Shown here: positions 1 to 64,000 of the stretch, piece by piece
How the letters are laid out: each line of letters starts with the position of its first letter
Position numbering within the stretch: position 1 is the stretch's first letter
Source of the DNA: Obrimoposthia wandeli
Taxonomy: Eukaryota
DNA: 64,000 nt
Direction of reading: 5' to 3'
Assembly: GCA_977020255.1 (NCBI GenBank)
Contig: CDROCS010001785.1
Location: forward strand, 1 to 64,000
Made by a program: the position numbers and the translations under genes
Notes under the pieces: model-generated
The model's database searches: none
The model's input: only the letters and a program-made list of their open reading frames with translations
Told to the model about the DNA's origin: nothing

Positions 1-1373
1 ATCACTGCGTTTCGGGACAGTTGTAGATCTTGAATTGCAGCAGTACTCGCTCTTGTTCTTAAAATCATTAAAAAAGGGAATCCGAGATTTCCAAGAACAT
101 TTCCTTTACAAATTCACCATCAGAAAATGGTTTTTACATTTTTTAGCTAATAGATAGCTTACTTGAAGGATGCAGTTGTTACTGCTTGTGACTTCAATAT
201 TGGCTCTTTGAAAATATTTTGTTGATTTGTTAATTGAGTTTTAAGATCCCGAACTTTACGTTTTCGTAATTCGGAATTTGGTGGATATTGTCGATACTTG
301 TTATGTAAAGGATAAGAAATGTCTCTCCAAATTACCCTTTTTAGCAATGGCTATCGAGCTAAGACATATTAAGCAGCAACATTTATCATTCACCATCGTA
401 AAAAAATAGTTAATTTCATTCTTCTATTGAAATAATATGTTTTCGATTTTTTTATTTCATATCCATGTTCATAACAGGTATACTAAAATGCAAAAAATAT
501 ACGACTTAATAATAGGCATGTAGTGCATTAAAACAGTAACAATATAAATTACAATTAATACCTGGTGTAGGTTTAGCCGATAAAACGAAATAGCTAATCA
601 TACTTAATAGTTGCGAATAATTAAATTATTATTTTAAATAATGCTTATAAATATTTAATTACGATTTAAATAATTTTATTTAAAATATACTTTATATACT
701 TGCACAATTAATTTAAAGAAACACTAATATTTCATTAATACTTACAAATGAAACAATCCGCAAGAGAAATTGACTGTAGCGTACAAACACTAACTTCAGA
801 ATGAAAATTAACACTATATTCTGCAAAATTAGATTCCAAGAATTAATCCTAATGGCATGCAATTTAAATGTTATTATTTTAATAGTCATAAATTTCTCAG
901 AAGTGTAAATACAAGTCAATTTTAAAACGCACTGTATTTCAGATTTATTAAATAAACATCATTTATATACGTTTTTATATGTATTGTATAAGTTTTTATC
1001 ATAAGCCGAAGTATTATGCTGATTTTGTAATATCCCAATTCAAATAAATTTTATATAGGTAGCAAAAAGTAGCAGCAGCAAAAAAGTTATCTACCGACAA
1101 AGCTTTAAATAGAAAACAGAATTGCAAAGTGCAAAGAAAAAGAACTTAATAAAACCATTTCAAATGTCAAAACAAACTAATAAAAATAATGATAATATAA
1201 AATTATATCCTTTCTATGAGCTAATCACAGAAAATATTTGAATAAAAAGTATTTATACTTTGGCTAAAAGTTTTTATGAGATACTTTTCGCAAACTCCGA
1301 ACTTGCGAGTGATCGACCAAAATTGGTCTCGCGATCGACCGGTCGATCGCGATCGACTTGTTGGCCACCCCTG
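1..1373 (-). mobile_element. hAT DNA transposon (Charlie/SPIN/GTF2IRD2-like), 5' part; the transposase is degraded and runs off the window start
   Basis: Minus-strand pieces at ~470-1 translate to FFTMVNDKCCCLICLSSIAIAKKGNLERHF...YPPNSELRKRKVRDLK...ASFKVSYLLAKKC/KPFSDGEFVKEMF, with frameshifts; this is typical of this hAT N-terminus. A terminal motif CAGGGGTGGCCAAC starts at 1373 on the minus strand. Confidence 0.8.
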
Positions 1374-2143
1374 GTATATATAATAATTTTTTAAAATTTG
1401 ATATCGAAATGAAAACATTGGTTTAAATAATTTATTTTTAAATTTCAGATTGTAAATCATGTCAGATTTTAATATTAATAATGTAATATTTCAATTTAAT
1501 AGATGAGAATTTCGTTAAAAATATTAAATGAGCTTAAATTAAGTGAAATAATTACGTTAAAATAAATTTTGTCATAATAATAGTAAATTAATTACATTAA
1601 TTATGAATCATTATTACATGTTAATTTGTAAAAAGAGTGTAAAATTTGGTTTTAAAAAAAAAATTAACCTATTTTCCTGAAAGAAAATTTGTCTTTATGC
1701 AAAGAAAAGAAATACATTTATAGATTTTCTGAGAATGAATCCTACGTATTAAAATGATTTTTTATGGTAATATTTTATTAATGTACGTGAGATATTTTAT
1801 ATTTAATGAAAATTTTATTAAGAAACATTTGTCGGTTTTGCATGAAGAAATACAGAGGTGATTGTTTCTTCCAAATATTCTATTTAAAGACCATTGACTC
1901 AGGCATGTTCATTACACTTTACTATTAAACCCTCCCTGATACCCTTTTTGTTAAAATAGGAAAAGTAAAAATTAAATAAATACACGGTTATTTATAGTAA
2001 ATAAAATAACATTCTAAAACCAAAGGTTAAACAAAATTAAATTTAAAAAAAATTTAAATCAAAAACATAATAAATCTGAAATAATTTTCAAGCCTTAAAG
2101 GTCATATGAATGCGTATTTAAATAAATAGAAGTTAAATAAAAG

Positions 2144-2760
2144 TGTGAAAAAGCAATAGAAGATTCGGCCGAAGAAGAAATTAGAAAGTAAGTATACGAA
2201 ATGATAAAACGCTGAAAATTCACAGCAGTAGTGACATCAATCAGATTGGAGAAAATCAAAATCAGAGCGAAGCAATTTTGGGACTAAGCGCGAAACGTTA
2301 TCGCAGCATCGCACTAATATAAACTTCTGGACAAAGCGTGGAGTGTTAGACACAAATTAGACTCAAAATTAAGTTATATATAAAGACGAATATTATTTAT
2401 CGATCACAATTTTTAGACATATTTCTCGTGACGTTAGTTAAAGGTCAGATACCTTTATATCTCTTTTAACTACTAATTGGTGTTGTGAAAAATAAATATT
2501 TATTTAAACTCAAATCGTAAGGAAATTATCATTTTGTATTATTATCTATTACACCCGCGAATTAAATAGACTGACTTGAGAGCGATCATCTATAGTTCAC
2601 GGCCGAGAATTAACCAGTGAGACGCTAACCTAAGCCCTGACACATTAAGAGCGTTATCGTCTACACTGATTGAGTCTGGCTTAGTTTTTGCCTATTTCCG
2701 GTCTTGGTTTTTCTAGACCATTTTTGAAAATAAAATTCAGCCTAATCGACTTATTAGTTT
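2144..2760 (+). mobile_element. probable solo LTR (same family as 19908-20769)
   Basis: Starts TGTGAAAAAGCAATAGAAG (cf. TGTAAAAGCAATAAAG at 19908). Has TATATAAAGACGAAT internally and AGACCATTTTTGAA...CAGCCTAA near the end, as in the 19.9 kb copy. No clear TSD; right boundary approximate. Confidence 0.5.
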
Positions 2761-3936
2761 TTTTTTATTATTCCGATACAAAATTTTGAAAAATTTTAAT
2801 AATGATATTCGATCAATTGATATTGCAACCCAATTAAGTTTAACTCACAATATGTTTGTAAAATAAAATTAAAATTTACAAAAAATACAGATGTCTACGA
2901 TAGTTAGGCTTAAATAATTATGTTAAATTATTATCAGTTACGCTGCCAAATAAGCATTGTAAAGATTCAGAAAATAGAAAATTTTATTACAAATAATATG
3001 AATGATTATGTCTAGTTTGGAGCACTAAGTTCCTTTTTCTCTTAAAAACAACGTGTAAGCTGTTAATTTGTTTAAAGAGTATTCAATACTATTTATAAAG
3101 ATTTATTCAAGTGAACAGGAAACTTTATTTTTATTCAATGTCTACTAAACTCTTTAGAAATTGGCGTCAGGTCTTGTTCGGTTTTCTTTTTATACTTTTT
3201 GATGTGTGAAGATAATTAAATTCTATTACTATTCCGTGCTTGGCTCTTGTGAATTTTGTATTTATTTAATCCTTTCAGGTCAATAAGCTAATGATTCGTA
3301 AAATAAAGTTTATTTGCATATTTTTGTTGTATATATTATTTTATTCAACTTTTAGTCGTCATACATATGCCTATTTATTTAATATAACTTTTTAAGAAAA
3401 TAAATCATGTCAAAAAATGTATTACAAATTTCTACGAAAAGAATTACAACAATTTATACTGTTATTATTGCAATAAAAAAATTAATGCAAGTTTGACAAA
3501 ATTTGTTACTACAATAAAAATTTTCTTTTGAGTTGCAGTAGCTAATTTTTTAACGTTATTTCACAAAAAAGAGGCAAATTTAATTGCAGCGAAGTTGGAC
3601 TTTAAACTTTTAAAAGTTTGGGAGTGTCTCCATTAGAAAATCTAGGATCGGAGACCTTCTAAAGTCAATCAGTGTTACCTTAGAATCATTGCACTTGTAA
3701 AAAATTAATGAATTCGTTACAGCAACATACAAAAGATTAAAAAGTATTAAACGATAAAAATAGTAATTTTTGAATAGTCAATTGTAAAATTTCTTTTCAT
3801 ATGATGTTCTTGTATTTGGTACCTATTGTTGGGAACTGTTTCATGAAATGGACATTGAAAATTATAAGAACCGCTGGTCTTCTAATGAAAAATAGAAAAA
3901 TTATAACTTAGATTGAAAAAACACAGTGTTTTGATA

Positions 3937-5503
3937 CAGCAAAACCTGGCTCAACGTATATTTCAGTTATAGCATACCCCTCATTTATAATATATCTGCG
4001 ATAAAAAATACGTGCTATATTAGAATTTTTAAAAATACAATCATTTATAGCATCGTTCTTTATAATAATTTTTAAACATTTGTGACGAATCACCGATTAT
4101 AGCTAAATATTATATATATTTATATATATAATTGAACAATATGATAAAAAGATCTACATATTAAAACAACTGAAGGATCCCCACAATAAAAGTCAGTGTA
4201 CGATATTCAAAATTATTAAGAACAGGAAAGACATTTTTCAAAGATATTCACCGAGATACAAAGCTGAAAAGGGAAATTTCGAAGCATGGGAGAGGATCTA
4301 GTAACATTTATAAAGCAGTTGAAATCTGACAACCTATCAGTGAATTCGATATCATAAATGAACGCGCTCATGAATATACAAAATAGTTTTATATTGAGAA
4401 CTTTGATGCGTTGGACTTTTTGCGTTAAAGAATTGGTTCTAAATATTTCAGAAAAGGAAAAATGTTAAGAGTTATAAGATATCAAGTACAGAATTGTTAA
4501 AATTAACTTAGTTACTAAAAGAATACGGTGAAGATCGATTAGTTGCTAGAAATGAGACAGGGTTATTTTACCAACTAAACTAGTCAAATATATATACTGT
4601 TTAAAAGGGTCAAATAATAAAGATTCAAAGAGTAATAAAAAAATCACAATCTGTCTATGTAGTTATATGTCAGGGAGTGAAAAGCTGGTTCCTCTTGTAA
4701 TTGGAAAGTCACAAAATCTACTAATGTTAAACATCCGAATATACAATTAATAATTCTTCTATAACTATATGTTAATTTTAAATAGTTACCTTATCAGATT
4801 AAGTCAAGAACTGAAGAAAATCGTATTGTTAATTTACAATACTCCATTGCAAAACATGGATAATGGTTAGAGGTAATGGACAGCGTTTAACATGACGTGG
4901 TTGATCAGGAAACAAGGAAGATGGTAATTCAATTAGGATTGAAAATACCTGATGAAATTATGAATGTTAAAGATGAAGAGGTTCTCGAGAAGCCCGATTT
5001 AACAGAACTTATAAAAACAGAGAAAAAAACACATAAACGCCGAACGAGCAAACTAATATTTTTGAAGAGGAAAACAGAAAGTGTTTGAAACAAAGAAAGC
5101 AAGAAAAGTTTTAATCTTGCTTTTAAAAACGAATAAACAAAAAAGCGAAACATTCAAAGGACTCAAACAGATTTTAAATGAGGTGGAACAAATCAAAAAA
5201 GAAATATAAAATATGTATTAGTGCACTTTAAGTTTTATTGAGTTCTGTTGGCTTCAAGTTTTCCATTATTTAAATTTTCCTTAAAATTGATTTTTTCTTC
5301 ATATCTTGAAAAATTATTTAGTAAATAAATACGAATAATTTATAATGCAATTGTTTAAAAAAGTGAACAAGAATTTCTTTAAATTTTTTTAGATTTATAC
5401 TTAATTTAATTATTTTTAAAGAAAATTTTTCAATAATATGATATATATTTTTGTAATCCCCAATTATGCATAATACGAATGTTCATTGTAACAAATTTCT
5501 CAG
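3937..5503 (+). mobile_element. pogo/Tigger-type DNA transposon, decayed
   Basis: Remnants NETGLFYQ (~4551) and KITICLCSYMSGSEKLVPLVIGKS (~4640-4710) match the DDE_1 motifs DETGLFY and GSEKLxPLVIGKS. Degenerate TIRs (CAGCAAAACC.. at 3937; ..TTTCTCAG ending 5503) are each flanked by TA. Confidence 0.75.
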
Positions 5504-5636
5504 TAAAACTTACGTTTCAGACTATTTTTTAATATTTTATTTATTTTGTTCGAAAAATTAAGTTAAGTTACATTTGATGGAAATAGGTTTTTATTCAGGG
5601 GAAATATTTCCTTTAACTATATAAGGCCAGACATAG

Positions 5637-5800
5637 TGTTGAGATAAATAATTGATTAAAATCAATTACTGACAATTATAAGCGCATAAACTTCATTCAG
5701 AACTATTTAATTGGGTTATCAGGATTATGATCCACGGTAGTTTAATGGTAGAATGCACGACTTGCAAGTTGTGATACCTGCGTTGGAATTCAATTACAGC
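5637..5800 (+). repeat. dispersed repeat with an internal tRNA-like (Pol III A/B box) segment, copy 1
   Basis: TAGTTTAATGGTAGAATGCACGACTTGCAAGTTGTG...GTTGGAATTC at 5738-5791. The ~95 bp leader upstream is homologous to 45083-45165. Stems are imperfect, so it is not called a functional tRNA. Confidence 0.5.
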
Positions 5801-5807
5801 GAAATCA

Positions 5808-7560
5808 GTGTTAACTTTTAACCTTAAAATCAAAGGTCGAAATAATTTTATAGAAAATTTAAAATAAATAGATTTTAGAATAAAATATCGAACTAAAATA
5901 AATTAGGACCTTGAAGAGGTCGTGGGGAAACAGTGCCGGAAAAGATCTAAGAAGAACGGCAATCCATTAGTTCGCGAAGAAGCACTCAGACAGGAATACT
6001 TTCGGCATCTCCCATCTTCAGAGTGAGAGGTGAGTAGATAAATTAATTCTTGGCTATTGCAGAAACATATAAGAATTGAAAATTCGAACTACAGATATTC
6101 AAATTAGTAAATTACTGATATTTAAATTGAAATGGTGATCAAAAACACAACTTACATAAAGTACATTTTTGAATAAAGACGAATTGAATTTTTTAAAAAG
6201 AAGAATTGAATTTTTAAGTACATTTTTGAGAATTTAATTTTAAGTAGTAAAATAGGTTTTTCGAATAAAACGACGTTATTAGAGAATTAGATAGACGGGT
6301 AGAAAGGCATGGGATTAATTTCAAGTGATTATAGCAGAGGCGGCAAAGGTGAACAGTAATCCTATTGTGTATTCTGTAGTAATTTTAGGAAGTTTTAAGT
6401 GTGCTAAGTTAAATATAGTTATTTTAGCGAAATCGATAGAAGATTCATTCCGAGTTAAATTCTTTGTGAAATTCGTGTGCCCTAACATATAGATTAGCCG
6501 AGGGACAACCAACTAGACAATATTCCACGTTCTGACAGATTCAGAGGAGTATTGTCTACGTCGATTGGTCCCGGCTCTGTTTCATCGACATTCGGTCTTG
6601 GTGTTGCCAGACCGTTCCGACATAAAAGCTGACTCGGCTGTTAAACTATCCACTCTACATTACATCACACCACAATAGCTTTGGGGCCCTACTAGCTATT
6701 CTGTGAACACAACTCCTTGAACACACCATAAGACACAAAACCTTCATATTTGAGACTAGAATTAAGTAGGACACGAACAGGTAGGCCATATCCATATGTA
6801 AGCCCTATCGCTACAGAACTCAATTTGGGGGCCTCCATAAGAGGATCTAATCGAAAAAGAGTTTCAATTAGAAACCCCAACATATGTACTGATTCATATA
6901 TAGATGAGCTAATCCAATTAGCCTTTCATTTACGAACGCAAGTACATTTAATGTGGCTGTAGTGCAGAAAGTTGAAAAGATATGTAAAACGGTGTGTGCT
7001 AACAGTCATTGTCAAGGCAGCAAAAATAGCCGTATTTGTAACGATCATTTCACATGCTTTATTCAAAATTCGCCTTTCATTACAGAACAACGTTTTTATA
7101 ATTATTGAACGAAGACTTTTGCAAATGTGTAAACTAAATAACGTAGCCTGAAAGCAGCATATCGTGTGGCTCAAGTAGTGCGCAATCAGATTATCCAAGA
7201 ACGGTTAAAAAGAAAAAACGGAATAATAATAATTTTGCCTTTATAAAGATATTTTAAAATGTGTAAAAATTATGGTCACTTATAAAATGACTCCAGAATC
7301 ATTCTGATAATTAGGTGGACATGTTCCAAATAAATACGAAATTTAGGAGCACGAACTCAATCATGAAGAGATTCTGCAATGCTTTTAAACTTCAAGAAAT
7401 ATTTATTAATAATTTTCTTCTGTTTTTACCCTCGCCTGAGAGATTTTAGAAGACCACATGAAAAGAGGAAATTGCAACTATCGGTCGATTTTAATTGCAG
7501 AGTCATTGTGGTCCTTAATCAGCAAATTAATTAAGTCGACCGGGCTGTAAAATTACTCAA
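5808..7560 (+). mobile_element. decayed LTR retroelement: LTR-like segment to ~6660-6674, PBS-like motif, degenerate internal sequence
   Basis: Shares the TAAAGACGAATTGAATT motif with the LTR-like segments at 2.1 and 19.9 kb. AGCTTTGGGGCCC at 6677-6689 resembles the AGCTATTGGGGC that follows the LTR of the 59-61 kb element. RYVKRCV (~6990) weakly resembles an integrase zinc-binding region. Boundaries approximate. Confidence 0.4.
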
Positions 7561-7726
7561 TATGTTATCAGAAAACCAATTAGAGTGGAAATATTGTGAG
7601 TGAAGAGATCTGTTGAAAAAATCGCTAAGAAAAAAACTCGTCGTGTAATGTGTTGAAAAAAGAACAAAAGAGACTGTGATTCTTGCACTCAAGGTAAAAC
7701 TCGATCACAGTTACAAACAGAACCAC

Positions 7727-8335
7727 TCAGAGCAATGTCAGTTTCAGAATTACATCGAGTCGACGCTGACCACGCTGAGCCTGCTCAATGGTTTCTTCAT
7801 CCGCTTTGCTCCACTTTATTGCATTTGTGAGCGCTGTCGTTCTTATCTGCTGCTGCTCCGACACGTCTACCTTGGTATCTCTTTTCAGGTCAACATGAGC
7901 ATATCTTGGTTGATATGACGTTCTTCTGACAGTGTAATCTCGGTGATAGTCTGCGGACTGTCTTAATAGAAATTAATATATCAAAAGACTATTCCATCGA
8001 TTAAACAACTTTTATTTTCAATAAATTGTGAATTACAACCTGAATTTACGAGCTCCTGCATTATTAAAATAATCTAAATCATTTGACTCAAAATCTTTTG
8101 GAAGTATATTATAACTATGTGTTTCATCATATTCTTTTCGCCGTTGTTCATTTCCTAAAATATCATATGCAGCCGATATATTTTTATATTCTAAATCATT
8201 TGCGCTATTATTAGCGTCTGGGTGATGCAATTTTGCTTTAGAATAAAACGCTTCTTTTACTTCTTCAGGAGTAGAGTTTGGTTTGACACCTAATGTTTTA
8301 TAATGACAAAAGTTGGAAAATCTTCTGAATAACAT
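7727..8335 (-). CDS. J-domain (DnaJ/Hsp40, type III, DNAJC4/DNAJC30-like) protein, 2 exons, ~176 aa
   Basis: Exon 1 (8335-8040) encodes HYKTLGV..EEVKEAFYSKAKLHHPD..AYDILGNEQRRKEYD with the HPD motif. A 78-bp GT-AG intron (8039-7962) joins in the correct phase to a GC-rich exon 2 (7961-7727) that stays open for 77 codons to TGA. The J domain is certain; the C-terminal structure is less so. Confidence 0.75.
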
Positions 8336-10149
8336 TAAACCATTAAAAATGAACTGACATACAGATTTTATGAAGAAAATCTGTATAAAATAATGACTTT
8401 AAAATAATTTCAAAACTAAATATCGAAAAATTGAATTTATAAATTATAAAATACTTTCATCTTAATAATAAATTTTGATTTATTTCTATATAGTAGTCGG
8501 TGAAATTAAAATGTATTAGATAAAATATAGCTCAATAAAATAGATATAGACTTTGCAATTAGTCCAAAATTAAAAATAATATTTAACAAACATAATAAGG
8601 ATATAATTTATAAAAATTACTGCAATATTAATTTAAAAGAATATTGTCAAATATAATATTTTTATATTATATTTCATATTTATTAAATTTAAAATTTTCG
8701 CTAAAATTTAAATATATTATTAAAATAAAACTACAATTTATTTGAAAATGTTAACAAACGTCCATATATATATATGATTTACTTGAGACCTCATATTAGC
8801 ATACATACAATTATATATTACGCAATGAGATTATATTAGGAAACAGTCATATAAGGTGACTTCTTTATCGGCAAAAAAGGATTTTAAAATCAAAGACTTA
8901 ATAACATAATTGAACAAAAGATTAATCCGTTCACGTATAAAGGGAAAGAGATACTATGATTGGTTTACAAAATATCAGATAATTAAAAATATAAGGATTA
9001 AGAATTGATTATTCGAACAAATCATGCGATTTGTAAAACTGCGTTCTTCGCTTAGAATATATGCAGTACCAATGTGCACAATCCACTTGAGTAGATTGAT
9101 ATTGGCCACATCAACGTACCCGAAGATTCTTATGGCCAACTTGCGTAACTTTGAATGAAAAATGCAATAAAAATATAAAAAACATCTCATTAATAACAAT
9201 AAAAGTCAGATACGTAAATATTTTCCATCGCTGTGTTGAAAAAAATTGACAAAATAGTTTACCATACGACACCCAGATTATCTTCACAATCTTGACATCT
9301 GTTGTAATCAGAATGGAAAGCCATCTTCAATTAAAGAGCACAAAAAGTAAATGACTTGTTTTGAATGCACTTTCCCGTATGTATAGACCAGAAATGTCTT
9401 TGATTGACAACATTTGTACATTAAATTACAGTTGTAAGAAATTATTCTATTGTTACTAGGAAGGCAAATTTTTGAGTAGTTGCATACAAACACACTTAAA
9501 ATCCGGTTCTATTTATAATGGCATTATGAAAAGAAAGATTTGGTTAAGCTGCTAGTGGTGCAAATCAGAAGCAGAGACTCACTTTACAACAACAAAATCC
9601 ACTCATCACTCTTTTCACTTCTCACGTCACTGACATCCTAATCTTCATTCAGAAATACATCAGCATCCAATTCTTCGCTATTAATCACTATTAAGAGATA
9701 AAATTTTGTTCATAAAATATTTTTAATAACATTTAACGAATAAATATTCAATAAAATACTTTTAGGATCTAACTCTTCTTCTACTGGACCTGGGCTAATA
9801 CTATTTCGGTTTTGTGCTTGTTATTTATCAAAACATAACTAAAAAGCTTCGGCATAGGATTAAATAAATATAATATAACATTTGAGTACATCATAGGAAT
9901 TTTGGAATTGAGATCCAGCTCGGCGGAAAGTCTCTGCTTCTTGGGTACTGGCTCGTCCCTGAGATCTTGAGACTGGCCATCGAAATCCGGCTCGTTGTAG
10001 CATCTTCCACTGTAGTGGGATAGCATATGGTATTCCATTTCTAGTTTTCATTTTGAAAAGCATAACTTTGACAATTAAGAAAAGTTGAACTTGTAAATAT
10101 CATTTGACTGTATAACCTTAAAACATTCTTGAACAAAACAATCATAAGC

Positions 10150-10860
10150 AGAACGGTTCGGTTTTCTGCATTTGACGATCTTCATATGAATATGTGGCAT
10201 GTGATCTTCAGATAATTTGGAATAAGACAGTACAATAAATTATTGATTAATTTAAATTTAAATCTATTTTCTTTTAAACTTTTCTATTGATCATAAACTT
10301 CTTTTAAAATCATTTTGGTAACCACTTTGAATTAACAACTTTAAACTTTAACATCTTAAAAACTTTTATAAAGACCTTCGTCGCTACTTTCACTACCCAC
10401 CCATCATCGTCTTTTCATTGCCCACTATTTAATTTATTTTACTAATTTGGAATATTTTCGTATCTAACTCTATTCTGTCAATAATAATTAATTCTTCAAC
10501 AGTGCTCTTTTTAGTACTCTTCCTCGTGCTTTCAATTGGTGAGTAAAGATGATGATCTTTCACTTCGTTGAAAGAAAATTTCTGATTAATTCCTGCTATA
10601 TTATTTCAAATGTTTCAATTTCCTCACATTGTTTTTCTCTGTACCAACTTTCGAATGAGTTATCACCAAATGTTTCTTCGTCTTCTTCTGCAAAATCTAT
10701 CAATTGATTGTACTGAAGAATTTAATTTATTGCTGTTTTTGCTTGTCTTCCTCTTCCTTTTCTTCTCTATCAGTCTACTTTAATTGAGCAATTTTTGAGT
10801 CTTATTTATAATCCGATATCCAATTAAGTGAGTTGTTTTGAAATTATCAAAGTATCTTAA
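10150..10860 (-). mobile_element. possible highly decayed retroelement gag-like sequence
   Basis: Stop-riddled Lys/Glu-rich minus-strand peptides (e.g. FESWYREKQCEEIETFEII*QELIRKF) resemble the gag region at 62.8 kb in character only. No diagnostic motif. Confidence 0.25.
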
Positions 10861-12606
10861 TTATAAAACACGGAAAACTGGAAGTTTACTCTCTTTTTCC
10901 TGTTTCTTATACATAAAAACCTCGTCAATTGCACCACATCTGGCAGATATGAGAGTGATGCGACTGACAAGACACAGAAGGAAGACATAAATTAATTTTA
11001 CAAATTGTTCTGCGCCCAAGACATAAAAATATGTAGCGGCCCAGTGAGCACTTAACACAGAGTCAAAACCAAGCGAATTGTTGTTGTGTTTGGAAAGTCC
11101 CAAACGTTCACGCCCATGTCTTGTCCTGTTCTTGCAAGTTCTCCAGATCCCGACTTGGGAAATCCGTCGAGTTCTGCATTGAAGACACGAATTTGATTTG
11201 CAGCTGTTTGATTGTCCCGATTACTTGCATGGCTATAAGTATACACCAATTCTCTCTTCTTGCTGTTATTATTTTAGTTCATTTGAAGCTATAGAGCGGT
11301 GACAGTAGAGATAAGATACGTCACGTTGAGGCGGTTGATATGGGTGTGAAGCTGAATTTACCGTGGATAAAAATATTGAAAAACTCAATCTTCTGCTGTA
11401 GAGTGAGGCCTTATAACGAGATTTTATAAAAGTCGCTTTCGATTTGGGTAATGTGGTTCTCAATACAATGAAATTTTCTGGCTCTTAAGTACTTAAAAAT
11501 ATTATCAAATTCGGAAATGTGCGGAATAGGTTAGTTATAAATGGAGATAAATTATGTTACAGTTGAGAGCAAAATGTGCACATTTATCTGAATGATCTAG
11601 CTAGTACAATGCTTTTAGAGCGTATATATATAAACACGTATATTGTTCTTAATTGTCATTGTATTTATATTAAATAGTGACAAGTGCAGTTACATCAAAT
11701 TTTTAATTATAAACTAGTGATCCGCTGTGCAGACTGTTTTACGCTTTAAAATGACAGATAAAAACTTTGATATAATTTTCCAGTTTCACTTTATTAACCT
11801 TTTCATGCAGAATAGGTCGATTTTGATCCAATTAAAAAAAACAATTTTGTGGTTTGTCGACATAAGAAAAATATGCATAATCTGTCTTCGAAATAAAGTA
11901 TCATAAAAACATTTTATTGTCCTTGAATATGGCTTATTTTAAACACTTTTCGGACATATTTTTAAAATAGACTAAATGTCGCGCTATTTTTGTCTAGCCT
12001 TACTAATCAATTGGCACATATCCTTTGATGATTTCTTCATAATATTTAGACCAAATTGTTTCTATAACTTGCCCATTTGTAAATGTTCAGAAATTCATTC
12101 TTAAAATTTTGTATGAATAATAAGTCTAAAGATTCAAAGTAGAACTTAAATACAATTATTCAATATTTTGATGTGCTCGTAATCAATTTCATTTACTACA
12201 TAGAAGCTGTTGTTGATTGAGAAGTCCAAACATTCTAAAACAATACAGAAATTTTCCTGTAGAAAGACAAACTCGATTCCATGTATTAAATGCCAGATTT
12301 AGTTTAAAGCTGATGCAAAAATCGACACATAGCGTTCAAATAATTCCCCTCAAACAATTTAGTCAAAATAAAATTTCCTGTATATTTGAGATTTGAAAAT
12401 AAACTGCACACCCAGCACAGCACCTGATCACGAATATGTACAGCAGGGTATCATCATCAAATATTGAGGGTATGTAGTGCATTATTGATTAAATGATGGC
12501 GGCAGAAGGTTAGCTAGCTGGCCAAGGTCGACAAGGCACTGTATACGGCGGCGCAGGGGACGACAAACTGGTATCAATAATTCACGAAAACCAAGAGCAG
12601 CTGCAG

Positions 12607-15600
12607 TCAGCCGTTACGCGCATCTCCCCACCCAAATCCACCAGGATTGTTGGCGCCAGCAGCCCCATTAACGGCGGCGCCTCCCTCATCCAGCGGCTCG
12701 TAGTTGGGATCGTGTGCTGGACTCTCAAATATCGACTTCCTGTACCGACAATTGTGTACAATCAACCTAAGCAGACCTCAAGAAGCGGAGGGACCTTCTC
12801 AGCTCATAATCTTATAATTCCAGTTCTAGTACGTACTTACATATATTGCACACAATTAAAGGAAAACTTCTGAAGAAGCCTTTTTAACAAACAAACCGCA
12901 GGGTGTCCACGTTCATCAATAAAACTTTGAGTTTTAACACAAACTACAATTTAAAATCTGACAAAATACGAATCGTAATATCAAAGTTAAAATTGTTTTC
13001 TTTCAATTTATTTTCTAATGTTAATTGCTTTAAGCTTCTACAAAAGAGAAGTTACACATCAAGTGGTAAGTTGAACAATTACCTTTTTGGATAAAAATTA
13101 GTTGGTGTACTGTGGAAATGAGATCATAAGAATGTATTAAAAAATCATCCTAAAATCATTAGGAGAGACCCATACTTACTTCACTATTTAAAAAAATATA
13201 TATATTATTAATATGAGAAATTTCATTAAAAACGTTTTTTTTCAATATACATTGTAATTTGCAACAAAATGTCTCCCAAAACCATTACTTTTAATTTATT
13301 GGTTAAAATATATAATTAATTATTTATTCAATATTTAATTATATGAGTTATCTTATGTCTAAAGAATCGTTAGAAAATAAAAATATAACAATTTTACTAA
13401 TTATTAAAAAAGTCTAGTAGTCGACAATCTTGAAAACTTAGTGAGAATTCCTACTATATTCCAAATTGTTCATAAATGAAAGTAAGATATTATCAAAATT
13501 GTATGCACTGCGTTGGTTATCTATGGATGATATTTAGGTTTCCTGTCGTAGCAAAGAGTACTCCTTTGCACAAATTAGAAAATTTTATGAAGTTGATGGA
13601 GAATTACAAAAGAATCAAAGAATGCTAAAGAATTTGAAAGAAGTCTTCGATATCCCTAAAATTAATGGTTTACTATTATAAAATCCAAATTGAAGGTAGG
13701 AATGGATATTGTACTAGAAAGGTGAGATCAGGTTATTTTTTTATATGTACAAAGTTTGTGCATTTTTGACACTCTTTAATTTTAAATTGGGATGTTAAAA
13801 ATAATGTTACAAAAAATTTTAAAATTCGCTAGCTAGTCTTCGTTTATCGATTCAGTCAAAATTACTTTCTATCCATCAACTGAACAGTGAAGTGTACTTA
13901 CAGAAATCTCGGTGTTCGCAGGATCTTGAAGCCATTAGTTTGTCTAGGAAAGACGTCTTCCAAAAAATAGTAGAGGTGGCCAACACCAATTCCTGTACGA
14001 GACAAAGGCATTTCTCAGTAAGTCCATCTGATGATATATTTTAGTTTTGATAATAGGCATCGTGTGTATGTAATAAGTAGGGCACGTTTTTAATGACATA
14101 TCATACAAAGTCATAATTTTTTCAAATTTGTAGAGCAATTTTTCATAAATTCTTTTTAAATTAGTTTATCTTTGCTTTTTCATATTTTGTTTTTATTTCG
14201 ATTTATAAATACATGTAAAATATAATTTTTAATGCTAGGTCATATTTTTAAAAAACTTTATAGGTCACAAATATTGCCCTTCTAATAAGGCTTAAAAATG
14301 TGTAAAATTATTCTTCATATACAAATAAACAAAATGTTATCAATATTATAAAAACTATTTATTTAAAAATTTAAAGAAATTACCGGGTCTACATTAAACA
14401 CCATTTGAATTTAATTTAGATTGCACAGAGTGAACTTGTAACATTATTACGTAGTGGGGTTAAAAAGTCCTTAGACTGATAGAGATGAAAGAAATTCAGC
14501 TAAAAATGTATATTCAAACATGTAACATTTCATAACATATTTACACTTTTACCAGATGGACTGAAATCTCGACGACATGTTTATCGAATTCAGACGGTTT
14601 TACTAGAACATACGGTCACTGAAATCCAGTTTTGATTCAAATATTTTACCTCGCACATCGCTTGGAACGAAATCAATATTAAATATTGAGCGATCCAGTT
14701 ATACAAAATTGCTTTCATCAACTGTTTGTCAAGTTACATGAGAAGAAAAGACTGGTGCATTGTCACGAAGAAGATAGAGGTTTGTGTTTCTCTTTCACTT
14801 TATCAATTAATAAACAATAATAGACCGAATTTATTGTTTCCTCCATGCCATCATTCAATAAGAGCCCAGTACAGTTTTATGCCTTGTTCCGGATCTAAGG
14901 ACTTTTGCAGGCTTCCCAGTTGAAATAACTCATTCTCGTTTGGAGACAAAGATAAAGAAACGAGAAATAAAGCAGTCATTCTTCGTTTCTTGATCACTAT
15001 TTGTAGAAGTTTTCTCATAATCAATTTCGCTTCTTCTTGTCAAAGACACATGTTACTCACGATGAAAGTTTTCGAATAAAATTAGATATTGTTTGATTTT
15101 TTGTATTTTAATACCCTTTTTCTCTATCTTTCTTACTAAAATAAATCGTATACCACGTGTAAATTCAATGATGTTGTACAATGATTGAAGTAAAACAAAT
15201 TTCATTTAGCTGTTACTTGTTATTAATTAAACATTTTAATTTCATTTCTGAGCCTAATGACTTATTGTCATGGAGCCTGGACGTAGTGGACTCACCGATC
15301 ATGTCGATCAGCACGCTGTTGTTGAGCAAGAAAGAGAATCCAAAGAGCACCCAGGGTAAGTACGGCGCGTGGAAGTTGAAGAGCCCGAAGAAGTTCATTC
15401 TGATGTATGGGTTTCGGCGACTCCAAACGTAGACAATCATTAGGGTGAATGCATGGCCGAGAAATATGACTGCAAAGAATGACCCGATGATCTGCAAATT
15501 TAAATGAGAATTCAATGGGCCACGAATAATATTTGAAAATTAATAATGTTATAGAAAGTGTTAAAATAAAAAAAGGAAGGCCACTTACCATCATGAGGGT

Positions 15601-16569
15601 ACCTCCAAATATGAACATGAGAATGAAGTCGGCTTCTTTGGCTCTGAAATGATTCTCCTCGAGCATCCGACAATAGCGATAGATGAAAATCATGTTGAAA
15701 AAGAAGGTGAAGCCTATTTGGCCGAAGAAGCAGAAATTAGTGACCAGTCTCCAGAGCTGCGAAATCGGGAGAACATTATAATTGGTATATTAGTTATAAT
15801 TTATACTGATGCAAATAAGCAGAAAACTATTTATTTAAAAACCAATATCGGTTTTAAAGGAAAAAAGGCATTATTAAGACAATTAACCGAAATTTCAGGA
15901 AAGACCGAAAAATGACGATATTTTTAAATTAACCGAAATATACAGTAATTTTTAAAACTCATTAACATTAGTCAATTTTGCGATGCCCCCTTATCATTGA
16001 AATGTTAACACAAAGAGAGTTTAACAAAGCAAGCAATAAACAGAGAAAATTAGGAAAATTTTAAATTCTCACCTGATAATTCCGAAAGATGAGTGTTGGA
16101 TTGAAGTAAAGATGCAGTGGAGACACGAAATCTAAATGCTAAATTAAAATGAATTAATAAACTGTCAAAATTACTAAAAATTACAAAATAGTAATGAAAC
16201 AAATGATCAAGTTATTTATTAGATTTAATTAAAATAAAATCTCATAATCGAAATAATAGTTCCAGAATTCGCAATGAGATATATTATATGTGTAAATGTC
16301 AAAATAGTTTTTAAACTTTTACAAAAAACTTAATACTGTTTAGGTATTATTTAGTGATTGACAATCATCAGATATAACAATCATATTATAAAAACTAAGA
16401 GTTTCCTGATTTAATGAGATTGTAAAAGAACTAAAATAGAAAAATCATAAATGATTTAGTCAAAAACATTAGTATCACTTACAACCGCGATTGTTGTCAG
16501 GGCACAAATTGTTGTATAAGCTCTCGTCACTGGTGGAATTTGAATATATTCATCATAAATATGATTCAT
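12607..16569 (-). CDS. DERL2: Derlin-2/3-like ERAD membrane protein, complete, 6 exons, 246 aa
   Basis: Exons 16569-16483, 16138-16073, 15756-15589, 15491-15296, 13992-13902, 12739-12607 (741 nt), all GT-AG and phase-consistent. Translation has [55 protein letters not shown] and PGGFGWG. Confidence 0.96.
14545..14730 (+). mobile_element. possible Gypsy integrase remnant in Derlin intron 4
   Basis: FTRWTEI at ~14547 resembles the integrase FTRWPEA motif; the following sequence is frameshifted. Confidence 0.35.
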
Positions 16570-18825
16570 CCTTAGTAGATATGAAACAATAAATAAACTC
16601 TAATCAAAATAAGAATAAATTATACGTAAAGAAACAATTATATCAATAAAATTTAATGACGTATATTTCAAAATCAAGTCTTTTAAGGTTAATTCATTAC
16701 ATAAAAGGCACATGGACTTTTACTCATATGATTGTTTATCTTAATACAGTTCATTTTTAAAATGTCATATATTTAAAAAGAAGATAGGAACATTTTGGCT
16801 AATTAAATTTATTTAAATTTACCACAATAATAATAATTCAGTTTTCCCAAAATAATTATAAAATTTAGGGCAGTTATAAATGAAAAATTCCAAAACTCAA
16901 TTGTAAGTTCATTACACATGAGCGACATTTTCTATAAACATAATGTCCTTCGTGTTCATAAATTTTATATAATCTTAATATTTAATATTCAAAATTTTGT
17001 ATATTTAAAAAAATTATTTAACATTATTAAATTTAAAGACTTACTTAAAATTTTACTTACATGTTGAGTAAATCTAATGTACAAAAAATGTATTTTAGCA
17101 ATATAGCAATATTTTACTTTGAAATTTTACAAAACTTAAAAAAGCAAAAATAACGAGTAAAATAAGATTAATAAAAAATTTATTATTTGTGTATTAAATA
17201 ATTTTTATATGAAAGAAGCACATTATATAAAAATGAAAATAAATACAAATATAGTATACAGACATTTAAGATGAATATTATTTTTATTTAAATTAACCAC
17301 CATAAAATTTCTATTGCTTTTCTATAAAATTACTTTTATAAAAGTGATTGTTTCTTTTACATTTTTTGTTTGGTAAAATTAAAATGCTTTTTTAAGAAGA
17401 AATGATGAAGTTCAAGGCAGTTATGATAAATGAAAACAGATGGCATGAAATGTAAGTAATCAACCAAATTTACGATTCTTAAATTTAATTATTTTAAAAG
17501 TTAAGATCATATGATTAAAGTGATTATTTTCAAAACACCTTATTTTTAATAATCTTTTTTTAAATGTTAATAACCTAGAAAACGAAAATCTTATCTAAAC
17601 TGACGTATAAATTGTACAAAATATGTTATAACATTATTTTTAAATAAAACTTAATTTTTTTATTTTAGAAACGAAATGTCTTGTAAATCAAATTATGTTA
17701 ACTTTTGGAACATGATAGGGATTTAATATTAATTTTATTCGAATAAAATTTTAACAAAAATAAATGTTTGTTTGAGTAAAATAGTGAACAAAAATAAAAT
17801 TTATGCATAAGTTTGTTTAATAACACAAACCGATCATAAAAACTTAACCTTTAACGGGAAAGTTTAGAGAAAAAGTTCATTTTATGTTTTGTAAAGAATA
17901 TTTAAACTTTTCTATTATAATGTTTCAAATTTCTTTCAATAAATTGTAAAAAAAATCTATTATTAACATTTTTAATGTAAATTTGACAAGATGTGGCCTG
18001 TTAGAAAGCAACATACTAACATTCTCAATCGAGTTCTAAATGTAGTAAATTTTTAAGTTACAGTTTCCAAAATGAATCAAAATATTTCTTCAGAAACTAA
18101 ATTTATACTAGAATTCATAATATTTTAAATTATTACTCTTCACTTCGGGTGGATTTTTTTTTTTAAAACAAATGTATCAAGAATCTTCGAAGCACTTATT
18201 TTATTTGTAAATAATTTTTATATTGTACTCAGGGTATTTCTGTTTTTATTCAAATTTAAGTTATTGATGATAATTGCGTTTAAAAATGTATCTTTATTGT
18301 GTGTTAATTTTTGTCTCACATAGAAGAGTATTTTAATTAAGATTGAAATTCATTTAAAAATTTTAATATAATTTAATAATAATTTATTAAAGTAATAAAA
18401 AATAGGGTAAAAGAGATTTCATGTTTATTTTATAAATATTTTCTTTGATATATAAACGCTAGATTTAGATTAATACGTCTACAAATTGAATATAAATATC
18501 AATATAAAATGATAATTTTTGAGATTTACCAAATGGCGCTTCTAAAAGATATACAATTGAGATGCAATATTAAAAGTAAATCGAAACAAATTTTACCATA
18601 AGTTATCAAAATAAACAAAAAAATTCAAGTACAAATTTCTAAAAATAAGAAGTATACGTCAAACATCAGTGGTATACCGAAGAAATATCACGAAGAATAG
18701 CCGCATTCCGCGACATACTGCATCAGGACTTAACAATACGTGTAAGGTAAGAAACCTATATAAATATTAAGTTTAATTAAAAAGTGCATTCGGTGAACAT
18801 TTTTAGAATCATTTTATTTTGGTCA

Positions 18826-18880
18826 GTTCCCGACCGGCTTATCACCGGTTTCGCCCTGCCGGGCGGCTCATCAGGGAAAC
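18826..18880 (-). ncRNA. type I hammerhead ribozyme (HHR1)
   Basis: Minus strand reads GUUUCC CUGAUGA GCC-GCCCGGCAG-GGC GAA ACCGG-UGAUAAG-CCGGU C^GGGAAC. Core intact; stem I 6 bp, stem II 3 bp with 9-nt loop, stem III 5 bp. GUC cleavage site between 18832 and 18831. Confidence 0.85.
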
Positions 18881-19907
18881 GGCAGGTTATCTCTGACTTC
18901 GCAGTACTTATTTCTGCGAAGCCAGAGATACAAGTGACAGTAGAATGTCACTGTTTGAGATTTGACTGCAGATCGACTGGAATAACTTAGTTCAGTTTGA
19001 TCTGCGATCGAAACAAATTTGATAATATGCGAAATAGCTTTGCAGATCGACTGGACTTCGGTTTCTCTCTACCGCCGCTGCCATCTCTGCATCGCCCATG
19101 CATCCTCCTGCTACCCAGTTGTCTCTGCCCCAGTCACACAACTACTACTGTGTCTTCCACCGATTTGATCAATCGAGTGGCTCCAGGGCTGATGGCTGCT
19201 GCACACGCGATGCTTCTCTCCAGTCTCACTATACTACACTCTGTTGCTGATATTATCTCGTGGTTAGCGACAACAACAATGGCGACTATCCTTGTTGTTG
19301 TTGGATCTGGCAATTACAAGCTGCAGCAGTGCCAGCAGTTCTTCAACCGCTAATACGACAACTTTCAAAATGAATCGTCCTTATGGACTCTGTGTGTGTA
19401 CAGCAACTTTAATTTTCTTCCTACTCTCTCAAACACTTACTCTCTGTTCCATCATGCACTCAATCTCTATTCCATCGTACTTGAATTTGCTGCTCTCGCG
19501 ATTTCACATATTCTCTGCTTGTGCAAGTGGTGCCGCATTGGATACAACAGTTTCGTGTTTGTGTGGTGTATTGGGAGTGGTATGCAGTCGGAAGTTTCTC
19601 CTTCTCTCACAGCACTATTATGTGTAGTTCACCTCTTTTCCCTCATCATGTGTTGGTGTGTCACCACAATATAAGGCAGCAATTCTGCAAGGAAAACAAC
19701 AACATGATAATTGCTAAACCTATCAATAACAATGTACAATTTGCATTTTATGATTATTAAAGCCACTGATCACCATTTTTACCATTTCTTGTTGAAGAAA
19801 AATAAACTGAAGACAAGAAATCTTTTATTGTCAATAAACCCAAAAATTTGATAGTATCGTGACACAAAAAACAAAAACAAAAACTATTATTTCAATATAT
19901 ATATCTA

Positions 19908-20769
19908 TGTAAAAGCAATAAAGAACTAGATATATAACATAAATATCGATTGTTTATAATCATTCCAGATACCTACCGACGTAGAATCGATTTGAAGACA
20001 CTGATTCAGAAGTAATACAGTTGATATAGATTTAGAAGCAATACGGATTTAAAAGTCATATAAATCCAGAAGAGATACAGATTCAGATGTGATACGGATC
20101 AGAGCAACACATCGAAGAGAAACCATTATATAAATATCGGCGGATGAATTGAACTAAGTGTAATAAAGAGATTTGAATTCTCAGTAAAAAAGTAATTGAA
20201 TTGTAATCAAGTGTATTGAACCAAGTGTATTAAAGCGATTTAAATTTGAGGAAAATAATTGGAGTATAGTAAAGCGATTTGAATTGTAGATAAGCAATTC
20301 AAATTTAAGTAAAAGGTATAGTGAATTAAAATCATATTTATTGAGATATCGTAAATAAAACTATAAACGAAAAAAAGTGTCGCAAATTGTTATTTAAATT
20401 AATTCGTACCAGAGATTGTCACCCTACTTTTCTGAAGTTGTAGTTGAGAACACATTTGTTTAAGAGCTCCCCACCTTGTGTATTAAAAATTAATTTAGTT
20501 TTACGAAAAGATCGCATGAATTATATTTTGAAAGATAACTAACCCTCTTGGAACTTTCAGACCCACTAACCTACAGGCTAGACGAGAGCTAACAACGTGA
20601 CGGTGTTCCAAGCCACGGTGTATTCAGAGGATTGTTAAGGCCTGATATATTGGAGGAGCATCGTTAATGTCGCTTGTCTGTAGCTTCGTTTCGTATAGTT
20701 TTGGTCTAGCCTTTAACCAGACCATTTTTGAATTGCTCTTCAAACCAGCCTAACCGGTTCAATACTACA
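19908..20769 (+). mobile_element. probable solo LTR
   Basis: TGTA...TACA termini, TATATAAAT at ~20128, and shared start and end motifs with 2144-2760. No matching TSD found. Confidence 0.55.
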
Positions 20770-21141
20770 ACTGTTGAAAATTAAAATACATGCTCACTGC
20801 ATCGGGATCGAGAGGATCGTATGAATATTTGAATTTTGTGAGATAATACTTTTTGATAATAGGCAGTGTTTTGAAATGTTAAAACATCGAAATATTTGAA
20901 TTTTGGTAAAAAATACTTTTAATAAAAAGTAATATTTTGAATTTACTAACAATGATTGACAAGAAAAAATTAAGCTTAAAAAGTATTAAATAAAAAAAAT
21001 CCATTTAAAAAGAAAAGAAAGTTTAATAAGATTTCTTTAATTAGAAAATTAATTGGATGATTTCCTTTATTAGGGAAATTATTTTTGTTAAAATTCTATG
21101 CACTTTGGCATTTTAGAATGTTTTAGTTAAATAAGTGTACA

Positions 21142-21191
21142 GTCCCCGATAGGCTTAACTGGCTTCGCCTTGCCGGGTTCATCAATGGGAC
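21142..21191 (-). ncRNA. type I hammerhead ribozyme, degenerate copy (HHR2)
   Basis: Minus strand reads GUCCCA UUGAUGA ACC-CGGCAA-GGC GAAG CCAGUUAAGCCUAUC^GGGGAC. Collinear with HHR1 but has core substitutions (C3U, GAAA to GAAG, first stem II G to A) and a broken stem III. Confidence 0.65.
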
Positions 21192-22189
21192 AGCAAGCTT
21201 ATCTTTGGCTTCGCGGTGGGCAAAGCACCCGCAAAGTCAGAGATAAAAAGAGAGGATTTTCCCTCTACCATGTGTCGACAAACAGCATCGACACATGACA
21301 ATAATGTGCATACATACACAAACCAAAACACACACATACAAACATTACATACACCCACTCACATCTACTCACATCTATACTCACTCACCTCTATGTTCTC
21401 TCAGCTACTCTCAGTCTTGTGTATGTGTGTGTATATATTTTATGCAGCACTATTTTCCTCTCTGTCGAGATACGATGCTTGTGGACATATGGACAGTGTG
21501 TGCGGTGGATAGAGCTGATGAAATTTTCCCTACTAATCAGTTTTTGAATCGACACCGGTATGTGTGTGCTGCTATATTGACGCGTACAGACAGCTGTATT
21601 TTGTATTAGTTTTCTTCACTTCTCAGTTTCTGTCTCTGTCCTGAGAGCTTCTATGTATTCTGTCTTGTTTTTCTCGATTTCAGGCCATTTTGTCGATCAA
21701 TAGTCTTGAGGGCTTTACTTTTTCTCTTAGCTTATTCTGCTGTTTTTTCCGATCGCTTCGCACTTTTACTCACACTAATGTTGGCTTATATCATTAATAT
21801 TTTAAGTCAACAACAACTCTTAATTTTAACCCCAAAAATGTATTATTTAATTTTTTTTCTTCTTTTAAGGTTATTATCAGGATATTTTAATTACTATAAA
21901 TATCTTTTATTTATTTCACTTATTCTTATTGCTCTCTGTATGGACCTAACACTATTTATCATTTATTTTATGAACATTTGAAATCACAGCAACTTCCAGA
22001 TACTAAAACTGCAAGTCTCATACCTAGTTTTGATATGGAGCTTAATATTTTTTGGGTATCTAAATTCGTTGTGAAATTTAATGGAGATAAAATATGGTAT
22101 AACATTTATTTGGAATATCAGTAATGTAACAGGAGTCAGCAAAAATAGTGTACACCGCATGATGAGATAAAATAATTAATGAAATATTA

Positions 22190-22236
22190 AATATATATAT
22201 ATATATATATATATAAATATATATAAATATATATAC
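22190..22236. repeat. (AT)n microsatellite
   Basis: Nearly uninterrupted AT dinucleotide run. Confidence 0.9.
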
Positions 22237-24183
22237 ATCCATGCTCATGCTATTATACATGCTATTGTAAAAAGCAATATATCTTTTCCAATTCTCTATA
22301 TTCTAAATTATTGTAATTATATTTTCATTAATACACTGCAGTACTTAAACTTCTAAATGATTATTTGAACACATTTATTTCAACATATTTGTTTATATAA
22401 AATAAATGATACCTATCTATATGTTGTTTATTTTAAATAAATCTATTAAATAACCTATATATATTTTGTATAAAACTGTCATAAAACAAAAGTATTTTAA
22501 TTGTTTAGAATATTTTGTTTAATGTTCTAAGTAGTTGATTTTAAATAAAACACTAATCATTTTGAAAAATTATTTTTAATATAATACATCACATAATGAG
22601 TGTGATAGGTTTTTTTCAGTGTTTGATTTTTTGTTGTATTTTAAAATATTGTTTTAACTAAAAAGTTGAATATTTTTATAAAATTAAAAGAACATTAATA
22701 TTTTGATATTTTAATAAGAAATAATACGTAAGTTTTCTTAGTTTAAAAAAAATTAAAAATCTCCAAGAAGTTACTATGACATATACATCTAATAGTTTTA
22801 TGGCAGGTGACTAAGGAAATTAAATGCAAAATTAGTTTATGCTTATTTGAAAAAGTATGATATATTTATTATATGGTTCAACTTGATATCCATAGAAAAT
22901 AATTCTGCGGAAAGTGCGAGAAAAAAATTTCCTTTAGAAAATAATAAGGAAAATCGATAAATGTTTTATTGATTATATTTTTCAATTTCACATTTGCAGC
23001 ATCCTTAGTTGTTTCTTGAGTTAATATATCATTTTCAAAGCATTGTAACATGAAGTTAATTACGGTGATTGCACAGGACAGGGAACTATACTTGATTTGC
23101 ATACCAAAGACTCTTTGAAAGAAGTATTTAAAAGTATTTTGTTATAGTACTTTTATACTGAAGAATTGTTCAAAGAAATTTTGTTTATTTCTAAAATTAT
23201 GATAAATCCAATCTTGTTAACACACATTAAAAAATATGGTTCATTGTATACGTTTTGCAAATTTAAACAAGAAATTAATTGACATGCATATGTTGTGCTT
23301 TATTAAATATAAAAATACAAATATTGAAATATAATTTTATTATACACAAAAAAATGACCAGAGGGCTAACAATTATTAGAGTTACTAAAAATATTTTGAC
23401 GATGACAATGGTGATAAAATAAAATAATAAAATAATCAAAATTAAATAAAAATGGAACTGATTTTGAAAAATGATATAGTTTATGCTGGCATACCATAAT
23501 TTTTTATTACCGAAATTTCAGGATTTATATACTCTCTCATTTACACGCTGTGCCCGGGTTTTCCTGGTGGGGCTTTTGATTTACATTAGTTTAATCTAAA
23601 TGGGGTTTGTCTATCAATATTAATACTTAATTAGATTCTATTGGGTAACCTGTTAGTATTTGCCTGCTAGTATTGCAAAGTTTTATCTACTTCTTATACT
23701 TTAGGACTTTTTTACCCAAATGTGTGATTTTGATGAGCCGTACATATTTTAATTGGAATTAATTTATGCTTTAAATTGATGTTTTGTTAATTTATGTGCG
23801 ACTTTTAGATGTCTAAAAAGTCTTCATTAAAGTTTAATTAGTTAACGTTTTAATTAACAAAAATCACATTTTTGTAGATCATTCTTAATACAAAAGTTGA
23901 AAAACTTTCGAGCATACGTGAAATAAATCGTTTTTTTATTGCTAATTTATGTGTAGTTCAGATTTTTAAATAAGGTCTTCCTTTAAAAAGTTATTCGTAA
24001 AAAAATGATTTCTACATAAAATGAATTAATATTTTAAACCTATTTTTTTTTGTGGGTCACTAAGTTACTTTTTAATTAGTAGCTTTGTTGGGTTATTAAA
24101 TAAAAATAATTAATTTTTGTCAATTTAAATTGACATTTAATATTTATCAAAAATGCCCACAATTAGGGAGGTTTTCAAGTTCA

Positions 24184-24233
24184 GCCTCCGACGGGGTGGT
24201 CCCGTTTCGCCCTGCCAGGCTCGTCAGGAAGGC
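24184..24233 (-). ncRNA. type I hammerhead ribozyme, canonical (HHR3)
   Basis: Minus strand reads GCCUUC CUGACGA GCCU-GGCA-GGGC GAA ACGGG-ACCAC-CCCGU C^GGAGGC. All core nucleotides present and all three helices paired. GUC cleavage site between 24190 and 24189. Confidence 0.9.
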
Positions 24234-24618
24234 GTCGAGGAAGGTGGTTAGCGGAATGGATTTTTTTCTCGCGAGTGTAAATTGACATTTAATTTTTATG
24301 ACTGGAGATTACTGCCCAGATCTATCTGCTGCCAATGCGAATATGCACATGTGTTTGTGCTGAAACCCATATGCAGATATGCACACACATGCGGAGGTCG
24401 TCCGACTGATACAATAGAGCATTGGATTCTACAAATTCTGAAGCCAGTGCATGTGTTTCTTGACATTTGGCGAGGAGTGGGCGATTTCGATAATCTGAAC
24501 GTCCTGACTGTGTGTCGTCCCTGATTTTCTCGGTTCATGTGTTTAACAAGAATATAAGCTAAAACACAATTTTTCTAAAACACAACTTTTCAACCTGAAA
24601 CAGAATTTATTTGAACCG

Positions 24619-24976
24619 CAGAAAAATATATTTGAAACTATTTATCCACTTCTCACAGAAAAATATATTTGAAACTATTTATCCACTTCTTAAAAATATA
24701 TTTGAAACTATTTATCCACTTCTCACAGAAAAATATATTTGAAACTATTTATCCACTTCTCACAGAAAAATATATTTGAAACTATTTATCCACTTCTCAC
24801 AGAAAAATATATTTGAAACTATTTATCCACTTCTCGCAGAAAAATATATTTGAAACTATTTATCCACTTCTCGCAGAAAAATATATTTGAAACTATTTAT
24901 CCACTTCTCGCAGAAAAATATATTTGAAACTATTTATCCACTTCTCGCAGAAAATTTATTTGAAACCATTTATCCA
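24619..24976. repeat. 37-bp minisatellite, ~10 copies
   Basis: Unit CAGAAAAATATATTTGAAACTATTTATCCACTTCTC(A/G), head to tail with no spacers. One unit is shortened and the last is degenerate. Confidence 0.95.
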
Positions 24977-26454
24977 ATTATATGAAAGTTTGTTGAGTTG
25001 CAATTGTTGGATTTCCCGTCCAACAAATTTAAGTTATTAACAGCTTTATATTTTTTGGATTATCATTTTAATTTTTTTGTTACTTTTATGTTTATTTAAG
25101 TTTAACTTTAACACATATAATGAAATGTTGGTTAAATTAATTAATAGTTATATAATATTAAATCGAAAATTTAAATATTTTATTTATTTATTCTAATCTT
25201 TCTAAAATTTTTCAGATCTTCAATTGTTGAAATGTTTACTGCCCTCTTCCATTTCATAAATTATTTGCGTAAATTTATGTATTCAATGTTAAATAAGTTA
25301 GAATATACAAAGTATTTATTGAATTAGTTTGATTTTGTAAACAATTTGAAAAACACACCTTGAATGAATATAATATATTTTATTTAAATGACCTTTTTAA
25401 ATACTATTAGATAGCCATGTCTTATTGTGTTCATTTATAATTTGAAACATTAATTTTTATTTAGTAACTTTAATCAATTATTTTTTTTGAAACATTATTG
25501 CTTTTGGTTTCATTATTTTGTCAAGTTCCGAATGAATCAAGTATGCAATTGTTTTTATCTTTTGTTAAAACGTGTTTTTAATTAGGTTATAAACACTCAG
25601 CCTGGTTAGTGAAGCATTTTATTTAATTTTTAAAAATTGTTTCTAAATACATAGTATATTATTTAATTATAACTAATATTTGTCTTTATATGATAAAGTG
25701 GGGTTTTGATGATTTGTTTAACTTTGTTTTAGTCTGTAAATGAATATTTAGAAAGGCAAAATGAGTTTATCAACTGTGGGACTCTGACTTGTGATTTGAG
25801 AAGGTTTATAGATATTTCGTTATGAATGAATATGAAAAGTTTAAATATTTTTCATCTCCATCGTCACTCGATGAATTTCTGCGCTTATTATCATTTAAAA
25901 GTAAAAAAATGATTTTTAATATACATTTCGGTAATGTTGGAGCAAGTTCTGCCGATATTCGCGTATCTTGCGAGGGTTGAGTAGGCTGTAGCTCTCTTGG
26001 TTTCAGTTGAGCCTCCAGGGACATCTCACAGAACATATGCAACTGTTCCTGTGTGTCTAGGGTTGTTATTTCACTGCCACTGTCCTCTTCACGCTGCTGA
26101 TCTATGTCGCAAATCAAGTTTTAGCAGAAAAAACACTTTCATGGACTCGATGAAGCCCCAAGGAGCAAATGAGCCAGCAACAACACATCGGAATAATAAC
26201 ATGAACAGCAGCATATTTGATTAGCGCTGATGTATGATGCATCTGTGATTGATTACTCAAAAGCGCGTCCAGTTTGCTGTCACTCTTCTCCCTTAATCTT
26301 TCATTTTGTTTTCACCGCTGTTACAGTTTCTTCCATCCAAAGATAAACCGTTGACCAATCCTAAGATGCATGCACGTGCTCACTGCACCAGGCTCGATAA
26401 GATTGTATCCATAATTGGGCTGTTGTGAGAGAATTCATTTATGATAATAATTGG

Positions 26455-27420
26455 GAGCTGGAAATCAATTCTGGTATTGGTCGGTAGCCAATGGAGCTTC
26501 ATTAGATGTACAGTTGTAATAAAACTTTTGTTTATTTTGAATATAATTCTGTCAGTTTGGTTTAAAACTGTTTACAAGCGATATAATTGAGGCAGGATTT
26601 TACACATAGAATTTATACAGAGAATTTAATTTCTTTTGAAAGTGTTGAAGACCTTAAAGTCACATTTAAGAAATTTTTGGATATTCTAGTTAATAGTAAG
26701 ATACAAGTTTATACAAAAACAATACATTTAACTATGATTTATTCAAAAGCACTTCCTGTTTTCCATTATTCTTTGTAATGTTTTCTGAACAGTAAAGTTT
26801 TCAACAATGTTACAGTTTCTTGTCTAAGTCGGACAATTGTTGTTAAGATTTGAAGCATAATTTGCGATCGTATAAATATTTGAGCTTTGTGAGAGAATAC
26901 ATTTTTGATAAAAACATGATATTGAAATCAATTCTGGCCAATGGAGTTTCATTAAATATTCACTTGTACTAACAATTTTCTCTAATTTGAATATAATTCC
27001 GAAGGCTTTGTTTATCATTTTGTGTAAGTGATTTAATTGATAAGCTGGAATATTGAACAGTAAAGAATTTTGAAAATCCAGCCATGATGTAATAATCGCA
27101 TGTGTTAGCAGTTTAGTTGTCACGAGTAGTAAAGGATTTTCTTATTAGTTAAATCCTTAATATGACCTTTGCTTTATTTTGCTTTTTTCTTTAATACTGT
27201 TCTTAGGAACTCTTTATCGAGCCAAAGTAATAGATCCAAATAATATAGCCACAGTTTTATTTCAAATGTCTTCATTTCATCCATGTAGCTATTTCATATT
27301 CATTAGAATCACAATCAACACAAAGTTGTGTGTCATCAGCATAAGGGGAGAAATGAATATTATATTTCTTATTAATCGCTGCGATTGACGAAATATAAAT
27401 CGAAAATAGGTATTCAGAAT
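26455..27420 (-). mobile_element. L2/CR1-type LINE, reverse transcriptase C-terminal fragment
   Basis: HFSPYADDTQL (YADD at 27343-27332), then TKLLTHAIITSWLDFQNSLLFNIPAYQLNHLHK..LHWP, and a second LMKLHWLPTNTRIDF at ~26500. Confidence 0.85.
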
Positions 27421-29949
27421 AGGAAGTTTTACACATTAAAGCCGACCTTTACCGATATATTATTTTTCCACAAGCATATTCAGTCATTTCTGTGATGTAC
27501 TAAATGTAAATATATTGACTTACTACTGTATTCCGCAACCGGGTATTACTGTATATTAAATGTCAATGGTAGATTGTAGGGTGGGATACTGGTGTATATC
27601 TTAAGCAACGATAGATGGAAGATCTGTGTCGTGTCGGTACCGCTCACGATCATGTTTGCGAAGAACTTATGTATTTTATATTTGAAGAGAAAAATCTACG
27701 CCTACCTATTTTATCTCTCGCTAATAAATTCATCGTCAAATACGCTTGTTAGAAGATGTAAGACGAGTATTCAATACAAATTTTTATCCTTTAATTGTCA
27801 GCAAACAATCTCGAATATACACATCCCCCTTTTAAAAGCTTTACGGCCATTCTAAGAACATTTTATAAACTCTTTTTCTACCAATAAGTCCACCTCAAGC
27901 TACTCATTTTTTAGATTAATTTAGATTGTATCTGTTATAGTATGAAATTGCCTTTGCATAGGAACGCGACGCTGCAAAGCATGTTGAAGCTACATACTCA
28001 ATTCTTTTACCAAATTGGTTTCAAAGCTCTTTTTTATATCCATATGTTTGATTCTTTAAGCTCCAACATTTTCAGATTTTCAGTCAATTAGTAATGGTTC
28101 TTTCATCTTGAGTTTTGATGGCATATCCTTTGAACTTATTGTTGTAACTTCAGAGAGGTCAGAGATATCGCCAAAAATGGATTCACCAAATATGTGCTAT
28201 TACAAAATTAGTATTTATCAAATAAAACGATTAAAAAATTCAGATAATAAAATATTGCCAAATTTCAAATGGATTTTCTAACGTCACTCACTTAATATCG
28301 AATATGCCGAGCAATTTTTATAATGCAAAAGCTATAGGGAATCTAAAGAGCGATCGTTTACTTACTTTAGAAAGAGAAGAATCCCATCATAGAATCACAA
28401 CACTGAAAAGACCCCTGCACAATAAAGGGAAAAATAAACTTACTGCTTGTGTTATTTTTCACCTCAAAACCACTAAGTTAACTCAAGATTCAATGGACTT
28501 AAGAAACTATTTCAGGAAGCTATCGAAGCATCACAATTTATGTTCAGACGATTTATTATTTTTCAAATAAGCGCAAAATTAGTTTGAGAAGTTAAAATAC
28601 ATCACCACTGAGATAACTACAATGCTAATGCGTCCCATTATTACTTCAAGACTAGATTTTCAAACATTTTTACTGATTAACATTCCAGTTAATAAATTGA
28701 ATCACCGTCAGAATTATATTCAAATTAAAGAAAAGTCCTGGTACAACTGAACATTCTACGAAACTCCATTCAAGATTCTTCATATTATCAAAAGTGTATT
28801 ATCTCACAAAAGCACAAAAAATTATATGACCTTCTCGAACCTGGTGCAGTTAGCATCTTATCTTATCTGCAGATTGGCCAACAATCTATCAATGAATATC
28901 ACAAACTATAACAGATTGGAAAGTTTCAAGAAGCAAGCGAAGACCTTGTTATTCAGAAAATATCACGAAGAACAAGCGCTCTTGAGAAATGAACCATAGA
29001 TTTGATTTGTTGGATATTAGTGCTATATTAAATATATTTGAACACCCAAACTTTCAAATCATCGTTTTAGCACCTCCTTTAAATTTGTAGAAAGTTGAAG
29101 TGGGTTATGTCAACTGCTTCAGGATGTTTTTCACAAGTTTTCTTGAACCACCAAGATTTGAGTGTAACTCCTGAAAAACCTAACCAAAATCGATAAATTG
29201 TAAGGTAATGTGCCAAAAGGATAAATTTATAAGACTTGTTTCACCTAGACTATCAAAATACTTCGAAATACCCCGAAAAAATGACCGAAAGTTCTAGGAT
29301 TCGCTAATGTTATAGAAACTCGGCTCTTCAAGATGTGTAGTGCCAGATTGTTCATTGCATTGCCATCAAGCATAGAAACTCCAGAAATACCGACACAGTG
29401 TTCAGCGTCTCTGGTCAGCTACTGGCGATAAAGTATGTTATGCTGGTGTAGAAATAAAATTGTTAACTAAAGTTGAGTTTGTCAACTATAATAGTCGTTA
29501 ATAAATCCATAAGTTTGTTAGGAGAGTAGCTGTTTGCATAATTTGCAAAAGTAACCCAATCGTTTTGGCTTCATTGTGGGAGTGAAAAGTATGTCTTGGG
29601 GTTGAACCACATTTTTGCCCGTTGACTGAATTCTGTCACTCACAAATCGGTCTCAGTCAAGTTGAGTTTACTTCTGTGCATATAGGAGAAAATCAATGAA
29701 TCATATCAGTCAGATTAATATCCATGTTTCATGGTTGCGACTTATCGATCGAGTTCACGAGGGAGAAAATTGGGATTGCTTATTTGGGGAATTTCCTGTT
29801 TCGGCGACTGAGATGCCTATCTCTCCCCAATACACACATACATCCATTGTCGATAGCTCTACATGGTCACAATATCGATATTTTGAAGATATATTCTTTC
29901 TTTTTTAGTATTTTTCATATTTTTTAAAACTAGCACTTATAACTACCAT

Positions 29950-30445
29950 CCACCATACAATACAGTTTCAGGCACACAACTCCATCCGCTGCATTCCACT
30001 GGTGAACAACTGATAGAATGGGAAAAATTACTAGTTTGCTTCTAATAACCGCTTTGTCTCCACCTCTATCCTCATCAATCATAAGGCTTTATAATGAGTG
30101 ATAAATAAAAATCCGTACATTACAATTATAATTATTTTAAAAATATTACAAATTAAGTCATCTAAAATCGGTTTACTAAAACGATACACAATTTACATAG
30201 TTACAGTAAACTAATGGTAAAGTTCGGGCATACCAACATCTTTGGCCTTTTCCATATCATCAAAACCTCTTGTCACCATCATCTTGACTACATCCAAATC
30301 TGTTTTGTTCTTTCAGCAATTTGATACTCCCCATTTCCCATGACAAATATCATGCTTTAGCATACCAAAGAAAGTCTTCTATCGGTCAGATTTGAGCCGC
30401 ACAAGCTGGATTTTCTTCTTTCGTCACAACTTTGAGAACCCCCAA
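29950..30445 (-). mobile_element. Tc1/mariner transposase remnant
   Basis: Minus-strand QI*PIEDFLW matches the SPDLNPIE(N/D)xW C-terminal motif; heavily decayed. Confidence 0.45.
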
Positions 30446-33400
30446 TCTGGTCAAAATATGTAGTCGTTTTCTGGTTATATTGTATGTAACGCAATTACAT
30501 CATTCCTCAGTATTTCATAAAATTTCTATTTGCACAAATATGAACAACTTAAGGGAAGTTATCGAAGTAGAAATCAAACATCTCTACATTTCCAAAATAC
30601 TCTCAGAAATAATTGTCACGATGATGTTAAAATATTAGCTCTCCAAAATAGATTTATTCTTCATATTCAACATTCTTAACAATTTTAACAAGCTTATAGA
30701 GGCATAATAGAACTAACAATAATTATTAATATTGTATCGACTGTTTCTATCCAATACTATTAGTTTGTTGCATAATTAATGTCGGTTTTTAATAAATAAA
30801 ATACAAGATAAATACACACATTAAAGCAATAATTATTCAAAATAAGCCCTTCTCATTCTATACATTTTTTCCAACGTTTTATAAGACATTCGAAACCTGT
30901 TTGAAAAACATTTTGATTTTTGGATTTGATGAAGTTGCATATCTCCGACCTTTTACTTTATATTATCCAATTTCTTCCCATCTAGAAATTACGATAAAGG
31001 CTTGAAAAGATGAATCGAAATATGTGGTCTGGTATTTTCGTGTAGCAAACTGGGTCCTTCTGATTAGCTAAACTGGGTTTTAATAAAAATGTTTTGATGA
31101 CATGTATCAATTTTGTTGCAATATGAGTCTGAATTTATTGTTTCGCCAGCATTCAAAAAGCAATGGTGTATAATACCCGACATAAACCACCTGTAATTGC
31201 TTCATCCGCTTTACGTCACTGATGTAAACGTCTTCTATTGTATTTTATTCACTTTTTATCACAAGCTATCAAACGTTCTAACAAACTACTTTCAATTTGT
31301 CTAATTATTTTAATTTTTTTAATTTCTGATTATTCACGAGGTACCTATTTTCTAACTTTTTCACCATATGCATTGCAAACAAACGACACGTACTACAAGG
31401 ATTTGATTTTACAGCCTGTCTCAGGTCGTCTTTATTTAAGGTAATGGGAGGTCCAAGACTTACTCGATCTTCTAAGTCAGTGATGCCAGACTTTAGCTTT
31501 TCCAATCTTCTTTGAGTGATTCTTTCATTAGAAGAACCTTCGCCAAATGCTATCTTTATATTTCTGAATGCTTATGCTACAGTGTGACTTAATTTATATT
31601 CATATAAAGATAATTAATTTCTGGTTTCAATCCAAACCAATATCGGAGTCACTTTTCTAATATAAAAATTATAAAATTGTTCTATTTACCATATAAATTT
31701 AATGAATACGCTATAAATGAAGAATGCAGATACAAAAGTTGATTCATTTAAGCTGGTATAAAGATGTATTGGAATTCTGGTATTGAAAACCGAGATAAAT
31801 TACGCAACAACCTAAAAGATAATTCCATAATATTGTATTAAAGTCTGGATATAACGGCTGGGTAAGCGTTTTTGATCACAGCTACAATTTGGCTTAATGT
31901 AATTGAATTCCATCATGCAGTCATCGCATGAGACACTAGTAAATGTTGTATTTTAAATTACACATTCAAGAAGATGATGAACAGATTTGTATAGATTATA
32001 TCAGTGAACGTTTTGATTGAAATGTCAAGTAAATGTGAATTCGAACGTGATTTCTGACCACCATAGATAGTCGCAGTCAAATATGCTTATTCAGAAACTG
32101 TTGTAGTTGAGCTGCAAATTGCTAACAGATGTTTATAATTCTTTGAGATTGCAGTGTCCATATTTTCGACGAAAGAATGAAACAAATTGAAAGTTAAACG
32201 TATTTCTAAAATTTATAAATTATGTCAAAATTTATAAATTATGTCAAAATTTATGCTGAAAATAATTACAAAAAATTATTTTAGCCAACATTGATCAATA
32301 TCCCAACCAACACAACACATTGCCAACAAAGGGACGCACTAGTAGACTGGAAGCTCACCCATCCCAGTCCAATAGAACGTGGAACAAACGTTTTTCTAGC
32401 CCGAAAGTTTCATATTGACTCCTCAAGTCCGGAACTGGCATTGTACAATTTGTGCATAAAGGAACCAGCGATGACAAGGTAACGTCAAAACTGTACTAGC
32501 ATATGGGAACGAAGAACACGATGAGACCAAGTTTAAAAGATGCTCCATAGTCCATATAGTAACGAATATTCTTAAGGTTGTTGTTGAGATAAGATATATA
32601 TTCCTATTCTTGAAAATAGCATGTTGCATTCAATTCTCATCGGTCAATAGGTCAAAAGTTTCTATCCATATAAATGACAAACACAATTTTCCACTAGCAT
32701 GTTCAACATTTTCTTCTAACATTTTCCGAAACATCCGAGCAAACTCTGGAGTACTGAAATGATGCAGTATTTCGCCTATACTTCGTTGTGTATTATATAT
32801 ATATATGTGTATTATATAAGATAAGATAACCAAATCGTAGGTGTCACTTGAGCAATGTTGCTTCTCTTCCAGAATCACATTCAGAAGTTCAGGACCGACT
32901 CATTAGATGATTCAAAAGAAGACATTAGTCTTTTGGAGTTCTACGAATCGGAGGGAGGGAATGAATACAAATAACGTAGCACAACTGATATGAATAACAA
33001 TGATCGATAATCAGCCACATTTACGAGCCCTTTTATGTTCTTTCCCTTATTGATTTCATCATGCCTTAAATTAACGTTTTATTTTACCATCTTATGGCTT
33101 TGCTGAGTCATTTGTCACATTGATTTAAATCTGGTGAATGTGCTGATTGGATTACTTTTTCAATTTTTCTGCCATTGAAGAAAGCGGTTGGGATATTCGC
33201 CGAATGTTGTCATGAATTGCCATGTTGGGGAAATTAGGAATTTTTGTTGAAAATTTCTACCTAGATATTTAAACAAAATTGCGGTAATATTCATTTTTAA
33301 CAGTCTCATATTCAATTATCCATCTTCCGTTAACTTTATTTTGAGGTACTGAATCTGAGAAAAAATGCATTCTTTAACTTTAGTAACAAATTCCTCATTT

Positions 33401-33717
33401 TGCAATGAAGATCGACCATATTGCTTTCGAGATAATTGCTTTCTGAAATAAATTTTGCATGAATGGTGCATTTGTTCCCCATACATTTACCAAGTTTTCA
33501 TAAATATCATTAATATTGATTCTATTTTGCTGACAAGGTTAATGGAAACTTTAATTTAAATATTTGTCGTGAAAATGTTAAATTATATATGACCTTCAAT
33601 TTTTGATTTTGAAAACTCTAAATTTGTGTTTAATTAATTATTAATTTTTCGATTTTATAAAATGAAAGAGGAATCATTGATGCATCATGAACATTAAAGA
33701 CTCCCGGCTATTTTCAG

Positions 33718-36700
33718 CGCTGAACAACTGTCCTCCCGGACTGCAGTATCTGGCCTGTGTGGACCAGATCCTCGTCAAGCAAACTCCAGAGGTTTTCGAA
33801 GGTGAGGAACAATCGTGTATTTAAATTCTCAATATTTGGGAAAAGTAGACATTTTTTGACAATTGATGACAGAAGAATGGTGGATTATGTCACGAGTATT
33901 CAATGGTCTTTTTCACAATTAATTGAGTAAGGTCATGAGAGCACACATGTGTTTAAAAAGTAAATTTTGAGTTTTGAGCTATTTATTAGAAGGCTACTTA
34001 ATGAATGTGTGCTATAAATTAGACAAGCTACTAAAATGCAGGGAGTTTCCAAATTATGCACAACATTTTATTTTATTTCACACTTTTTAGAATGTGTTGA
34101 ATTTTACAAATATAAAAAGCTTAACTTTTCCGATTATCATTTATTATATAATGATTAACTATTTTAGATTGATTTTGGAATATATTATGTCTAATCAATA
34201 TTCATCTCAAATTAGATTTTATAAGCCACAGAAGCCCAGTGATTGTTCTAAGAAATGTAAGAGACAGATATGGAAGAGGTACACAGAATCGTAATTATCG
34301 TACTATTCTACGAATTCATGCGAATGCTATAAAAGACGGTAAAGTTGCTGGTCAAAAGAGATGAGGTGGCCTTCATTGTTCAAGTACAAGTTCGGAAAAT
34401 GATAAAAGATAATGAATCATTCTAACAATAGACCAACAACTTCTATGAGGCAAGCAGGGAAGAAAATTAATTTGGACTACGTTTCAATATATAGAATTCT
34501 AAATGAAAATATCTCATATCACTCTTTGCGTCCTAAAACTTCATGAAGCAGATGTCGCTTGTCGTTTAGAATGGATTAGTTTAAATTAAAGTTTCATTAA
34601 TGATGCCCATTTTTATTTATTTAAATGTCAGGTTAACAAGCATAACTGTGTTAGTTAGGACACCAACAAATTCACATATTTTTGTAATTCCACTTCATTC
34701 TGTATGGTCAGGAGTTTTTTTTATGGCAATGAACATTAACTAAAGAGAAAATATTATTATACGTCACAAAACGGGTTTCTCCCACTATTGCGGAACTTAT
34801 TTGTGTGTCAAGAACGTAATCTTGGTTCATGCAAAATGGTGCACCATCTTATTGGGGTTAGAGTGTTCGGCAGTGGGTACATTGGATCGTGAGGTAACTT
34901 ACAGCGACACATTTATGAAACTCAAGTTGCAAATAGGGAGGACTTGAAGAAAAGAATAACAATATGTTTTTAAAAATATCTATAAACAGAAATAGAAAAA
35001 TACATTAGAAAATTTCAGGAAGACATATTTTCCATTGTTTCATTTTGATATATTGCGGATTTTAATCAATTCTTATTTTTTGTCGTTTTTTTTCCTCAAA
35101 ATTTTATAATTAAAATAAAAATAGGATGAATAATATATTTTAAATTTAATAAAAATACAAACACCCTGTAATATTGTTATTTATCCATGTAATTTATTGA
35201 TCACACAATATTCAAAGGTGCATCCAAACTTGATTGTACGGAATTGTTCATAATGCCTCATAGGACATCATTTTTCAAGTCTTTTTAATTTATTATGACT
35301 CTATACTGTCTTCTTCTTTTTCAGTCTAAGTTGTGAGATTTCATTTCGCAAGGTCAAATAATTTGGTTTCTCATTTATTGATCGCTTCATTTAGAATAAG
35401 TTGAAGGTGACTCAGTTTCTTATTCGGGGAATTTTGAATGTCCCATCTTGAACTTATTACTGAGATTGTAACCATAATTGTAACGTTTTGGTTGTTGTAA
35501 ATACTGGTGAATATTTGATATTTTCCTCAGATTGTAATTAAAACTCCATGTCTTATTATTTATTTCGATAATACATTATGTTTTAGTTTTCATTTCACTT
35601 CAAGCCTTTTGTGGCCTTCTAGTTATTCATTAACAGCTTTTACAAGCTTAAATATAACTTTGTTTCCGGCTTCGGTTTTTCCATGTTTTGTGGAGAATTC
35701 ATCAGGAATTTGAACAAATTCATTTCTACATTTGTGTATTTGAGAGACCAATTTGGAGCTAACGACGTTTTACGATTTGTATAACAGATACATATAAGAC
35801 TTTATGTTACACATCACATTGCTGCAACTCAATAAAATGATTGTTGCAGAAAAATTATAGGCTATCTTCTAGTTGTCGCTGCTGTTGATTGTTCTTTAAA
35901 ATCGATGTTGACGTAATGAGGTTGATCTAATTGGATCGGTGTAATTGCACAGCACACCATCAATGACCAGCTTTGTATTGAACAAGAAACTGCATCATGC
36001 CAGATCAGAGTGTGGCTTATTTTAGAGCTCAGTGTCTGTGTTGACATTTCATCGAATTTGGGAATTTGGGACTTTGTGGTTTTTGATTTTTCTGGATTGA
36101 ATCCCGTCGAATTATTTCAATGTCTAAAGTGCGTTTCAGTCAAACTTTGGAGATATTTCATTACACCAAAAAGTCGTACGATAAAAAACTTTCCTATTTT
36201 TAAACTTCGTAGTTGTATAATTTCCTGCCAAATTTTAAGATCCTTTATTTTTTATTTGCTTTTTTAATGAAATTCACAATAAATATAATAATGAGTGGCA
36301 AATAAAATTCCGCCAAGGGAAATTATTTATTTATCAGGGTTTAATTTATGGTTATGGGAATTTTAACCAAAACTTCCTTGCTTAAAAGCAAAAATTGAAA
36401 TGTCTCTCTGAACAGCAGCGTCGGGACACAGTTTATTTGTACTTCAAAGAAGTCGGATTTGTATGTCAAACCATAGATGACATTTTTTTATCGCTACGAA
36501 GACGTACGACTAAAAATATTTGAAAACTTTCCTTTTTTAGAAACATTGCAAGAGTTGCCATGACATCTAGTTGAGCTTTAATTCTATTGGGTGTCGTCAA
36601 TTTCCAGTGTTATATTGTCGAAAATTCTATGAATAATGAGTGATCAATAGATTCCAGTGCTGTATACATTTATATAATCGTTACCCATCCTTTCTTAAAT

Positions 36701-39700
36701 ATCTTAAAACAATATTTGACACGAATTTGTCACATTATTAATACTCCTTTTTATTTAAAATGGTTCATTCGTTATTATGCATGAGGAAATGTAAATACAT
36801 TTTTGGTTAGAAATATATAAATCTATAGTCAGAAAAAAGAGCCTTTACTAATATTATAATTATTTTTAATCAGAACATGATTATATTTTGATCAGAAATT
36901 TGTAACTGTTTCCAAATAAATAACGACTTGCTTTATGAGGTTCGCTTCTTTTTCGTTTTTCACAAATGCAACATTTTTGTGTTGACGAAAAATTGTAATA
37001 GACAATACTTTTAGATGGTTAAAACATGTATATAAAATTATTACAATGAATTTTTTCTTCTGAATAATAATTACGTTTTCGGTCAAAAAATTATTTTTTT
37101 AAGAGTTCAATTTTTTCTAAATCTTATTAAAGTACGAAATTTTCTGATTATGAAATACAAGCCTTGTAAAACGTACGTTATTTAATTAATTGAGGTATAA
37201 AAGTCAAGTCTTGTGGTCATTTTTTACAGATTTGTAGTAAAATGTTCTACCAGATGTGTTAACATTAACATGTTTTAATGTAAAAGCGGTTATTCGGTTC
37301 CGCCTCATATCATACTTATGTATATGTATCTCATGTCCATTTTAAAAATATGAAGTAAATTCATGCATATTTTATGACTAGTATTGTAATATCGATTATT
37401 AAAGCACACACGACATATTATTTGCCGTATTACCACTTTCTTATTGTCGTATAATGCGGCAATACAAGTTTAGGTTAGACGTATTTATTAGTAATGGTTT
37501 GAACCATTGGTGCGCTTTCTTGTTTTAATACATTATAAAATTAATACGCATGAAAGGAATTGAATGTTCCTGCGTGATAAAGTTGGTAGAGGTTGATAAT
37601 GTACAATCTACATTATGTTGTTTTTTATTTGATGTTTTAATTTGTATTGGGTTGATAAAAAAGTTTTTTTGCGTGATTTATATCGAAAACTTTTGTTTAA
37701 ACTTTTGAACCTATTTATTTTTACATTAAAATATTTTAGTTAGTTAGATAATGGAACACGATAAGCTCCGATTTAGGGTTATAGTGCACTGCATTTAAGA
37801 GAGGTACAAGTTCTAATGAAACCGCTAAAAGAATAAATGTAACATATCCAATACAGCTGCAGTTCCAAAAATTTAGGGTGCAGCGTTAGTGATATGAAAG
37901 ATACTCAGAGGTGGACAGACCAAAGAAGCTGGATCTAGAAAGTTTAAAAGTCGCAGTGCATAGTTACAGACATATGACGGTTAGAGTATTGGCAATAATG
38001 GATAGTAGGGTGATGATTTGTGAAAGTTTTTACCAACAACCTTTTTTATTGTGATTCCACATATAAATATCATATAGTCATTTTTTTGATTTAAATTGTA
38101 AATTACTATTATTTTATATATTATTAATATTATACACTGGTTTGTTTGAAAAAATTCTAATATATTAATCAAAATTAATCAATTTTATAAATATGTCCAG
38201 TAAAAAAGCTACAATAAATAGTAAATATAATGCATGGTTTCCTCCAAATTCAAAAAATTACAACATTTTATTCGGTGAACCGACCAAACAATATGGATCT
38301 ATTAGAAGACTATATAAGAATTGAGCTAACGGGGGAAAATAATCCTTATAATCTGCGATACTACTTCTGTTAATACATGATCGGAAACCGGCGTTAGATT
38401 TGAATATTAAGAATGAACCTCAGTTCAGAGATGATTAGAAGACACTATGAAACTTAATTGAGGGGTATACATAATTTCGAAATCATAATATAGCATCAAA
38501 ATGTATATTTCCTTATCAATTACCTAGTGTTCCAATTCACGTTGGAAATCCATAGCTTCGTACATTTTAATTGCTGTTATACTAAACATCAACCAGCCAC
38601 CTGCTTTCTTAAAACTAGCACAGTTTATTGTTGATTATTGGGGAAAAGCATGGTTCTCATATAGAAGAGGACAAAATTGTTGGTATAGCTTTGTAACATT
38701 TTTTGACAAGAATCATCTAATCAGAGCTGCAGATTGTTTAGAAGGACACAAACAATTGGATTTCTTACCTCTAAATATTAATGCAACTGATGAAAAGAAC
38801 TAGATCGAATAAACATTTGGAAACGAATACATTGTATAACTTTAATAAGTCAAACTTTGACTGATGATGTAAATGCACTGCATAGTTGATTTAAGATGTA
38901 TTGACATGTCTAATTAATTAGGTACTGAATACCGCATGTGTTAAGTGAAAAAATGGAAAAGAGAAGGATTTATATACAGAATAGCATGAATCAGATGAAA
39001 AATGAATCAAATTTGAAAATATCAAGAGAAATAGAAGTTGATGTGAAAGTAAAAGAAGTTCTCAAACTGAAGCTAAACAATATATACATGTAAAGAAAGT
39101 AATGTTGTTCGTATGGTACGATATGAAAGGAAATATATACTACGAATTATAGGGGGATAATAAAACGATCATTTCTGATACTTACTGTTTCTGATTTCTT
39201 TGGAGGTAAAAAGACCTTCACTCATCATTAGGAAGATGCTTTATTCCACCAAGATAATGCCAGGTCACATGCAAGCATCTTCAATCGTTCGAATAAGAAT
39301 TCATGGAACATCCACTATAATGTCCTGCTAACCATAACATTTTTAATACGAGTTATGAAGCTGAAACTTTGTCAATGAGGTTTTCTCCGCATGCGATATG
39401 GATTTCTTCTAAATAGGTCTAGAAAACTTGGTTTTTTGTTGGAAAATTGATTTATTTCAGTACAAATACTAAATGTTTCTCATGATACTTTACCTTTGGC
39501 GAAGAAATCTTTCTACAAGCCCAATAAAATTCATGTTACAAATATATGCAGTTAAATTCATGTATGTGTAAAAACCTTTGTTACATTTTCATTTGTTTTA
39601 TCTTTAAAAGTCCCTTATGTATGCATTTTATTTTATTTTTTCCTACATGTAAATATGCACTCACAGGAGATTGATATTTGTCCTCTTTTACTCTCAATTT

Positions 39701-42700
39701 TATTTTAGTCGGATTTTCTACTTGCTATTAGGTAACTATTTTATTGCTTGATTGTTTTTGTTGCTTTTATAATTTATGACCTCGAATTACGTTTTGATGT
39801 CTTTCTGATTCATTACGGGTGATCATATATTGATATTAATATTTACATTTCGACTGTTGATTTTATAAATGAACCTCAGATTAACGTTTTTTATAGAGTG
39901 AGCTACTGTTACTCTCACCTGGGAAAATAGTTGTGATATGTTACAACTAGTTTCCCCCTGGTGTTTCTTTGAATTCAGAATTTTTATTTTTCTTGATTAA
40001 GAAGCATCATTATAAATTGTCCTATTTGATATTTAATATGATTGTTTATATAATAATTTGGTGTTTTTAAAAAAATTGGTGTCACGTTTACTTTGAAAAA
40101 CCCTATACATGTTAAATTAAGGTGATATGTATATACCACGAGAGTATGCCTGTTTGCTTTCTAACTAATGTATACGGGATTTGGTCACACCCTTTTTGTC
40201 GAGGGGCACTTTTATGTAACTGTATTTTTTATAATATGATATATTCTATATAACATTCTTCGGAAATAACCCACTTTAACGAATAATTCGTTGCTAGCTT
40301 CTAACTTGATTATGAACTGGACGGTAAATTAAATATAATTTCCAAGAAGCAGTCATCAACAATTTTTAATTAAAGAAATAGTATTTATTTTGCTAACCTT
40401 ATATTTCTACTTGTTTTACATGTAATTTATACAAATCTTTGAATAGTTATGTTATATATAAATGTATTACTTATAAATAAAAGTAGTAAATGATACTACT
40501 AAATTATTTTGCATCAGATACAGGCTTTTTAAAATACCAAATTTACAATATCCTTGAACAATTAAACTGTAAACCTACTACTACATCCGTTTTAAAAATG
40601 TTACCACCAAACCATCATTATATTTTTAAAATTTTGTTGAAACTTTAATTTTTTTCTATTTTATCATCGGGGAAATTAGAATCAGTTTTGAGTATCGTTT
40701 AATTCTCCAACAAGCTATCAACAAAGTTGTCATCGTCAGATTAACATTGTGTAATCCAGCTGTTCTCTCAGTAGTTCAATGTATAAAGAATCAGCGGATA
40801 ATTTCCAACTTTGGACTCGCTGATTAAACCATAGACGTTAGCAAAATATTGTCCAGGATGTTTATATCTTTATCGAAATAAACAGCCAATTTTCAACTTG
40901 TCGCGTTTGCGGTCATCTTCTCTCCAGAATAAACCTGATTATTTCTAAAAACTGCATAGATGATTAATATCCTTTCTATATCTCTGTCCCACAATTTCTG
41001 TCTGAAAGGTAAGGGAAAGGGAAAAAATGAATAAAGTAATCTGCGTGAAGTCGAACGTTTTTAACGATTTTTCACTGCATCACAAACAACTTAAGCAACA
41101 TTATTATAACGGGTGTCAATTAAAAATGTACATAAACTTTAAAAAATATCTCCAGCATTTTAAACACAGTACAGTAATATTTACAATAAAGGGAACAAGA
41201 AAGAGGACCATTCACACAATATTTGCGGAGTTTCTGTCGAATGGTGCTGTGAGACTCTTGTACAGCTGTGGAATCCGAGTGCTTTAAGCAGTATGATATA
41301 CGCCGTTTCAATTGGTTTGCATTAGCTGCTACTCAGTTAGTTTTGTACACTTCATGAGCAAGATGCCCAAAGGGATCTTCTATTGGGTGACATTGAAAAC
41401 ATAAGTACATAGTCGATCTCTGCATTAACAAGAAATTGCAAAGTTGAGTTTGCGTAATGGGATTTTGCCTCATTGGCCCAAGAAAAATCTGGATGAGGTT
41501 TCTTATGACATTTTCAATATATAGTTCTTTTTTATCACCAAATCACTGGGAACAATATTACCAACAAGAGTTAAATTTATGGTCAAATCCTTTCTTAGTT
41601 CAAAATCATTTTGACTTTGGATCATTCGTATATTCCACCAAAATGTAGCATATTATAACCGGAGGGGGTGAAGTACTATTCGTCGTTGGGTAGGAAGTGC
41701 TTACCTTGACATATGTGGTAAAGTGTGTTACGGTAGGTGGGTTTCGAGGAGACTTTATTTTCTTCTTACACTTTAACATTGCCCTTGTCTAAATTGTTTG
41801 AATGACATGTTGAAATGTTAAAATTTGGTAAACTGTCCTTCTTTTCCCTGTAACAGATGTTTATGTATTAGCCATTTACAGAAATGAATGCAAAGACAGA
41901 TAGCATGGGATATAATTAATGTGACCTTTCATCGGATATTTAATTTTGAAGCAACCACTAAACTGCTGCAAGAAGATAAAAAATTTGAGACTGTTCTGCC
42001 GATTTAAATGTTATCGAAAGTGTCTGGTGGAATTTTAAATATAAATTTTAAAAGTGTTGCAGAAATCAAAGTCATATTTGAGATATTTTGGGATATTCTC
42101 GTAAATACTTATAAAGCTAAGATACAAGTTTATAACAATAACATATATTTAATGTAGCGTTAATATCCAATTAATCTATGATTTATTACTCTAAAACACT
42201 CCCTGTTTTCCAGTATCCTTTGTAACTTTTTTGGACAGTAAAGTTTTCAACTGGTTGATGAATTTTTCAACATTGTTACAGTTTTTTGTATAAGTCGAAA
42301 AATTGTTGTGAAGATTCGAAGCATGCTTCAAATATTTAATCACTCTATTTGAGAATTGTTTGACCCATCTCGAATAATTTAGATATTTTAGCTTTATGAA
42401 AGAATGCTTTTTTTTGATAATAAATTGAATATTGAAATCAATTCTGGCATTAATCGGCAGCCAATGAATCTTCATTAGATGTACACTTTCCTTAATTTGA
42501 ATATAATTCTAACGGGTTTGTTAACATTTTGTGCAAGCGATTTAATTGATAAGCTAGAATATTAAACAGTAAAAAAATTTGAAAATCAAGTCTTTATGCA
42601 ATAATCGCTTACATTAGGAGTGTAGTTATCATCCAGTAGTAAGGTATTTTCTTATTAGTTGAATCTTTGATATGACCTTTGCATTTATTTTACTTTTTAA

Positions 42701-45700
42701 ATTAAAAATATTTTCACCGACATGTATGACTCTTTTTTTAATACAGTATATATTATTCCTAGGTCCAAATAATATAACCACAGTTTTATTTCCATTCATC
42801 TTCAATTGTCTTCATTTCATTCATATTTGATTGAAAAAATCCATTTCAGAAAATGGGATTTCAAAGTCGTTAGAGTCAAAATCATCATAAACTTTTGTAT
42901 CATCTGCATAAGATGGGAAATCCATATTGTATTTCTTAAAATCGCTGCGATTATTGAAGTATAAATCGAAAGTAGGATTGGACCAAGATTAATATGGAAC
43001 TTTCATGTTTTTTGATTACAATTTATTATCATATTAATGAAATATTAATTTGCTTTTTTTCTCTCTGTAAACGAAGACTATTAAATGGTAAGTTAGCTAA
43101 AATGAAGAAGAACAAGGGATATTTTGAACTTATATTTGTACATGACAAAAATATGTTAAATACCCATGAAAAAGTAAATTACAAAGAGCTAAAAATATAT
43201 TTTTTTCGAGCAGCGGATAATAAAAATTCTCGAAGCAATAATAGTTTTTGTCAATATATGTATTTATATAATCATACGATATTAGTGATTATTTTTGTGC
43301 ATTTTTACTGCACATCGCTGTGTTCAATAACTCGAAAAACATTTTGCAGCTATCACTGGTTTCGAGACCAACAACAGGTACCTGGTGGTTAACAACATGG
43401 GTCAGCAAATCTTCAAGGCCATGGAGATCAACAACTGCTGCAATCTCAACTGCTGCGGCTCATACCGATGCTTCGACATGAAGGTAGCCCAGCTTTCAGA
43501 AAGCATTTTTTGTCAACTTGTCTATAAGAAATACAAAATTGTCCAAACTGTTGGAGCAACATCGTGCTAAAAATAGCACACCTGCGGTTGCCCCCTTGAC
43601 TGGGCGGTACAGCACCACTGCACAGTCACACACACACTCAGGTTGGGCAACTGGTCTCGCCTCTCCTCATTGGTGACCAGTCACCACAATCAACTGACAG
43701 CACCGTTTGAACTTGGTGGGGCTGTCAGCACTCACTCATCCAGCCCCGGACTAGCTGCACGCTTAAGAAGCTGTATAGTCAGTTTGTCAGTCGTTTTCAA
43801 TATATCGAATCATTATATACATTTTAAGTGGTATTACAGTATGTATTCAGTTGTTATTACGTTCACTGGTTCTATTGAGGAAACCTTTCGTTATTGATTT
43901 TTACAAATACCCATGCTCAAGAAGGCTTCATTTTGTAATAAATAAGCCATCAAAATGCTATTGAAAATTTCGGTTTACGATTATGTGTGTTTGGAGATAA
44001 TGGGAATGGTTCACTTTTATACGAACAATTATGTAAAGAAAAATAGGAGTGAGGTCAATCGCACAGTTTTATGTATACATACAAAATGGATCCCATAAAA
44101 TATCTCACATAGACCAATCGTGATCCGCCTCCACTTTGATTGGTCCATTCGCCAGGTTATTGACAATTCGGGAATGGAGGTGATGCACTTTGAGAGGCCA
44201 CTGCGCTGCAATGCATCGTGTATCCCCTTCTGCTGCTGTGGCCAGGAAATCTCCGTATTCGCTCCTCCCGGCCACATGATCGGCAAGGTGAGACAGAAGT
44301 GCTCTCCTCTTTGTGGAGCCCACTTCGTCATCGACGACGAGCTCGGCCAATCGCAGCTGCGCGTAAATGGACCCTGCTGCGTCTTCGACAGCTGCTGTAA
44401 CATTGACTTCAAGGTCCCTAAAGTTCATTACTTTATTTTTGGTAGAATATTTAACTATATAAATATATTAAAACATTGATCAACTCGTCCCTGTTTCCTG
44501 TTGTTGAAAAAAGTGAAGTAATTAAAAAAAGACTTGACATTGCATAAGTAGGACGTCCAATGCTGATATATCAAGCGAGCGCGATATTTTGTCTTGAGAG
44601 CATTCATTGAAGAAAATGCGCATTCACATAAATGAGTGGAACCGAAGAAAGAAGGGAAATGGGTCAGCAGTCATCCACATAAATGGATATTTCTCTTTAG
44701 AAATTGCAGTTGAAGCTCTGGATGTCAGGAACACATGGTTTTAGGGAACTCATATCTCTTCCTCGAGACTCGGTGCGAATTTTGCCAGAAACGTCTCCAC
44801 ATGGATATCATTGTTAAATGAAAAAACACTTTATATTTTATGGACCGAAAATATGATAAATATTTGGCTTAATTGTTGTGTTTTTTACAGTTTGATGCTA
44901 CAATTTTGTTTGTTATGAGTTGGTTTTCATTTTAATTGTTCAAAAAATTTGATTAAGGCTGGATTACAGCAGACAAAACTATTTAGATTATGTTAAAGTA
45001 AAATAGTTCATAGTAATTTTGAATTAGAGTGTGTTAATTAAAGATTGCTACATTCGAAAAGAAACGGTGGAATTTTTGATATTGTTAAGATAAATATTTG
45101 ACCAAATCCAGCTACTTACAAATGCATAATCCAAATTTAGCTGAATACTCGGGAGAGATTATGAACTGTGATAGTTCAGTGGTAGAATGCGTTACTTGCA
45201 AATAGTTTCCCCCCAAATCTAACGATAATCAGATCCATGAAGCTTCGAGTTTGGCGAACTTAGGTAGTGTAGATGCAGACTGAGGATAATTTGCCCTGTG
45301 TTGATGCTGAGTTGAGAGGGTGATGATGGCGCACAGGTCTTGCCCATAAATGATGATACGCAAATCGGGGTGGTGACGAAGCAGTGGTCAGGCCTGGTAA
45401 AGGAGATGTTCACGGACTCGGACAACTTTGGGGTCAGCTTCCCCATGGACTTGGAGGTGCGGATGAAGGCTCTTCTTCTAGCTCAGATCATCCTCATTGT
45501 GAGTGGCCAACTTCTCTACTGGGCGTTCTTCGAGACTTTGTGTTTGATTAGAAAATATCCAAATTTAGAGAGTCAAAATATTGGTTTATAATCCTTTGAC
45601 CTAAAATGTGAAATCGCTATGGAAACTTGGAGTCCCTGTAACAAATATTTTAGAAGGTCGTCACAATATATGAGATTATAAAGGCGTTTAAATAAATATA

Positions 45701-48700
45701 CAGGGTGGTCAATAAGTCCTTTCTAAGCTTAAAAATCATTATAAATGCATGTATACAAACTTTTATTCAATTTCCAACATACCAGATGACAATACTGTAT
45801 AAAAGCACTTCAAAGATTAATAATTAAGAAAACTATACAACGTTTTCAAAATAATTATTTGTATGCTTTTCAGGTGACTATTGATTTTTGATCATATAAT
45901 TGTTTAATACAATTCATAGTGTTAAAGAAGTTACAGTACATTCTTTATGATGAAGCATTAATCTATGTTGGATCGAGACACCATAATATTTGATTCTTAT
46001 AAGAAACATCAAGAACAAGGCAAGTCTTTCATTAAAGTCAAGGTCATGGCCTACTATTTTAAAAAGTTATTTTGTTTTAATACATCACTTTTGATGTGTG
46101 CAAATTCAAAATTCAAGACTTTTGCGTGCGACAACATATTTTCTGAGAATTTTTTTGTAAAACATATTTTAAAAAATGTCAACTACTTTTATTTGAGAGT
46201 AAAAAAATAAAAAAAGTTAATCTGATATTTTTTAAAAAATTATAACCTCAATTGAGAATGACTTTCAGAAATCGACTGAAATCACCTTAATTCAACCGAA
46301 ATTTAAATACGCGCTTATCAAAATGGATGCATTTAAACAAAAAATTGTTGAAAATAGACGTACTATAGTACATAATGACCTTCAAATGACTTTGACCTTA
46401 AAATATCATATGTACTCAGGAGAAATTTGACCCACATAATGACCTTGACCTCAAAAAATCATGTCTACTCGGGAGAAATTTGACCTAAATTCGTTTTTCC
46501 CGATGCACTTCGCGTATCGGGGGCAGACCTATTGCCTTCAGTCGAAGTCACCACATCACCCTACTTCAATGCGTTCAAAAGATTCTTCAGAAGTAAATTC
46601 TGAAATACTACAAAATAATGCCTTTTCTTAAAAGGAATGAAATAATAAAGCAGTGAATCAAAGATAGATGTATCATACTAAGAAATAATAAGCTGAAACC
46701 CATAAATTGCTATCTTATTGTGATGGACGACGAATCATAGTTCAGTTTAAATTGTGAGGAACTTAGTACTAATAAAGGATTTTATACTGACAGCAAACAA
46801 TTATGCCCTCATAATATTCTCTTCAAAGAAATAGAGAAGTTTCCTCCTCATATTTTAGGGTGGTTAGCAATTGCAGAAGATGGTTTGGTAAGTCAATATT
46901 TTGTCATGGAGATATGACAGGTGACATCTATTTAAATGAATGCATTAAAAAAGTTCTGCTACCTTATGTCAACTCTAAGCAGTATGCAACACTTTTTTAT
47001 TGAGGGAGAAATAGCTCATAAGAAGTGTCACTGATTTTTTGAAAGGTTTCTAAACTTTGATTATTAGAGCACTTCTGGTCACTTATTAAGGCAAAAATGT
47101 TTGAAAATGGTTGGATAGCCAAAGACAAGAAGCAGTTAATTAGAAGGAAAAGAAGTAAACTTAAAGATGTGGATATGGTTGTTGTCCAACAAATAATGTC
47201 AAATGTTAAAGCTAAAGTTAGAATTATTGCTGATTATGGATCGTTAGCATTTTAAATTAGCATTCAATACATTATTTTAGTTTTTTTTTAAAATGTTATG
47301 ACGTTTATTTTCCTTATTCAAAGTTCTCGCATTTTCTACATGTAGAAAAGGTTTTGATCCAACATAGGTAAATGCTTCATCGCAAAGAATGTACTATCAC
47401 TTCTTTAACTCTTTATGAATTGTATTAAACATTTGTATGATAACAAATTAATAGTCACCTGACAACCATACAAATAATTATTCAGAAAAAGTTAGTTATG
47501 TGTAGTGTTTTAATTATTAAAGTTTGTCGCATTTTCTATTTATAAGACCATATATATATACTAAGGACCAATTTTTCAAATACCTCAAATCTCACGGTAA
47601 AATAAATATTTTGGAAATTATTTCAATCGATGATATATGCAAATCTTGTAATTAAATAAGGTACAAAACCAATAAATAAATAAAAAATGACTACATTTAA
47701 TTAATAAAAACTTTATTTAATTAATGTATCCGAGTTTGTAACTTTATTGTATGTTTTAATTTCAAGATTTAGAATTTGTTATTTTTAAATATGATATTAT
47801 GGATATTGGATATACCCCCACTTCATTGGAGGAATCCAGAATATATAGTTTGATTGGATAGCATTGGTAGAAGTAGATTGGTTGGATTTTGTGTAGTTTA
47901 ATTTTGATTTGTAAAGTTTATAAGTTCACTATAGAATAAATATCAGAAATTTGATTATTACGTTCGGTGCTTTAAAGGTGGTTAATTTTTTGAATTTTTA
48001 TTCTAATTGAATATATTTAGTTTGAGGATGCAGTTTTGTTAAATTTAGATTGGTAGACTTTGATTGATATTTTCAGGATTCAGATTAATTGGTTGATTTT
48101 GATGATGTTTCAAAAACGTAATTTCATTTTATTTGACAGTAATTAAATTTTTTTTTTGGGATAATATCGTTTTGTGTCGTAAATTAGAAAAATAAAAGAA
48201 TATTATTTATTTCAACTGTCCACATTTTCAAACGATCTTTTTCATAATTGACTGATTCAATTTGATGTAATTTCTCATAATCTTTTTCAATAATTATATT
48301 CATTTATTAAAAATTCTTCTATTTTTTTTCTTAATTTTAATTCTTTATTATAAGTATATAATTTTGGCAAAGTAACATTAGATGTAGTAACATTTGGCTT
48401 TAGTAAGTAATTCTTGAATTATGTAGTGTTATAATTAACCATAGTACTTAAAAATTAAATAAAATATATATCACCTTCAATAAAAATTATCGTTAAATTG
48501 GCGCTGTATTAAAGATGTTCCTGTTTAGAAAAGGCTGTAGTTATTATGTGTTTTTACGAGCTCATTTCAATAATGCAAAGAGCTAAATCAATAAAAATAT
48601 TTTTTTATTAAACGTTTAGTTTATATTTGTTTTTATTATTTATGTTTGGTAATTAAACATTAAAATATGATTATTTGTCTTTAAATAAATTAATTTGGAA

Positions 48701-49927
48701 TTATTGGTTTGCTTTCTTACTTGTTCATTCTTTTTTTCTAATATTTTTCGCTTTTATACTAAATATTTATGCTCTACTACAATTTACCGAAAACCGGTAT
48801 TTTCAAATTCCGATAAATTTCCGACCCCTAATCTGAAAAAATATTCAGAAAATATTTATATTGAGTAATTGTGAAATTTCATGCAACTTTAGCATATTTC
48901 TTCATCAAATCAATATTCCAATGATCTACTGACTAATTTGTACTGGTTAAACTTTCATGTTATTCTCAATCGATCAAACTCACAAGTGAATATCTCGAAC
49001 TTGGTCTCATCTTTATTGATGAAACGAACACCATAATAATTTATTTGATTCCACCTCATAAATTACATATTATGTTTAATGCATTGATTAAAGCTTGGTT
49101 AAATGCGTTGAAAAGGGCAGATAAGCGTCGTGTGATAAGAAAGGCCATCCGTGGTGGATCTTTTTCTGTAAATTCATGTGGACAAATTTAGACATTTTGA
49201 CTACTTGACAAATATGTGTCAGCCAATTTGTTTTAAATTTGTTGAATCTTTTTGAGCTAACCTAAGGTTTACAAGGAAGTTATATCATCGTATGGAGAAT
49301 CATACAAGGCTTGGGAAATAAATTTATTTTTTCTTCTAATTATTATTCTTTTTCTTGGCCCTTCTACTCATTTTTATTCAACTCATATACACATATTCTA
49401 ACCTATTTTCTATCCTTACTTAATTTTTTATTTATTTCTAACTTCTAGCTTTCATATAATTAATTATTTTATTTATTTTCTACACTTTCATTATTTTAAG
49501 GTTAATTTTGTACTATAAAGACCTCATTCATTTAGTTATTTTTTAGTTTCTAAGTCTCAACAGACGTATGCACTGTTTATACATTATGATTTCAGCAAGA
49601 TCTAAAGGAACAATCACTTCGAAATGCATCGCCTACTGTCAGAAAAAAATATGGAGGCAGAAGTTGAACTAAATGTTGCGGAGAAGGAGAAAATAGGGTT
49701 GTGTCACCTGCATTGATCCTGGTTTCCTCATATTTACCCTAGGGGGGCTGTAGAAACACAATACAATAATAACTAATATTTATTTCATAAAATTCAGAAT
49801 TTATCAACCAATTACAATTGATCGTTTGAAAATGTTTGACTTTCTACTTTTTAATTAATTATTTGATTTTTTGATTTTCTAATTTAACCAGGATTATATG
49901 TTCTTCGAAAATAACGCAAAGGAATGA
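33718..49927 (+). CDS. PLSCR1: phospholipid scramblase (PLSCR family); 5' exon(s) not identified
   Basis: Exons 33718-33801, 43350-43483, 44156-44413, 45337-45498, 49892-49927 are phase-consistent. Translation has NCPPGLQYL..DQILV, TGFETNNRY, CCGS.RCF, EVMHFERPLRC, GPCC, KQWSGLVKEMFTDSDNFGVSFPMDL and DYMFFE..TGA. The symbol is family-level; exact orthology is unknown. Confidence 0.92.
34330..35168 (+). mobile_element. Tc1/mariner (Tc3-like) remnant in the first identified scramblase intron
   Basis: WFMQNGAPSY (cf. WFQQDGAPPH) at ~34825. Right TIR CACCCTG followed by TA at 35162-35170. Confidence 0.6.
37751..39340 (+). mobile_element. mariner transposase remnants, interrupted by ~1.1 kb of unrelated sequence
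   Basis: N-terminal MEHDKLRFRVIV and ..GRPKKLD-like HTH pieces at 37751-37960. Catalytic-region VWYDMKGNIYYEL and LFHQDNARSH (cf. HDNARPH) at 39110-39275. Confidence 0.6.
42190..42985 (-). mobile_element. L2/CR1-type LINE, RT C-terminal fragment (homologous to 26.5-27.4 kb)
   Basis: SYADDTK (YADD at 42910-42899) and KIHWLPINARIDF. DNA similarity to the 27 kb copy, including the same 5' truncation region (AATCGCTGCGATT). Confidence 0.85.
45083..45203 (+). repeat. dispersed repeat with tRNA-like segment, copy 2 (3' truncated)
   Basis: TGTTAAGATAAATATTTG..GCATAA..GATTATGA ACTGTGATAGTTCAGTGGTAGAATGC..ACTTGCAA is collinear with 5637-5770. Confidence 0.5.
45701..47260 (+). mobile_element. Tc1/mariner-type element remnant
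   Basis: TA-CAGGGTGGTC TIR-like start at 45699-45710. Transposase pieces VMDDES, GWLAIAEDG..GDIYLNECIKKVLLPYV and EHFWSLIKAKMFENGWIAKDKKQL at 46.7-47.2 kb. The TIR and ORF may belong to different insertions. Confidence 0.6.
46371..46521. repeat. TGACCT-rich tandem duplication followed by a small GC hairpin
   Basis: Two units of CATAATGACCTT..GACCT..ATCAT..TACTC(A/G)GGAGAAATTTGACC, then CCCGAT/ATCGGG inverted arms at 46499-46521. Confidence 0.7.
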
Positions 49928-51584
49928 GGCCAACTGGGATCGATTTTCTGATGGTTTTGTGTATAACTGCTTTATAACTGTTTTATTTTTATTTTCTGAA
50001 TTTGTTTAAGGGCCGGAGAAGATTATCCAGTTTTGCCACTTTCTGATTATTTCTCACGCCCGCTACTCACTACTCTAATGAACTTGCGGGACCTTTGTCA
50101 CACGAATGAACACAATCTCTGCCATCACATTCTCGACTTTCCTCCTCTATATTTGAGAAGTATAAGCTGATACGGTGTTAGTGTTTGTTTTCGGCTGGGC
50201 CTCTCAGAATTTCCTTTTAATTATGACAATTATAACACACACCATTTAAGTTTCAAAGGTTATCGTACACATATTTCGGTTACAAAAACCCATCATCAGT
50301 ATTGGCGAATATGAAAATATCCGAAAAGAAGCTGGCAGGAACAATGGGGAAGTTTCAATAAAACACCTCAGATCAGTCAGCAGGTTTTGAGAGATAAATA
50401 TCATAAAATAACGAATGTTTATTGGAATATAATTTGGAATATAAATACTCAAAATATTTATTTAAGATAAATATTTGATTAAAAAATTCTACTTACAAAT
50501 TTTAAAAGCGTATTCACTAATCAAAAACTCTTATTTGGGTTATTGGCGAAGAAAATAGCCACTGATTAAACAAATTGAAATCTGACTAAATGGAGTTTGG
50601 TTTCTTTTGACACATGAGGACTAGCATTATCATGTAGCAGTGTCATGGTTGACTAACCGATTGAAACTAAAAAGAAACTATTGTTCCAATATTTTTTTAT
50701 AATCTCAACTTTTGATTGTGTCTCCATTTAGAAATATTATTTCATTAACTATTCTATAAAATGCTTTATTGCTATTTCTCAAGCTAACATCTCTTAAGTA
50801 GAACTATTTTTCATCGACTGTAACAATTTCATAACAAATCATGAATATATATTAAAGTTTAAATTAATTTTTCTTCGTGATTTAAATATTAAAAATATTC
50901 TTAACATATTTTTATATTCCATACTTACTTTAGACAAATTCACATTTAGAAGTGTATAAGGCTCATATTTTAAAATTAGTATTTGTTAAGCTTAATTTAA
51001 AATCTACATTTTACTCAACTTATTGTAGCATAAACGCGATGTTTCAAGAAATCTTCTAAATCCTCTTTACAAGCAGTTTGTTAATAATTATAATGACAAA
51101 CTAAAGAGTATATTTATGCTGACATTCAAAACATAGGGGCCGTCAAAAATATTCGTTTCTGAGCCATTAATTTGTTTACAATGCCCAATACTAACCTTTG
51201 ATTCCATACGAATTTCAGAAACATAGAGTGATACTATGATTTCAAATGTCAATATAAGCTGCGTATTTCTGTTGATGCATAAATATCTATTCTATTATTG
51301 AAACAAAATATTGTTAGCTCTTAAGAAATTTTTGTTGCAACATTGTCACGAAATAACTACAAAGCAAAGGCAATCTATGAACTGCTAGTTCAAAACTTCG
51401 AGTGAAGAAACTTATGTTAGTGTTCGAAGCGTTCAAACAATTTGTGAAAGGGTGGGAAAGTGTGAAAATAATTGATTGTTTCAAAAATTTTGAGTGTGTT
51501 CGAGAGTTATTCGAAGACAATAATTGTTTATCTTGTCCAGCAATTGAAGCCATGGTAGGTGAAAATTGCCAAACTCCGTAATCA

Positions 51585-52010
51585 TTGTGTTGTTGTTGGG
51601 TACCACGTGCAGTGACAAAGCAAAATAAGGAGATTCGTATTGAATGTGCCAAAGAAATGATAAGAACAGGTGATAGAAGATTGTTGAAAGAAAAACTAGT
51701 TGTTCTGGATAAAAATTGGATCTATCTCAGAACTATTCATCCAAAGGAGTGTACCAGAGCTTGGCCTCAGCAACCACGAAAAACAATTTCTAAGAAGCTT
51801 ATTCGGATTCTTGCGTTGAACTTGTCCAAGTCGTTAACTTAACGTGGGATGCTGCATGATGGTGGCACAATAAATGTAGACAGATATGTGGTTTTATATC
51901 ATAATATGTTTGACGCCTTAGAAAGGCAACTTTGTTTATCCTTAGGAAAAAATTTCATCAACATAATAATCCACGGTCTCATACTCCAGTTCTTGTTCGA
52001 GAATGGCTAA
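51585..52010 (+). mobile_element. mariner (DD34D-type) transposase remnant
   Basis: WVPRAV (cf. WVPHEL) followed by LVVLDKNWIY (cf. IVTGDEKWI). Confidence 0.7.
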
Positions 52011-54313
52011 ATGGTGAATAGGCGCAACTCGCAATCGTGAGCTGTACAGACACGAAGTAAATTTTACCAATTCCATTGAAGTAGAAACGAGCATTGGCGA
52101 TTTCATGAATAGTTTGACTGAGCATCAAATGAGCAATGAATTTCAGGAGCTTAAAATTAATTTATTGTTGTTGAAGCTTGTGACCATTTTCTATAGCCTA
52201 CTCCACTAATAAATATGTTGAATAAAAATTCGATTTTTTATCGACCCTATAATTTCTAACATATCAGTAGCATGACAATTTATTTTGTATCATTTAAAAT
52301 GTGAGCATACAATAATAACTATTACACAGACAAATTAACATACTTTAGTGATAACAATACTTATTTTATAAAGAATGTTTATTCACAAGAATACAATACT
52401 GATATTCCATTTAATGTATATTAAAAGACAAAACTTGTATTAAAAAAGACATCAAATTTTTTAAAACTTTCTAATTAAATAATAATTAGTGAATCAGTAA
52501 TAAGTAATTTAGAATTTCAAGGTGTTTTCACGTAATTTATTCAAAGTAATAAAAATTTAAATCCCAATGTTACTTATAAATTTAATGAGATTTGAAAATA
52601 TTATCTTTAAAATAGTTTACAATTTTAGTTACTGAAATAATGTTAACATAATACTTTTCAAATGTATTTAAAATTTATACTTGTAAAAAAATAATATGAT
52701 ATATTTATAAAAAGTAACATTATTTAATTTGTTTTAAACTAATCACAAATTTTAAATAAGCGCGCTTTAATTTCTACATTTATAAATTGATTAAAGATAT
52801 AAATTAAATTTTAAATATTTTTTATAAAAATCATCATCTAAGTATAATTTCTTGTAAAATGTTTTTTTGTATATTTAACAAAACATATACTGCTATTTGT
52901 ATGAAGTTTATGAGCAAAGATTAGAAAAACATGTTATGTTTTCTATTTGTTTAACCTAACTTTTCTAATTTAGAATACTTATGGTGGCTGAAATATATTT
53001 AGTGGTATATCTACCTTGTTATTAACTATACGTTTTTTTGTGAAACAGCTTATCTGTATGCCTATATATATCTGTAGGCCATTCCAACTCTTTGTACATA
53101 TCACTTATCTCTAATGATCAATTGACTAAAAAACAGAAAATTTTGCTAATCACAAAATGATGATTTATGTTAGCTATATTTAGGAATATAGAAGAATAAC
53201 CTCGAAGAAAATTATGAAAATATTGCCATATTACAGATGGAACTATGTCATTTTAAATATTTCTCATGATTTTAAAATTAACCTTTCCTGAGAAGAATAT
53301 TTTTATACTTAATCTCTGACTTCACAAACTGCTAAATGTTTTAAGAAGTTTAGGGTACCAATAATTTAAAAGAATCATTCATGTGAGGTTGTTTGTGGGT
53401 GTTGGTCCCCCATATCTTGTTACTCGCTCTTTCACTTCATACGTCACGTTTCCAATTTTCTCAAAAATATCTAAACTATGAAAAGAGACCTTCATTTTTG
53501 ATCAACTTATCTTTGTCAAAAGTAATTATTAAAGTGACAATGAGCATAAAGATACTATTCAATCTTCTATGGTGACCGATATTTTGCTCAGTTTTTAAAT
53601 CTCTATGATTGTCTTATATAATTTATGTCAAAATTTGAAAATATACAAATAAATTGATAACACGCCTCTTCATAAAAGCTTTCCAAAAAGAGCTGAGAAT
53701 TTAGGCTCCAGCGATTTATCTATAGATAAATATATTTCTGAATAAATGCAAAATATTTGTTATCAGAGTTTTTCATTTCTCTTTTTAATAGTTATTTAAG
53801 TACAATGTGAAAAATATTAGTTATATAGTAAGCAACAGTAAAGATTGGAATGTATCTAGAATTCTGTTCATATAATTTATATTTTGTAGTGTTTAACGGT
53901 AATGAACAGACAATCAATAACCGATAAATTATGATATCGATTCGCAATTGTGACATAATTTTGGGTTTAAAATTTGTACTTTCTAATTTACATACTTTTT
54001 CATTTTTGCGAAAGTCTTGATAATTTTTTAATATTATTGCGTAAGAAACATCAAAATTATATGAAGCTTTCTTTCGATTCCACAAACTATTTTCAGAGGA
54101 TTTTTCATAAGGTAATTTTCTTTAATTATAAAGGGAAAATTTAAATTTCTCTCTCAAATTTAGATTTAATAAACGAAAAGTTATAAGAAATAAGTTATTA
54201 AATGAAATAGAAGTCTTATTTGAAAATAAGGCCAAGTTTTATTTGAATGGAAAAATAAACAGATGCTAAAGTCCAGATGTGGAGAAATAATTTAAATGTC
54301 ATAAAATTACTTA

Positions 54314-55000
54314 TGTGACATTTAACAAGGCGAATACATATTAAAATAGAAAAGGGAGTTTAAATAAATCTAAAATAGAGGTAATTTAACTCATATGACC
54401 TAAGTGACTCTATTCGTCAGTCACCTGAGTCAGTAGGTGCAAGTATGTAAGTGGAATTAGAAATCAGGACAGTGATTACCCCGTGATTTATCGATGAGGC
54501 GCGTTAGTTTTTCATTGGGACAATTGAAAACGTCACCCTGTCGCGATAATAAAAGGATATGATTTAGTCAATAACAAGAAGAAGGAAAAGGGAAATTAAA
54601 GGACAACAATTAATAATGGCGACACTTAAAATTAACATACCAGTTGAAGATGACTAATTGGAAAACATTAACTCCTCAGACATTTAATACATGAAGTGGG
54701 AAGACGAAACAAGCTCAATCTTCGCGAACGGATTCATCAACGATCCAACAGGACATCGATTATTCAGACAGATGAACTCAGGGCAACAATATAATCAGTC
54801 AATTCGATAGTGAGAACTACTGGAACATGTAGAGTATAAACTTGGGTGAAACAAATCAACATTACTTATATTGAACTAATTAAACATTTGAAAGTATTAT
54901 AAACTTTTAACGTCGTATATTTTATTTCTATTCTGGTTTGCTAAACTCTCAGACCCATCACGGTCCCAGCCTAAGATATCGACCTACATTACCCGACACG
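54314..55000 (+). mobile_element. possible solo LTR
   Basis: TG start and a GC-richer 3' end with CTCAGACCCA, similar to 20.56 kb (TTCAGACCCA). Boundaries uncertain. Confidence 0.3.
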
Positions 55001-56259
55001 GTAAGAGTGACGTAGGACTATGTACTCGTTTGTTTCCGTATCTTCTTTCCAATAGTTTACCCCTGTGTATTTTCTTTGGTATTTTACATACAACTTTGTT
55101 AATAAGCTTACTAATTCAGGGCATGCCCTTCAGTAAGACACGTTCTTTAAGAACTCATGAATTAGATACATTCCAAAGAAGTGTAACAACTCTTGGCATC
55201 ATTGGATGTTTATGATAAGATATCAATGGAGAGAAGAAAGACAGCTATGTGGACAGCCATTTCAATGAATGATATACAATCATTTGATTTAGGTGATGAG
55301 ACAATAAACCATATTTATAAAATGAAAGTTGGAGCTCTAGTTACAGCAAATTTAACTTTACTTTCACTTTTTACTATAACTTCATTCGTTGATTGAATAA
55401 AATTGAAATGAATAAATTGAAGTGTTCGATTCAATAATAAAATCAATTGTTATTTTAGCTTTTACTGGTTTAGTATACTTTTAACTTTATCATATGCTTT
55501 TAGCTTTCGTTGTGACTTTAGCTTTTACTACATGGCGACATTTTTATTCATGTAGCATGGATCCCTCTAGATTAGCGATGTATAACCTTTTTTGTAGTGA
55601 GCCAATCAGGATGAAATTTCATTTGATGAGGTTCAAGTTTCGCGAAGGAATAAAAAAATATTTCTTTTAGTTTACTGAAACAAAACAATATATTCAAAAA
55701 TATACACTAAAATTTTAAAATAACATATCTTGTATTCTTTAGCATTCTTTAAAACATTTAATGAAATTGAAATAAAAGAATCATTTAAAATATGAATTAC
55801 TTACACATAAAGATGAAATTAATCGAAGCTAAAATCATGAGCCATATTTTATCAGCTCTTTTACCAATTTTGACAAAACACATGTGACATATCTGACTAA
55901 ACAGTAAAACCAACTAACAAAATTAAATTGATGGTAGAAAAGGAAAAATATAAACAATACATTCAGAAAGTTTACTTTTTATTAAAATTGGTGGATGTTT
56001 CTGAAATAGATTTTAATTATTATATCCTTTGATGAAAACATTTTTAAATGTAAATTGGGAGTAGGTGCAAAAATTATTCAATTTAAATTGGAACAATGTC
56101 TTTTTATTTTTTGTATGGACTAAAAACATTTGCGCAAGCTGAATAAAATTAGTGAAAGGGTCGGGTTGGCTCGCGGGTTAGACTTTGTGCATCCATGCTC
56201 CAGATATAGTAATATATGGCAAAACAAATGGAATCCTAAGAAAGCCAGTCATTTTAATC

Positions 56260-56410
56260 GTAATTGATTTCAATAAGATGATGCACCTGCAAGTTTGCAT
56301 TTATCCAGACATGGTCGCATCCGTATATGAAGACCAATAGAGGGACCTGCACGAAGTCTAGATTCATCTGTACATGGCTTCTTTAAGGCTAATTTAAAGA
56401 ATAAGTATAT
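56260..56410 (+). mobile_element. Tc3-like mariner C-terminal remnant
   Basis: FQ*DDAPA (cf. FQQDGAPAH) and GPARSLD..FF..LKNK (cf. WPARSPDLTPLDFFLWGYLKNKVY). Confidence 0.6.
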
Positions 56411-57413
56411 TTATAGGAACTTGCTAATATAGAAGTCTTCAGAAATTTCCAAATCTGTCTATGAACATTTTCAAAAGCGATTATATTTTCTACATTAAAC
56501 CCGTAGATAAAAAACCAGGCACGTACCTAATAACCTTCATTCAGATATTTCTTATCTTTAAATTTTGCGAAATTTACTTTATTGAAAAAATAGAAATATC
56601 GATAAAATTAATATTTTAGAAATGAAGTCACAAAAAAGATTAAAAATTCAAAGAAAATATTTTCTAAGCGATTATATAATTTCAAATTTTAAGGTTTCAA
56701 AACTCATTGATATCGAAGAAGAAGCTTCCGGGAAGACTTTAGCAGCTATATCTGTTTTTCTTGCACAAAACCAGAGCTTTCCAATGAACTGAAAAGATAT
56801 AAAGAGTGTTTGAAGATTTCTAAGATAATTTCAGAATAATTTTTTATATTTTAGTGGGTTTTTCAATTTAATACCACATGGTTTTTTTGCAACATTTTCC
56901 AAGTTCAAGTCTACAAATAATAATCCTTTGTTAGTTTCGTAGTTATTGTTTGTAAAAAATGTTATATCAAATAAAAAAAATTATATTCAACAAGAATTCT
57001 TTATTTATCTGTAATTTTAAAAGCACTGAAAGCTAATTCATATTGTAAGTCAAAAGTCGATTTCTAGACATTGATAATTGGTGTGTAAAGAGATAAATGA
57101 GACAGCTAAAATTCTTTATTTTTACCCAAATAAATACATGTATTATATATATTTATACAGAACTTGTAATGTATTCCCCATCATAGTCAATTACTGTTTG
57201 ACAATGTTGAAATAACTTTCCTATCTGGTGCAGATAATCTTCTTCAGAAATTGATTTTATTACCTCATCACCCAATTCCAATAATTGTTGAATGTTGACA
57301 TTATGAGATTATGCAGTGTTCTATTTTTTTATATTTACGTTTCGATAATATAACTAAACACGATTTTTTTAATTTTCATGATTTCCCTAAGTAATGACGA
57401 GCCCAGGTAGACA

Positions 57414-60400
57414 TTACCTGTTATCGTGTAATGAGGAGTTGACTTTGAGTTCAATTCCATCTACGCGGTTCTTGGTGGGGTTGTCAAAGTCCTGATCGAG
57501 GTTCTTGCCTCGAGTCTCTGGGATCAGGAATGTGAGTGCCCCTGCGAGAACGGCTAAACCGAAGAAGACGACCATTGGGAGGGGCCTCCAGAAACTACGC
57601 AGACTGAGAATGGGTACTGCTATCATCCCACCAAGCCGTGCACTCATGGAGGCTGTTCCTATGGCCACATTTCTGGGCATGGAGATGAAGTCAATATTTA
57701 ATAAAGGGAACAAGGAGGCTTGAAAACATCCATCCCAATCTGTGAGATAGCGGGTACATGAACCGCTCACCCTGACCCACTGGCGAATCCATGCTGTTAT
57801 GTGATGTAATTAATGATGTATTAAGATATTGAAGTTTTATGACTAAAATAAAATTCAATTGTTTTAAACTATCTTCTTCTGAAAGCTTCATAGAAACAAC
57901 TTTTAAAATTCCAATGGAAACGGCTCGGTCGTTATAAATGGCTTGCATGTAGTGCTCATGCTGAACCCAAGGGTGGATGATGTCTTCCATGCTTCTTGTT
58001 TTTATCAAAGGAAAAAATTAAATGTTAGCAATGGTTGTACGAATTACAGTAAATCTAAACAATTGATGCTTGGTCACGAAAGTATAAAATTCCAGCAGAC
58101 AGCATAAGAAAAAGATTCGAGCCTAAAAGACAAATGAACAAATGTTGCTATTCCTGATGGATGGAGACTAAAACATTGTCACGTCTCTTCAATCAATCCT
58201 GGATCTGCAGTACAGGCTACCTTAATTAAAAAAAGACCACGTGACTTAAAACATTCTTATTGGGCAAGTTGACAGTGCAATGTCATCACAGTAGCCTTTA
58301 TAAAGTAGACATTTCAACATTAATTTGTGTTATGTTTGAGGGCATTTAGAAAGAGAGCATAGCTCACCTGACTGACGTTGGGAAAAGCTCCACTGTGAAG
58401 AAATATACAACCCCGTACGACATGGTTACCGTTAGTTTGCCCAGCATTGCGACGACGGAGACCATTATGCTGTAGTCTGGATCGGAAATGAGTAACAATG
58501 ATTTTTAATGGTTTATTTCGACTCATGTTATCTAATTTTAATTTATCTAACCATTGCGGCCATAATTATACATTGCCATCGATATGGATGTTCGATGGGG
58601 TTTGGACTGTTTGATAAAAATATGGAAATAGTCATCAGCACGCCAAATACACCCCCATCGTTTAGGCCGTTTGTCAAAGTATCGCCTAAAGAAAAGAGAC
58701 GATTTTGATAGATTTTGGATACCAACATTTTTAAAAGAGAAATCTACCATCCATTGCTGACCATGTTTAGCCAAAAGGTGATTCAGCTTAGTAAGCTTAC
58801 TAAAGTGTGGATTTATTGGTACAATGAAGAGCAGTTCCAATCCCAGGCAACAAGACAACTAAGAAGCATCTAAGGGAGTATTTTCTGTCGACGTTTTGTT
58901 GTCAAATCAGAGTATACATATTCACAGAAACTTGATAAATTTAAGACAGTAATAATAGGGGTATTTCAATGAAATAAACCTTTAAAGATAATTTTTAAAT
59001 ATTCAATATTGTTACATACGTTTATGCAAATGGATATTAGTGCATATCATCTAAACAAATTGAGAGATAAACGAACAATTTTTAAAACATTTAATCATTA
59101 TAGAATTATTTAAAAGTGCACAAACGTTTAAGGTGATTTATTGATCCAACAAACTTTCATTCTTCCTAAGCATATTGTTATAGAGAAAACAACTAAAGCT
59201 TATAATAATTTTATTCAATAACATCAATTCGCAATCCAGTTTTATTTGAATTTCTAACCAATGACACAAAATGTCGAATTACATACTTTACCTCACCCCC
59301 ATGATATCAACATTTCCATTTCATAATCATTCAAATATGCCGGTCACACAACTTGTCTTGGCACGCAGTTGACGACTTCATCTTTGCTAATATTAATTTA
59401 TTCGCTTTCACTGTTGTCACTTACATCATTGGCTGTTGAAACATCGGGCAGCAGTCTCAAATCGGCCACATGCCGCGGCATGCCATCCACTTCAACTTCA
59501 ACACCATTTCAATTCTTAATCACTGTTCCAATCGGCACCTCGCGTTTGAGAGTTTTACAAACACTTTTGATCCAAGAGAGAACTTTTCAGGTATTTCCCC
59601 AGAACATACTTAGGGATTGTTGACATTTGGATACTTCCATGAGCAATTGAATAGCCTTTTCGCAGGTACTGACTTTCACATCATCTCTTAGAGTAACGTT
59701 ATACCAAAAAGACATATGTCACTTCTTGGTAACGCCATAATTATAGATCGACATGAATTTGTAGATAAACCTTTCTCATATCAACTATGCTTAATATTAC
59801 ACCCATTGTCCTCCACGATCGCAGTTTCTCCACACACTTCACTCCGGGCCATATGAGTGAATACAAAATCATTGAGTCCACATAAGTCCAGCAAAGGTTG
59901 AACTTTCCCACCTTTATTATGCTTCACCACGGCCATCAAAGGAATAATGCCATAGTGCTCACCATCATACTGTTTCAATCAACCAGCTGCAATCCATTCC
60001 TCAACTTCTGTTGTGAACTTTCATACTACTCCCTCATCCTTTATACGGTATTGTAACTCCATATTTCTTAGCCGTGAATCCTGCACGCCATCTTTCCAAT
60101 TCCACTTCACAACCTATCTTCCATCTCGAAAATCAACAGTAAAGTCTTTATCCACGATCGATATTTCCCTCTCTTCTGTTACAATACACGCCATATCACT
60201 CAACCCAAATTTGGCGTTTTGTTCGACACTGACTTCTATGCCACCCAACTTGACAATCACATCCATGACCAAAATCACATCATATCCACTCAAAATCTGT
60301 GATTCCAAACAGTCCAACTTCACGCTTGCATTTCCGATTTTCAACACTAAATCTCTATATACACACACATTACACAATCGCCGTTCAGCATTGTTATTCT

Positions 60401-62191
60401 CTGTTGACCTCAACCTTCCTTCTTGTTGGCAACAATTCCCAACAAAAACAGTTCGTGAACATCTATTGTCCACCAATGCTTTACTCAAACGACTGTCTAC
60501 TTCTACATTGACTACAGGAAGATGCGCTAAAATCTATGAGATATCACTCGCGCAAACGACACCCCTTTCAGTTTTTTGCAAACTTATCATCAATATTAAA
60601 TTTCTTTGGGCATGTCGGTGACAAATGACCAACTTCATCGTAAATTTAGCACTTTCGACATTCAGGTACAGTGCATTCTCGACTACCATGACCTTCTTCG
60701 CCACATCGATAACATTTAATTTGTTTTCTTGTTACTGGAACCTTTGTGGATGTGTTATTTGTGAATTTATTTCGACTTGTCGACACCAAACACACTTCCG
60801 CATTTGTTTTAAAAAGACACCACATCACTCAACTTCAAATTTACCACGAACACACTCCCCGTTTTTGTGACATGATCTTCTCAGGCAAGCCAGCAATGAA
60901 AGCGCACTTCATCAAGAAATCGTTGACTAAATAATTATCTATCAACTTTACGAACCCATTTAGGTCTGTGATGTACACATCGACCGATTCACTAACCATC
61001 AACCTTCTTCTTGTTAGTTATTCATATGCAGAGCAAGAATCCACAGAAAATGCATTTGTCAATACTTGTTTGACATTTGCATACTCCTCTCAGTAACTTT
61101 CTTCCATTTTCATATACACCGCAAAGGCACCACCACACAGAAATAACGGCACCAAATTCGTCACTTTCTTCACCTTCTGCAGGCGCGCCACCAATTCCAA
61201 TTTCTGTAGACACTCGAAAATATCCCCAGTTCCGCTGTACGGTTTCAGCATGTCGGACACACTTGGCGTTCGGCTCGAAGTATTCCGTTTAACTTTCGCC
61301 CCAATAGCTTGTTATGGGGAAAACTACTAAAGCTTATAATTATTCTATTTAATAACACCAATTCACAATTCAGTTTTATTTGAATTTCTGCCCACACTGA
61401 AATATCTAATTATTTAAACAAACGACACAAAGTTCTCCGCTCATATTTTAAAAGTTGGGGATTAATTAGTTATTTTTCGAGAAAGCAGAAACTTTTTGAG
61501 AAAACTGATTTATATAAAATTTTCTCTGGCATACTTTTTTTTAACTAATTGAGCTTCTAAAGACTGAATTCTGGAAATTCATGGTGAGCATCAGAGAAAA
61601 AAATGCATTTTCAAATTGCAGTCAAATAAAGGTTACAATTTTTTTTATTGTAATGCAGGCATGAAAATATATTTTAAATTATTCTTTGTGTGGTCAAAGA
61701 GTGTAGCGATGTAATAAATTTCTTTAAATGTTGTTTTAAATAATTCAAAAATTTTACTATATATAGACTACTTTTAACTTTAATTAACTTAATTGTTTTT
61801 AATATTCTTTTGTGATTCGTATTAATTTTATGTGATATTTAAAATGATTTATTTAAAATTGTATTTAAGACGTATGTCCTAACAGTGTTACAAGATCCTG
61901 TCAATAATATGAGTAGAAGAGGTGATATAACGTCAAATATTCTGGTCCCAACAAGACAATTGTGCATGTAACTTACTCCGAGGAATGCAACTCCCTGTTA
62001 AACAGAGAACGCCTGTGGCCCACAAAGTTGCAACAAGAAGCTTGCGTCTTCCAATGCGGTCCAGTAGAAGAAGATTAAGTCCATAGGCAGGAATCTCCAC
62101 AAGCCCCAACACCACGAAATTGAGGTAAAGACTGCCGCTAAGATTCTCCGCATTGAAGATAATGCCATAGTAGATGAGAGCGTTAACGATC
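57414..62191 (-). CDS. SLC22-type organic cation/anion transporter (MFS), 3' exons; 5' exons probably lie beyond the window
   Basis: Exons 62191-61977 (IVNALIYYG..LYLNF..GLVEIPAY..LDRIGRR), 58476-58368 (AMLGK..YFFTVELFPTSVR) and 57672-57414 (NVAIG..SM.ARLGG..LIPETRGK) are phase-consistent with GT-AG introns. The end is either TAA at 57414 or a donor at 57417 leading to an unidentified exon. Confidence 0.92.
59176..61443 (-). mobile_element. internally deleted Ty3/Gypsy LTR retrotransposon with two short LTRs, inside an SLC22 intron
   Basis: Direct repeats at 59176-59283 (108 bp, TG..CA) and 61310-~61443. PPT GGGGGTGAGGTAAAG next to the 3' LTR. Minus-strand gag (LVPLFLCGGAFAVY; CYRCGEEGHGSREC), protease-like LVDNRCSRT and RT start KVQPLLDLCGLN. 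No integrase seen. Confidence 0.85.
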
Positions 62192-62719
62192 CTGCCAGAG
62201 AAGTCAAAAATGCGTACTGCATAAATGTTATTTCAACAACAACAAAAATACGCATAGAGCTCTTACGTCATCTTTTCCAGCCGGAATTCGATGTTTTCTA
62301 AGTTGCTCAGAGTATAAATATAGTTTTATCAATAACTGTGCAGATAAGTAGTTGTCAATGTTTTTTATCCCCTTTCCAAGTATCAACAAAATATATTAAG
62401 AGTCTTCATATATATTTGAATTGAAAGTCAAAATGACCAGGAGCTTCGATATTTCTAGTTATGTAATCAGAAACCGGAATTATCTTACTTTCAATAATTT
62501 GTTTAAGAACTGATATTTAATATTCAGAATATAAATTGCGTTGTGAAATCTAAGTCTTGAATTATGTCTACGATAGAAAAAATAACTGGCGACCACGCCA
62601 AAATAAATGTAGTGACGAGAAGTAAATCAAAGAAGAATATCCTTGAGACTATGCCTAAAGAGCATATAATGATGTTCCAGTATAACACAAGAAGATACGA
62701 TGGAATGAGTTAAAAGGAA

Positions 62720-64000
62720 GGTGAACAATGGTTAATGGATATTGGAGAATGGGTTGACGCAAATCAGATTAATATTGGGATGAATTTGAGTTGCTGTTGA
62801 TTGAAGAAGCTGGATTATTATGGAAAGATGCCAGTGAAAGGTTAAATTCAGATATCGAAGTCAAAAAATGGTTTGAAGAAAATTTCATAGAAAGGAAATC
62901 TATAGTTGACAAAGTTTGCGAACTTGCAAAAGTGAAGCAAGTAGAAGGCGAGGGTTTTTCAGCGTTCAGCATTAGAGTGAAAAAACTCTTTGAGGCTGTG
63001 ATAGAAAATAATGTTAGCAAAGATGAGGGACATGACTGAGGCTTTCATTAACTATAGAGTAAGAAGTGAAAAACTGAAGAAGCAGTTCTTATTAAAACTA
63101 CAGATGCCAAAAGAAGAAATAGAGGCGTTGGCAAAGGTGTACTGCAAAATCGAGATAAAGAATTCCTTGATTGCACAAATTCATAATACGTATGCAAATA
63201 CAGTAAAAAGAGAATTCAGCCGTCCTGACAACCGTCATTTCTCAAACAATACGAATAAATCAGTACCAATATAGTACATCAGGAACAAAGAAATTATGTT
63301 AATGAAGAAAAAATCTACAGAAATAGAGACGCCCAAAATCAAAATAATAGGAGACCAATGCCAAAGTTTTCCCTAAAACAAATAGCTAAAAGAAAATATA
63401 ACTTGGCTAAGAGACTACCTGTCACAAAAAGTAAAGAACTTCACTCAGGAGCATGTTTTTGTTGTGGTGAAAAAGGTCATTTCACGAAAACTAATGTCAT
63501 CTCAATCACAAATGTTTGATTTGCGGAAAAGAAGGTCACAATTTCAACAGCTGCTATCTTTTAAAGAACTCACATAAAACTTCAAGAGTACTTTGAATAA
63601 CAGAAGAAGTGGAAGAAAATAACCAAGATTTAGAAGATTGTAATAATGACGACATGATATTACATGATGTTAATCAAGGGAAACGTAAGCGATCCCATTG
63701 CTCATATTTCGTCGGTGGGATTGAGCATATAGAACCAAAGCGAAATGAAAAGATGTATATGAAGAATGATGGTCGTGAATGAAGTATAATGAAGATTAAT
63801 GATGTAGATGTGGAAATGCTGTGGGACTCCGGAGCATCAGTTACTGTAATGAGTAAGGATTGTTGGAAGAAAGTAGGATGTCACAAAATGAGAGAGAGAG
63901 TAATTTATATCTGAGTGGAGTTTTTTCGAATAATCATCAACAGCCTTTAGGTAGGTTTAATAATAAAGTGTTATGGAATGGAAAGGAGAAAGTTTTGGAA
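62720..64000 (+). mobile_element. Ty3/Gypsy gag-protease, degraded, continues past the window end
   Basis: Zinc knuckles CFCCGEKGH and CLICGKEGHNFNSC at ~63450-63560 and aspartic protease MLWDSGAS at ~63820. Many stops and frameshifts. Confidence 0.85.

What the first reader, a model, noticed from the sequence alone, without database searches (positions are those of the whole stretch)
18785..24560. Cluster of three co-oriented, sequence-divergent hammerhead ribozymes upstream of Derlin
Seen: three minus-strand motifs with the same type I layout within 5.4 kb. Stem I changes sequence but keeps pairing (GUUUCC/GGGAAC, GUCCC/GGGAC, GCCUUC/GGAGGC). Stem III is ACCGG/CCGGU in HHR1 and ACGGG/CCCGU in HHR3. 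All three keep GGCA in loop II and UG(A/U) right after stem I. Known: type I hammerheads in animals are usually tied to Penelope-like elements, retrozymes or satellites, as short near-identical tandem units. Here the spacing is 2.3 and 3.0 kb, the copies are divergent, and I found no RT or GIY-YIG remnant. Inference: these are either relics of an undescribed non-autonomous ribozyme element or host-retained RNA-processing sites. Cleavage at consecutive sites would release ~2.3 and ~3.0 kb RNAs with 5'-OH and cyclic-phosphate ends, which could circularise.
Basis: partly seen in the sequence, partly recalled or inferred. Interest (0 to 1): 0.9.

Follow-up and report, generated by a model that had tools for sequence, protein, structure and literature searches.

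The report
Hammerhead ribozymes in mobile-element relics
Two intact and one decayed self-cutting hammerhead RNA motif sit upstream of an animal Derlin-2 gene, but they look like leftovers of a ribozyme-carrying jumping-element family and not RNA-processing sites kept by the host.

Summary
HHR1 (18826-18880, minus) and HHR3 (24184-24233, minus) are complete type I hammerheads. A strict descriptor finds exactly these two in 64 kb, against about 0.01 expected. Rfam's type I model aligns end to end at both sites but scores below its gathering threshold because helix III is unusually long. HHR2 (21142-21191) is a dead copy, with two core mutations and broken stems II and III.

All three lie in intergenic DNA, 2.3 to 7.6 kb upstream of the Derlin-2 start codon. 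Each ribozyme sits about 45 nt from one conserved edge of a GC-rich, non-coding island in roughly 20% GC DNA. HHR1 and HHR2 share a roughly 135-nt module (tail, HHR, long hairpin). The distal parts of the islands look weakly homologous. HHR3 is bracketed by a unique 22-nt direct repeat, the mark of a 130-bp retro-insertion.

My reading is three diverged copies of one ribozyme-bearing non-coding mobile-element family. Whether the carrier is Penelope/retrozyme-like (my preference) or an LTR with an antisense ribozyme is not settled in this window. No RT or GIY-YIG remnant is present. Nothing supports host function or 2.3 and 3.0 kb circles.

The scan's unchecked notes report many hammerheads on other pieces of this genome.

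The parts
18826..18880 (-). HHR1: intact type I hammerhead. C17 is at 18832 and the 3' product starts at 18831. Stem I 6 bp, stem II 4 bp with a 3-nt GCC insertion, stem III 6 bp with a 5-nt loop.
   Evidence: Strict descriptor hit. RF00163 full-length, 23.2 bits, E 8.5e-4. The minimum-free-energy fold is the three-way junction. The catalytic fold is within 3.6 kcal/mol of the MFE.
18881..18884 (-). UGCC immediately 5' of stem I, complementary to loop II GGCA: a candidate pseudoknot contact.
   Evidence: It lies in the same position (6 nt before CUGAUGA) as loop I UGCC in prokaryotic type II hammerheads that share this stem II. HHR2 has UGCU, which still pairs. HHR3 has CGAC, which pairs at only 2 of 4 positions.
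18888..18930 (-). 17-bp hairpin just 5' of HHR1, part of the module shared with HHR2.
   Evidence: Hairpin plus HHR fold: -52.7 kcal/mol, z -5.3. nhmmer self-inverse hit, E 3.8e-4. The HHR2 copy keeps the hairpin with two mismatches.
18785..18825 (-). 3' tail of the HHR1 unit, ending at the conserved ...GCA edge (reads TGC on the plus strand).
   Evidence: Homology with the HHR2 unit runs 18801-18933 vs 21111-21248 (67% identity, E 1e-10; E 7.7e-10). By eye it reaches the TGCA at 18785 and 21099.
18934..19675 (-). Island 1 body: GC-rich (40-49%), non-coding. Its distal part 19392-19675 is weakly homologous to island 3.
   Evidence: Composition. No Pfam domains. Single-diagonal alignment with 24271-24558 and reciprocal best hit in the window. 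nhmmer top hit, but E is only 1.1.
21142..21191 (-). HHR2: decayed copy with UUGAUGA, GAAG, and stems II and III disrupted.
   Evidence: Sequence. All six unpaired cells in the structural alignment belong to it. It fails the strict descriptor.
21099..21248 (-). HHR2 unit (tail, HHR, hairpin), homologous to the HHR1 unit.
   Evidence: (score 39.5 vs null 8.9; 0 of 200 shuffles reach it).
21249..21850 (-). Island 2 body: GC-rich (36-43%), non-coding.
   Evidence: Its distal part 21664-21804 has its only nhmmer hit in island 3 (24450-24577), at E 1.4.
24184..24233 (-). HHR3: intact type I hammerhead. C17 is at 24190 and the 3' product starts at 24189.
   Evidence: Strict descriptor hit. RF00163 full-length, 22.2 bits, E 1.7e-3. 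The catalytic fold is within 1.1 kcal/mol of the MFE.
24148..24277 (-). 130-nt insert carrying HHR3: 44 nt upstream, the ribozyme, then a 36-nt tail (42 nt from the cleavage site to the insert end).
   Evidence: Bounded by the 22-nt direct repeat.
24126..24147 (.). Left copy of the 22-nt direct repeat flanking the HHR3 insert (putative target-site duplication).
   Evidence: 21 of 22 identical to 24278-24299. Apart from a tandem array, it is the only short-range direct repeat of at least 22 nt in the window.
24278..24299 (.). Right copy of the 22-nt direct repeat.
24300..24560 (-). Island 3 GC-rich part. It lies outside the direct repeat and is weakly homologous to the distal parts of islands 1 and 2.

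Best explanation
The three motifs are diverged copies of one family of non-coding, ribozyme-bearing mobile elements, left as relics in the intergenic DNA upstream of Derlin-2. Each copy has a conserved terminal module on the minus strand: an optional long hairpin, a type I hammerhead built to work as a monomer (5-6 bp helix III), and a tail of about 45 nt ending in ...GCA. This module is joined to a GC-rich non-coding body of 0.3-0.9 kb. I infer that the element is transcribed in the ribozyme's sense. The hammerhead would then cut the transcript to give a 2',3'-cyclic phosphate and a 5'-OH end. Copies would be made by a reverse transcriptase supplied in trans through target-primed reverse transcription, as proposed for Penelope-like elements and the animal non-LTR retrozymes derived from their pseudo-LTRs. 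HHR3 would be a 130-nt 5'-truncated copy of this kind, HHR2 a copy that has decayed in place, and HHR1 and HHR3 still competent. Shown here: the motifs, the decay of HHR2, the shared module, the direct repeat, and the absence of coding capacity. Inferred: the sense strand, the type of RT, and cleavage itself. That these are mobile-element relics and not host sites I hold at about 0.85. The specific Penelope/retrozyme-like mode I hold at about 0.5.
For: Two strict hammerheads against 0.01 expected. Full-length RF00163 alignments. Compensatory changes in stems I and III between copies. HHR2 has lost core positions and two helices, so this locus is not under purifying selection. HHR1 and HHR2 share only a bounded module of about 135 nt with unrelated flanks. 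HHR3 is bracketed by a 22-nt direct repeat that is unique in the window, which is too long for an LTR integrase and typical of target-primed insertion. The tail after the cleavage site is 42-47 nt in all three, and all end at a shared TGC edge. The ribozyme lies near the 3' end followed by a short tail, the layout reported for PLEs (PMC8557442). In animals most PLE-type hammerheads are dispersed single motifs ascribed to truncated copies (PMC4209133), and monomer derivatives of non-LTR retrozymes are dispersed and related to PLE pseudo-LTRs (10.64898/2026.07.22.740005). PLEs tend to insert beside earlier copies (PMC6765202), which would explain three co-oriented copies within 5.4 kb. My own estimate, not a tool result: about 0.02 for three random positions in 64 kb falling within 5.4 kb, times 0.25 for shared orientation.
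Against: No RT or GIY-YIG remnant in the window. The ribozyme architecture (long helix III, short helix II) differs from the minimal hammerheads of animal PLEs and the short-helix-III motifs of animal retrozymes (PMC4209133, PMC7229834). HHR1 and HHR2 show no convincing target-site duplication. If the GC-rich part right of HHR3's repeat is truly homologous to island 1, the 130-nt insert must be nested in or next to a related copy, which adds an assumption. The minus-strand RNA is not more structured than the plus strand. Other unchecked notes on this genome tie hammerheads to LTRs, and none mentions GIY-YIG.
Confidence: 0.5

Rival explanations
1. The GC-rich islands are solo LTRs, or LTR fragments, of Gypsy-type retrotransposons oriented on the plus strand. 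The hammerhead lies antisense near the 5' edge of U3. It would cut antisense transcripts, not the element's own RNA.
For: Read on the plus strand, all three modules begin with TG (TGCATT, TGCACT, TGCCCA) at the point where homology starts. Island sizes of 0.4-1.1 kb suit LTRs. Island 1 has a TATA-like AATATAAG at about 19668 followed by AATAAA at about 19800 and 19833 on the plus strand, an order compatible with U3-R-U5. Unchecked notes from other windows of this genome report hammerheads antisense in LTRs. I took those as a lead only.
Against: With the left end fixed at the conserved TG, no right-hand CA gives a perfect 4-6 bp duplication. Other TG...CA plus 5-bp candidates occur by chance at 25-60% of random positions, and their ends are not homologous between islands. 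There is no internal Gypsy sequence, PBS or PPT next to any island. The 22-nt repeat around HHR3 starts 6 nt outside the TG and cannot come from an integrase.
Confidence: 0.3
2. The three copies arose by old local duplication of a single ribozyme-bearing segment (period about 2.3-3 kb) and then diverged in place, not by independent insertions.
For: Same strand and regular spacing (2316 and 3042 nt). HHR1 and HHR2 share a module. (TA)n tracts lie at nearly the same offset (about 2300) from both. Weak collinear hits occur between islands.
Against: Outside the 135-nt module the island 1 and 2 bodies align no better than unrelated controls (z 2.6-2.8 vs up to 2.3). At that level of divergence two intact ribozyme cores would not survive by chance. 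HHR3's unit has its own flanking duplication.
Confidence: 0.1
3. The ribozymes are kept by the host as RNA-processing or insulating sites upstream of Derlin-2. One version cuts read-through transcripts. Another releases 2.3 and 3.0 kb RNAs that circularise.
For: They are co-oriented with Derlin-2 and lie 2.3-7.6 kb upstream of its start codon. Two cores are intact and carry compensatory changes.
Against: HHR2 is dead, so the proposed 2.3 and 3.0 kb products cannot form. The interval contains LINE debris, a tandem array and 33 poly(A) signal hexamers on that strand. The compensatory changes are between family members and say nothing about selection at this locus. No conservation data are available.
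Confidence: 0.05

Closest known systems
Hammerheads in the pseudo-LTRs of Penelope-like elements (Cervera and de la Pena 2014, PMC4209133; Craig et al. 2021, PMC8557442)
   Same: Type I topology. The ribozyme lies near the 3' end, followed by a short tail. Most genomic copies are dispersed, single and highly variable, with no ORF beside them. Copies cluster in one orientation.
   Different: Animal PLE motifs are 'minimal', with helix III absent or 1-2 bp and helix II 6-8 bp, so they need to dimerise. Here helix III is 5-6 bp and helix II 4 bp, closer to the monomeric variants of fungal and protist PLEs. No RT or GIY-YIG ORF and no pseudo-LTR pair is present in the window.
Animal non-LTR retrozymes and their monomer derivatives (Cervera and de la Pena 2020, PMC7229834; Li et al. 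2026 preprint, 10.64898/2026.07.22.740005)
   Same: Non-coding units with a type I hammerhead. Family lengths of 51-972 bp are reported. Monomers are scattered in intergenic DNA. They probably depend on an RT supplied in trans.
   Different: Retrozymes are defined by short tandem repeats (about 170-400 bp), and no tandem is seen here. Their hammerheads have a short helix III and loop-loop contacts. The units here keep a fixed terminus about 45 nt past the cleavage site, which does not fit copying from a circular template at arbitrary start points.
Prokaryotic and phage hammerheads with a stem I / stem II pseudoknot (Perreault et al. 2011, PMC3088659)
   Same: Same stem II and loop II sequence (GCC..GGCAGGGC), found in 57 metagenome loci. 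In HHR1 and HHR2 the loop II GGCA can pair with UGCC or UGCU placed 6 nt before CUGAUGA, the geometry seen in the type II motifs. Long helix III.
   Different: Those are mostly type II, or type I beside phage-type integrases, in prokaryotic DNA. The similarity may be convergent. HHR3 lacks the complementary tetranucleotide.
Plant LTR retrozymes (Cervera et al. 2016, PMC4918200)
   Same: Non-coding, GC-rich units of about 0.6-1 kb that carry a hammerhead and are mobilised in trans.
   Different: Plant retrozymes have type III hammerheads in both LTRs, in sense orientation, with PBS, PPT and 4-bp duplications. Here each island has a single type I motif, and no LTR pair, PBS or PPT was identified.

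Membership tests
Hammerhead ribozyme, type I (Rfam RF00163, clan CL00010) | Conserved core CUGANGA ... GAAA ... UH | tested here: met
   HHR1 has CUGAUGA/GAAA/UC and HHR3 has CUGACGA/GAAA/UC. HHR2 fails, with UUGAUGA and GAAG.
Hammerhead ribozyme, type I (Rfam RF00163, clan CL00010) | Three helices around the core, with helix I open (5' and 3' ends in helix I) | tested here: met
   15 of 15 pairs form in HHR1 and HHR3. Helices II and III are closed by loops.
Hammerhead ribozyme, type I (Rfam RF00163, clan CL00010) | Score at or above the curated gathering threshold (34 bits) | tested here: not met
   23.2 and 22.2 bits with full-length alignment. The penalty comes from the long helix III insert. 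Nothing scored at gathering level in the whole-window scan.
Hammerhead ribozyme, type I (Rfam RF00163, clan CL00010) | Self-cleavage 3' of position 17 | not testable with these tools
   Needs in vitro transcription and a cleavage assay.
Penelope-like element | ORF with a telomerase-like RT and a GIY-YIG endonuclease | tested here: not met
   No Pfam RT or GIY-YIG in any frame of the islands or between them.
Penelope-like element | Pseudo-LTRs: partial tandem copies flanking the ORF | tested here: not met
   The islands share only the short ribozyme module. There are no long direct repeats.
Penelope-like element | Hammerhead near the 3' end, followed by a short tail | tested here: met
   Tails of 42-47 nt from the cleavage site to the conserved edge in all three copies. 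Compared with the description in PMC8557442.
Animal non-LTR retrozyme | Head-to-tail tandem repeats of about 170-400 bp, each with a type I hammerhead | tested here: not met
   Spacing is 2316 and 3042 nt, with no tandem unit. The copies could only be monomer derivatives.
Animal non-LTR retrozyme | Expressed as linear and circular RNA of unit length | not testable with these tools
   No expression data are available.
Solo LTR of an LTR retrotransposon | TG...CA termini with a 4-6 bp target-site duplication | tested here: inconclusive
   All left edges start with TG, but no perfect duplication pairs with them. The other candidates are at chance level.
Solo LTR of an LTR retrotransposon | Homology to the LTRs of a full-length element with gag-pol | not testable with these tools
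The only gag in the window (about 62.8-63.5 kb) has no hammerhead nearby.
Schistosome Sm-alpha type SINE-like hammerhead elements | Internal pol III promoter (A and B boxes) in a unit of about 330 nt | tested here: not met
   No B-box match in or near the islands. The three window matches lie elsewhere and are at chance level.
Host-conserved hammerheads (HH9 and HH10 type) | Fixed position in a host gene, conserved across species | tested here: inconclusive
   The position is intergenic, not intronic. HH9 scored only 18.9 bits against a threshold of 52. Cross-species conservation could not be examined.

The most novel reading that the evidence does not exclude
This animal carries a so far undescribed family of 0.4-1.1 kb non-coding composite elements. 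Each has a conserved terminal module with a monomer-type, bacterial-like type I hammerhead, stabilised by a pseudoknot in some copies, joined to a variable body. The elements insert into or beside one another at a preferred site, and are mobilised independently of canonical Penelope ORFs. They would be an animal counterpart of plant retrozymes. The 22-nt duplication at HHR3 and the weaker 9/10 repeat at the homologous position of island 1 would then mark same-site insertions.
Probability: 0.25. Interest if true: 0.65.

Novelty: new variant of a known kind. Interest (0 to 1): 0.35.

Why it matters
Hammerheads in animal genomes are currently sorted into three kinds: minimal dimer-dependent motifs of Penelope-like elements, short-helix-III motifs of tandem retrozymes, and a few conserved intronic ribozymes. 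The motifs here fit none of these neatly. They look able to cleave as monomers, they resemble prokaryotic hammerheads in stem II and loop II, and they sit at a fixed distance from the end of a non-coding unit. If a genome-wide census confirmed a distinct carrier, it would add a ribozyme-bearing element type to animals and give a tractable case for asking what a terminal ribozyme does for a retroelement. For the Derlin-2 locus itself the finding is probably of no consequence.

Tried and rejected
- Rfam at gathering score on the whole window found nothing. The permissive 8.5-kb scan gave only a weak HH9 hit for HHR1. Short-segment scans were needed to see RF00163.
- The public metagenome scan with the stem II pattern returned 57 loci. 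These were prokaryotic or phage hammerheads, mostly type II, and the type I copies sat beside phage integrases. None informed the animal carrier.
- Species identification failed. The exact-protein look-up of a DnaJ ORF found no record. The Derlin exon search found only 55-77% identical animal Derlin-2 proteins from many phyla.
- Solo-LTR ends: the 1300-bp and 1274-bp TG...CA candidates with 5-bp duplications looked attractive because the HHR sits at the same offset in both. Their ends are not homologous, and such candidates arise by chance at 25-60% of random sites.
- A viroid-like or retrozyme-like compact RNA fold is not supported. The z-scores are similar or better on the opposite strand.
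- Truncated autonomous PLE: no RT or GIY-YIG in any frame.
- tRNA-type SINE: no B box.
- Tandem duplication of a 2.3-kb segment: the island bodies align no better than controls.
- A block of similarity just after the modules of islands 1 and 3 ('block A'), seen by eye, was not a top hit in the window-wide test and was dropped.
- Same-site insertion in island 1: a 9/10 repeat lies at the homologous position, but about three such matches are expected by chance in the search space. I kept it only as an idea.

Full report
**Observation**

Three hammerhead-like motifs lie on the minus strand at 18826-18880 (HHR1), 21142-21191 (HHR2) and 24184-24233 (HHR3).

I wrote a strict type I descriptor: CUGANGA, stem II of at least 3 bp, GAAA, stem III of at least 4 bp including the A15.1-U16.1 pair, UH, and stem I of at least 4 bp. 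It returns exactly HHR1 and HHR3 in the 64-kb window. Random sequence with the window's dinucleotide content gives 0.01 hits per 64 kb, and sequence with the islands' own composition gives none.

Rfam found nothing at gathering score. On short segments its type I model RF00163 aligns end to end at exactly these coordinates: 23.2 bits (E 8.5e-4) for HHR1 and 22.2 bits (E 1.7e-3) for HHR3. The shortfall against the 34-bit threshold comes from helix III, which holds 13 and 9 nt where the model expects 4 and 2. The missing gathering-score hit is therefore not a refutation.

On a structural alignment of the three copies, HHR1 and HHR3 pair at all 15 positions, and four pairs carry changes on both sides. 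With three sequences this has no statistical weight (65-69 of 500 shuffles do as well).

HHR2 has U at core position 3 and G at 15.1, and it supplies all six unpaired cells. It is a dead copy.

Products would start at 18831, 21147 and 24189, giving spacings of 2316 and 3042 nt. A covariance model built from the three copies finds no fourth copy in the window.

**Setting**

tblastn with Derlin-2 homologues places the gene's exons on the minus strand from 16569 down to 12610. HHR1 is therefore 2.26 kb upstream of the start codon, and all three motifs are intergenic, not intronic.

The background is about 20% GC. Each motif sits at the low-coordinate edge of a GC-rich island: 18700-19750, 21100-21850 and 24100-24550. 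No reading frame in or between the islands matches RT, GIY-YIG or any other Pfam domain. The long plus-strand ORFs there are a by-product of a pyrimidine-rich strand.

The species could not be identified. The nearest Derlin-2 proteins are only 55-77% identical and come from many animal phyla.

**Anatomy of the copies**

- HHR1 and HHR2 share a bounded module: a tail of about 45 nt, the ribozyme, and a long hairpin (17 bp in HHR1). It spans 18801-18933 vs 21111-21248 at 67% identity (E 1e-10). By eye the similarity extends to a TGCA at 18785 and 21099.
- HHR3 shares only the ribozyme with the other two. Its unit ends at a comparable distance from the cleavage site (42 nt), and the plus-strand edge again reads TGC.
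- The distal parts of the islands look distantly related. The stretch 19392-19675 aligns with 24271-24558 on a single diagonal at about 65-69% identity. Each is the other's best hit in the whole window on both strands.
- With nhmmer, the top hit of island 1's distal part and the only hit of island 2's distal part both fall in island 3's distal part, but at E of about 1. The scores alone are not significant. The coincidence of position, strand and order is what suggests real homology.
- The middle parts are unrelated.

**A discrete insertion at HHR3**

HHR3 is bracketed by a 22-nt direct repeat with one mismatch, at 24126-24147 and 24278-24299. Apart from a 37-bp tandem array, this is the only short-range direct repeat of that length anywhere in the window. 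It delimits a 130-nt insert: 44 nt, the ribozyme, and a 36-nt tail.

A 22-bp duplication is not what an LTR integrase makes. It is what target-primed reverse transcription makes. A copy that keeps the 3' end and lacks the rest is the usual 5'-truncated product of that process. HHR1 and HHR2 have no comparable repeat.

**Tests of the LTR reading**

Unchecked notes from other windows of this genome describe hammerheads lying antisense in LTRs, so I tested that reading here.

- With the left end fixed at the conserved TG, no right-hand CA gives a perfect 4-6 bp duplication.
- Two candidates of 1300 and 1274 bp with 5-bp duplications place the ribozyme at the same offset, but their ends are not homologous.
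- TG...CA pairs with a 5-bp duplication occur at 25-60% of random positions in this AT-rich window.

What remains in favour is the TG start of all three modules, and a TATA-like element followed by AATAAA on the plus strand of island 1. The LTR reading is therefore not excluded, but it has no positive support in this window.

**The ribozyme itself**

Helix III of 5-6 bp should allow cleavage as a monomer. That differs from the minimal motifs of animal Penelope-like elements and from the short-helix-III motifs of animal retrozymes, both of which need dimers (PMC4209133, PMC7229834).

A scan of public metagenomes with the stem II pattern found 57 loci, nearly all prokaryotic type II hammerheads. 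The few type I copies lie beside phage-type integrases. In those motifs loop I carries UGCC placed 6 nt before CUGAUGA, complementary to loop II GGCA. HHR1 has UGCC in the same place and HHR2 has UGCU, which still pairs. HHR3 has CGAC, which pairs at only two of four positions.

Pseudoknots between stems I and II are documented for about 40% of hammerheads of all types (PMC3088659). This is therefore a known kind of contact, plausible for HHR1 and unproven.

**Explanation**

The decay of HHR2, the bounded shared module, the insertion signature at HHR3, the lack of coding capacity and the intergenic position all point to mobile-element relics, which I hold at about 0.85.

For the mode of spread I prefer a Penelope-like or retrozyme-like route in the ribozyme's sense orientation (about 0.5). 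The reasons are:

- the terminal position of the ribozyme followed by a short tail (PMC8557442);
- the 22-bp duplication at HHR3;
- the precedent that most animal PLE-type hammerheads are dispersed single motifs from truncated copies (PMC4209133);
- the finding that retrozyme monomers are scattered and derive from PLE pseudo-LTRs (10.64898/2026.07.22.740005).

The tendency of PLEs to insert beside earlier copies (PMC6765202) would explain three co-oriented copies within 5.4 kb. My own estimate, not a tool result, is about 0.02 for three random positions in 64 kb falling that close, times 0.25 for shared orientation.

Against this reading stand the atypical ribozyme architecture and the absence of any PLE ORF.

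**The host-function idea**

The proposed 2.3 and 3.0 kb products need cleavage at HHR2, which is dead. A transcript spanning HHR3 to HHR1 would cross LINE debris, a tandem array and 33 poly(A) signal hexamers on that strand. Neither island is more structured on the ribozyme strand than on the opposite strand. Conservation across species could not be examined. I put this reading at about 0.05.

**Verdict**

These are real hammerheads: two probably active and one dead. They are best read as relics of a ribozyme-bearing non-coding element family whose carrier type remains open. They are a variant of a known kind. The interest lies in the monomer-type, bacterial-like ribozyme and its fixed terminal position, not in the Derlin-2 neighbourhood.

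Noticed in passing
window 24548-25028: Tandem array of about 12 copies of a 37-bp unit directly next to island 3. The most regular copies (24692-24954) are 97-99% identical.
   Followed up: no
window 26827-27436 (minus); also 20788-20944, 26374-26550 and 26866-27000: LINE-type remnant with a YADDTQL reverse-transcriptase motif and a C-terminal region. A stretch of about 130-180 bp is repeated at 20.8 kb, 26.4 kb and 26.9 kb. A LINE fragment therefore lies between HHR1 and HHR2. Pfam did not score the short pieces.
   Followed up: partly
window 12610-16569 (minus): Derlin-2 gene, six exons mapped by tblastn. The nearest database proteins are only 55-77% identical, so no close relative of this animal was found.
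   Followed up: yes
window 62773-63516 (plus) and 60117-60533 (minus): A gag-like ORF with a CCHC zinc knuckle (CFCCGEKGH) lies next to exons of an MFS/SLC22-like transporter at 57417-57809 and 61936-62232 on the minus strand, so it may sit within that gene. Pfam gave Sugar_tr, E 5.8e-4, for the 61.9-kb exon only. No hammerhead lies nearby.
   Followed up: partly
window 43331-43567 (plus) and 8036-8398 (minus): Phospholipid scramblase exon (Pfam E 3.6e-12) and a DnaJ-domain ORF (E 9.7e-18).
   Followed up: partly
window 31308-31571 (minus) and 51582-51839 (plus): Short ORFs that look by eye like mariner/Tc1 transposase fragments. Pfam did not score them.
   Followed up: partly
L012, L019, L026, L053, L057 (metagenome loci): Type II hammerheads repeated at fixed spacing (about 441 nt, or 1.27-1.29 kb) on short contigs, as expected for multimeric, circular-RNA or prophage arrangements.
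   Followed up: no
window 17743-17763 and 21079-21099: A 21-nt inverted repeat, 95% complementary. One arm abuts the conserved edge of the HHR2 unit and the other lies 3.3 kb away. Its meaning is unknown and it may be chance in AT-rich DNA.
   Followed up: no

Follow-up and report, generated by a model that had tools for sequence, protein, structure and literature searches.

Predicted hammerhead ribozymes in antisense orientation in the LTRs of a Gypsy-like retroelement family of Obrimoposthia wandeli

The LTRs of a coding, envelope-bearing Gypsy-like retroelement family of Obrimoposthia wandeli carry, as judged from their sequence, hammerhead ribozymes in antisense orientation. This location is the new finding; the 3-bp contact predicted to dock stem I on loop II is an ordinary one. 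No report of hammerheads in the LTRs of a coding LTR retrotransposon, or of an antisense LTR ribozyme, was found in the titles, abstracts and passages of the openly accessible literature that was searched. In O. wandeli thousands of ribozymes with the full architecture occupy a fixed place in the LTR, on the strand by which the element does not replicate. Because place and strand are fixed in this way, the target RNA and the cut site can be predicted precisely and tested by stranded sequencing.

The element that carries the ribozymes

A pattern consisting of the hammerhead core and stem II has at least 7,436 exact matches in the genome, and the reversed control pattern has none. The matches form same-orientation pairs 13-27 kb apart. 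All seven LTR pairs that were fetched are direct repeats around ORFs located on the strand opposite to the ribozyme. The spacing is 13-16 kb in five of the seven, and the two longer elements (22 and 27 kb) seem to carry inserted DNA. The two LTRs of an element are 94-99% identical (six pairs listed) and have TG...CA ends, and five of the six elements tested are flanked by 4-bp target duplications. C3 of the hammerhead lies 106-147 nt from the LTR 5' end, which starts with TGTT, in seven elements. In the main 90-copy sample, 82 copies have an LTR-end-like motif no more than 230 nt from the cut site. A PBS-like sequence, TGGTGAGC, follows the 5' LTR in four of seven elements, for which the one pattern searched gave no matching priming tRNA, and only a short purine run precedes the 3' LTR.

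Pfam searches with 16 open frames identified a Monjiviricetes fusion glycoprotein, protease, RT, RNase H, integrase and, near the 3' LTR, an RNase_T exonuclease. The order protease, RT, RNase H, integrase is that of Gypsy elements, and Ty3 Gag-Pol, at 42-43%, is among the named homologues. A gag is probably also present, as suggested by CCHC motifs in a region that has no Pfam gag match. One open frame runs from the CCHC-bearing region into the glycoprotein and another from the end of the glycoprotein into the protease. Across 210 loci, some of them duplicated, element proteins are on the strand opposite to the ribozyme in 47 and on the same strand in 3. By its sequence features, the host is a large, envelope-bearing and coding Gypsy-like retroelement family. 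The flanking frames had at first pointed to a Penelope, Terminon or Polinton origin, and these were ruled out by the LTR pairs and the Gypsy domains. The Polinton-like frames are presumably neighbours of the hammerhead repeats.

Hammerhead copies in the window

Three copies of the hammerhead, HHR1, HHR2 and HHR3, are present in the window, which is the whole 64,000-nt stretch of O. wandeli DNA that was analysed. Each is inside a solo LTR (Table 1), and none of the element's coding sequence was detected in the window. The first 310 nt of solo LTR 1 match the LTRs of full elements. The antisense LTR location of the ribozymes had been missed by the first-pass annotation of this DNA. Positions are numbered from -1 to -12 on the 5' side of C3, II1 to II12 in stem-loop II, and 1.1 onward after the cut site.

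Table 1. Features of the window, in coordinates of the 64,000-nt stretch
Feature	Position	Strand	Remarks
Solo LTR 1	18765..19939	+ (ORF-strand orientation)	Ends TATT...AACA; flanking 4-bp duplication TAAA
HHR1, predicted type I hammerhead	18823..18883	-	C17 18832; UGA 18825-18823
HHR1 stem I	18880-18875/18831-18826	-	
HHR1 core	18874-18868	-	
HHR1 stem III	18849-18833	-	
HHR1 arm GCC	18883-18881	-	
HHR1 stem II	18867-18853	-	With 3-nt insertion
5' arm of the first-pass annotation, CCUGCCG	18880..18886	-	Conserved across families in GCC (18883-18881) only; G18880 is in stem I pair 6
"Loop II" of the first-pass annotation, CGGCAGG	18855..18861	-	Stem II pair-4 letter, GGCA tetraloop and two stem II 3' letters
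Long hairpin immediately 5' of HHR1	18889..18930	-	Clade A trait
Solo LTR 2	20953..21812	+	Ends tentative; duplication ACAA within a CAA-rich stretch
HHR2, decayed type I hammerhead	21139..21197	-	Core, stem II, stem III and A15.1 altered
HHR2 arm of the first-pass annotation, CUUGCUG	21197-21191	-	
HHR2 loop of the first-pass annotation, CGGCAAG	21175-21169	-	
Solo LTR 3	24086..25042	+	Ends TGTT...AACA; 4-bp duplication GCTT; 37-nt tandem array inside
CCUCC segment downstream of HHR3	24167..24171	-	Can pair with the stem I 3' strand; clade B trait
HHR3, predicted type I hammerhead	24181..24236	-	Core and stems intact; middle pair of the 3-bp contact broken

A strict scan of the window identified two type I hammerheads, HHR1 (core 18874) and HHR3 (core 24227). 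HHR2 (core 21185) was missed because its core is altered. HHR3 and the family at large have the CUGANGA and GAAA core segments, the NUH cleavage triplet and the three stems, with stem I open, that define a type I hammerhead; the core of HHR2 does not conform. Rfam gave no match within the window at gathering score. The best sub-threshold match was HH9, at 18.9 bits versus the 52 required.

Each window copy has defects of its own. The 3-nt insertion in stem II of HHR1 is found in 2 of 30 loci, HHR1 and its duplicate L029, with a 4-nt insertion in one further locus, and because of it the predicted HHR1 fold pairs G12. HHR2 departs from the commonest letter of its 29 relatives, one of which is a duplicate of the HHR2 locus, at C3 (24 of 29), G10.1 (22 of 29) and A15.1 (27 of 29), and its loop-side A breaks stem II pair 4. 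Private changes in HHR3 are at arm position -8, which is C in 29 of 29 relatives, and at II4, which is C in 28 of 29. The window copies are solo-LTR relics, of which HHR2 is likely dead, HHR1 likely impaired and HHR3 likely slowed.

The hammerhead fold across genomic copies

Candidates for the families of HHR1, HHR2 and HHR3 number 661, 1,674 and 1,703, with 40 scored in each. The main alignment sample consists of 90 copies taken from the first 100 places listed of 6,394 matches. The sampling pattern prescribed the GGCA loop, pairs 1 to 3 of stem II and any letter but G at -12; hence the loop is invariant among the 90 copies by construction. A tree was made from 88 copies, two having been dropped for a misassigned site or a deletion. 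A 65-sequence alignment, with 60 distinct sequences, combines 62 of the 88 usable copies with the three window copies. Contigs from four runs of unspecified kind on one sample, compared with one LTR, gave no usable ends or strand.

The architecture common to the copies is a 6-bp stem I and a 4-bp stem II with the GGCA tetraloop, flanked by a conserved GCC on the 5' side and a conserved UGA after stem I. Stem II pair 4 is paired in 90 of 90 copies (45 C-G, 44 U-A and 1 U-G), the pattern having fixed Y and R and left their combination free. Stem I pair 6 is paired in 89 of 90, as G-C in 67 and A-U in 21. Stem I pair 2 is U-G in 54 and C-G in 33, a combination valid on the hammerhead strand only. 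Stem I is not prolonged by Watson-Crick pairs at -7:1.7, formed in 1 of 90 copies, or at -9:1.9, formed in 2 of 90; only -8:1.8 pairs. The UGA is kept in 86-88 of 90 copies while its neighbours vary.

Such a pattern bears on whether the ribozyme is a mere passenger with no role as RNA. On that view it entered the LTR a single time, from a retrozyme, a Penelope-like element or a microbe, and has since been maintained by copying or by promoter constraint at the DNA level. The phage hammerheads described below share the identical stem II and loop, the LTRs have many palindromes nearby, the upstream hairpin has wobbles on both strands (56 versus 41), and independent compensatory events are few, all of which would fit a passenger. 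The core letters, however, are retained despite variation at N7, all three stems have two-sided changes across clades A, B, X and Y, and the stem I G.U pairs are strand-specific. In addition the flanking columns underwent 10-17 changes on the tree versus 0-5 for the arm GCC and the UGA. A passenger with no RNA role is therefore quite improbable.

The arm/loop II helix reduces to three pairs

The first-pass annotation had proposed that the seven nucleotides just 5' of stem I pair with loop II in HHR1 and HHR2, forming a covarying pseudoknot-like helix. Its four 7-mers are present on the minus strand exactly as placed (Table 1), and the chance of a 7/7 match at a fixed register is ~0.0005-0.001 by composition. 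HHR1 and HHR2, however, are related copies from one subclade and so do not constitute two independent observations. All seven pairs are present in just 11 of the 90 copies, and the pair between -10 and the loop A is broken in 66. From the outer to the inner end, the seven pairs are formed in 68, 65, 24, 84, 90, 90 and 69 of 90. In the 65-sequence alignment the 7-bp helix alone is 79.5% paired versus 97.1% for the canonical fold, which has 96 two-sided changes. Nor are the two strands of the helix free: three letters of the supposed loop (II4, II9 and II10) belong to stem II, and the last letter of the arm, -6, is in the sixth stem I pair.

The covariation claimed from the two copies did not hold in the larger genomic alignment, which lends no support to the 7-bp helix as a family feature. 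The loop-side A of HHR2, which had made a C-G to U-A change look compensatory, is in the minority among the 29 HHR2 relatives (G in 24, A in 5). The same is true of the U at arm -7, read earlier as a C-G to U-G wobble (C in 22, U in 7). The -11:II9 pair has some association, with a mutual information of 0.30. At the five independent contrasts at II9 in the 88-copy tree, II4 follows in 4.0 and arm -11 in 0.4 on average, in tests whose 1-5 contrasts each are too few for significance. The difference between HHR1 and HHR2 is, on this comparison of sequences, one family-level C/U change opposite G, plus decay in HHR2. A covarying stem I/II helix of at least 4 pairs, the criterion of Perreault et al. 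2011, is not found; three pairs persist family-wide. What survives of the proposal is an arm/loop II helix common to the copies in its central three pairs, formed in 84-90 of 90, the 7-bp form being in all appearance a subclade extension plus decay in HHR2.

Within subclade A2, to which the HHR1 and HHR2 families belong, the longer helix might still be real, either as a 6-bp pseudoknot that leaves stem II with 2 bp or as a competing hairpin that modulates cleavage. As judged from H-type pseudoknots, spanning a 6-bp helix with a linker of 2 nt is sterically reasonable. Of 28 A2 copies, 23 have all six pairs from -12 to -7, and the changes there are mostly C/U opposite G. Active precedents are a type II hammerhead with a one-pair stem II and a 6-bp pseudoknot, and the human C10 hammerhead, which needs a 5-bp pseudoknot (PMC3088659, in the passages available). 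C/U changes are, however, also the commonest mutations, no two-sided family-level change occurs within A2, and the helix could form only by breaking a stem II pair for which the other families show covariation. All six are found together in 1 of 72 copies of clade B and in 0 of 22 copies of A1, in a comparison of 122 copies (28 A2, 72 B, 22 A1) drawn from mixed, partly selected samples, and A1 has the largest cluster of the main sample (15 of 90). For copy L004, the calculated energy of the alternative hairpin exceeds that of the named canonical fold by 3.8 kcal/mol; ViennaRNA is blind to pseudoknots, so the rival arm/loop fold was scored as a hairpin only. A functional 6-bp helix in A2 is thus unlikely.

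The predicted GCC/GGC contact between stem I and loop II

The arm letters of the persisting contact, G-9, C-8 and C-7, are present in 84, 88 and 89 of 90 copies, and U1.7 in 87. Near-invariance of the three pairs in O. wandeli is conservation, not covariation. C-8 also has an alternative partner in G1.8 (C-G in 84 of 90), and such a pair would likewise account for its conservation. Arm and loop change together in family X, yet the middle pair is U.U in 8 of 8 copies, and 2 of the 8 do not form the first pair; U1.7 is retained there with an RUAA loop. A search for compensatory loop II variants yielded, among the first 100 places listed of 622, 231, 419 and 364 matches, families X and Y and otherwise mostly isolated copies in decay. 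The listed copies with an altered loop letter mostly retain GCC, which fits decay and provides no support for the contact.

A metagenome and viral search in which GCC and GGCA were fixed and UGA was left free recovered 9 metagenome and 4 viral loci. Eight distinct type III hammerheads were obtained, having a 6-bp stem I and a 7-nt loop of the form U-n-n-n-GCC; six of the eight begin with UGA. By sequence, the LTR ribozyme resembles this module with loop 1 opened. Of 177 matches to a loop-neutral pattern, 126 are distinct; 81 of these have perfect stems and 23 a true heptaloop. These 23 distinct prokaryotic and phage type III hammerheads have a 6-bp stem I, a 7-nt loop, a 4-bp stem II and a tetraloop. 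The last three letters of loop 1 pair with the first three of loop 2 in 11 of 23 (3.5 when shuffled, p=5e-5), the 11 including relatives, and 12 of 23 lack the pairing. Counted by distinct class, 5 of 17 pair versus 1.6 shuffled (p=0.004), and other registers give 1-2 of 23. The combinations are GCC/GGC, GCU/AGC, ACG/CGU, UUU/AAA and UUU/GAA. General phage type I hammerheads, inspected by eye at 127 loci and uncounted, showed no consistent 3-bp register.

The other half of the contact would follow published structures, as given in the available passages of the papers. The A at the end of loop II makes a Hoogsteen pair with the U next to residue 1.6 (Chi et al. 2008, PMC2553840), and the loop-loop motif UNmYN / RNnA has been described (Dufour et al., PMC2632901). 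At the sequence level this motif is present in O. wandeli, with U1.7 as its U, C-8 as its pyrimidine and an R..A loop II. Base-paired stem I/II contacts are also known, tied in type III hammerheads to a two-pair difference between the stems (PMC3088659). Taken together, GCC/GGC, U1.7 and the last A of the loop are likely an activating stem I/II contact of a known kind. The first-pass annotation had left open whether the helix activates or inhibits. An activating contact is likely for the central three pairs, which are retained across families and show covariation in independent hammerheads of phages and bacteria. We infer from that covariation and from the published structures that the 3-bp contact would form and speed cleavage. 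The helix is a modest result, a docking contact of known kind common to animal type I and phage type III hammerheads. The exact 3-bp module, or these repeats themselves, may already stand in Figures 2B, S4 and S5 or Dataset S1 of PMC3088659.

Proposed function

It is somewhat probable that the ribozymes act as antisense type I hammerheads in the U3 side of the LTR, where the 3-bp contact and the docking of U1.7 with the loop A would help to cut antisense transcripts near the LTR edge. The predicted GCC/GGC contact and the predicted pair between U1.7 and the loop A would dock stem I on loop II. The genomic RNA of the element would carry the complement of the ribozyme and minus-strand DNA has no 2'-OH, so only antisense RNA should be cleavable, and selection would then have to act on antisense RNA. 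Such RNA could start at a divergent promoter in the LTR or result from read-through of host transcription. In the 3' LTR the cut would fall ~75-190 nt before the internal region and leave the downstream piece uncapped, with less antisense or double-stranded RNA over the coding region as a possible consequence. In a solo LTR or a 5' LTR, the cut would terminate transcripts that extend into the surrounding host DNA. The role favoured here is the trimming or termination of antisense RNA. An antisense cut in U3 would leave R-U5 exposed to antisense RNA, which counts against such a role.

A further step, rather doubtful as it stands, is counter-silencing: by cutting read-through or divergent transcripts at the LTR, the antisense ribozyme would starve piRNA or double-stranded RNA pathways and so aid the spread of the element to thousands of copies.

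The cut could instead define the end of a functional antisense RNA. This could be a short, structured RNA from the LTR whose 3' end is a cyclic phosphate, or one with a 5'-OH that is translated independently of a cap or shielded by a terminal hairpin. Long hairpins precede the ribozyme in clade A, although the wobble polarity of the one at 18889..18930 is mixed and its folding strand ambiguous. On the downstream side, 88 of 89 clade B copies have a segment that can pair with the stem I 3' strand, and families X and Y carry corresponding changes. The clade B CCUCC is a candidate for a product-release or blocking hairpin. Shuffled clade B segments, however, reach the same pairing cutoff in 66%, and in A2 this hairpin has little support (5 of 51). 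Also in favour, an RNase_T-type exonuclease is encoded beside the 3' LTR, and viral type I hammerheads have been tied to translation initiation (PMC13725137, in the passages available). Against this reading, no antisense ORF near the cut site proved conserved, the overlapping frames listed being far away. A functional antisense product is, on balance, unlikely.

Comparison with known systems

The pseudoknotted hammerheads of Perreault et al. 2011 (PMC3088659) differ from the present ones, in which 3 bp are conserved, stem II has 4 bp and a tetraloop, and a type I ribozyme lies in an animal repeat. With the UNmYN / RNnA motif (PMC2632901) and the pair between U and the loop II A (PMC2553840), the O. 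wandeli ribozyme has in common U1.7, a pyrimidine in the penultimate position, and a purine first and an A last in loop II. It departs from them in a loop 1 divided by the opening of stem I and in three additional Watson-Crick pairs.

The element itself resembles the planarian Gypsy element Burro/GYPSM1 (PMC6431247), in which a fusion glycoprotein likewise sits in frame, after gag and before pol. Burro exceeds 30 kb and carries BIR, MATH, BCL2 and ankyrin cargo; the O. wandeli element is about half the size, and none of these cargo domains was found among the 16 open frames scanned. An extra DEDD-type exonuclease ORF is found in the rotifer LTR elements Juno and Vesta (PMC5408684). The terms "ribozyme" and "HHR" do not occur in the available text of the rotifer paper, and the Burro passages make no mention of a hammerhead.

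Known hosts of hammerheads are plant non-coding LTR retrozymes, Penelope-like elements, Terminons and animal tandem retrozymes (PMC4918200, PMC7761336, PMC4209133, PMC7229834, PMC8557442). Penelope-like elements, Terminons and the animal non-LTR retrozymes (PMC4209133, PMC7229834, PMC8557442, 10.64898/2026.07.22.740005) likewise have type I hammerheads in animal retroelements, and Terminons also bear DEDD exonucleases, as the O. wandeli element bears RNase_T. Unlike them, the present element has true LTRs, an integrase and a hammerhead with full stem III, and is not a tandem array of 170-400 nt repeats. No GIY-YIG domain was detected in the 16 open frames scanned, and the element does not qualify as Penelope-like.

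A parallel in location is that of the plant LTR retrozymes (Cervera et al. 2016, PMC4918200; PMC7761336), which also combine hammerheads in LTRs with 4-bp duplications, solo LTRs and a link to Ty3/Gypsy, and which have a PBS where the O. wandeli element has a PBS-like sequence. The plant elements are non-coding, 0.6-1 kb long and mostly of type III, and form circular RNA of the ribozyme strand. In O. wandeli, by contrast, the interior is coding, the LTRs are 13-27 kb apart, and a type I ribozyme is on the strand opposite to the ORFs and the PBS-like sequence.

Segment downstream of stem I

In the LTR hammerheads, the ribozymes that lie in the LTRs of Gypsy-like elements antisense to the ORFs, the 3' strand of stem I could pair with a segment lying 15-25 nt 3' of the stem. 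Across clade B and families X and Y of these copies the letters of the segment vary together with those of the stem I 3' strand. The segment also looks like a second copy of the stem I 5' strand and the start of the core.

Features of the LTR hammerhead loci and their surroundings
Feature	Location	Strand	Remarks
Stem I-pairing segment	window 24167-24171	-	also in clade B loci, L061-L090 among them; L146, L217
Tandem array	window 24548-25028		37-nt unit, about 11-13 copies; within solo LTR 3, which holds HHR3
Long inverted repeats	window 26374-28975		arms 66-94 nt, 77-82%
Duplicate of HHR1-HHR2 region	G000 C870:262468-267915 (L029, L032)		95-96% identity
hAT-type transposase fragment	L092:4477-6503		inside C528 element; Pfam Dimer_Tnp_hAT
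ORF after integrase	L098:6118-7350; L095:2299-3810	- (L098)	hydrophobic N-terminal stretch

Elements and their surroundings

The duplicate of the HHR1-HHR2 region, which also carries the HHR1 insertion, either represents a second haplotype or arose by segmental duplication. The tandem units in the LTRs of other subfamilies differ from that of solo LTR 3. The long inverted repeats, related to a repeat at window 20788-20944, are probably another mobile element. Frames adjoining several LTR insertions (L013, L016, L027, L087, L105) appear to resemble Polinton/Maverick integrase, ATPase and minor capsid.

No clear polypurine tract was found directly 5' of the 3' LTR in contigs C377, C281, C1824, C2271, C604 and C1191 of the genome (G000); this position instead holds a short palindrome that is conserved, and between it and the LTR lie a pyrimidine-rich run and then AGGAT. 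The post-integrase ORF had no match in Pfam and may encode a second membrane protein.

Related hammerheads

Type III hammerheads from phage or metagenome (L311-L323) have a stem II and GGCA loop identical to those of the LTR hammerheads. Many have a purine-rich stretch and an ATG directly downstream, and in some cases two occur on one contig. The hammerhead of family X (L142-L161), an older LTR family, has a RUAA loop and a U-rich arm, with a possible distal stem I past an internal loop, and is nearer to the classical type I layout.

What the first reader, a model, noticed from the sequence alone, without database searches (positions are those of the whole stretch)
24184..24233. HHR3: fully canonical, probably active monomeric hammerhead
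Every core nucleotide (CUGACGA, GAAA, GUC) is present, and all three helices pair (6, 4 and 5 bp). The two G-U wobbles are valid pairs only on the minus strand, which indicates the functional polarity. Neighbouring transposons are heavily decayed, so an intact 50-nt catalytic motif suggests selection or recent origin (inference). Stem III is long enough that dimerisation should not be needed, unlike minimal metazoan type I motifs.
Basis: partly seen in the sequence, partly recalled or inferred. Interest (0 to 1): 0.8.

Follow-up and report, generated by a model that had tools for sequence, protein, structure and literature searches.

The report
Backward hammerhead ribozyme in solo LTR
The 50-base self-cutting RNA motif is real, but it is inherited cargo of a leftover terminal repeat from a very abundant virus-like jumping gene, on the strand opposite that element's genes; I found no report of this placement for animals, and no cutting has been shown.

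Summary
Window 24233->24184 (minus strand) holds a complete type I hammerhead: every core nucleotide, helices of 6, 4 and 5 bp, and cleavage predicted after C24190.

It is not a free-standing locus.
- It is nt 99-148, on the antisense strand, of a 957-bp solo LTR (24086-25042, TG..CA ends, 4-bp target duplication GCTT).
- The LTR comes from a ~13-kb Ty3/gypsy-type retroelement that carries an envelope-like gene.
- About 3,700 exact matches to the motif exist in this 1.35-Gb genome.
- Every parent element and lineage I could orient has it 60-160 nt inside the U3 edge, opposite gag-pol.

LTR lineages whose flanks no longer align keep the core and show compensatory changes at five helix positions. 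Old copies decay. This points to selection on the active element, not on this locus.

The window copy is slightly degraded. One substitution weakens helix II and another breaks a likely loop II/5'-flank tertiary pairing. A 95%-identical second copy of the region has the motif scrambled, though reads do not verify that.

No RNA data were available, so neither cleavage nor purpose is shown. The scan had already found this antisense LTR hammerhead many times on other DNA of the same genome.

The parts
24184..24233 (-). HHR3: type I hammerhead motif. Helix I 24233-24228 / 24189-24184; core CUGACGA 24227-24221; helix II and GGCA loop 24220-24209; GAAA 24208-24205; helix III 24204-24192; U16.1 at 24191; C17 at 24190. 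Predicted cut between 24190 and 24189.
24086..25042 (+). Solo LTR (957 bp, TG..CA ends) of a ~13-kb Ty3/gypsy-type retroelement family that carries an envelope-like gene. The element's sense strand is the window plus strand, so HHR3 lies antisense at LTR nt 99-148.
   Evidence: The left edge 24085/24086 is shared by 29 copies, and the right edge 25042 by several. The first 237 nt match the LTR of full element A. No PBS or PPT adjoins the LTR (direct reading).
24082..24085 (.). Left copy of the 4-bp target-site duplication GCTT
   Evidence: direct reading
25043..25046 (.). Right copy of the 4-bp target-site duplication GCTT
   Evidence: direct reading
24234..24237 (-). 5' flank of helix I (CGAC here). 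The nearest family copies have CGCC and other lineages have (C)UGCC, the complement of loop II GGCA. This is the putative pseudoknot partner; the window's own change at 24235 breaks it.
   Evidence: PMC3088659
24548..25028 (.). Array of 37-bp tandem repeats inside the LTR, variable between copies
18826..18880 (-). HHR1: intact sister hammerhead in an LTR fragment of a second lineage (loop III UGAUAAG), same antisense placement
21140..21197 (-). HHR2: decayed hammerhead (UUGAUGA, GAAG) of an older LTR lineage

Best explanation
SHOWN. HHR3 is the hammerhead carried on the antisense strand of every LTR lineage sampled from one clade of ~13-kb Ty3/gypsy-type retroelements. These elements encode a gag with a CCHC knuckle, a Monjiviricetes-type fusion glycoprotein, PR-RT-RNaseH-INT, an unknown ORF and an RNase T-like exonuclease. 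The window copy is a solo LTR left by LTR-LTR recombination.

INFERRED, mechanism. The motif can fold only in RNA transcribed backwards through the LTR: from an antisense start in the LTR, or from read-in from flanking DNA. There it cuts itself after GUC. This leaves a 5' piece ending in a 2',3'-cyclic phosphate and a downstream RNA with a 5'-OH that starts about 105 nt before the outer (U3) edge of the LTR.

INFERRED, purpose (about 40% likely). In active elements the cut uncouples cap from body in antisense or read-in transcripts. That would limit antisense RNA able to pair with the genomic RNA and feed RNA silencing, or to interfere with sense transcription.

At this locus the motif is inherited cargo with no demonstrated host role. 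With a weakened helix II and a broken tertiary partner, it probably cleaves at high Mg2+ but poorly under physiological conditions.
For: Repeat status: at least 1,658 first-look candidates at 93-96% identity, and 3,701 exact matches to the motif pattern against 0 for the reversed control.

Parent elements: 835-1,263-bp direct LTRs, 98.8-98.9% identical, each holding the motif or its position, flank 12 kb of ORFs on the opposite strand. Pfam finds RVT_1, RNase H, integrase, aspartic protease, PF24664 and RNase_T.

Polarity: a PBS sits next to the 5' LTR and a PPT-like GGAGGAT next to the 3' LTR. The reverse complement of the PPT region follows the LTR edge downstream of the ribozyme in three further lineages.

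Solo LTR: shared edges, TG..CA ends and TSD GCTT.

Selection on the element: between the HHR3 and HHR1 LTR lineages only the 53-nt hammerhead aligns. Their 3' ORFs are only 43-50% identical. Among 31 distinct sequences from 54 loci, double compensatory changes occur at 2.3/1.3, 2.4/1.4, 2.5/1.5, 2.6/1.6 and 15.3/16.3. In the old HHR2 lineage, 14 of 20 copies have lost even a relaxed motif.

Strand and constraint: U.G pairs in 16 of 31 sequences fit only this strand. Open frames across the motif are in different frames in HHR1 and HHR3, so coding constraint is excluded.

Pseudoknot module: (U)GCC 5' of helix I complements loop II GGCA. The same pairing occurs in prokaryote and phage hammerheads with an identical stem-loop II. 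PMC3088659 shows experimentally that such pseudoknots matter.
Against: - No RNA run could be found, so antisense transcription and cleavage are untested.
- The Rfam score is below the gathering threshold.
- The window copy differs from all 29 nearest copies at 24217 and 24235. With natural flanks its ribozyme fold is 3.3 kcal/mol above the MFE, and a competing GGAGG/CCUCC hairpin forms.
- Within the young subfamily, variation inside the motif (1.2%) is not clearly lower than outside it (2.0%).
- Three contigs from another organism hold related elements (pol 59-60% identical, same gene order) but no hammerhead. The ribozyme is therefore dispensable for this kind of element.
- No antisense ORF or known antisense function gives the cut an obvious purpose.
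Confidence: 0.7

Rival explanations
1. Functionless hitch-hiker. An ancestor LTR captured a hammerhead-bearing fragment once, and the motif persists only because the families are young and copy one another.
For: All copies belong to one element clade. There is no depletion of variation within the subfamily. Related elements in another organism lack the motif. A 16-nt direct repeat flanks the 135-nt module in the window, which could be a footprint of insertion or duplication.
Against: The core is retained and five helix positions show compensatory pairs across lineages whose flanks and 3' ORFs are deeply diverged. Old dead copies lose the motif quickly.
Confidence: 0.2
2. Retrozyme-like circle formation. 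Transcripts spanning two co-oriented ribozymes (both LTRs, or neighbouring solo LTRs) are cut at both sites and ligated into circular RNA that serves mobility or regulation.
For: There are two ribozymes per element in the same orientation. Plant LTR retrozymes work this way (PMC4918200). Three co-oriented motifs lie within 5.4 kb of one another in the window.
Against: The excised RNA would be ~13 kb and antisense to PBS and PPT, so it could not be primed like a retrozyme. The elements are autonomous and coding. No short unit bounded by two ribozymes was seen.
Confidence: 0.06
3. Host exaptation. HHR3, with HHR1, acts as an insulator that cuts upstream read-through transcripts before the Derlin gene on the same strand.
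For: Derlin-like exons lie on the minus strand at about 15213-15693, downstream of the three motifs in their sense direction.
Against: This is one of about 3,700 copies, in a solo LTR of ordinary structure. The 95%-identical second copy of the region has HHR3 and HHR1 disrupted, if that assembly is right.
Confidence: 0.03
4. The conserved feature is not the ribozyme. It is instead a plus-strand RNA structure, a DNA binding site or a coding frame in U3.
For: It is a GC-rich island (72% GC) in a window of 30.6% GC. Open frames cross it on the plus strand.
Against: The frames differ between lineages, and the loops differ in length by non-multiples of 3. U.G pairs would be A.C on the plus strand. 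The invariant unpaired bases are exactly the hammerhead catalytic core.
Confidence: 0.02

Closest known systems
Plant LTR retrozymes (PMC4918200)
   Same: A hammerhead sits inside both LTRs of a retroelement linked to Ty3/gypsy. Both have 4-bp TSDs and TG..CA LTR ends.
   Different: Retrozymes are small, non-coding and non-autonomous. They carry type III hammerheads on the same strand as PBS and PPT, and they are known mainly from plants. Here the element is a 13-kb autonomous animal element, the ribozyme is type I, and it lies on the opposite strand.
Metazoan non-LTR retrozymes and Penelope-like element pLTR hammerheads (PMC7229834; bioRxiv 10.64898/2026.07.22.740005)
   Same: A type I hammerhead carried in very many copies by an animal retroelement.
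   Different: Those are 150-450-bp tandem repeats or pseudo-LTRs without PBS or PPT, with larger TSDs, and are linked to RT plus GIY-YIG elements. Many have a 1-2-bp helix III and act as dimers. Here there are true LTRs, a PR-RT-RH-INT pol and a 5-bp helix III.
Pseudoknot-stabilised hammerheads of bacteria and phages (PMC3088659)
   Same: An identical stem-loop II (GCCC-GGCA-GGGC) pairs with a UGCC partner. It was found in 17 metagenome and 4 IMG/VR contigs. Helix I is 2 bp longer than helix II.
   Different: Many of those are type III, with the partner in loop I. Here the partner is the 5' tail of an open helix I. The window copy has lost the pairing.
Rfam RF00163 Hammerhead_1
   Same: Full-length alignment over the same coordinates, with all core positions matched.
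   Different: The score is 22.2 bits, below the gathering score of 34. Helix III and its loop are longer than in the model.
[quoted passage not shown]
   Same: A retroelement that carries a self-cleaving ribozyme as part of its own sequence.
   Different: Those belong to a different ribozyme class, lie on the sense strand and process the element's own RNA.

Membership tests
Hammerhead ribozyme, type I | Catalytic core C3 U4 G5 A6 N7 G8 A9, G12 A13 A14, A15.1-U16.1 and H17 | tested here: met
   Direct reading; RF00163 alignment
Hammerhead ribozyme, type I | Three helices around the core; helix I open, helices II and III closed by loops | tested here: met
   6, 4 and 5 bp. The canonical fold is 1.1 kcal/mol above the MFE.
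Hammerhead ribozyme, type I | Helices supported by covariation | tested here: met
   Across family lineages there are double compensatory changes at four helix I positions and one helix III position. Helix II was held invariant by the search design.
Hammerhead ribozyme, type I | Rfam RF00163 gathering score | tested here: not met
   22.2 bits against 34; no hit in the whole-window scans
Hammerhead ribozyme, type I | Tertiary contact between helices I and II, needed for fast cleavage at low Mg2+ | tested here: inconclusive
   Other lineages have a (C)UGCC:GGCA(G) complement. The window copy has CGAC, which gives 2 of 4 pairs. No covariation is available for this pairing.
Hammerhead ribozyme, type I | Site-specific self-cleavage | not testable with these tools
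   No RNA runs were listed. The runs that were laid are contigs, which cannot show RNA ends.
LTR retrozyme | Hammerhead in both LTRs; 4-bp TSD | tested here: met
   Element A has the motif in both LTRs. The window solo LTR has TSD GCTT.
LTR retrozyme | Type III hammerhead on the same strand as PBS and PPT | tested here: not met
   The ribozyme is type I and antisense to PBS, PPT and the ORFs.
LTR retrozyme | Short, non-coding, non-autonomous unit | tested here: not met
   Elements of about 13 kb with gag, a glycoprotein, pol and an exonuclease
Non-LTR retrozyme / Penelope-like element | Short tandem repeats or pLTRs without PBS or PPT; PLE-type RT with GIY-YIG | tested here: not met
   Dispersed true LTRs with PBS and PPT. 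Pol is PR-RT-RH-INT.
Ty3/gypsy solo LTR | TG..CA ends, a short TSD, and homology to LTRs flanking PR-RT-RH-INT | tested here: met

The most novel reading that the evidence does not exclude
A clade of animal endogenous-retrovirus-like Ty3/gypsy elements maintains a pseudoknot-stabilised type I hammerhead on the antisense strand of U3. It would work as an active device that cuts antisense and read-in transcripts, protecting the element from double-stranded-RNA-triggered silencing or from transcriptional interference. This would be a ribozyme used by an autonomous LTR retroelement against RNA of the opposite strand.
Probability: 0.3. Interest if true: 0.8.

Novelty: new variant of a known kind. 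Interest (0 to 1): 0.5.

Why it matters
In the papers I could search, eukaryotic hammerheads are tied to non-autonomous retrozymes (plants: LTR type, type III, sense strand) and to Penelope-like or non-LTR repeats (animals: type I).

This case is different. A type I hammerhead is conserved, with compensatory changes, in the true LTRs of an autonomous animal gypsy-type element that carries an envelope-like gene, and it lies on the strand opposite the genes.

If it cleaves in vivo, it would be a new way for a retroelement to use a ribozyme: acting on antisense RNA rather than processing its own genome. It would also give a testable link between ribozymes and control of antisense transcription or RNA silencing.

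For this particular 50-nt locus the message is sobering. It is one slightly degraded copy among thousands, not a host-selected element.

Tried and rejected
1. Chance motif: rejected.
2. Penelope-like element or non-LTR retrozyme, my first guess: rejected once the 13-kb element with PR-RT-RH-INT and true LTRs was found.
3. Coding constraint from plus-strand ORFs across the motif: rejected, because the frames differ between lineages.
4. Selection signal within the nearest 29 copies: not informative. Variation is 1.2% inside against 2.0% outside, and the family is too young.
5. RNA evidence: no RNA run was listed.
6. The C870 variant: none was listed for it. The four runs laid are short Logan contigs that leave the variant core uncovered. 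Their loose ends read the intact type, but single-copy coverage is sparse, so there is no verdict.
7. CpG hypermutation as the cause of the scrambled motif in C870: insufficient. CpG sites differ at 6.5% against 4.0% elsewhere.
8. Cross-species conservation: three contigs of related elements from one ENA assembly have no hammerhead, by Rfam at E<=10 and by my scan. An LTR pair was seen in only one of them, so this is weak negative evidence.
9. Pseudoknot covariation through the HHR2 lineage: the copies are too decayed to use.
I used the PPT-edge signature in 440-nt loci instead.

Full report
**1. The observation**

On the minus strand, 24233->24184 reads GCCUUC / CUGACGA / GCCU-GGCA-GGGC / GAAA / CGGG-ACCAC-CCCG / UC / GGAGGC. 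All hammerhead core positions are present, and the topology is type I (helix I open).
- The helices are 6, 4 and 5 bp. Each of helices I and II has one U.G pair that would be A.C on the other strand.
- Rfam Hammerhead_1 aligns over exactly these 50 nt when only the neighbourhood is searched: 22.2 bits, E=0.0019, below the gathering score of 34. It is not reported in the whole-window scans.
- My own scan, which requires the core plus three helices, finds two motifs in the window (this one and 18826-18880). The mean over 300 shuffles that keep local composition is 0.013.
- The canonical fold of the 50-mer is 1.1 kcal/mol above the MFE. The MFE pairs GACG of the core with CGUC at the cleavage site.

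**2. What it belongs to**

The surrounding 141 nt has at least 1,658 first-look candidates in the 1.35-Gb genome, and the 40 that were scored are 93-100% identical to it.
- The copies share sharp edges at window 24085/24086, and in several copies at 25042.
- Pairs of copies about 13 kb apart on the same contig led me to full elements. In C1824, direct repeats of 835-890 bp (98.9% identical), each with the motif, flank 12 kb whose long ORFs all lie on the opposite strand.
- Pfam assigns aspartic protease, RVT_1, RNase H, integrase zinc-binding and core domains. It also assigns a Monjiviricetes-type fusion glycoprotein (PF24664, split into two frames in this copy) and an RNase T-like exonuclease.
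- A PBS-like TGGTGAGC... follows the 5' LTR, and GGAGGAT precedes the 3' LTR. The LTRs begin with TG and end with CA.
- The ribozyme is therefore antisense to the element and lies near the U3 edge.
- In the window, the LTR runs from 24086 to 25042 and is flanked by GCTT on both sides. No PBS or PPT adjoins it, so it is a solo LTR, with HHR3 at LTR nt 99-148.

**3. Is the ribozyme maintained?**

HHR1 at 18826-18880 belongs to a second lineage with at least 673 candidates. Its full element (C2803) has 1,263-bp LTRs and the same gene order. Gag-pol is 87-97% identical to the first element, but the 3' ORFs are only 43-50% identical. The motif is again antisense, 72-111 nt inside the LTR.

Between the two LTR lineages, only the 53-nt hammerhead aligns.

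A pattern covering the core and stem-loop II gives 3,701 exact matches genome-wide, a few of them the same site counted twice. The reversed control gives 0. At least six helix III and loop III variants appear.

Among 31 distinct sequences from 54 loci, these pairs alternate:
- 2.3/1.3: U-A (18) and C-G (8)
- 2.4/1.4: C-G (23) and U-A (7)
- 2.5/1.5: C-G (15) and U-A (14)
- 2.6/1.6: G-C (25) and A-U (4)
- 15.3/16.3: G-C (16) and C-G (11)

These sequences share descent, so they represent perhaps four or five independent lineages, not 31 events.

In three further lineages the reverse complement of the PPT region follows the LTR edge downstream of the ribozyme. This confirms antisense placement there too.

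Old copies of the HHR2 lineage (79-85% identity) have mostly lost the motif: 14 of 20 lack even a relaxed version.

Taken together, active elements keep the ribozyme and dead copies lose it.

Coding constraint is excluded because the plus-strand frames across the motif differ between lineages.

**4. State of the window copy**

Against its 29 nearest relatives, the window's 236-nt block has seven differences that at least 27 of them lack.
- The change at 24217 turns a helix II C-G pair into U.G.
- The change at 24235 alters the tetranucleotide just 5' of helix I.
- In other lineages that tetranucleotide is (C)UGCC, the complement of loop II GGCA. In the HHR3 subfamily it is CGCC (3 pairs). In the window it is CGAC (2 pairs).
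- The same UGCC:GGCA partnership, with an identical stem-loop II, occurs in 17 metagenome and 4 IMG/VR contigs of high GC. Many of these are type III hammerheads with UGCC in loop I.
- PMC3088659 shows that such pseudoknots stabilise the active fold, and that shortening them lowers the rate 20-fold to more than 100-fold at 0.5 mM Mg2+.
- With natural flanks, the ribozyme fold of the window copy is 3.3 kcal/mol above the MFE. The gap is 2.1 for its closest relatives and 0-1.6 for the other lineages with clean comparisons.
- A GGAGG/CCUCC hairpin just 3' of the cut competes with helix I.

I therefore expect cleavage at high Mg2+ and weak activity under cellular conditions. This is an inference.

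**5. Second copy of the region**

C870:261500-271499 is colinear with window 16320-26475 at 95% identity, and it shares the two substitutions above.
- In that copy HHR3 differs at 13 of 50 positions (binomial P about 8e-8 against the 4.1% background). HHR1 differs at 6 of 55 (P about 0.02). The already dead HHR2 differs at 2 of 58.
- CpG decay does not explain this: CpG sites differ at 6.5% against 4.0% elsewhere.
- I could not verify the variant. No run was listed for it.
- The short contigs of four runs, all from one sample, leave its core uncovered. Their loose ends read the intact type.
- The difference is therefore either real local scrambling or an assembly error. Either way it gives no support for host-level conservation.

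**6. Outside this genome**

The nearest pol relatives (59-60% identity, all from one ENA assembly) have the same gag-glycoprotein-pol order but no hammerhead. The motif therefore appears to be a lineage-specific acquisition.

**7. Comparison with the literature**

In the papers searched:
- Hammerheads in LTRs are described for plant retrozymes, which are type III, sense-strand and non-autonomous (PMC4918200).
- Animal type I motifs are assigned to non-LTR retrozymes and Penelope-like elements that lack LTR, PBS and PPT (PMC7229834; PMC7761336; the 2026 preprint).
- I found no report of a hammerhead in an autonomous animal LTR element, nor of an antisense one. Failing to find one in this library does not prove that none exists.

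**8. Earlier notes**

After forming this reading, I found that the scan had reached the same picture many times on other pieces of this genome. I did not use those notes as evidence, except that one title pointed me to the loop II pairing.

**9. Verdict**

This is a real, structurally complete hammerhead. It is ordinary as a locus: a degraded solo-LTR copy. It is unusual as a family feature, whose function remains unproven.

Noticed in passing
L094 (G000:C870:261500-271499) vs window 16320-26475: A 10-kb, 95%-identical second copy (paralogue or uncollapsed haplotype) in which the differences pile up in the two intact hammerheads: HHR3 13 of 50, HHR1 6 of 55, dead HHR2 2 of 58, against a 4.1% background. 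The variant is not supported by the contigs of four runs, so it may be an assembly error.
   Followed up: partly
L031+L034 (C1824:2042000-2060500); L050+L049+L038 (C2803:54000-76126): The parent element has an unusual gene set. A Monjiviricetes-type fusion glycoprotein (PF24664) lies between gag and pol, and an RNase T-like exonuclease ORF lies just before the 3' LTR. Gag-pol is 87-97% identical between two lineages, but the 3' ORFs are only 43-50% identical, which suggests recombinant mosaics.
   Followed up: partly
window 24126-24141 and 24278-24293 (minus strand): An exact 16-nt direct repeat, ATTAAATGTCAATTTA, brackets the 136-nt segment that holds HHR3 (0.05 expected by chance). It could be a footprint of how the ribozyme module entered or was duplicated in this LTR subfamily. 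The upstream copy is absent from the other HHR3-type lineages whose flank I read (L058, L063, L065).
   Followed up: partly
L095-L115 (metagenome and IMG/VR contigs): Hammerheads from prokaryotes and phages carry exactly the same helix II and loop (GCCC-GGCA-GGGC), with a UGCC partner in loop I or a flank. The animal LTR ribozyme thus uses a widespread pseudoknot module.
   Followed up: partly
window 24150-24189 (minus strand): In HHR3-type lineages, the 3' strand of helix I (GGAGG) can instead pair with CCUCC 13 nt downstream. This is a possible post-cleavage or competing hairpin. It is conserved in L052, L058, L059, L063, L065 and L068.
   Followed up: partly
window 18880-18960 and 21200-21270 (minus strand); L051-L070: HHR1-type, UUAAG-type and CUUUUUU-type lineages share a hairpin followed by CAGAGAUAA just 5' of the ribozyme, and an AAAUGCCAAAGUGCAU block 3' of it. 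HHR3-type lineages lack both.
   Followed up: no
window ~15213-15693 (minus strand): Derlin-like exons (YVWSRRNP...YLPWVL) lie downstream of the three co-oriented hammerheads on the same strand. With thousands of copies in the genome, this is probably coincidence.
   Followed up: no
G000:C46:2105-37063 (listing): Motif spacings of 4.1, 6.7 and 13.3 kb recur twice in the same order. This suggests a tandem duplication that includes deleted derivatives of the element.
   Followed up: no
window 24548-25028: An array of 37-bp tandem repeats inside the LTR. Other LTR subfamilies carry 50-, 68- or 101-bp arrays at the equivalent place.
   Followed up: no
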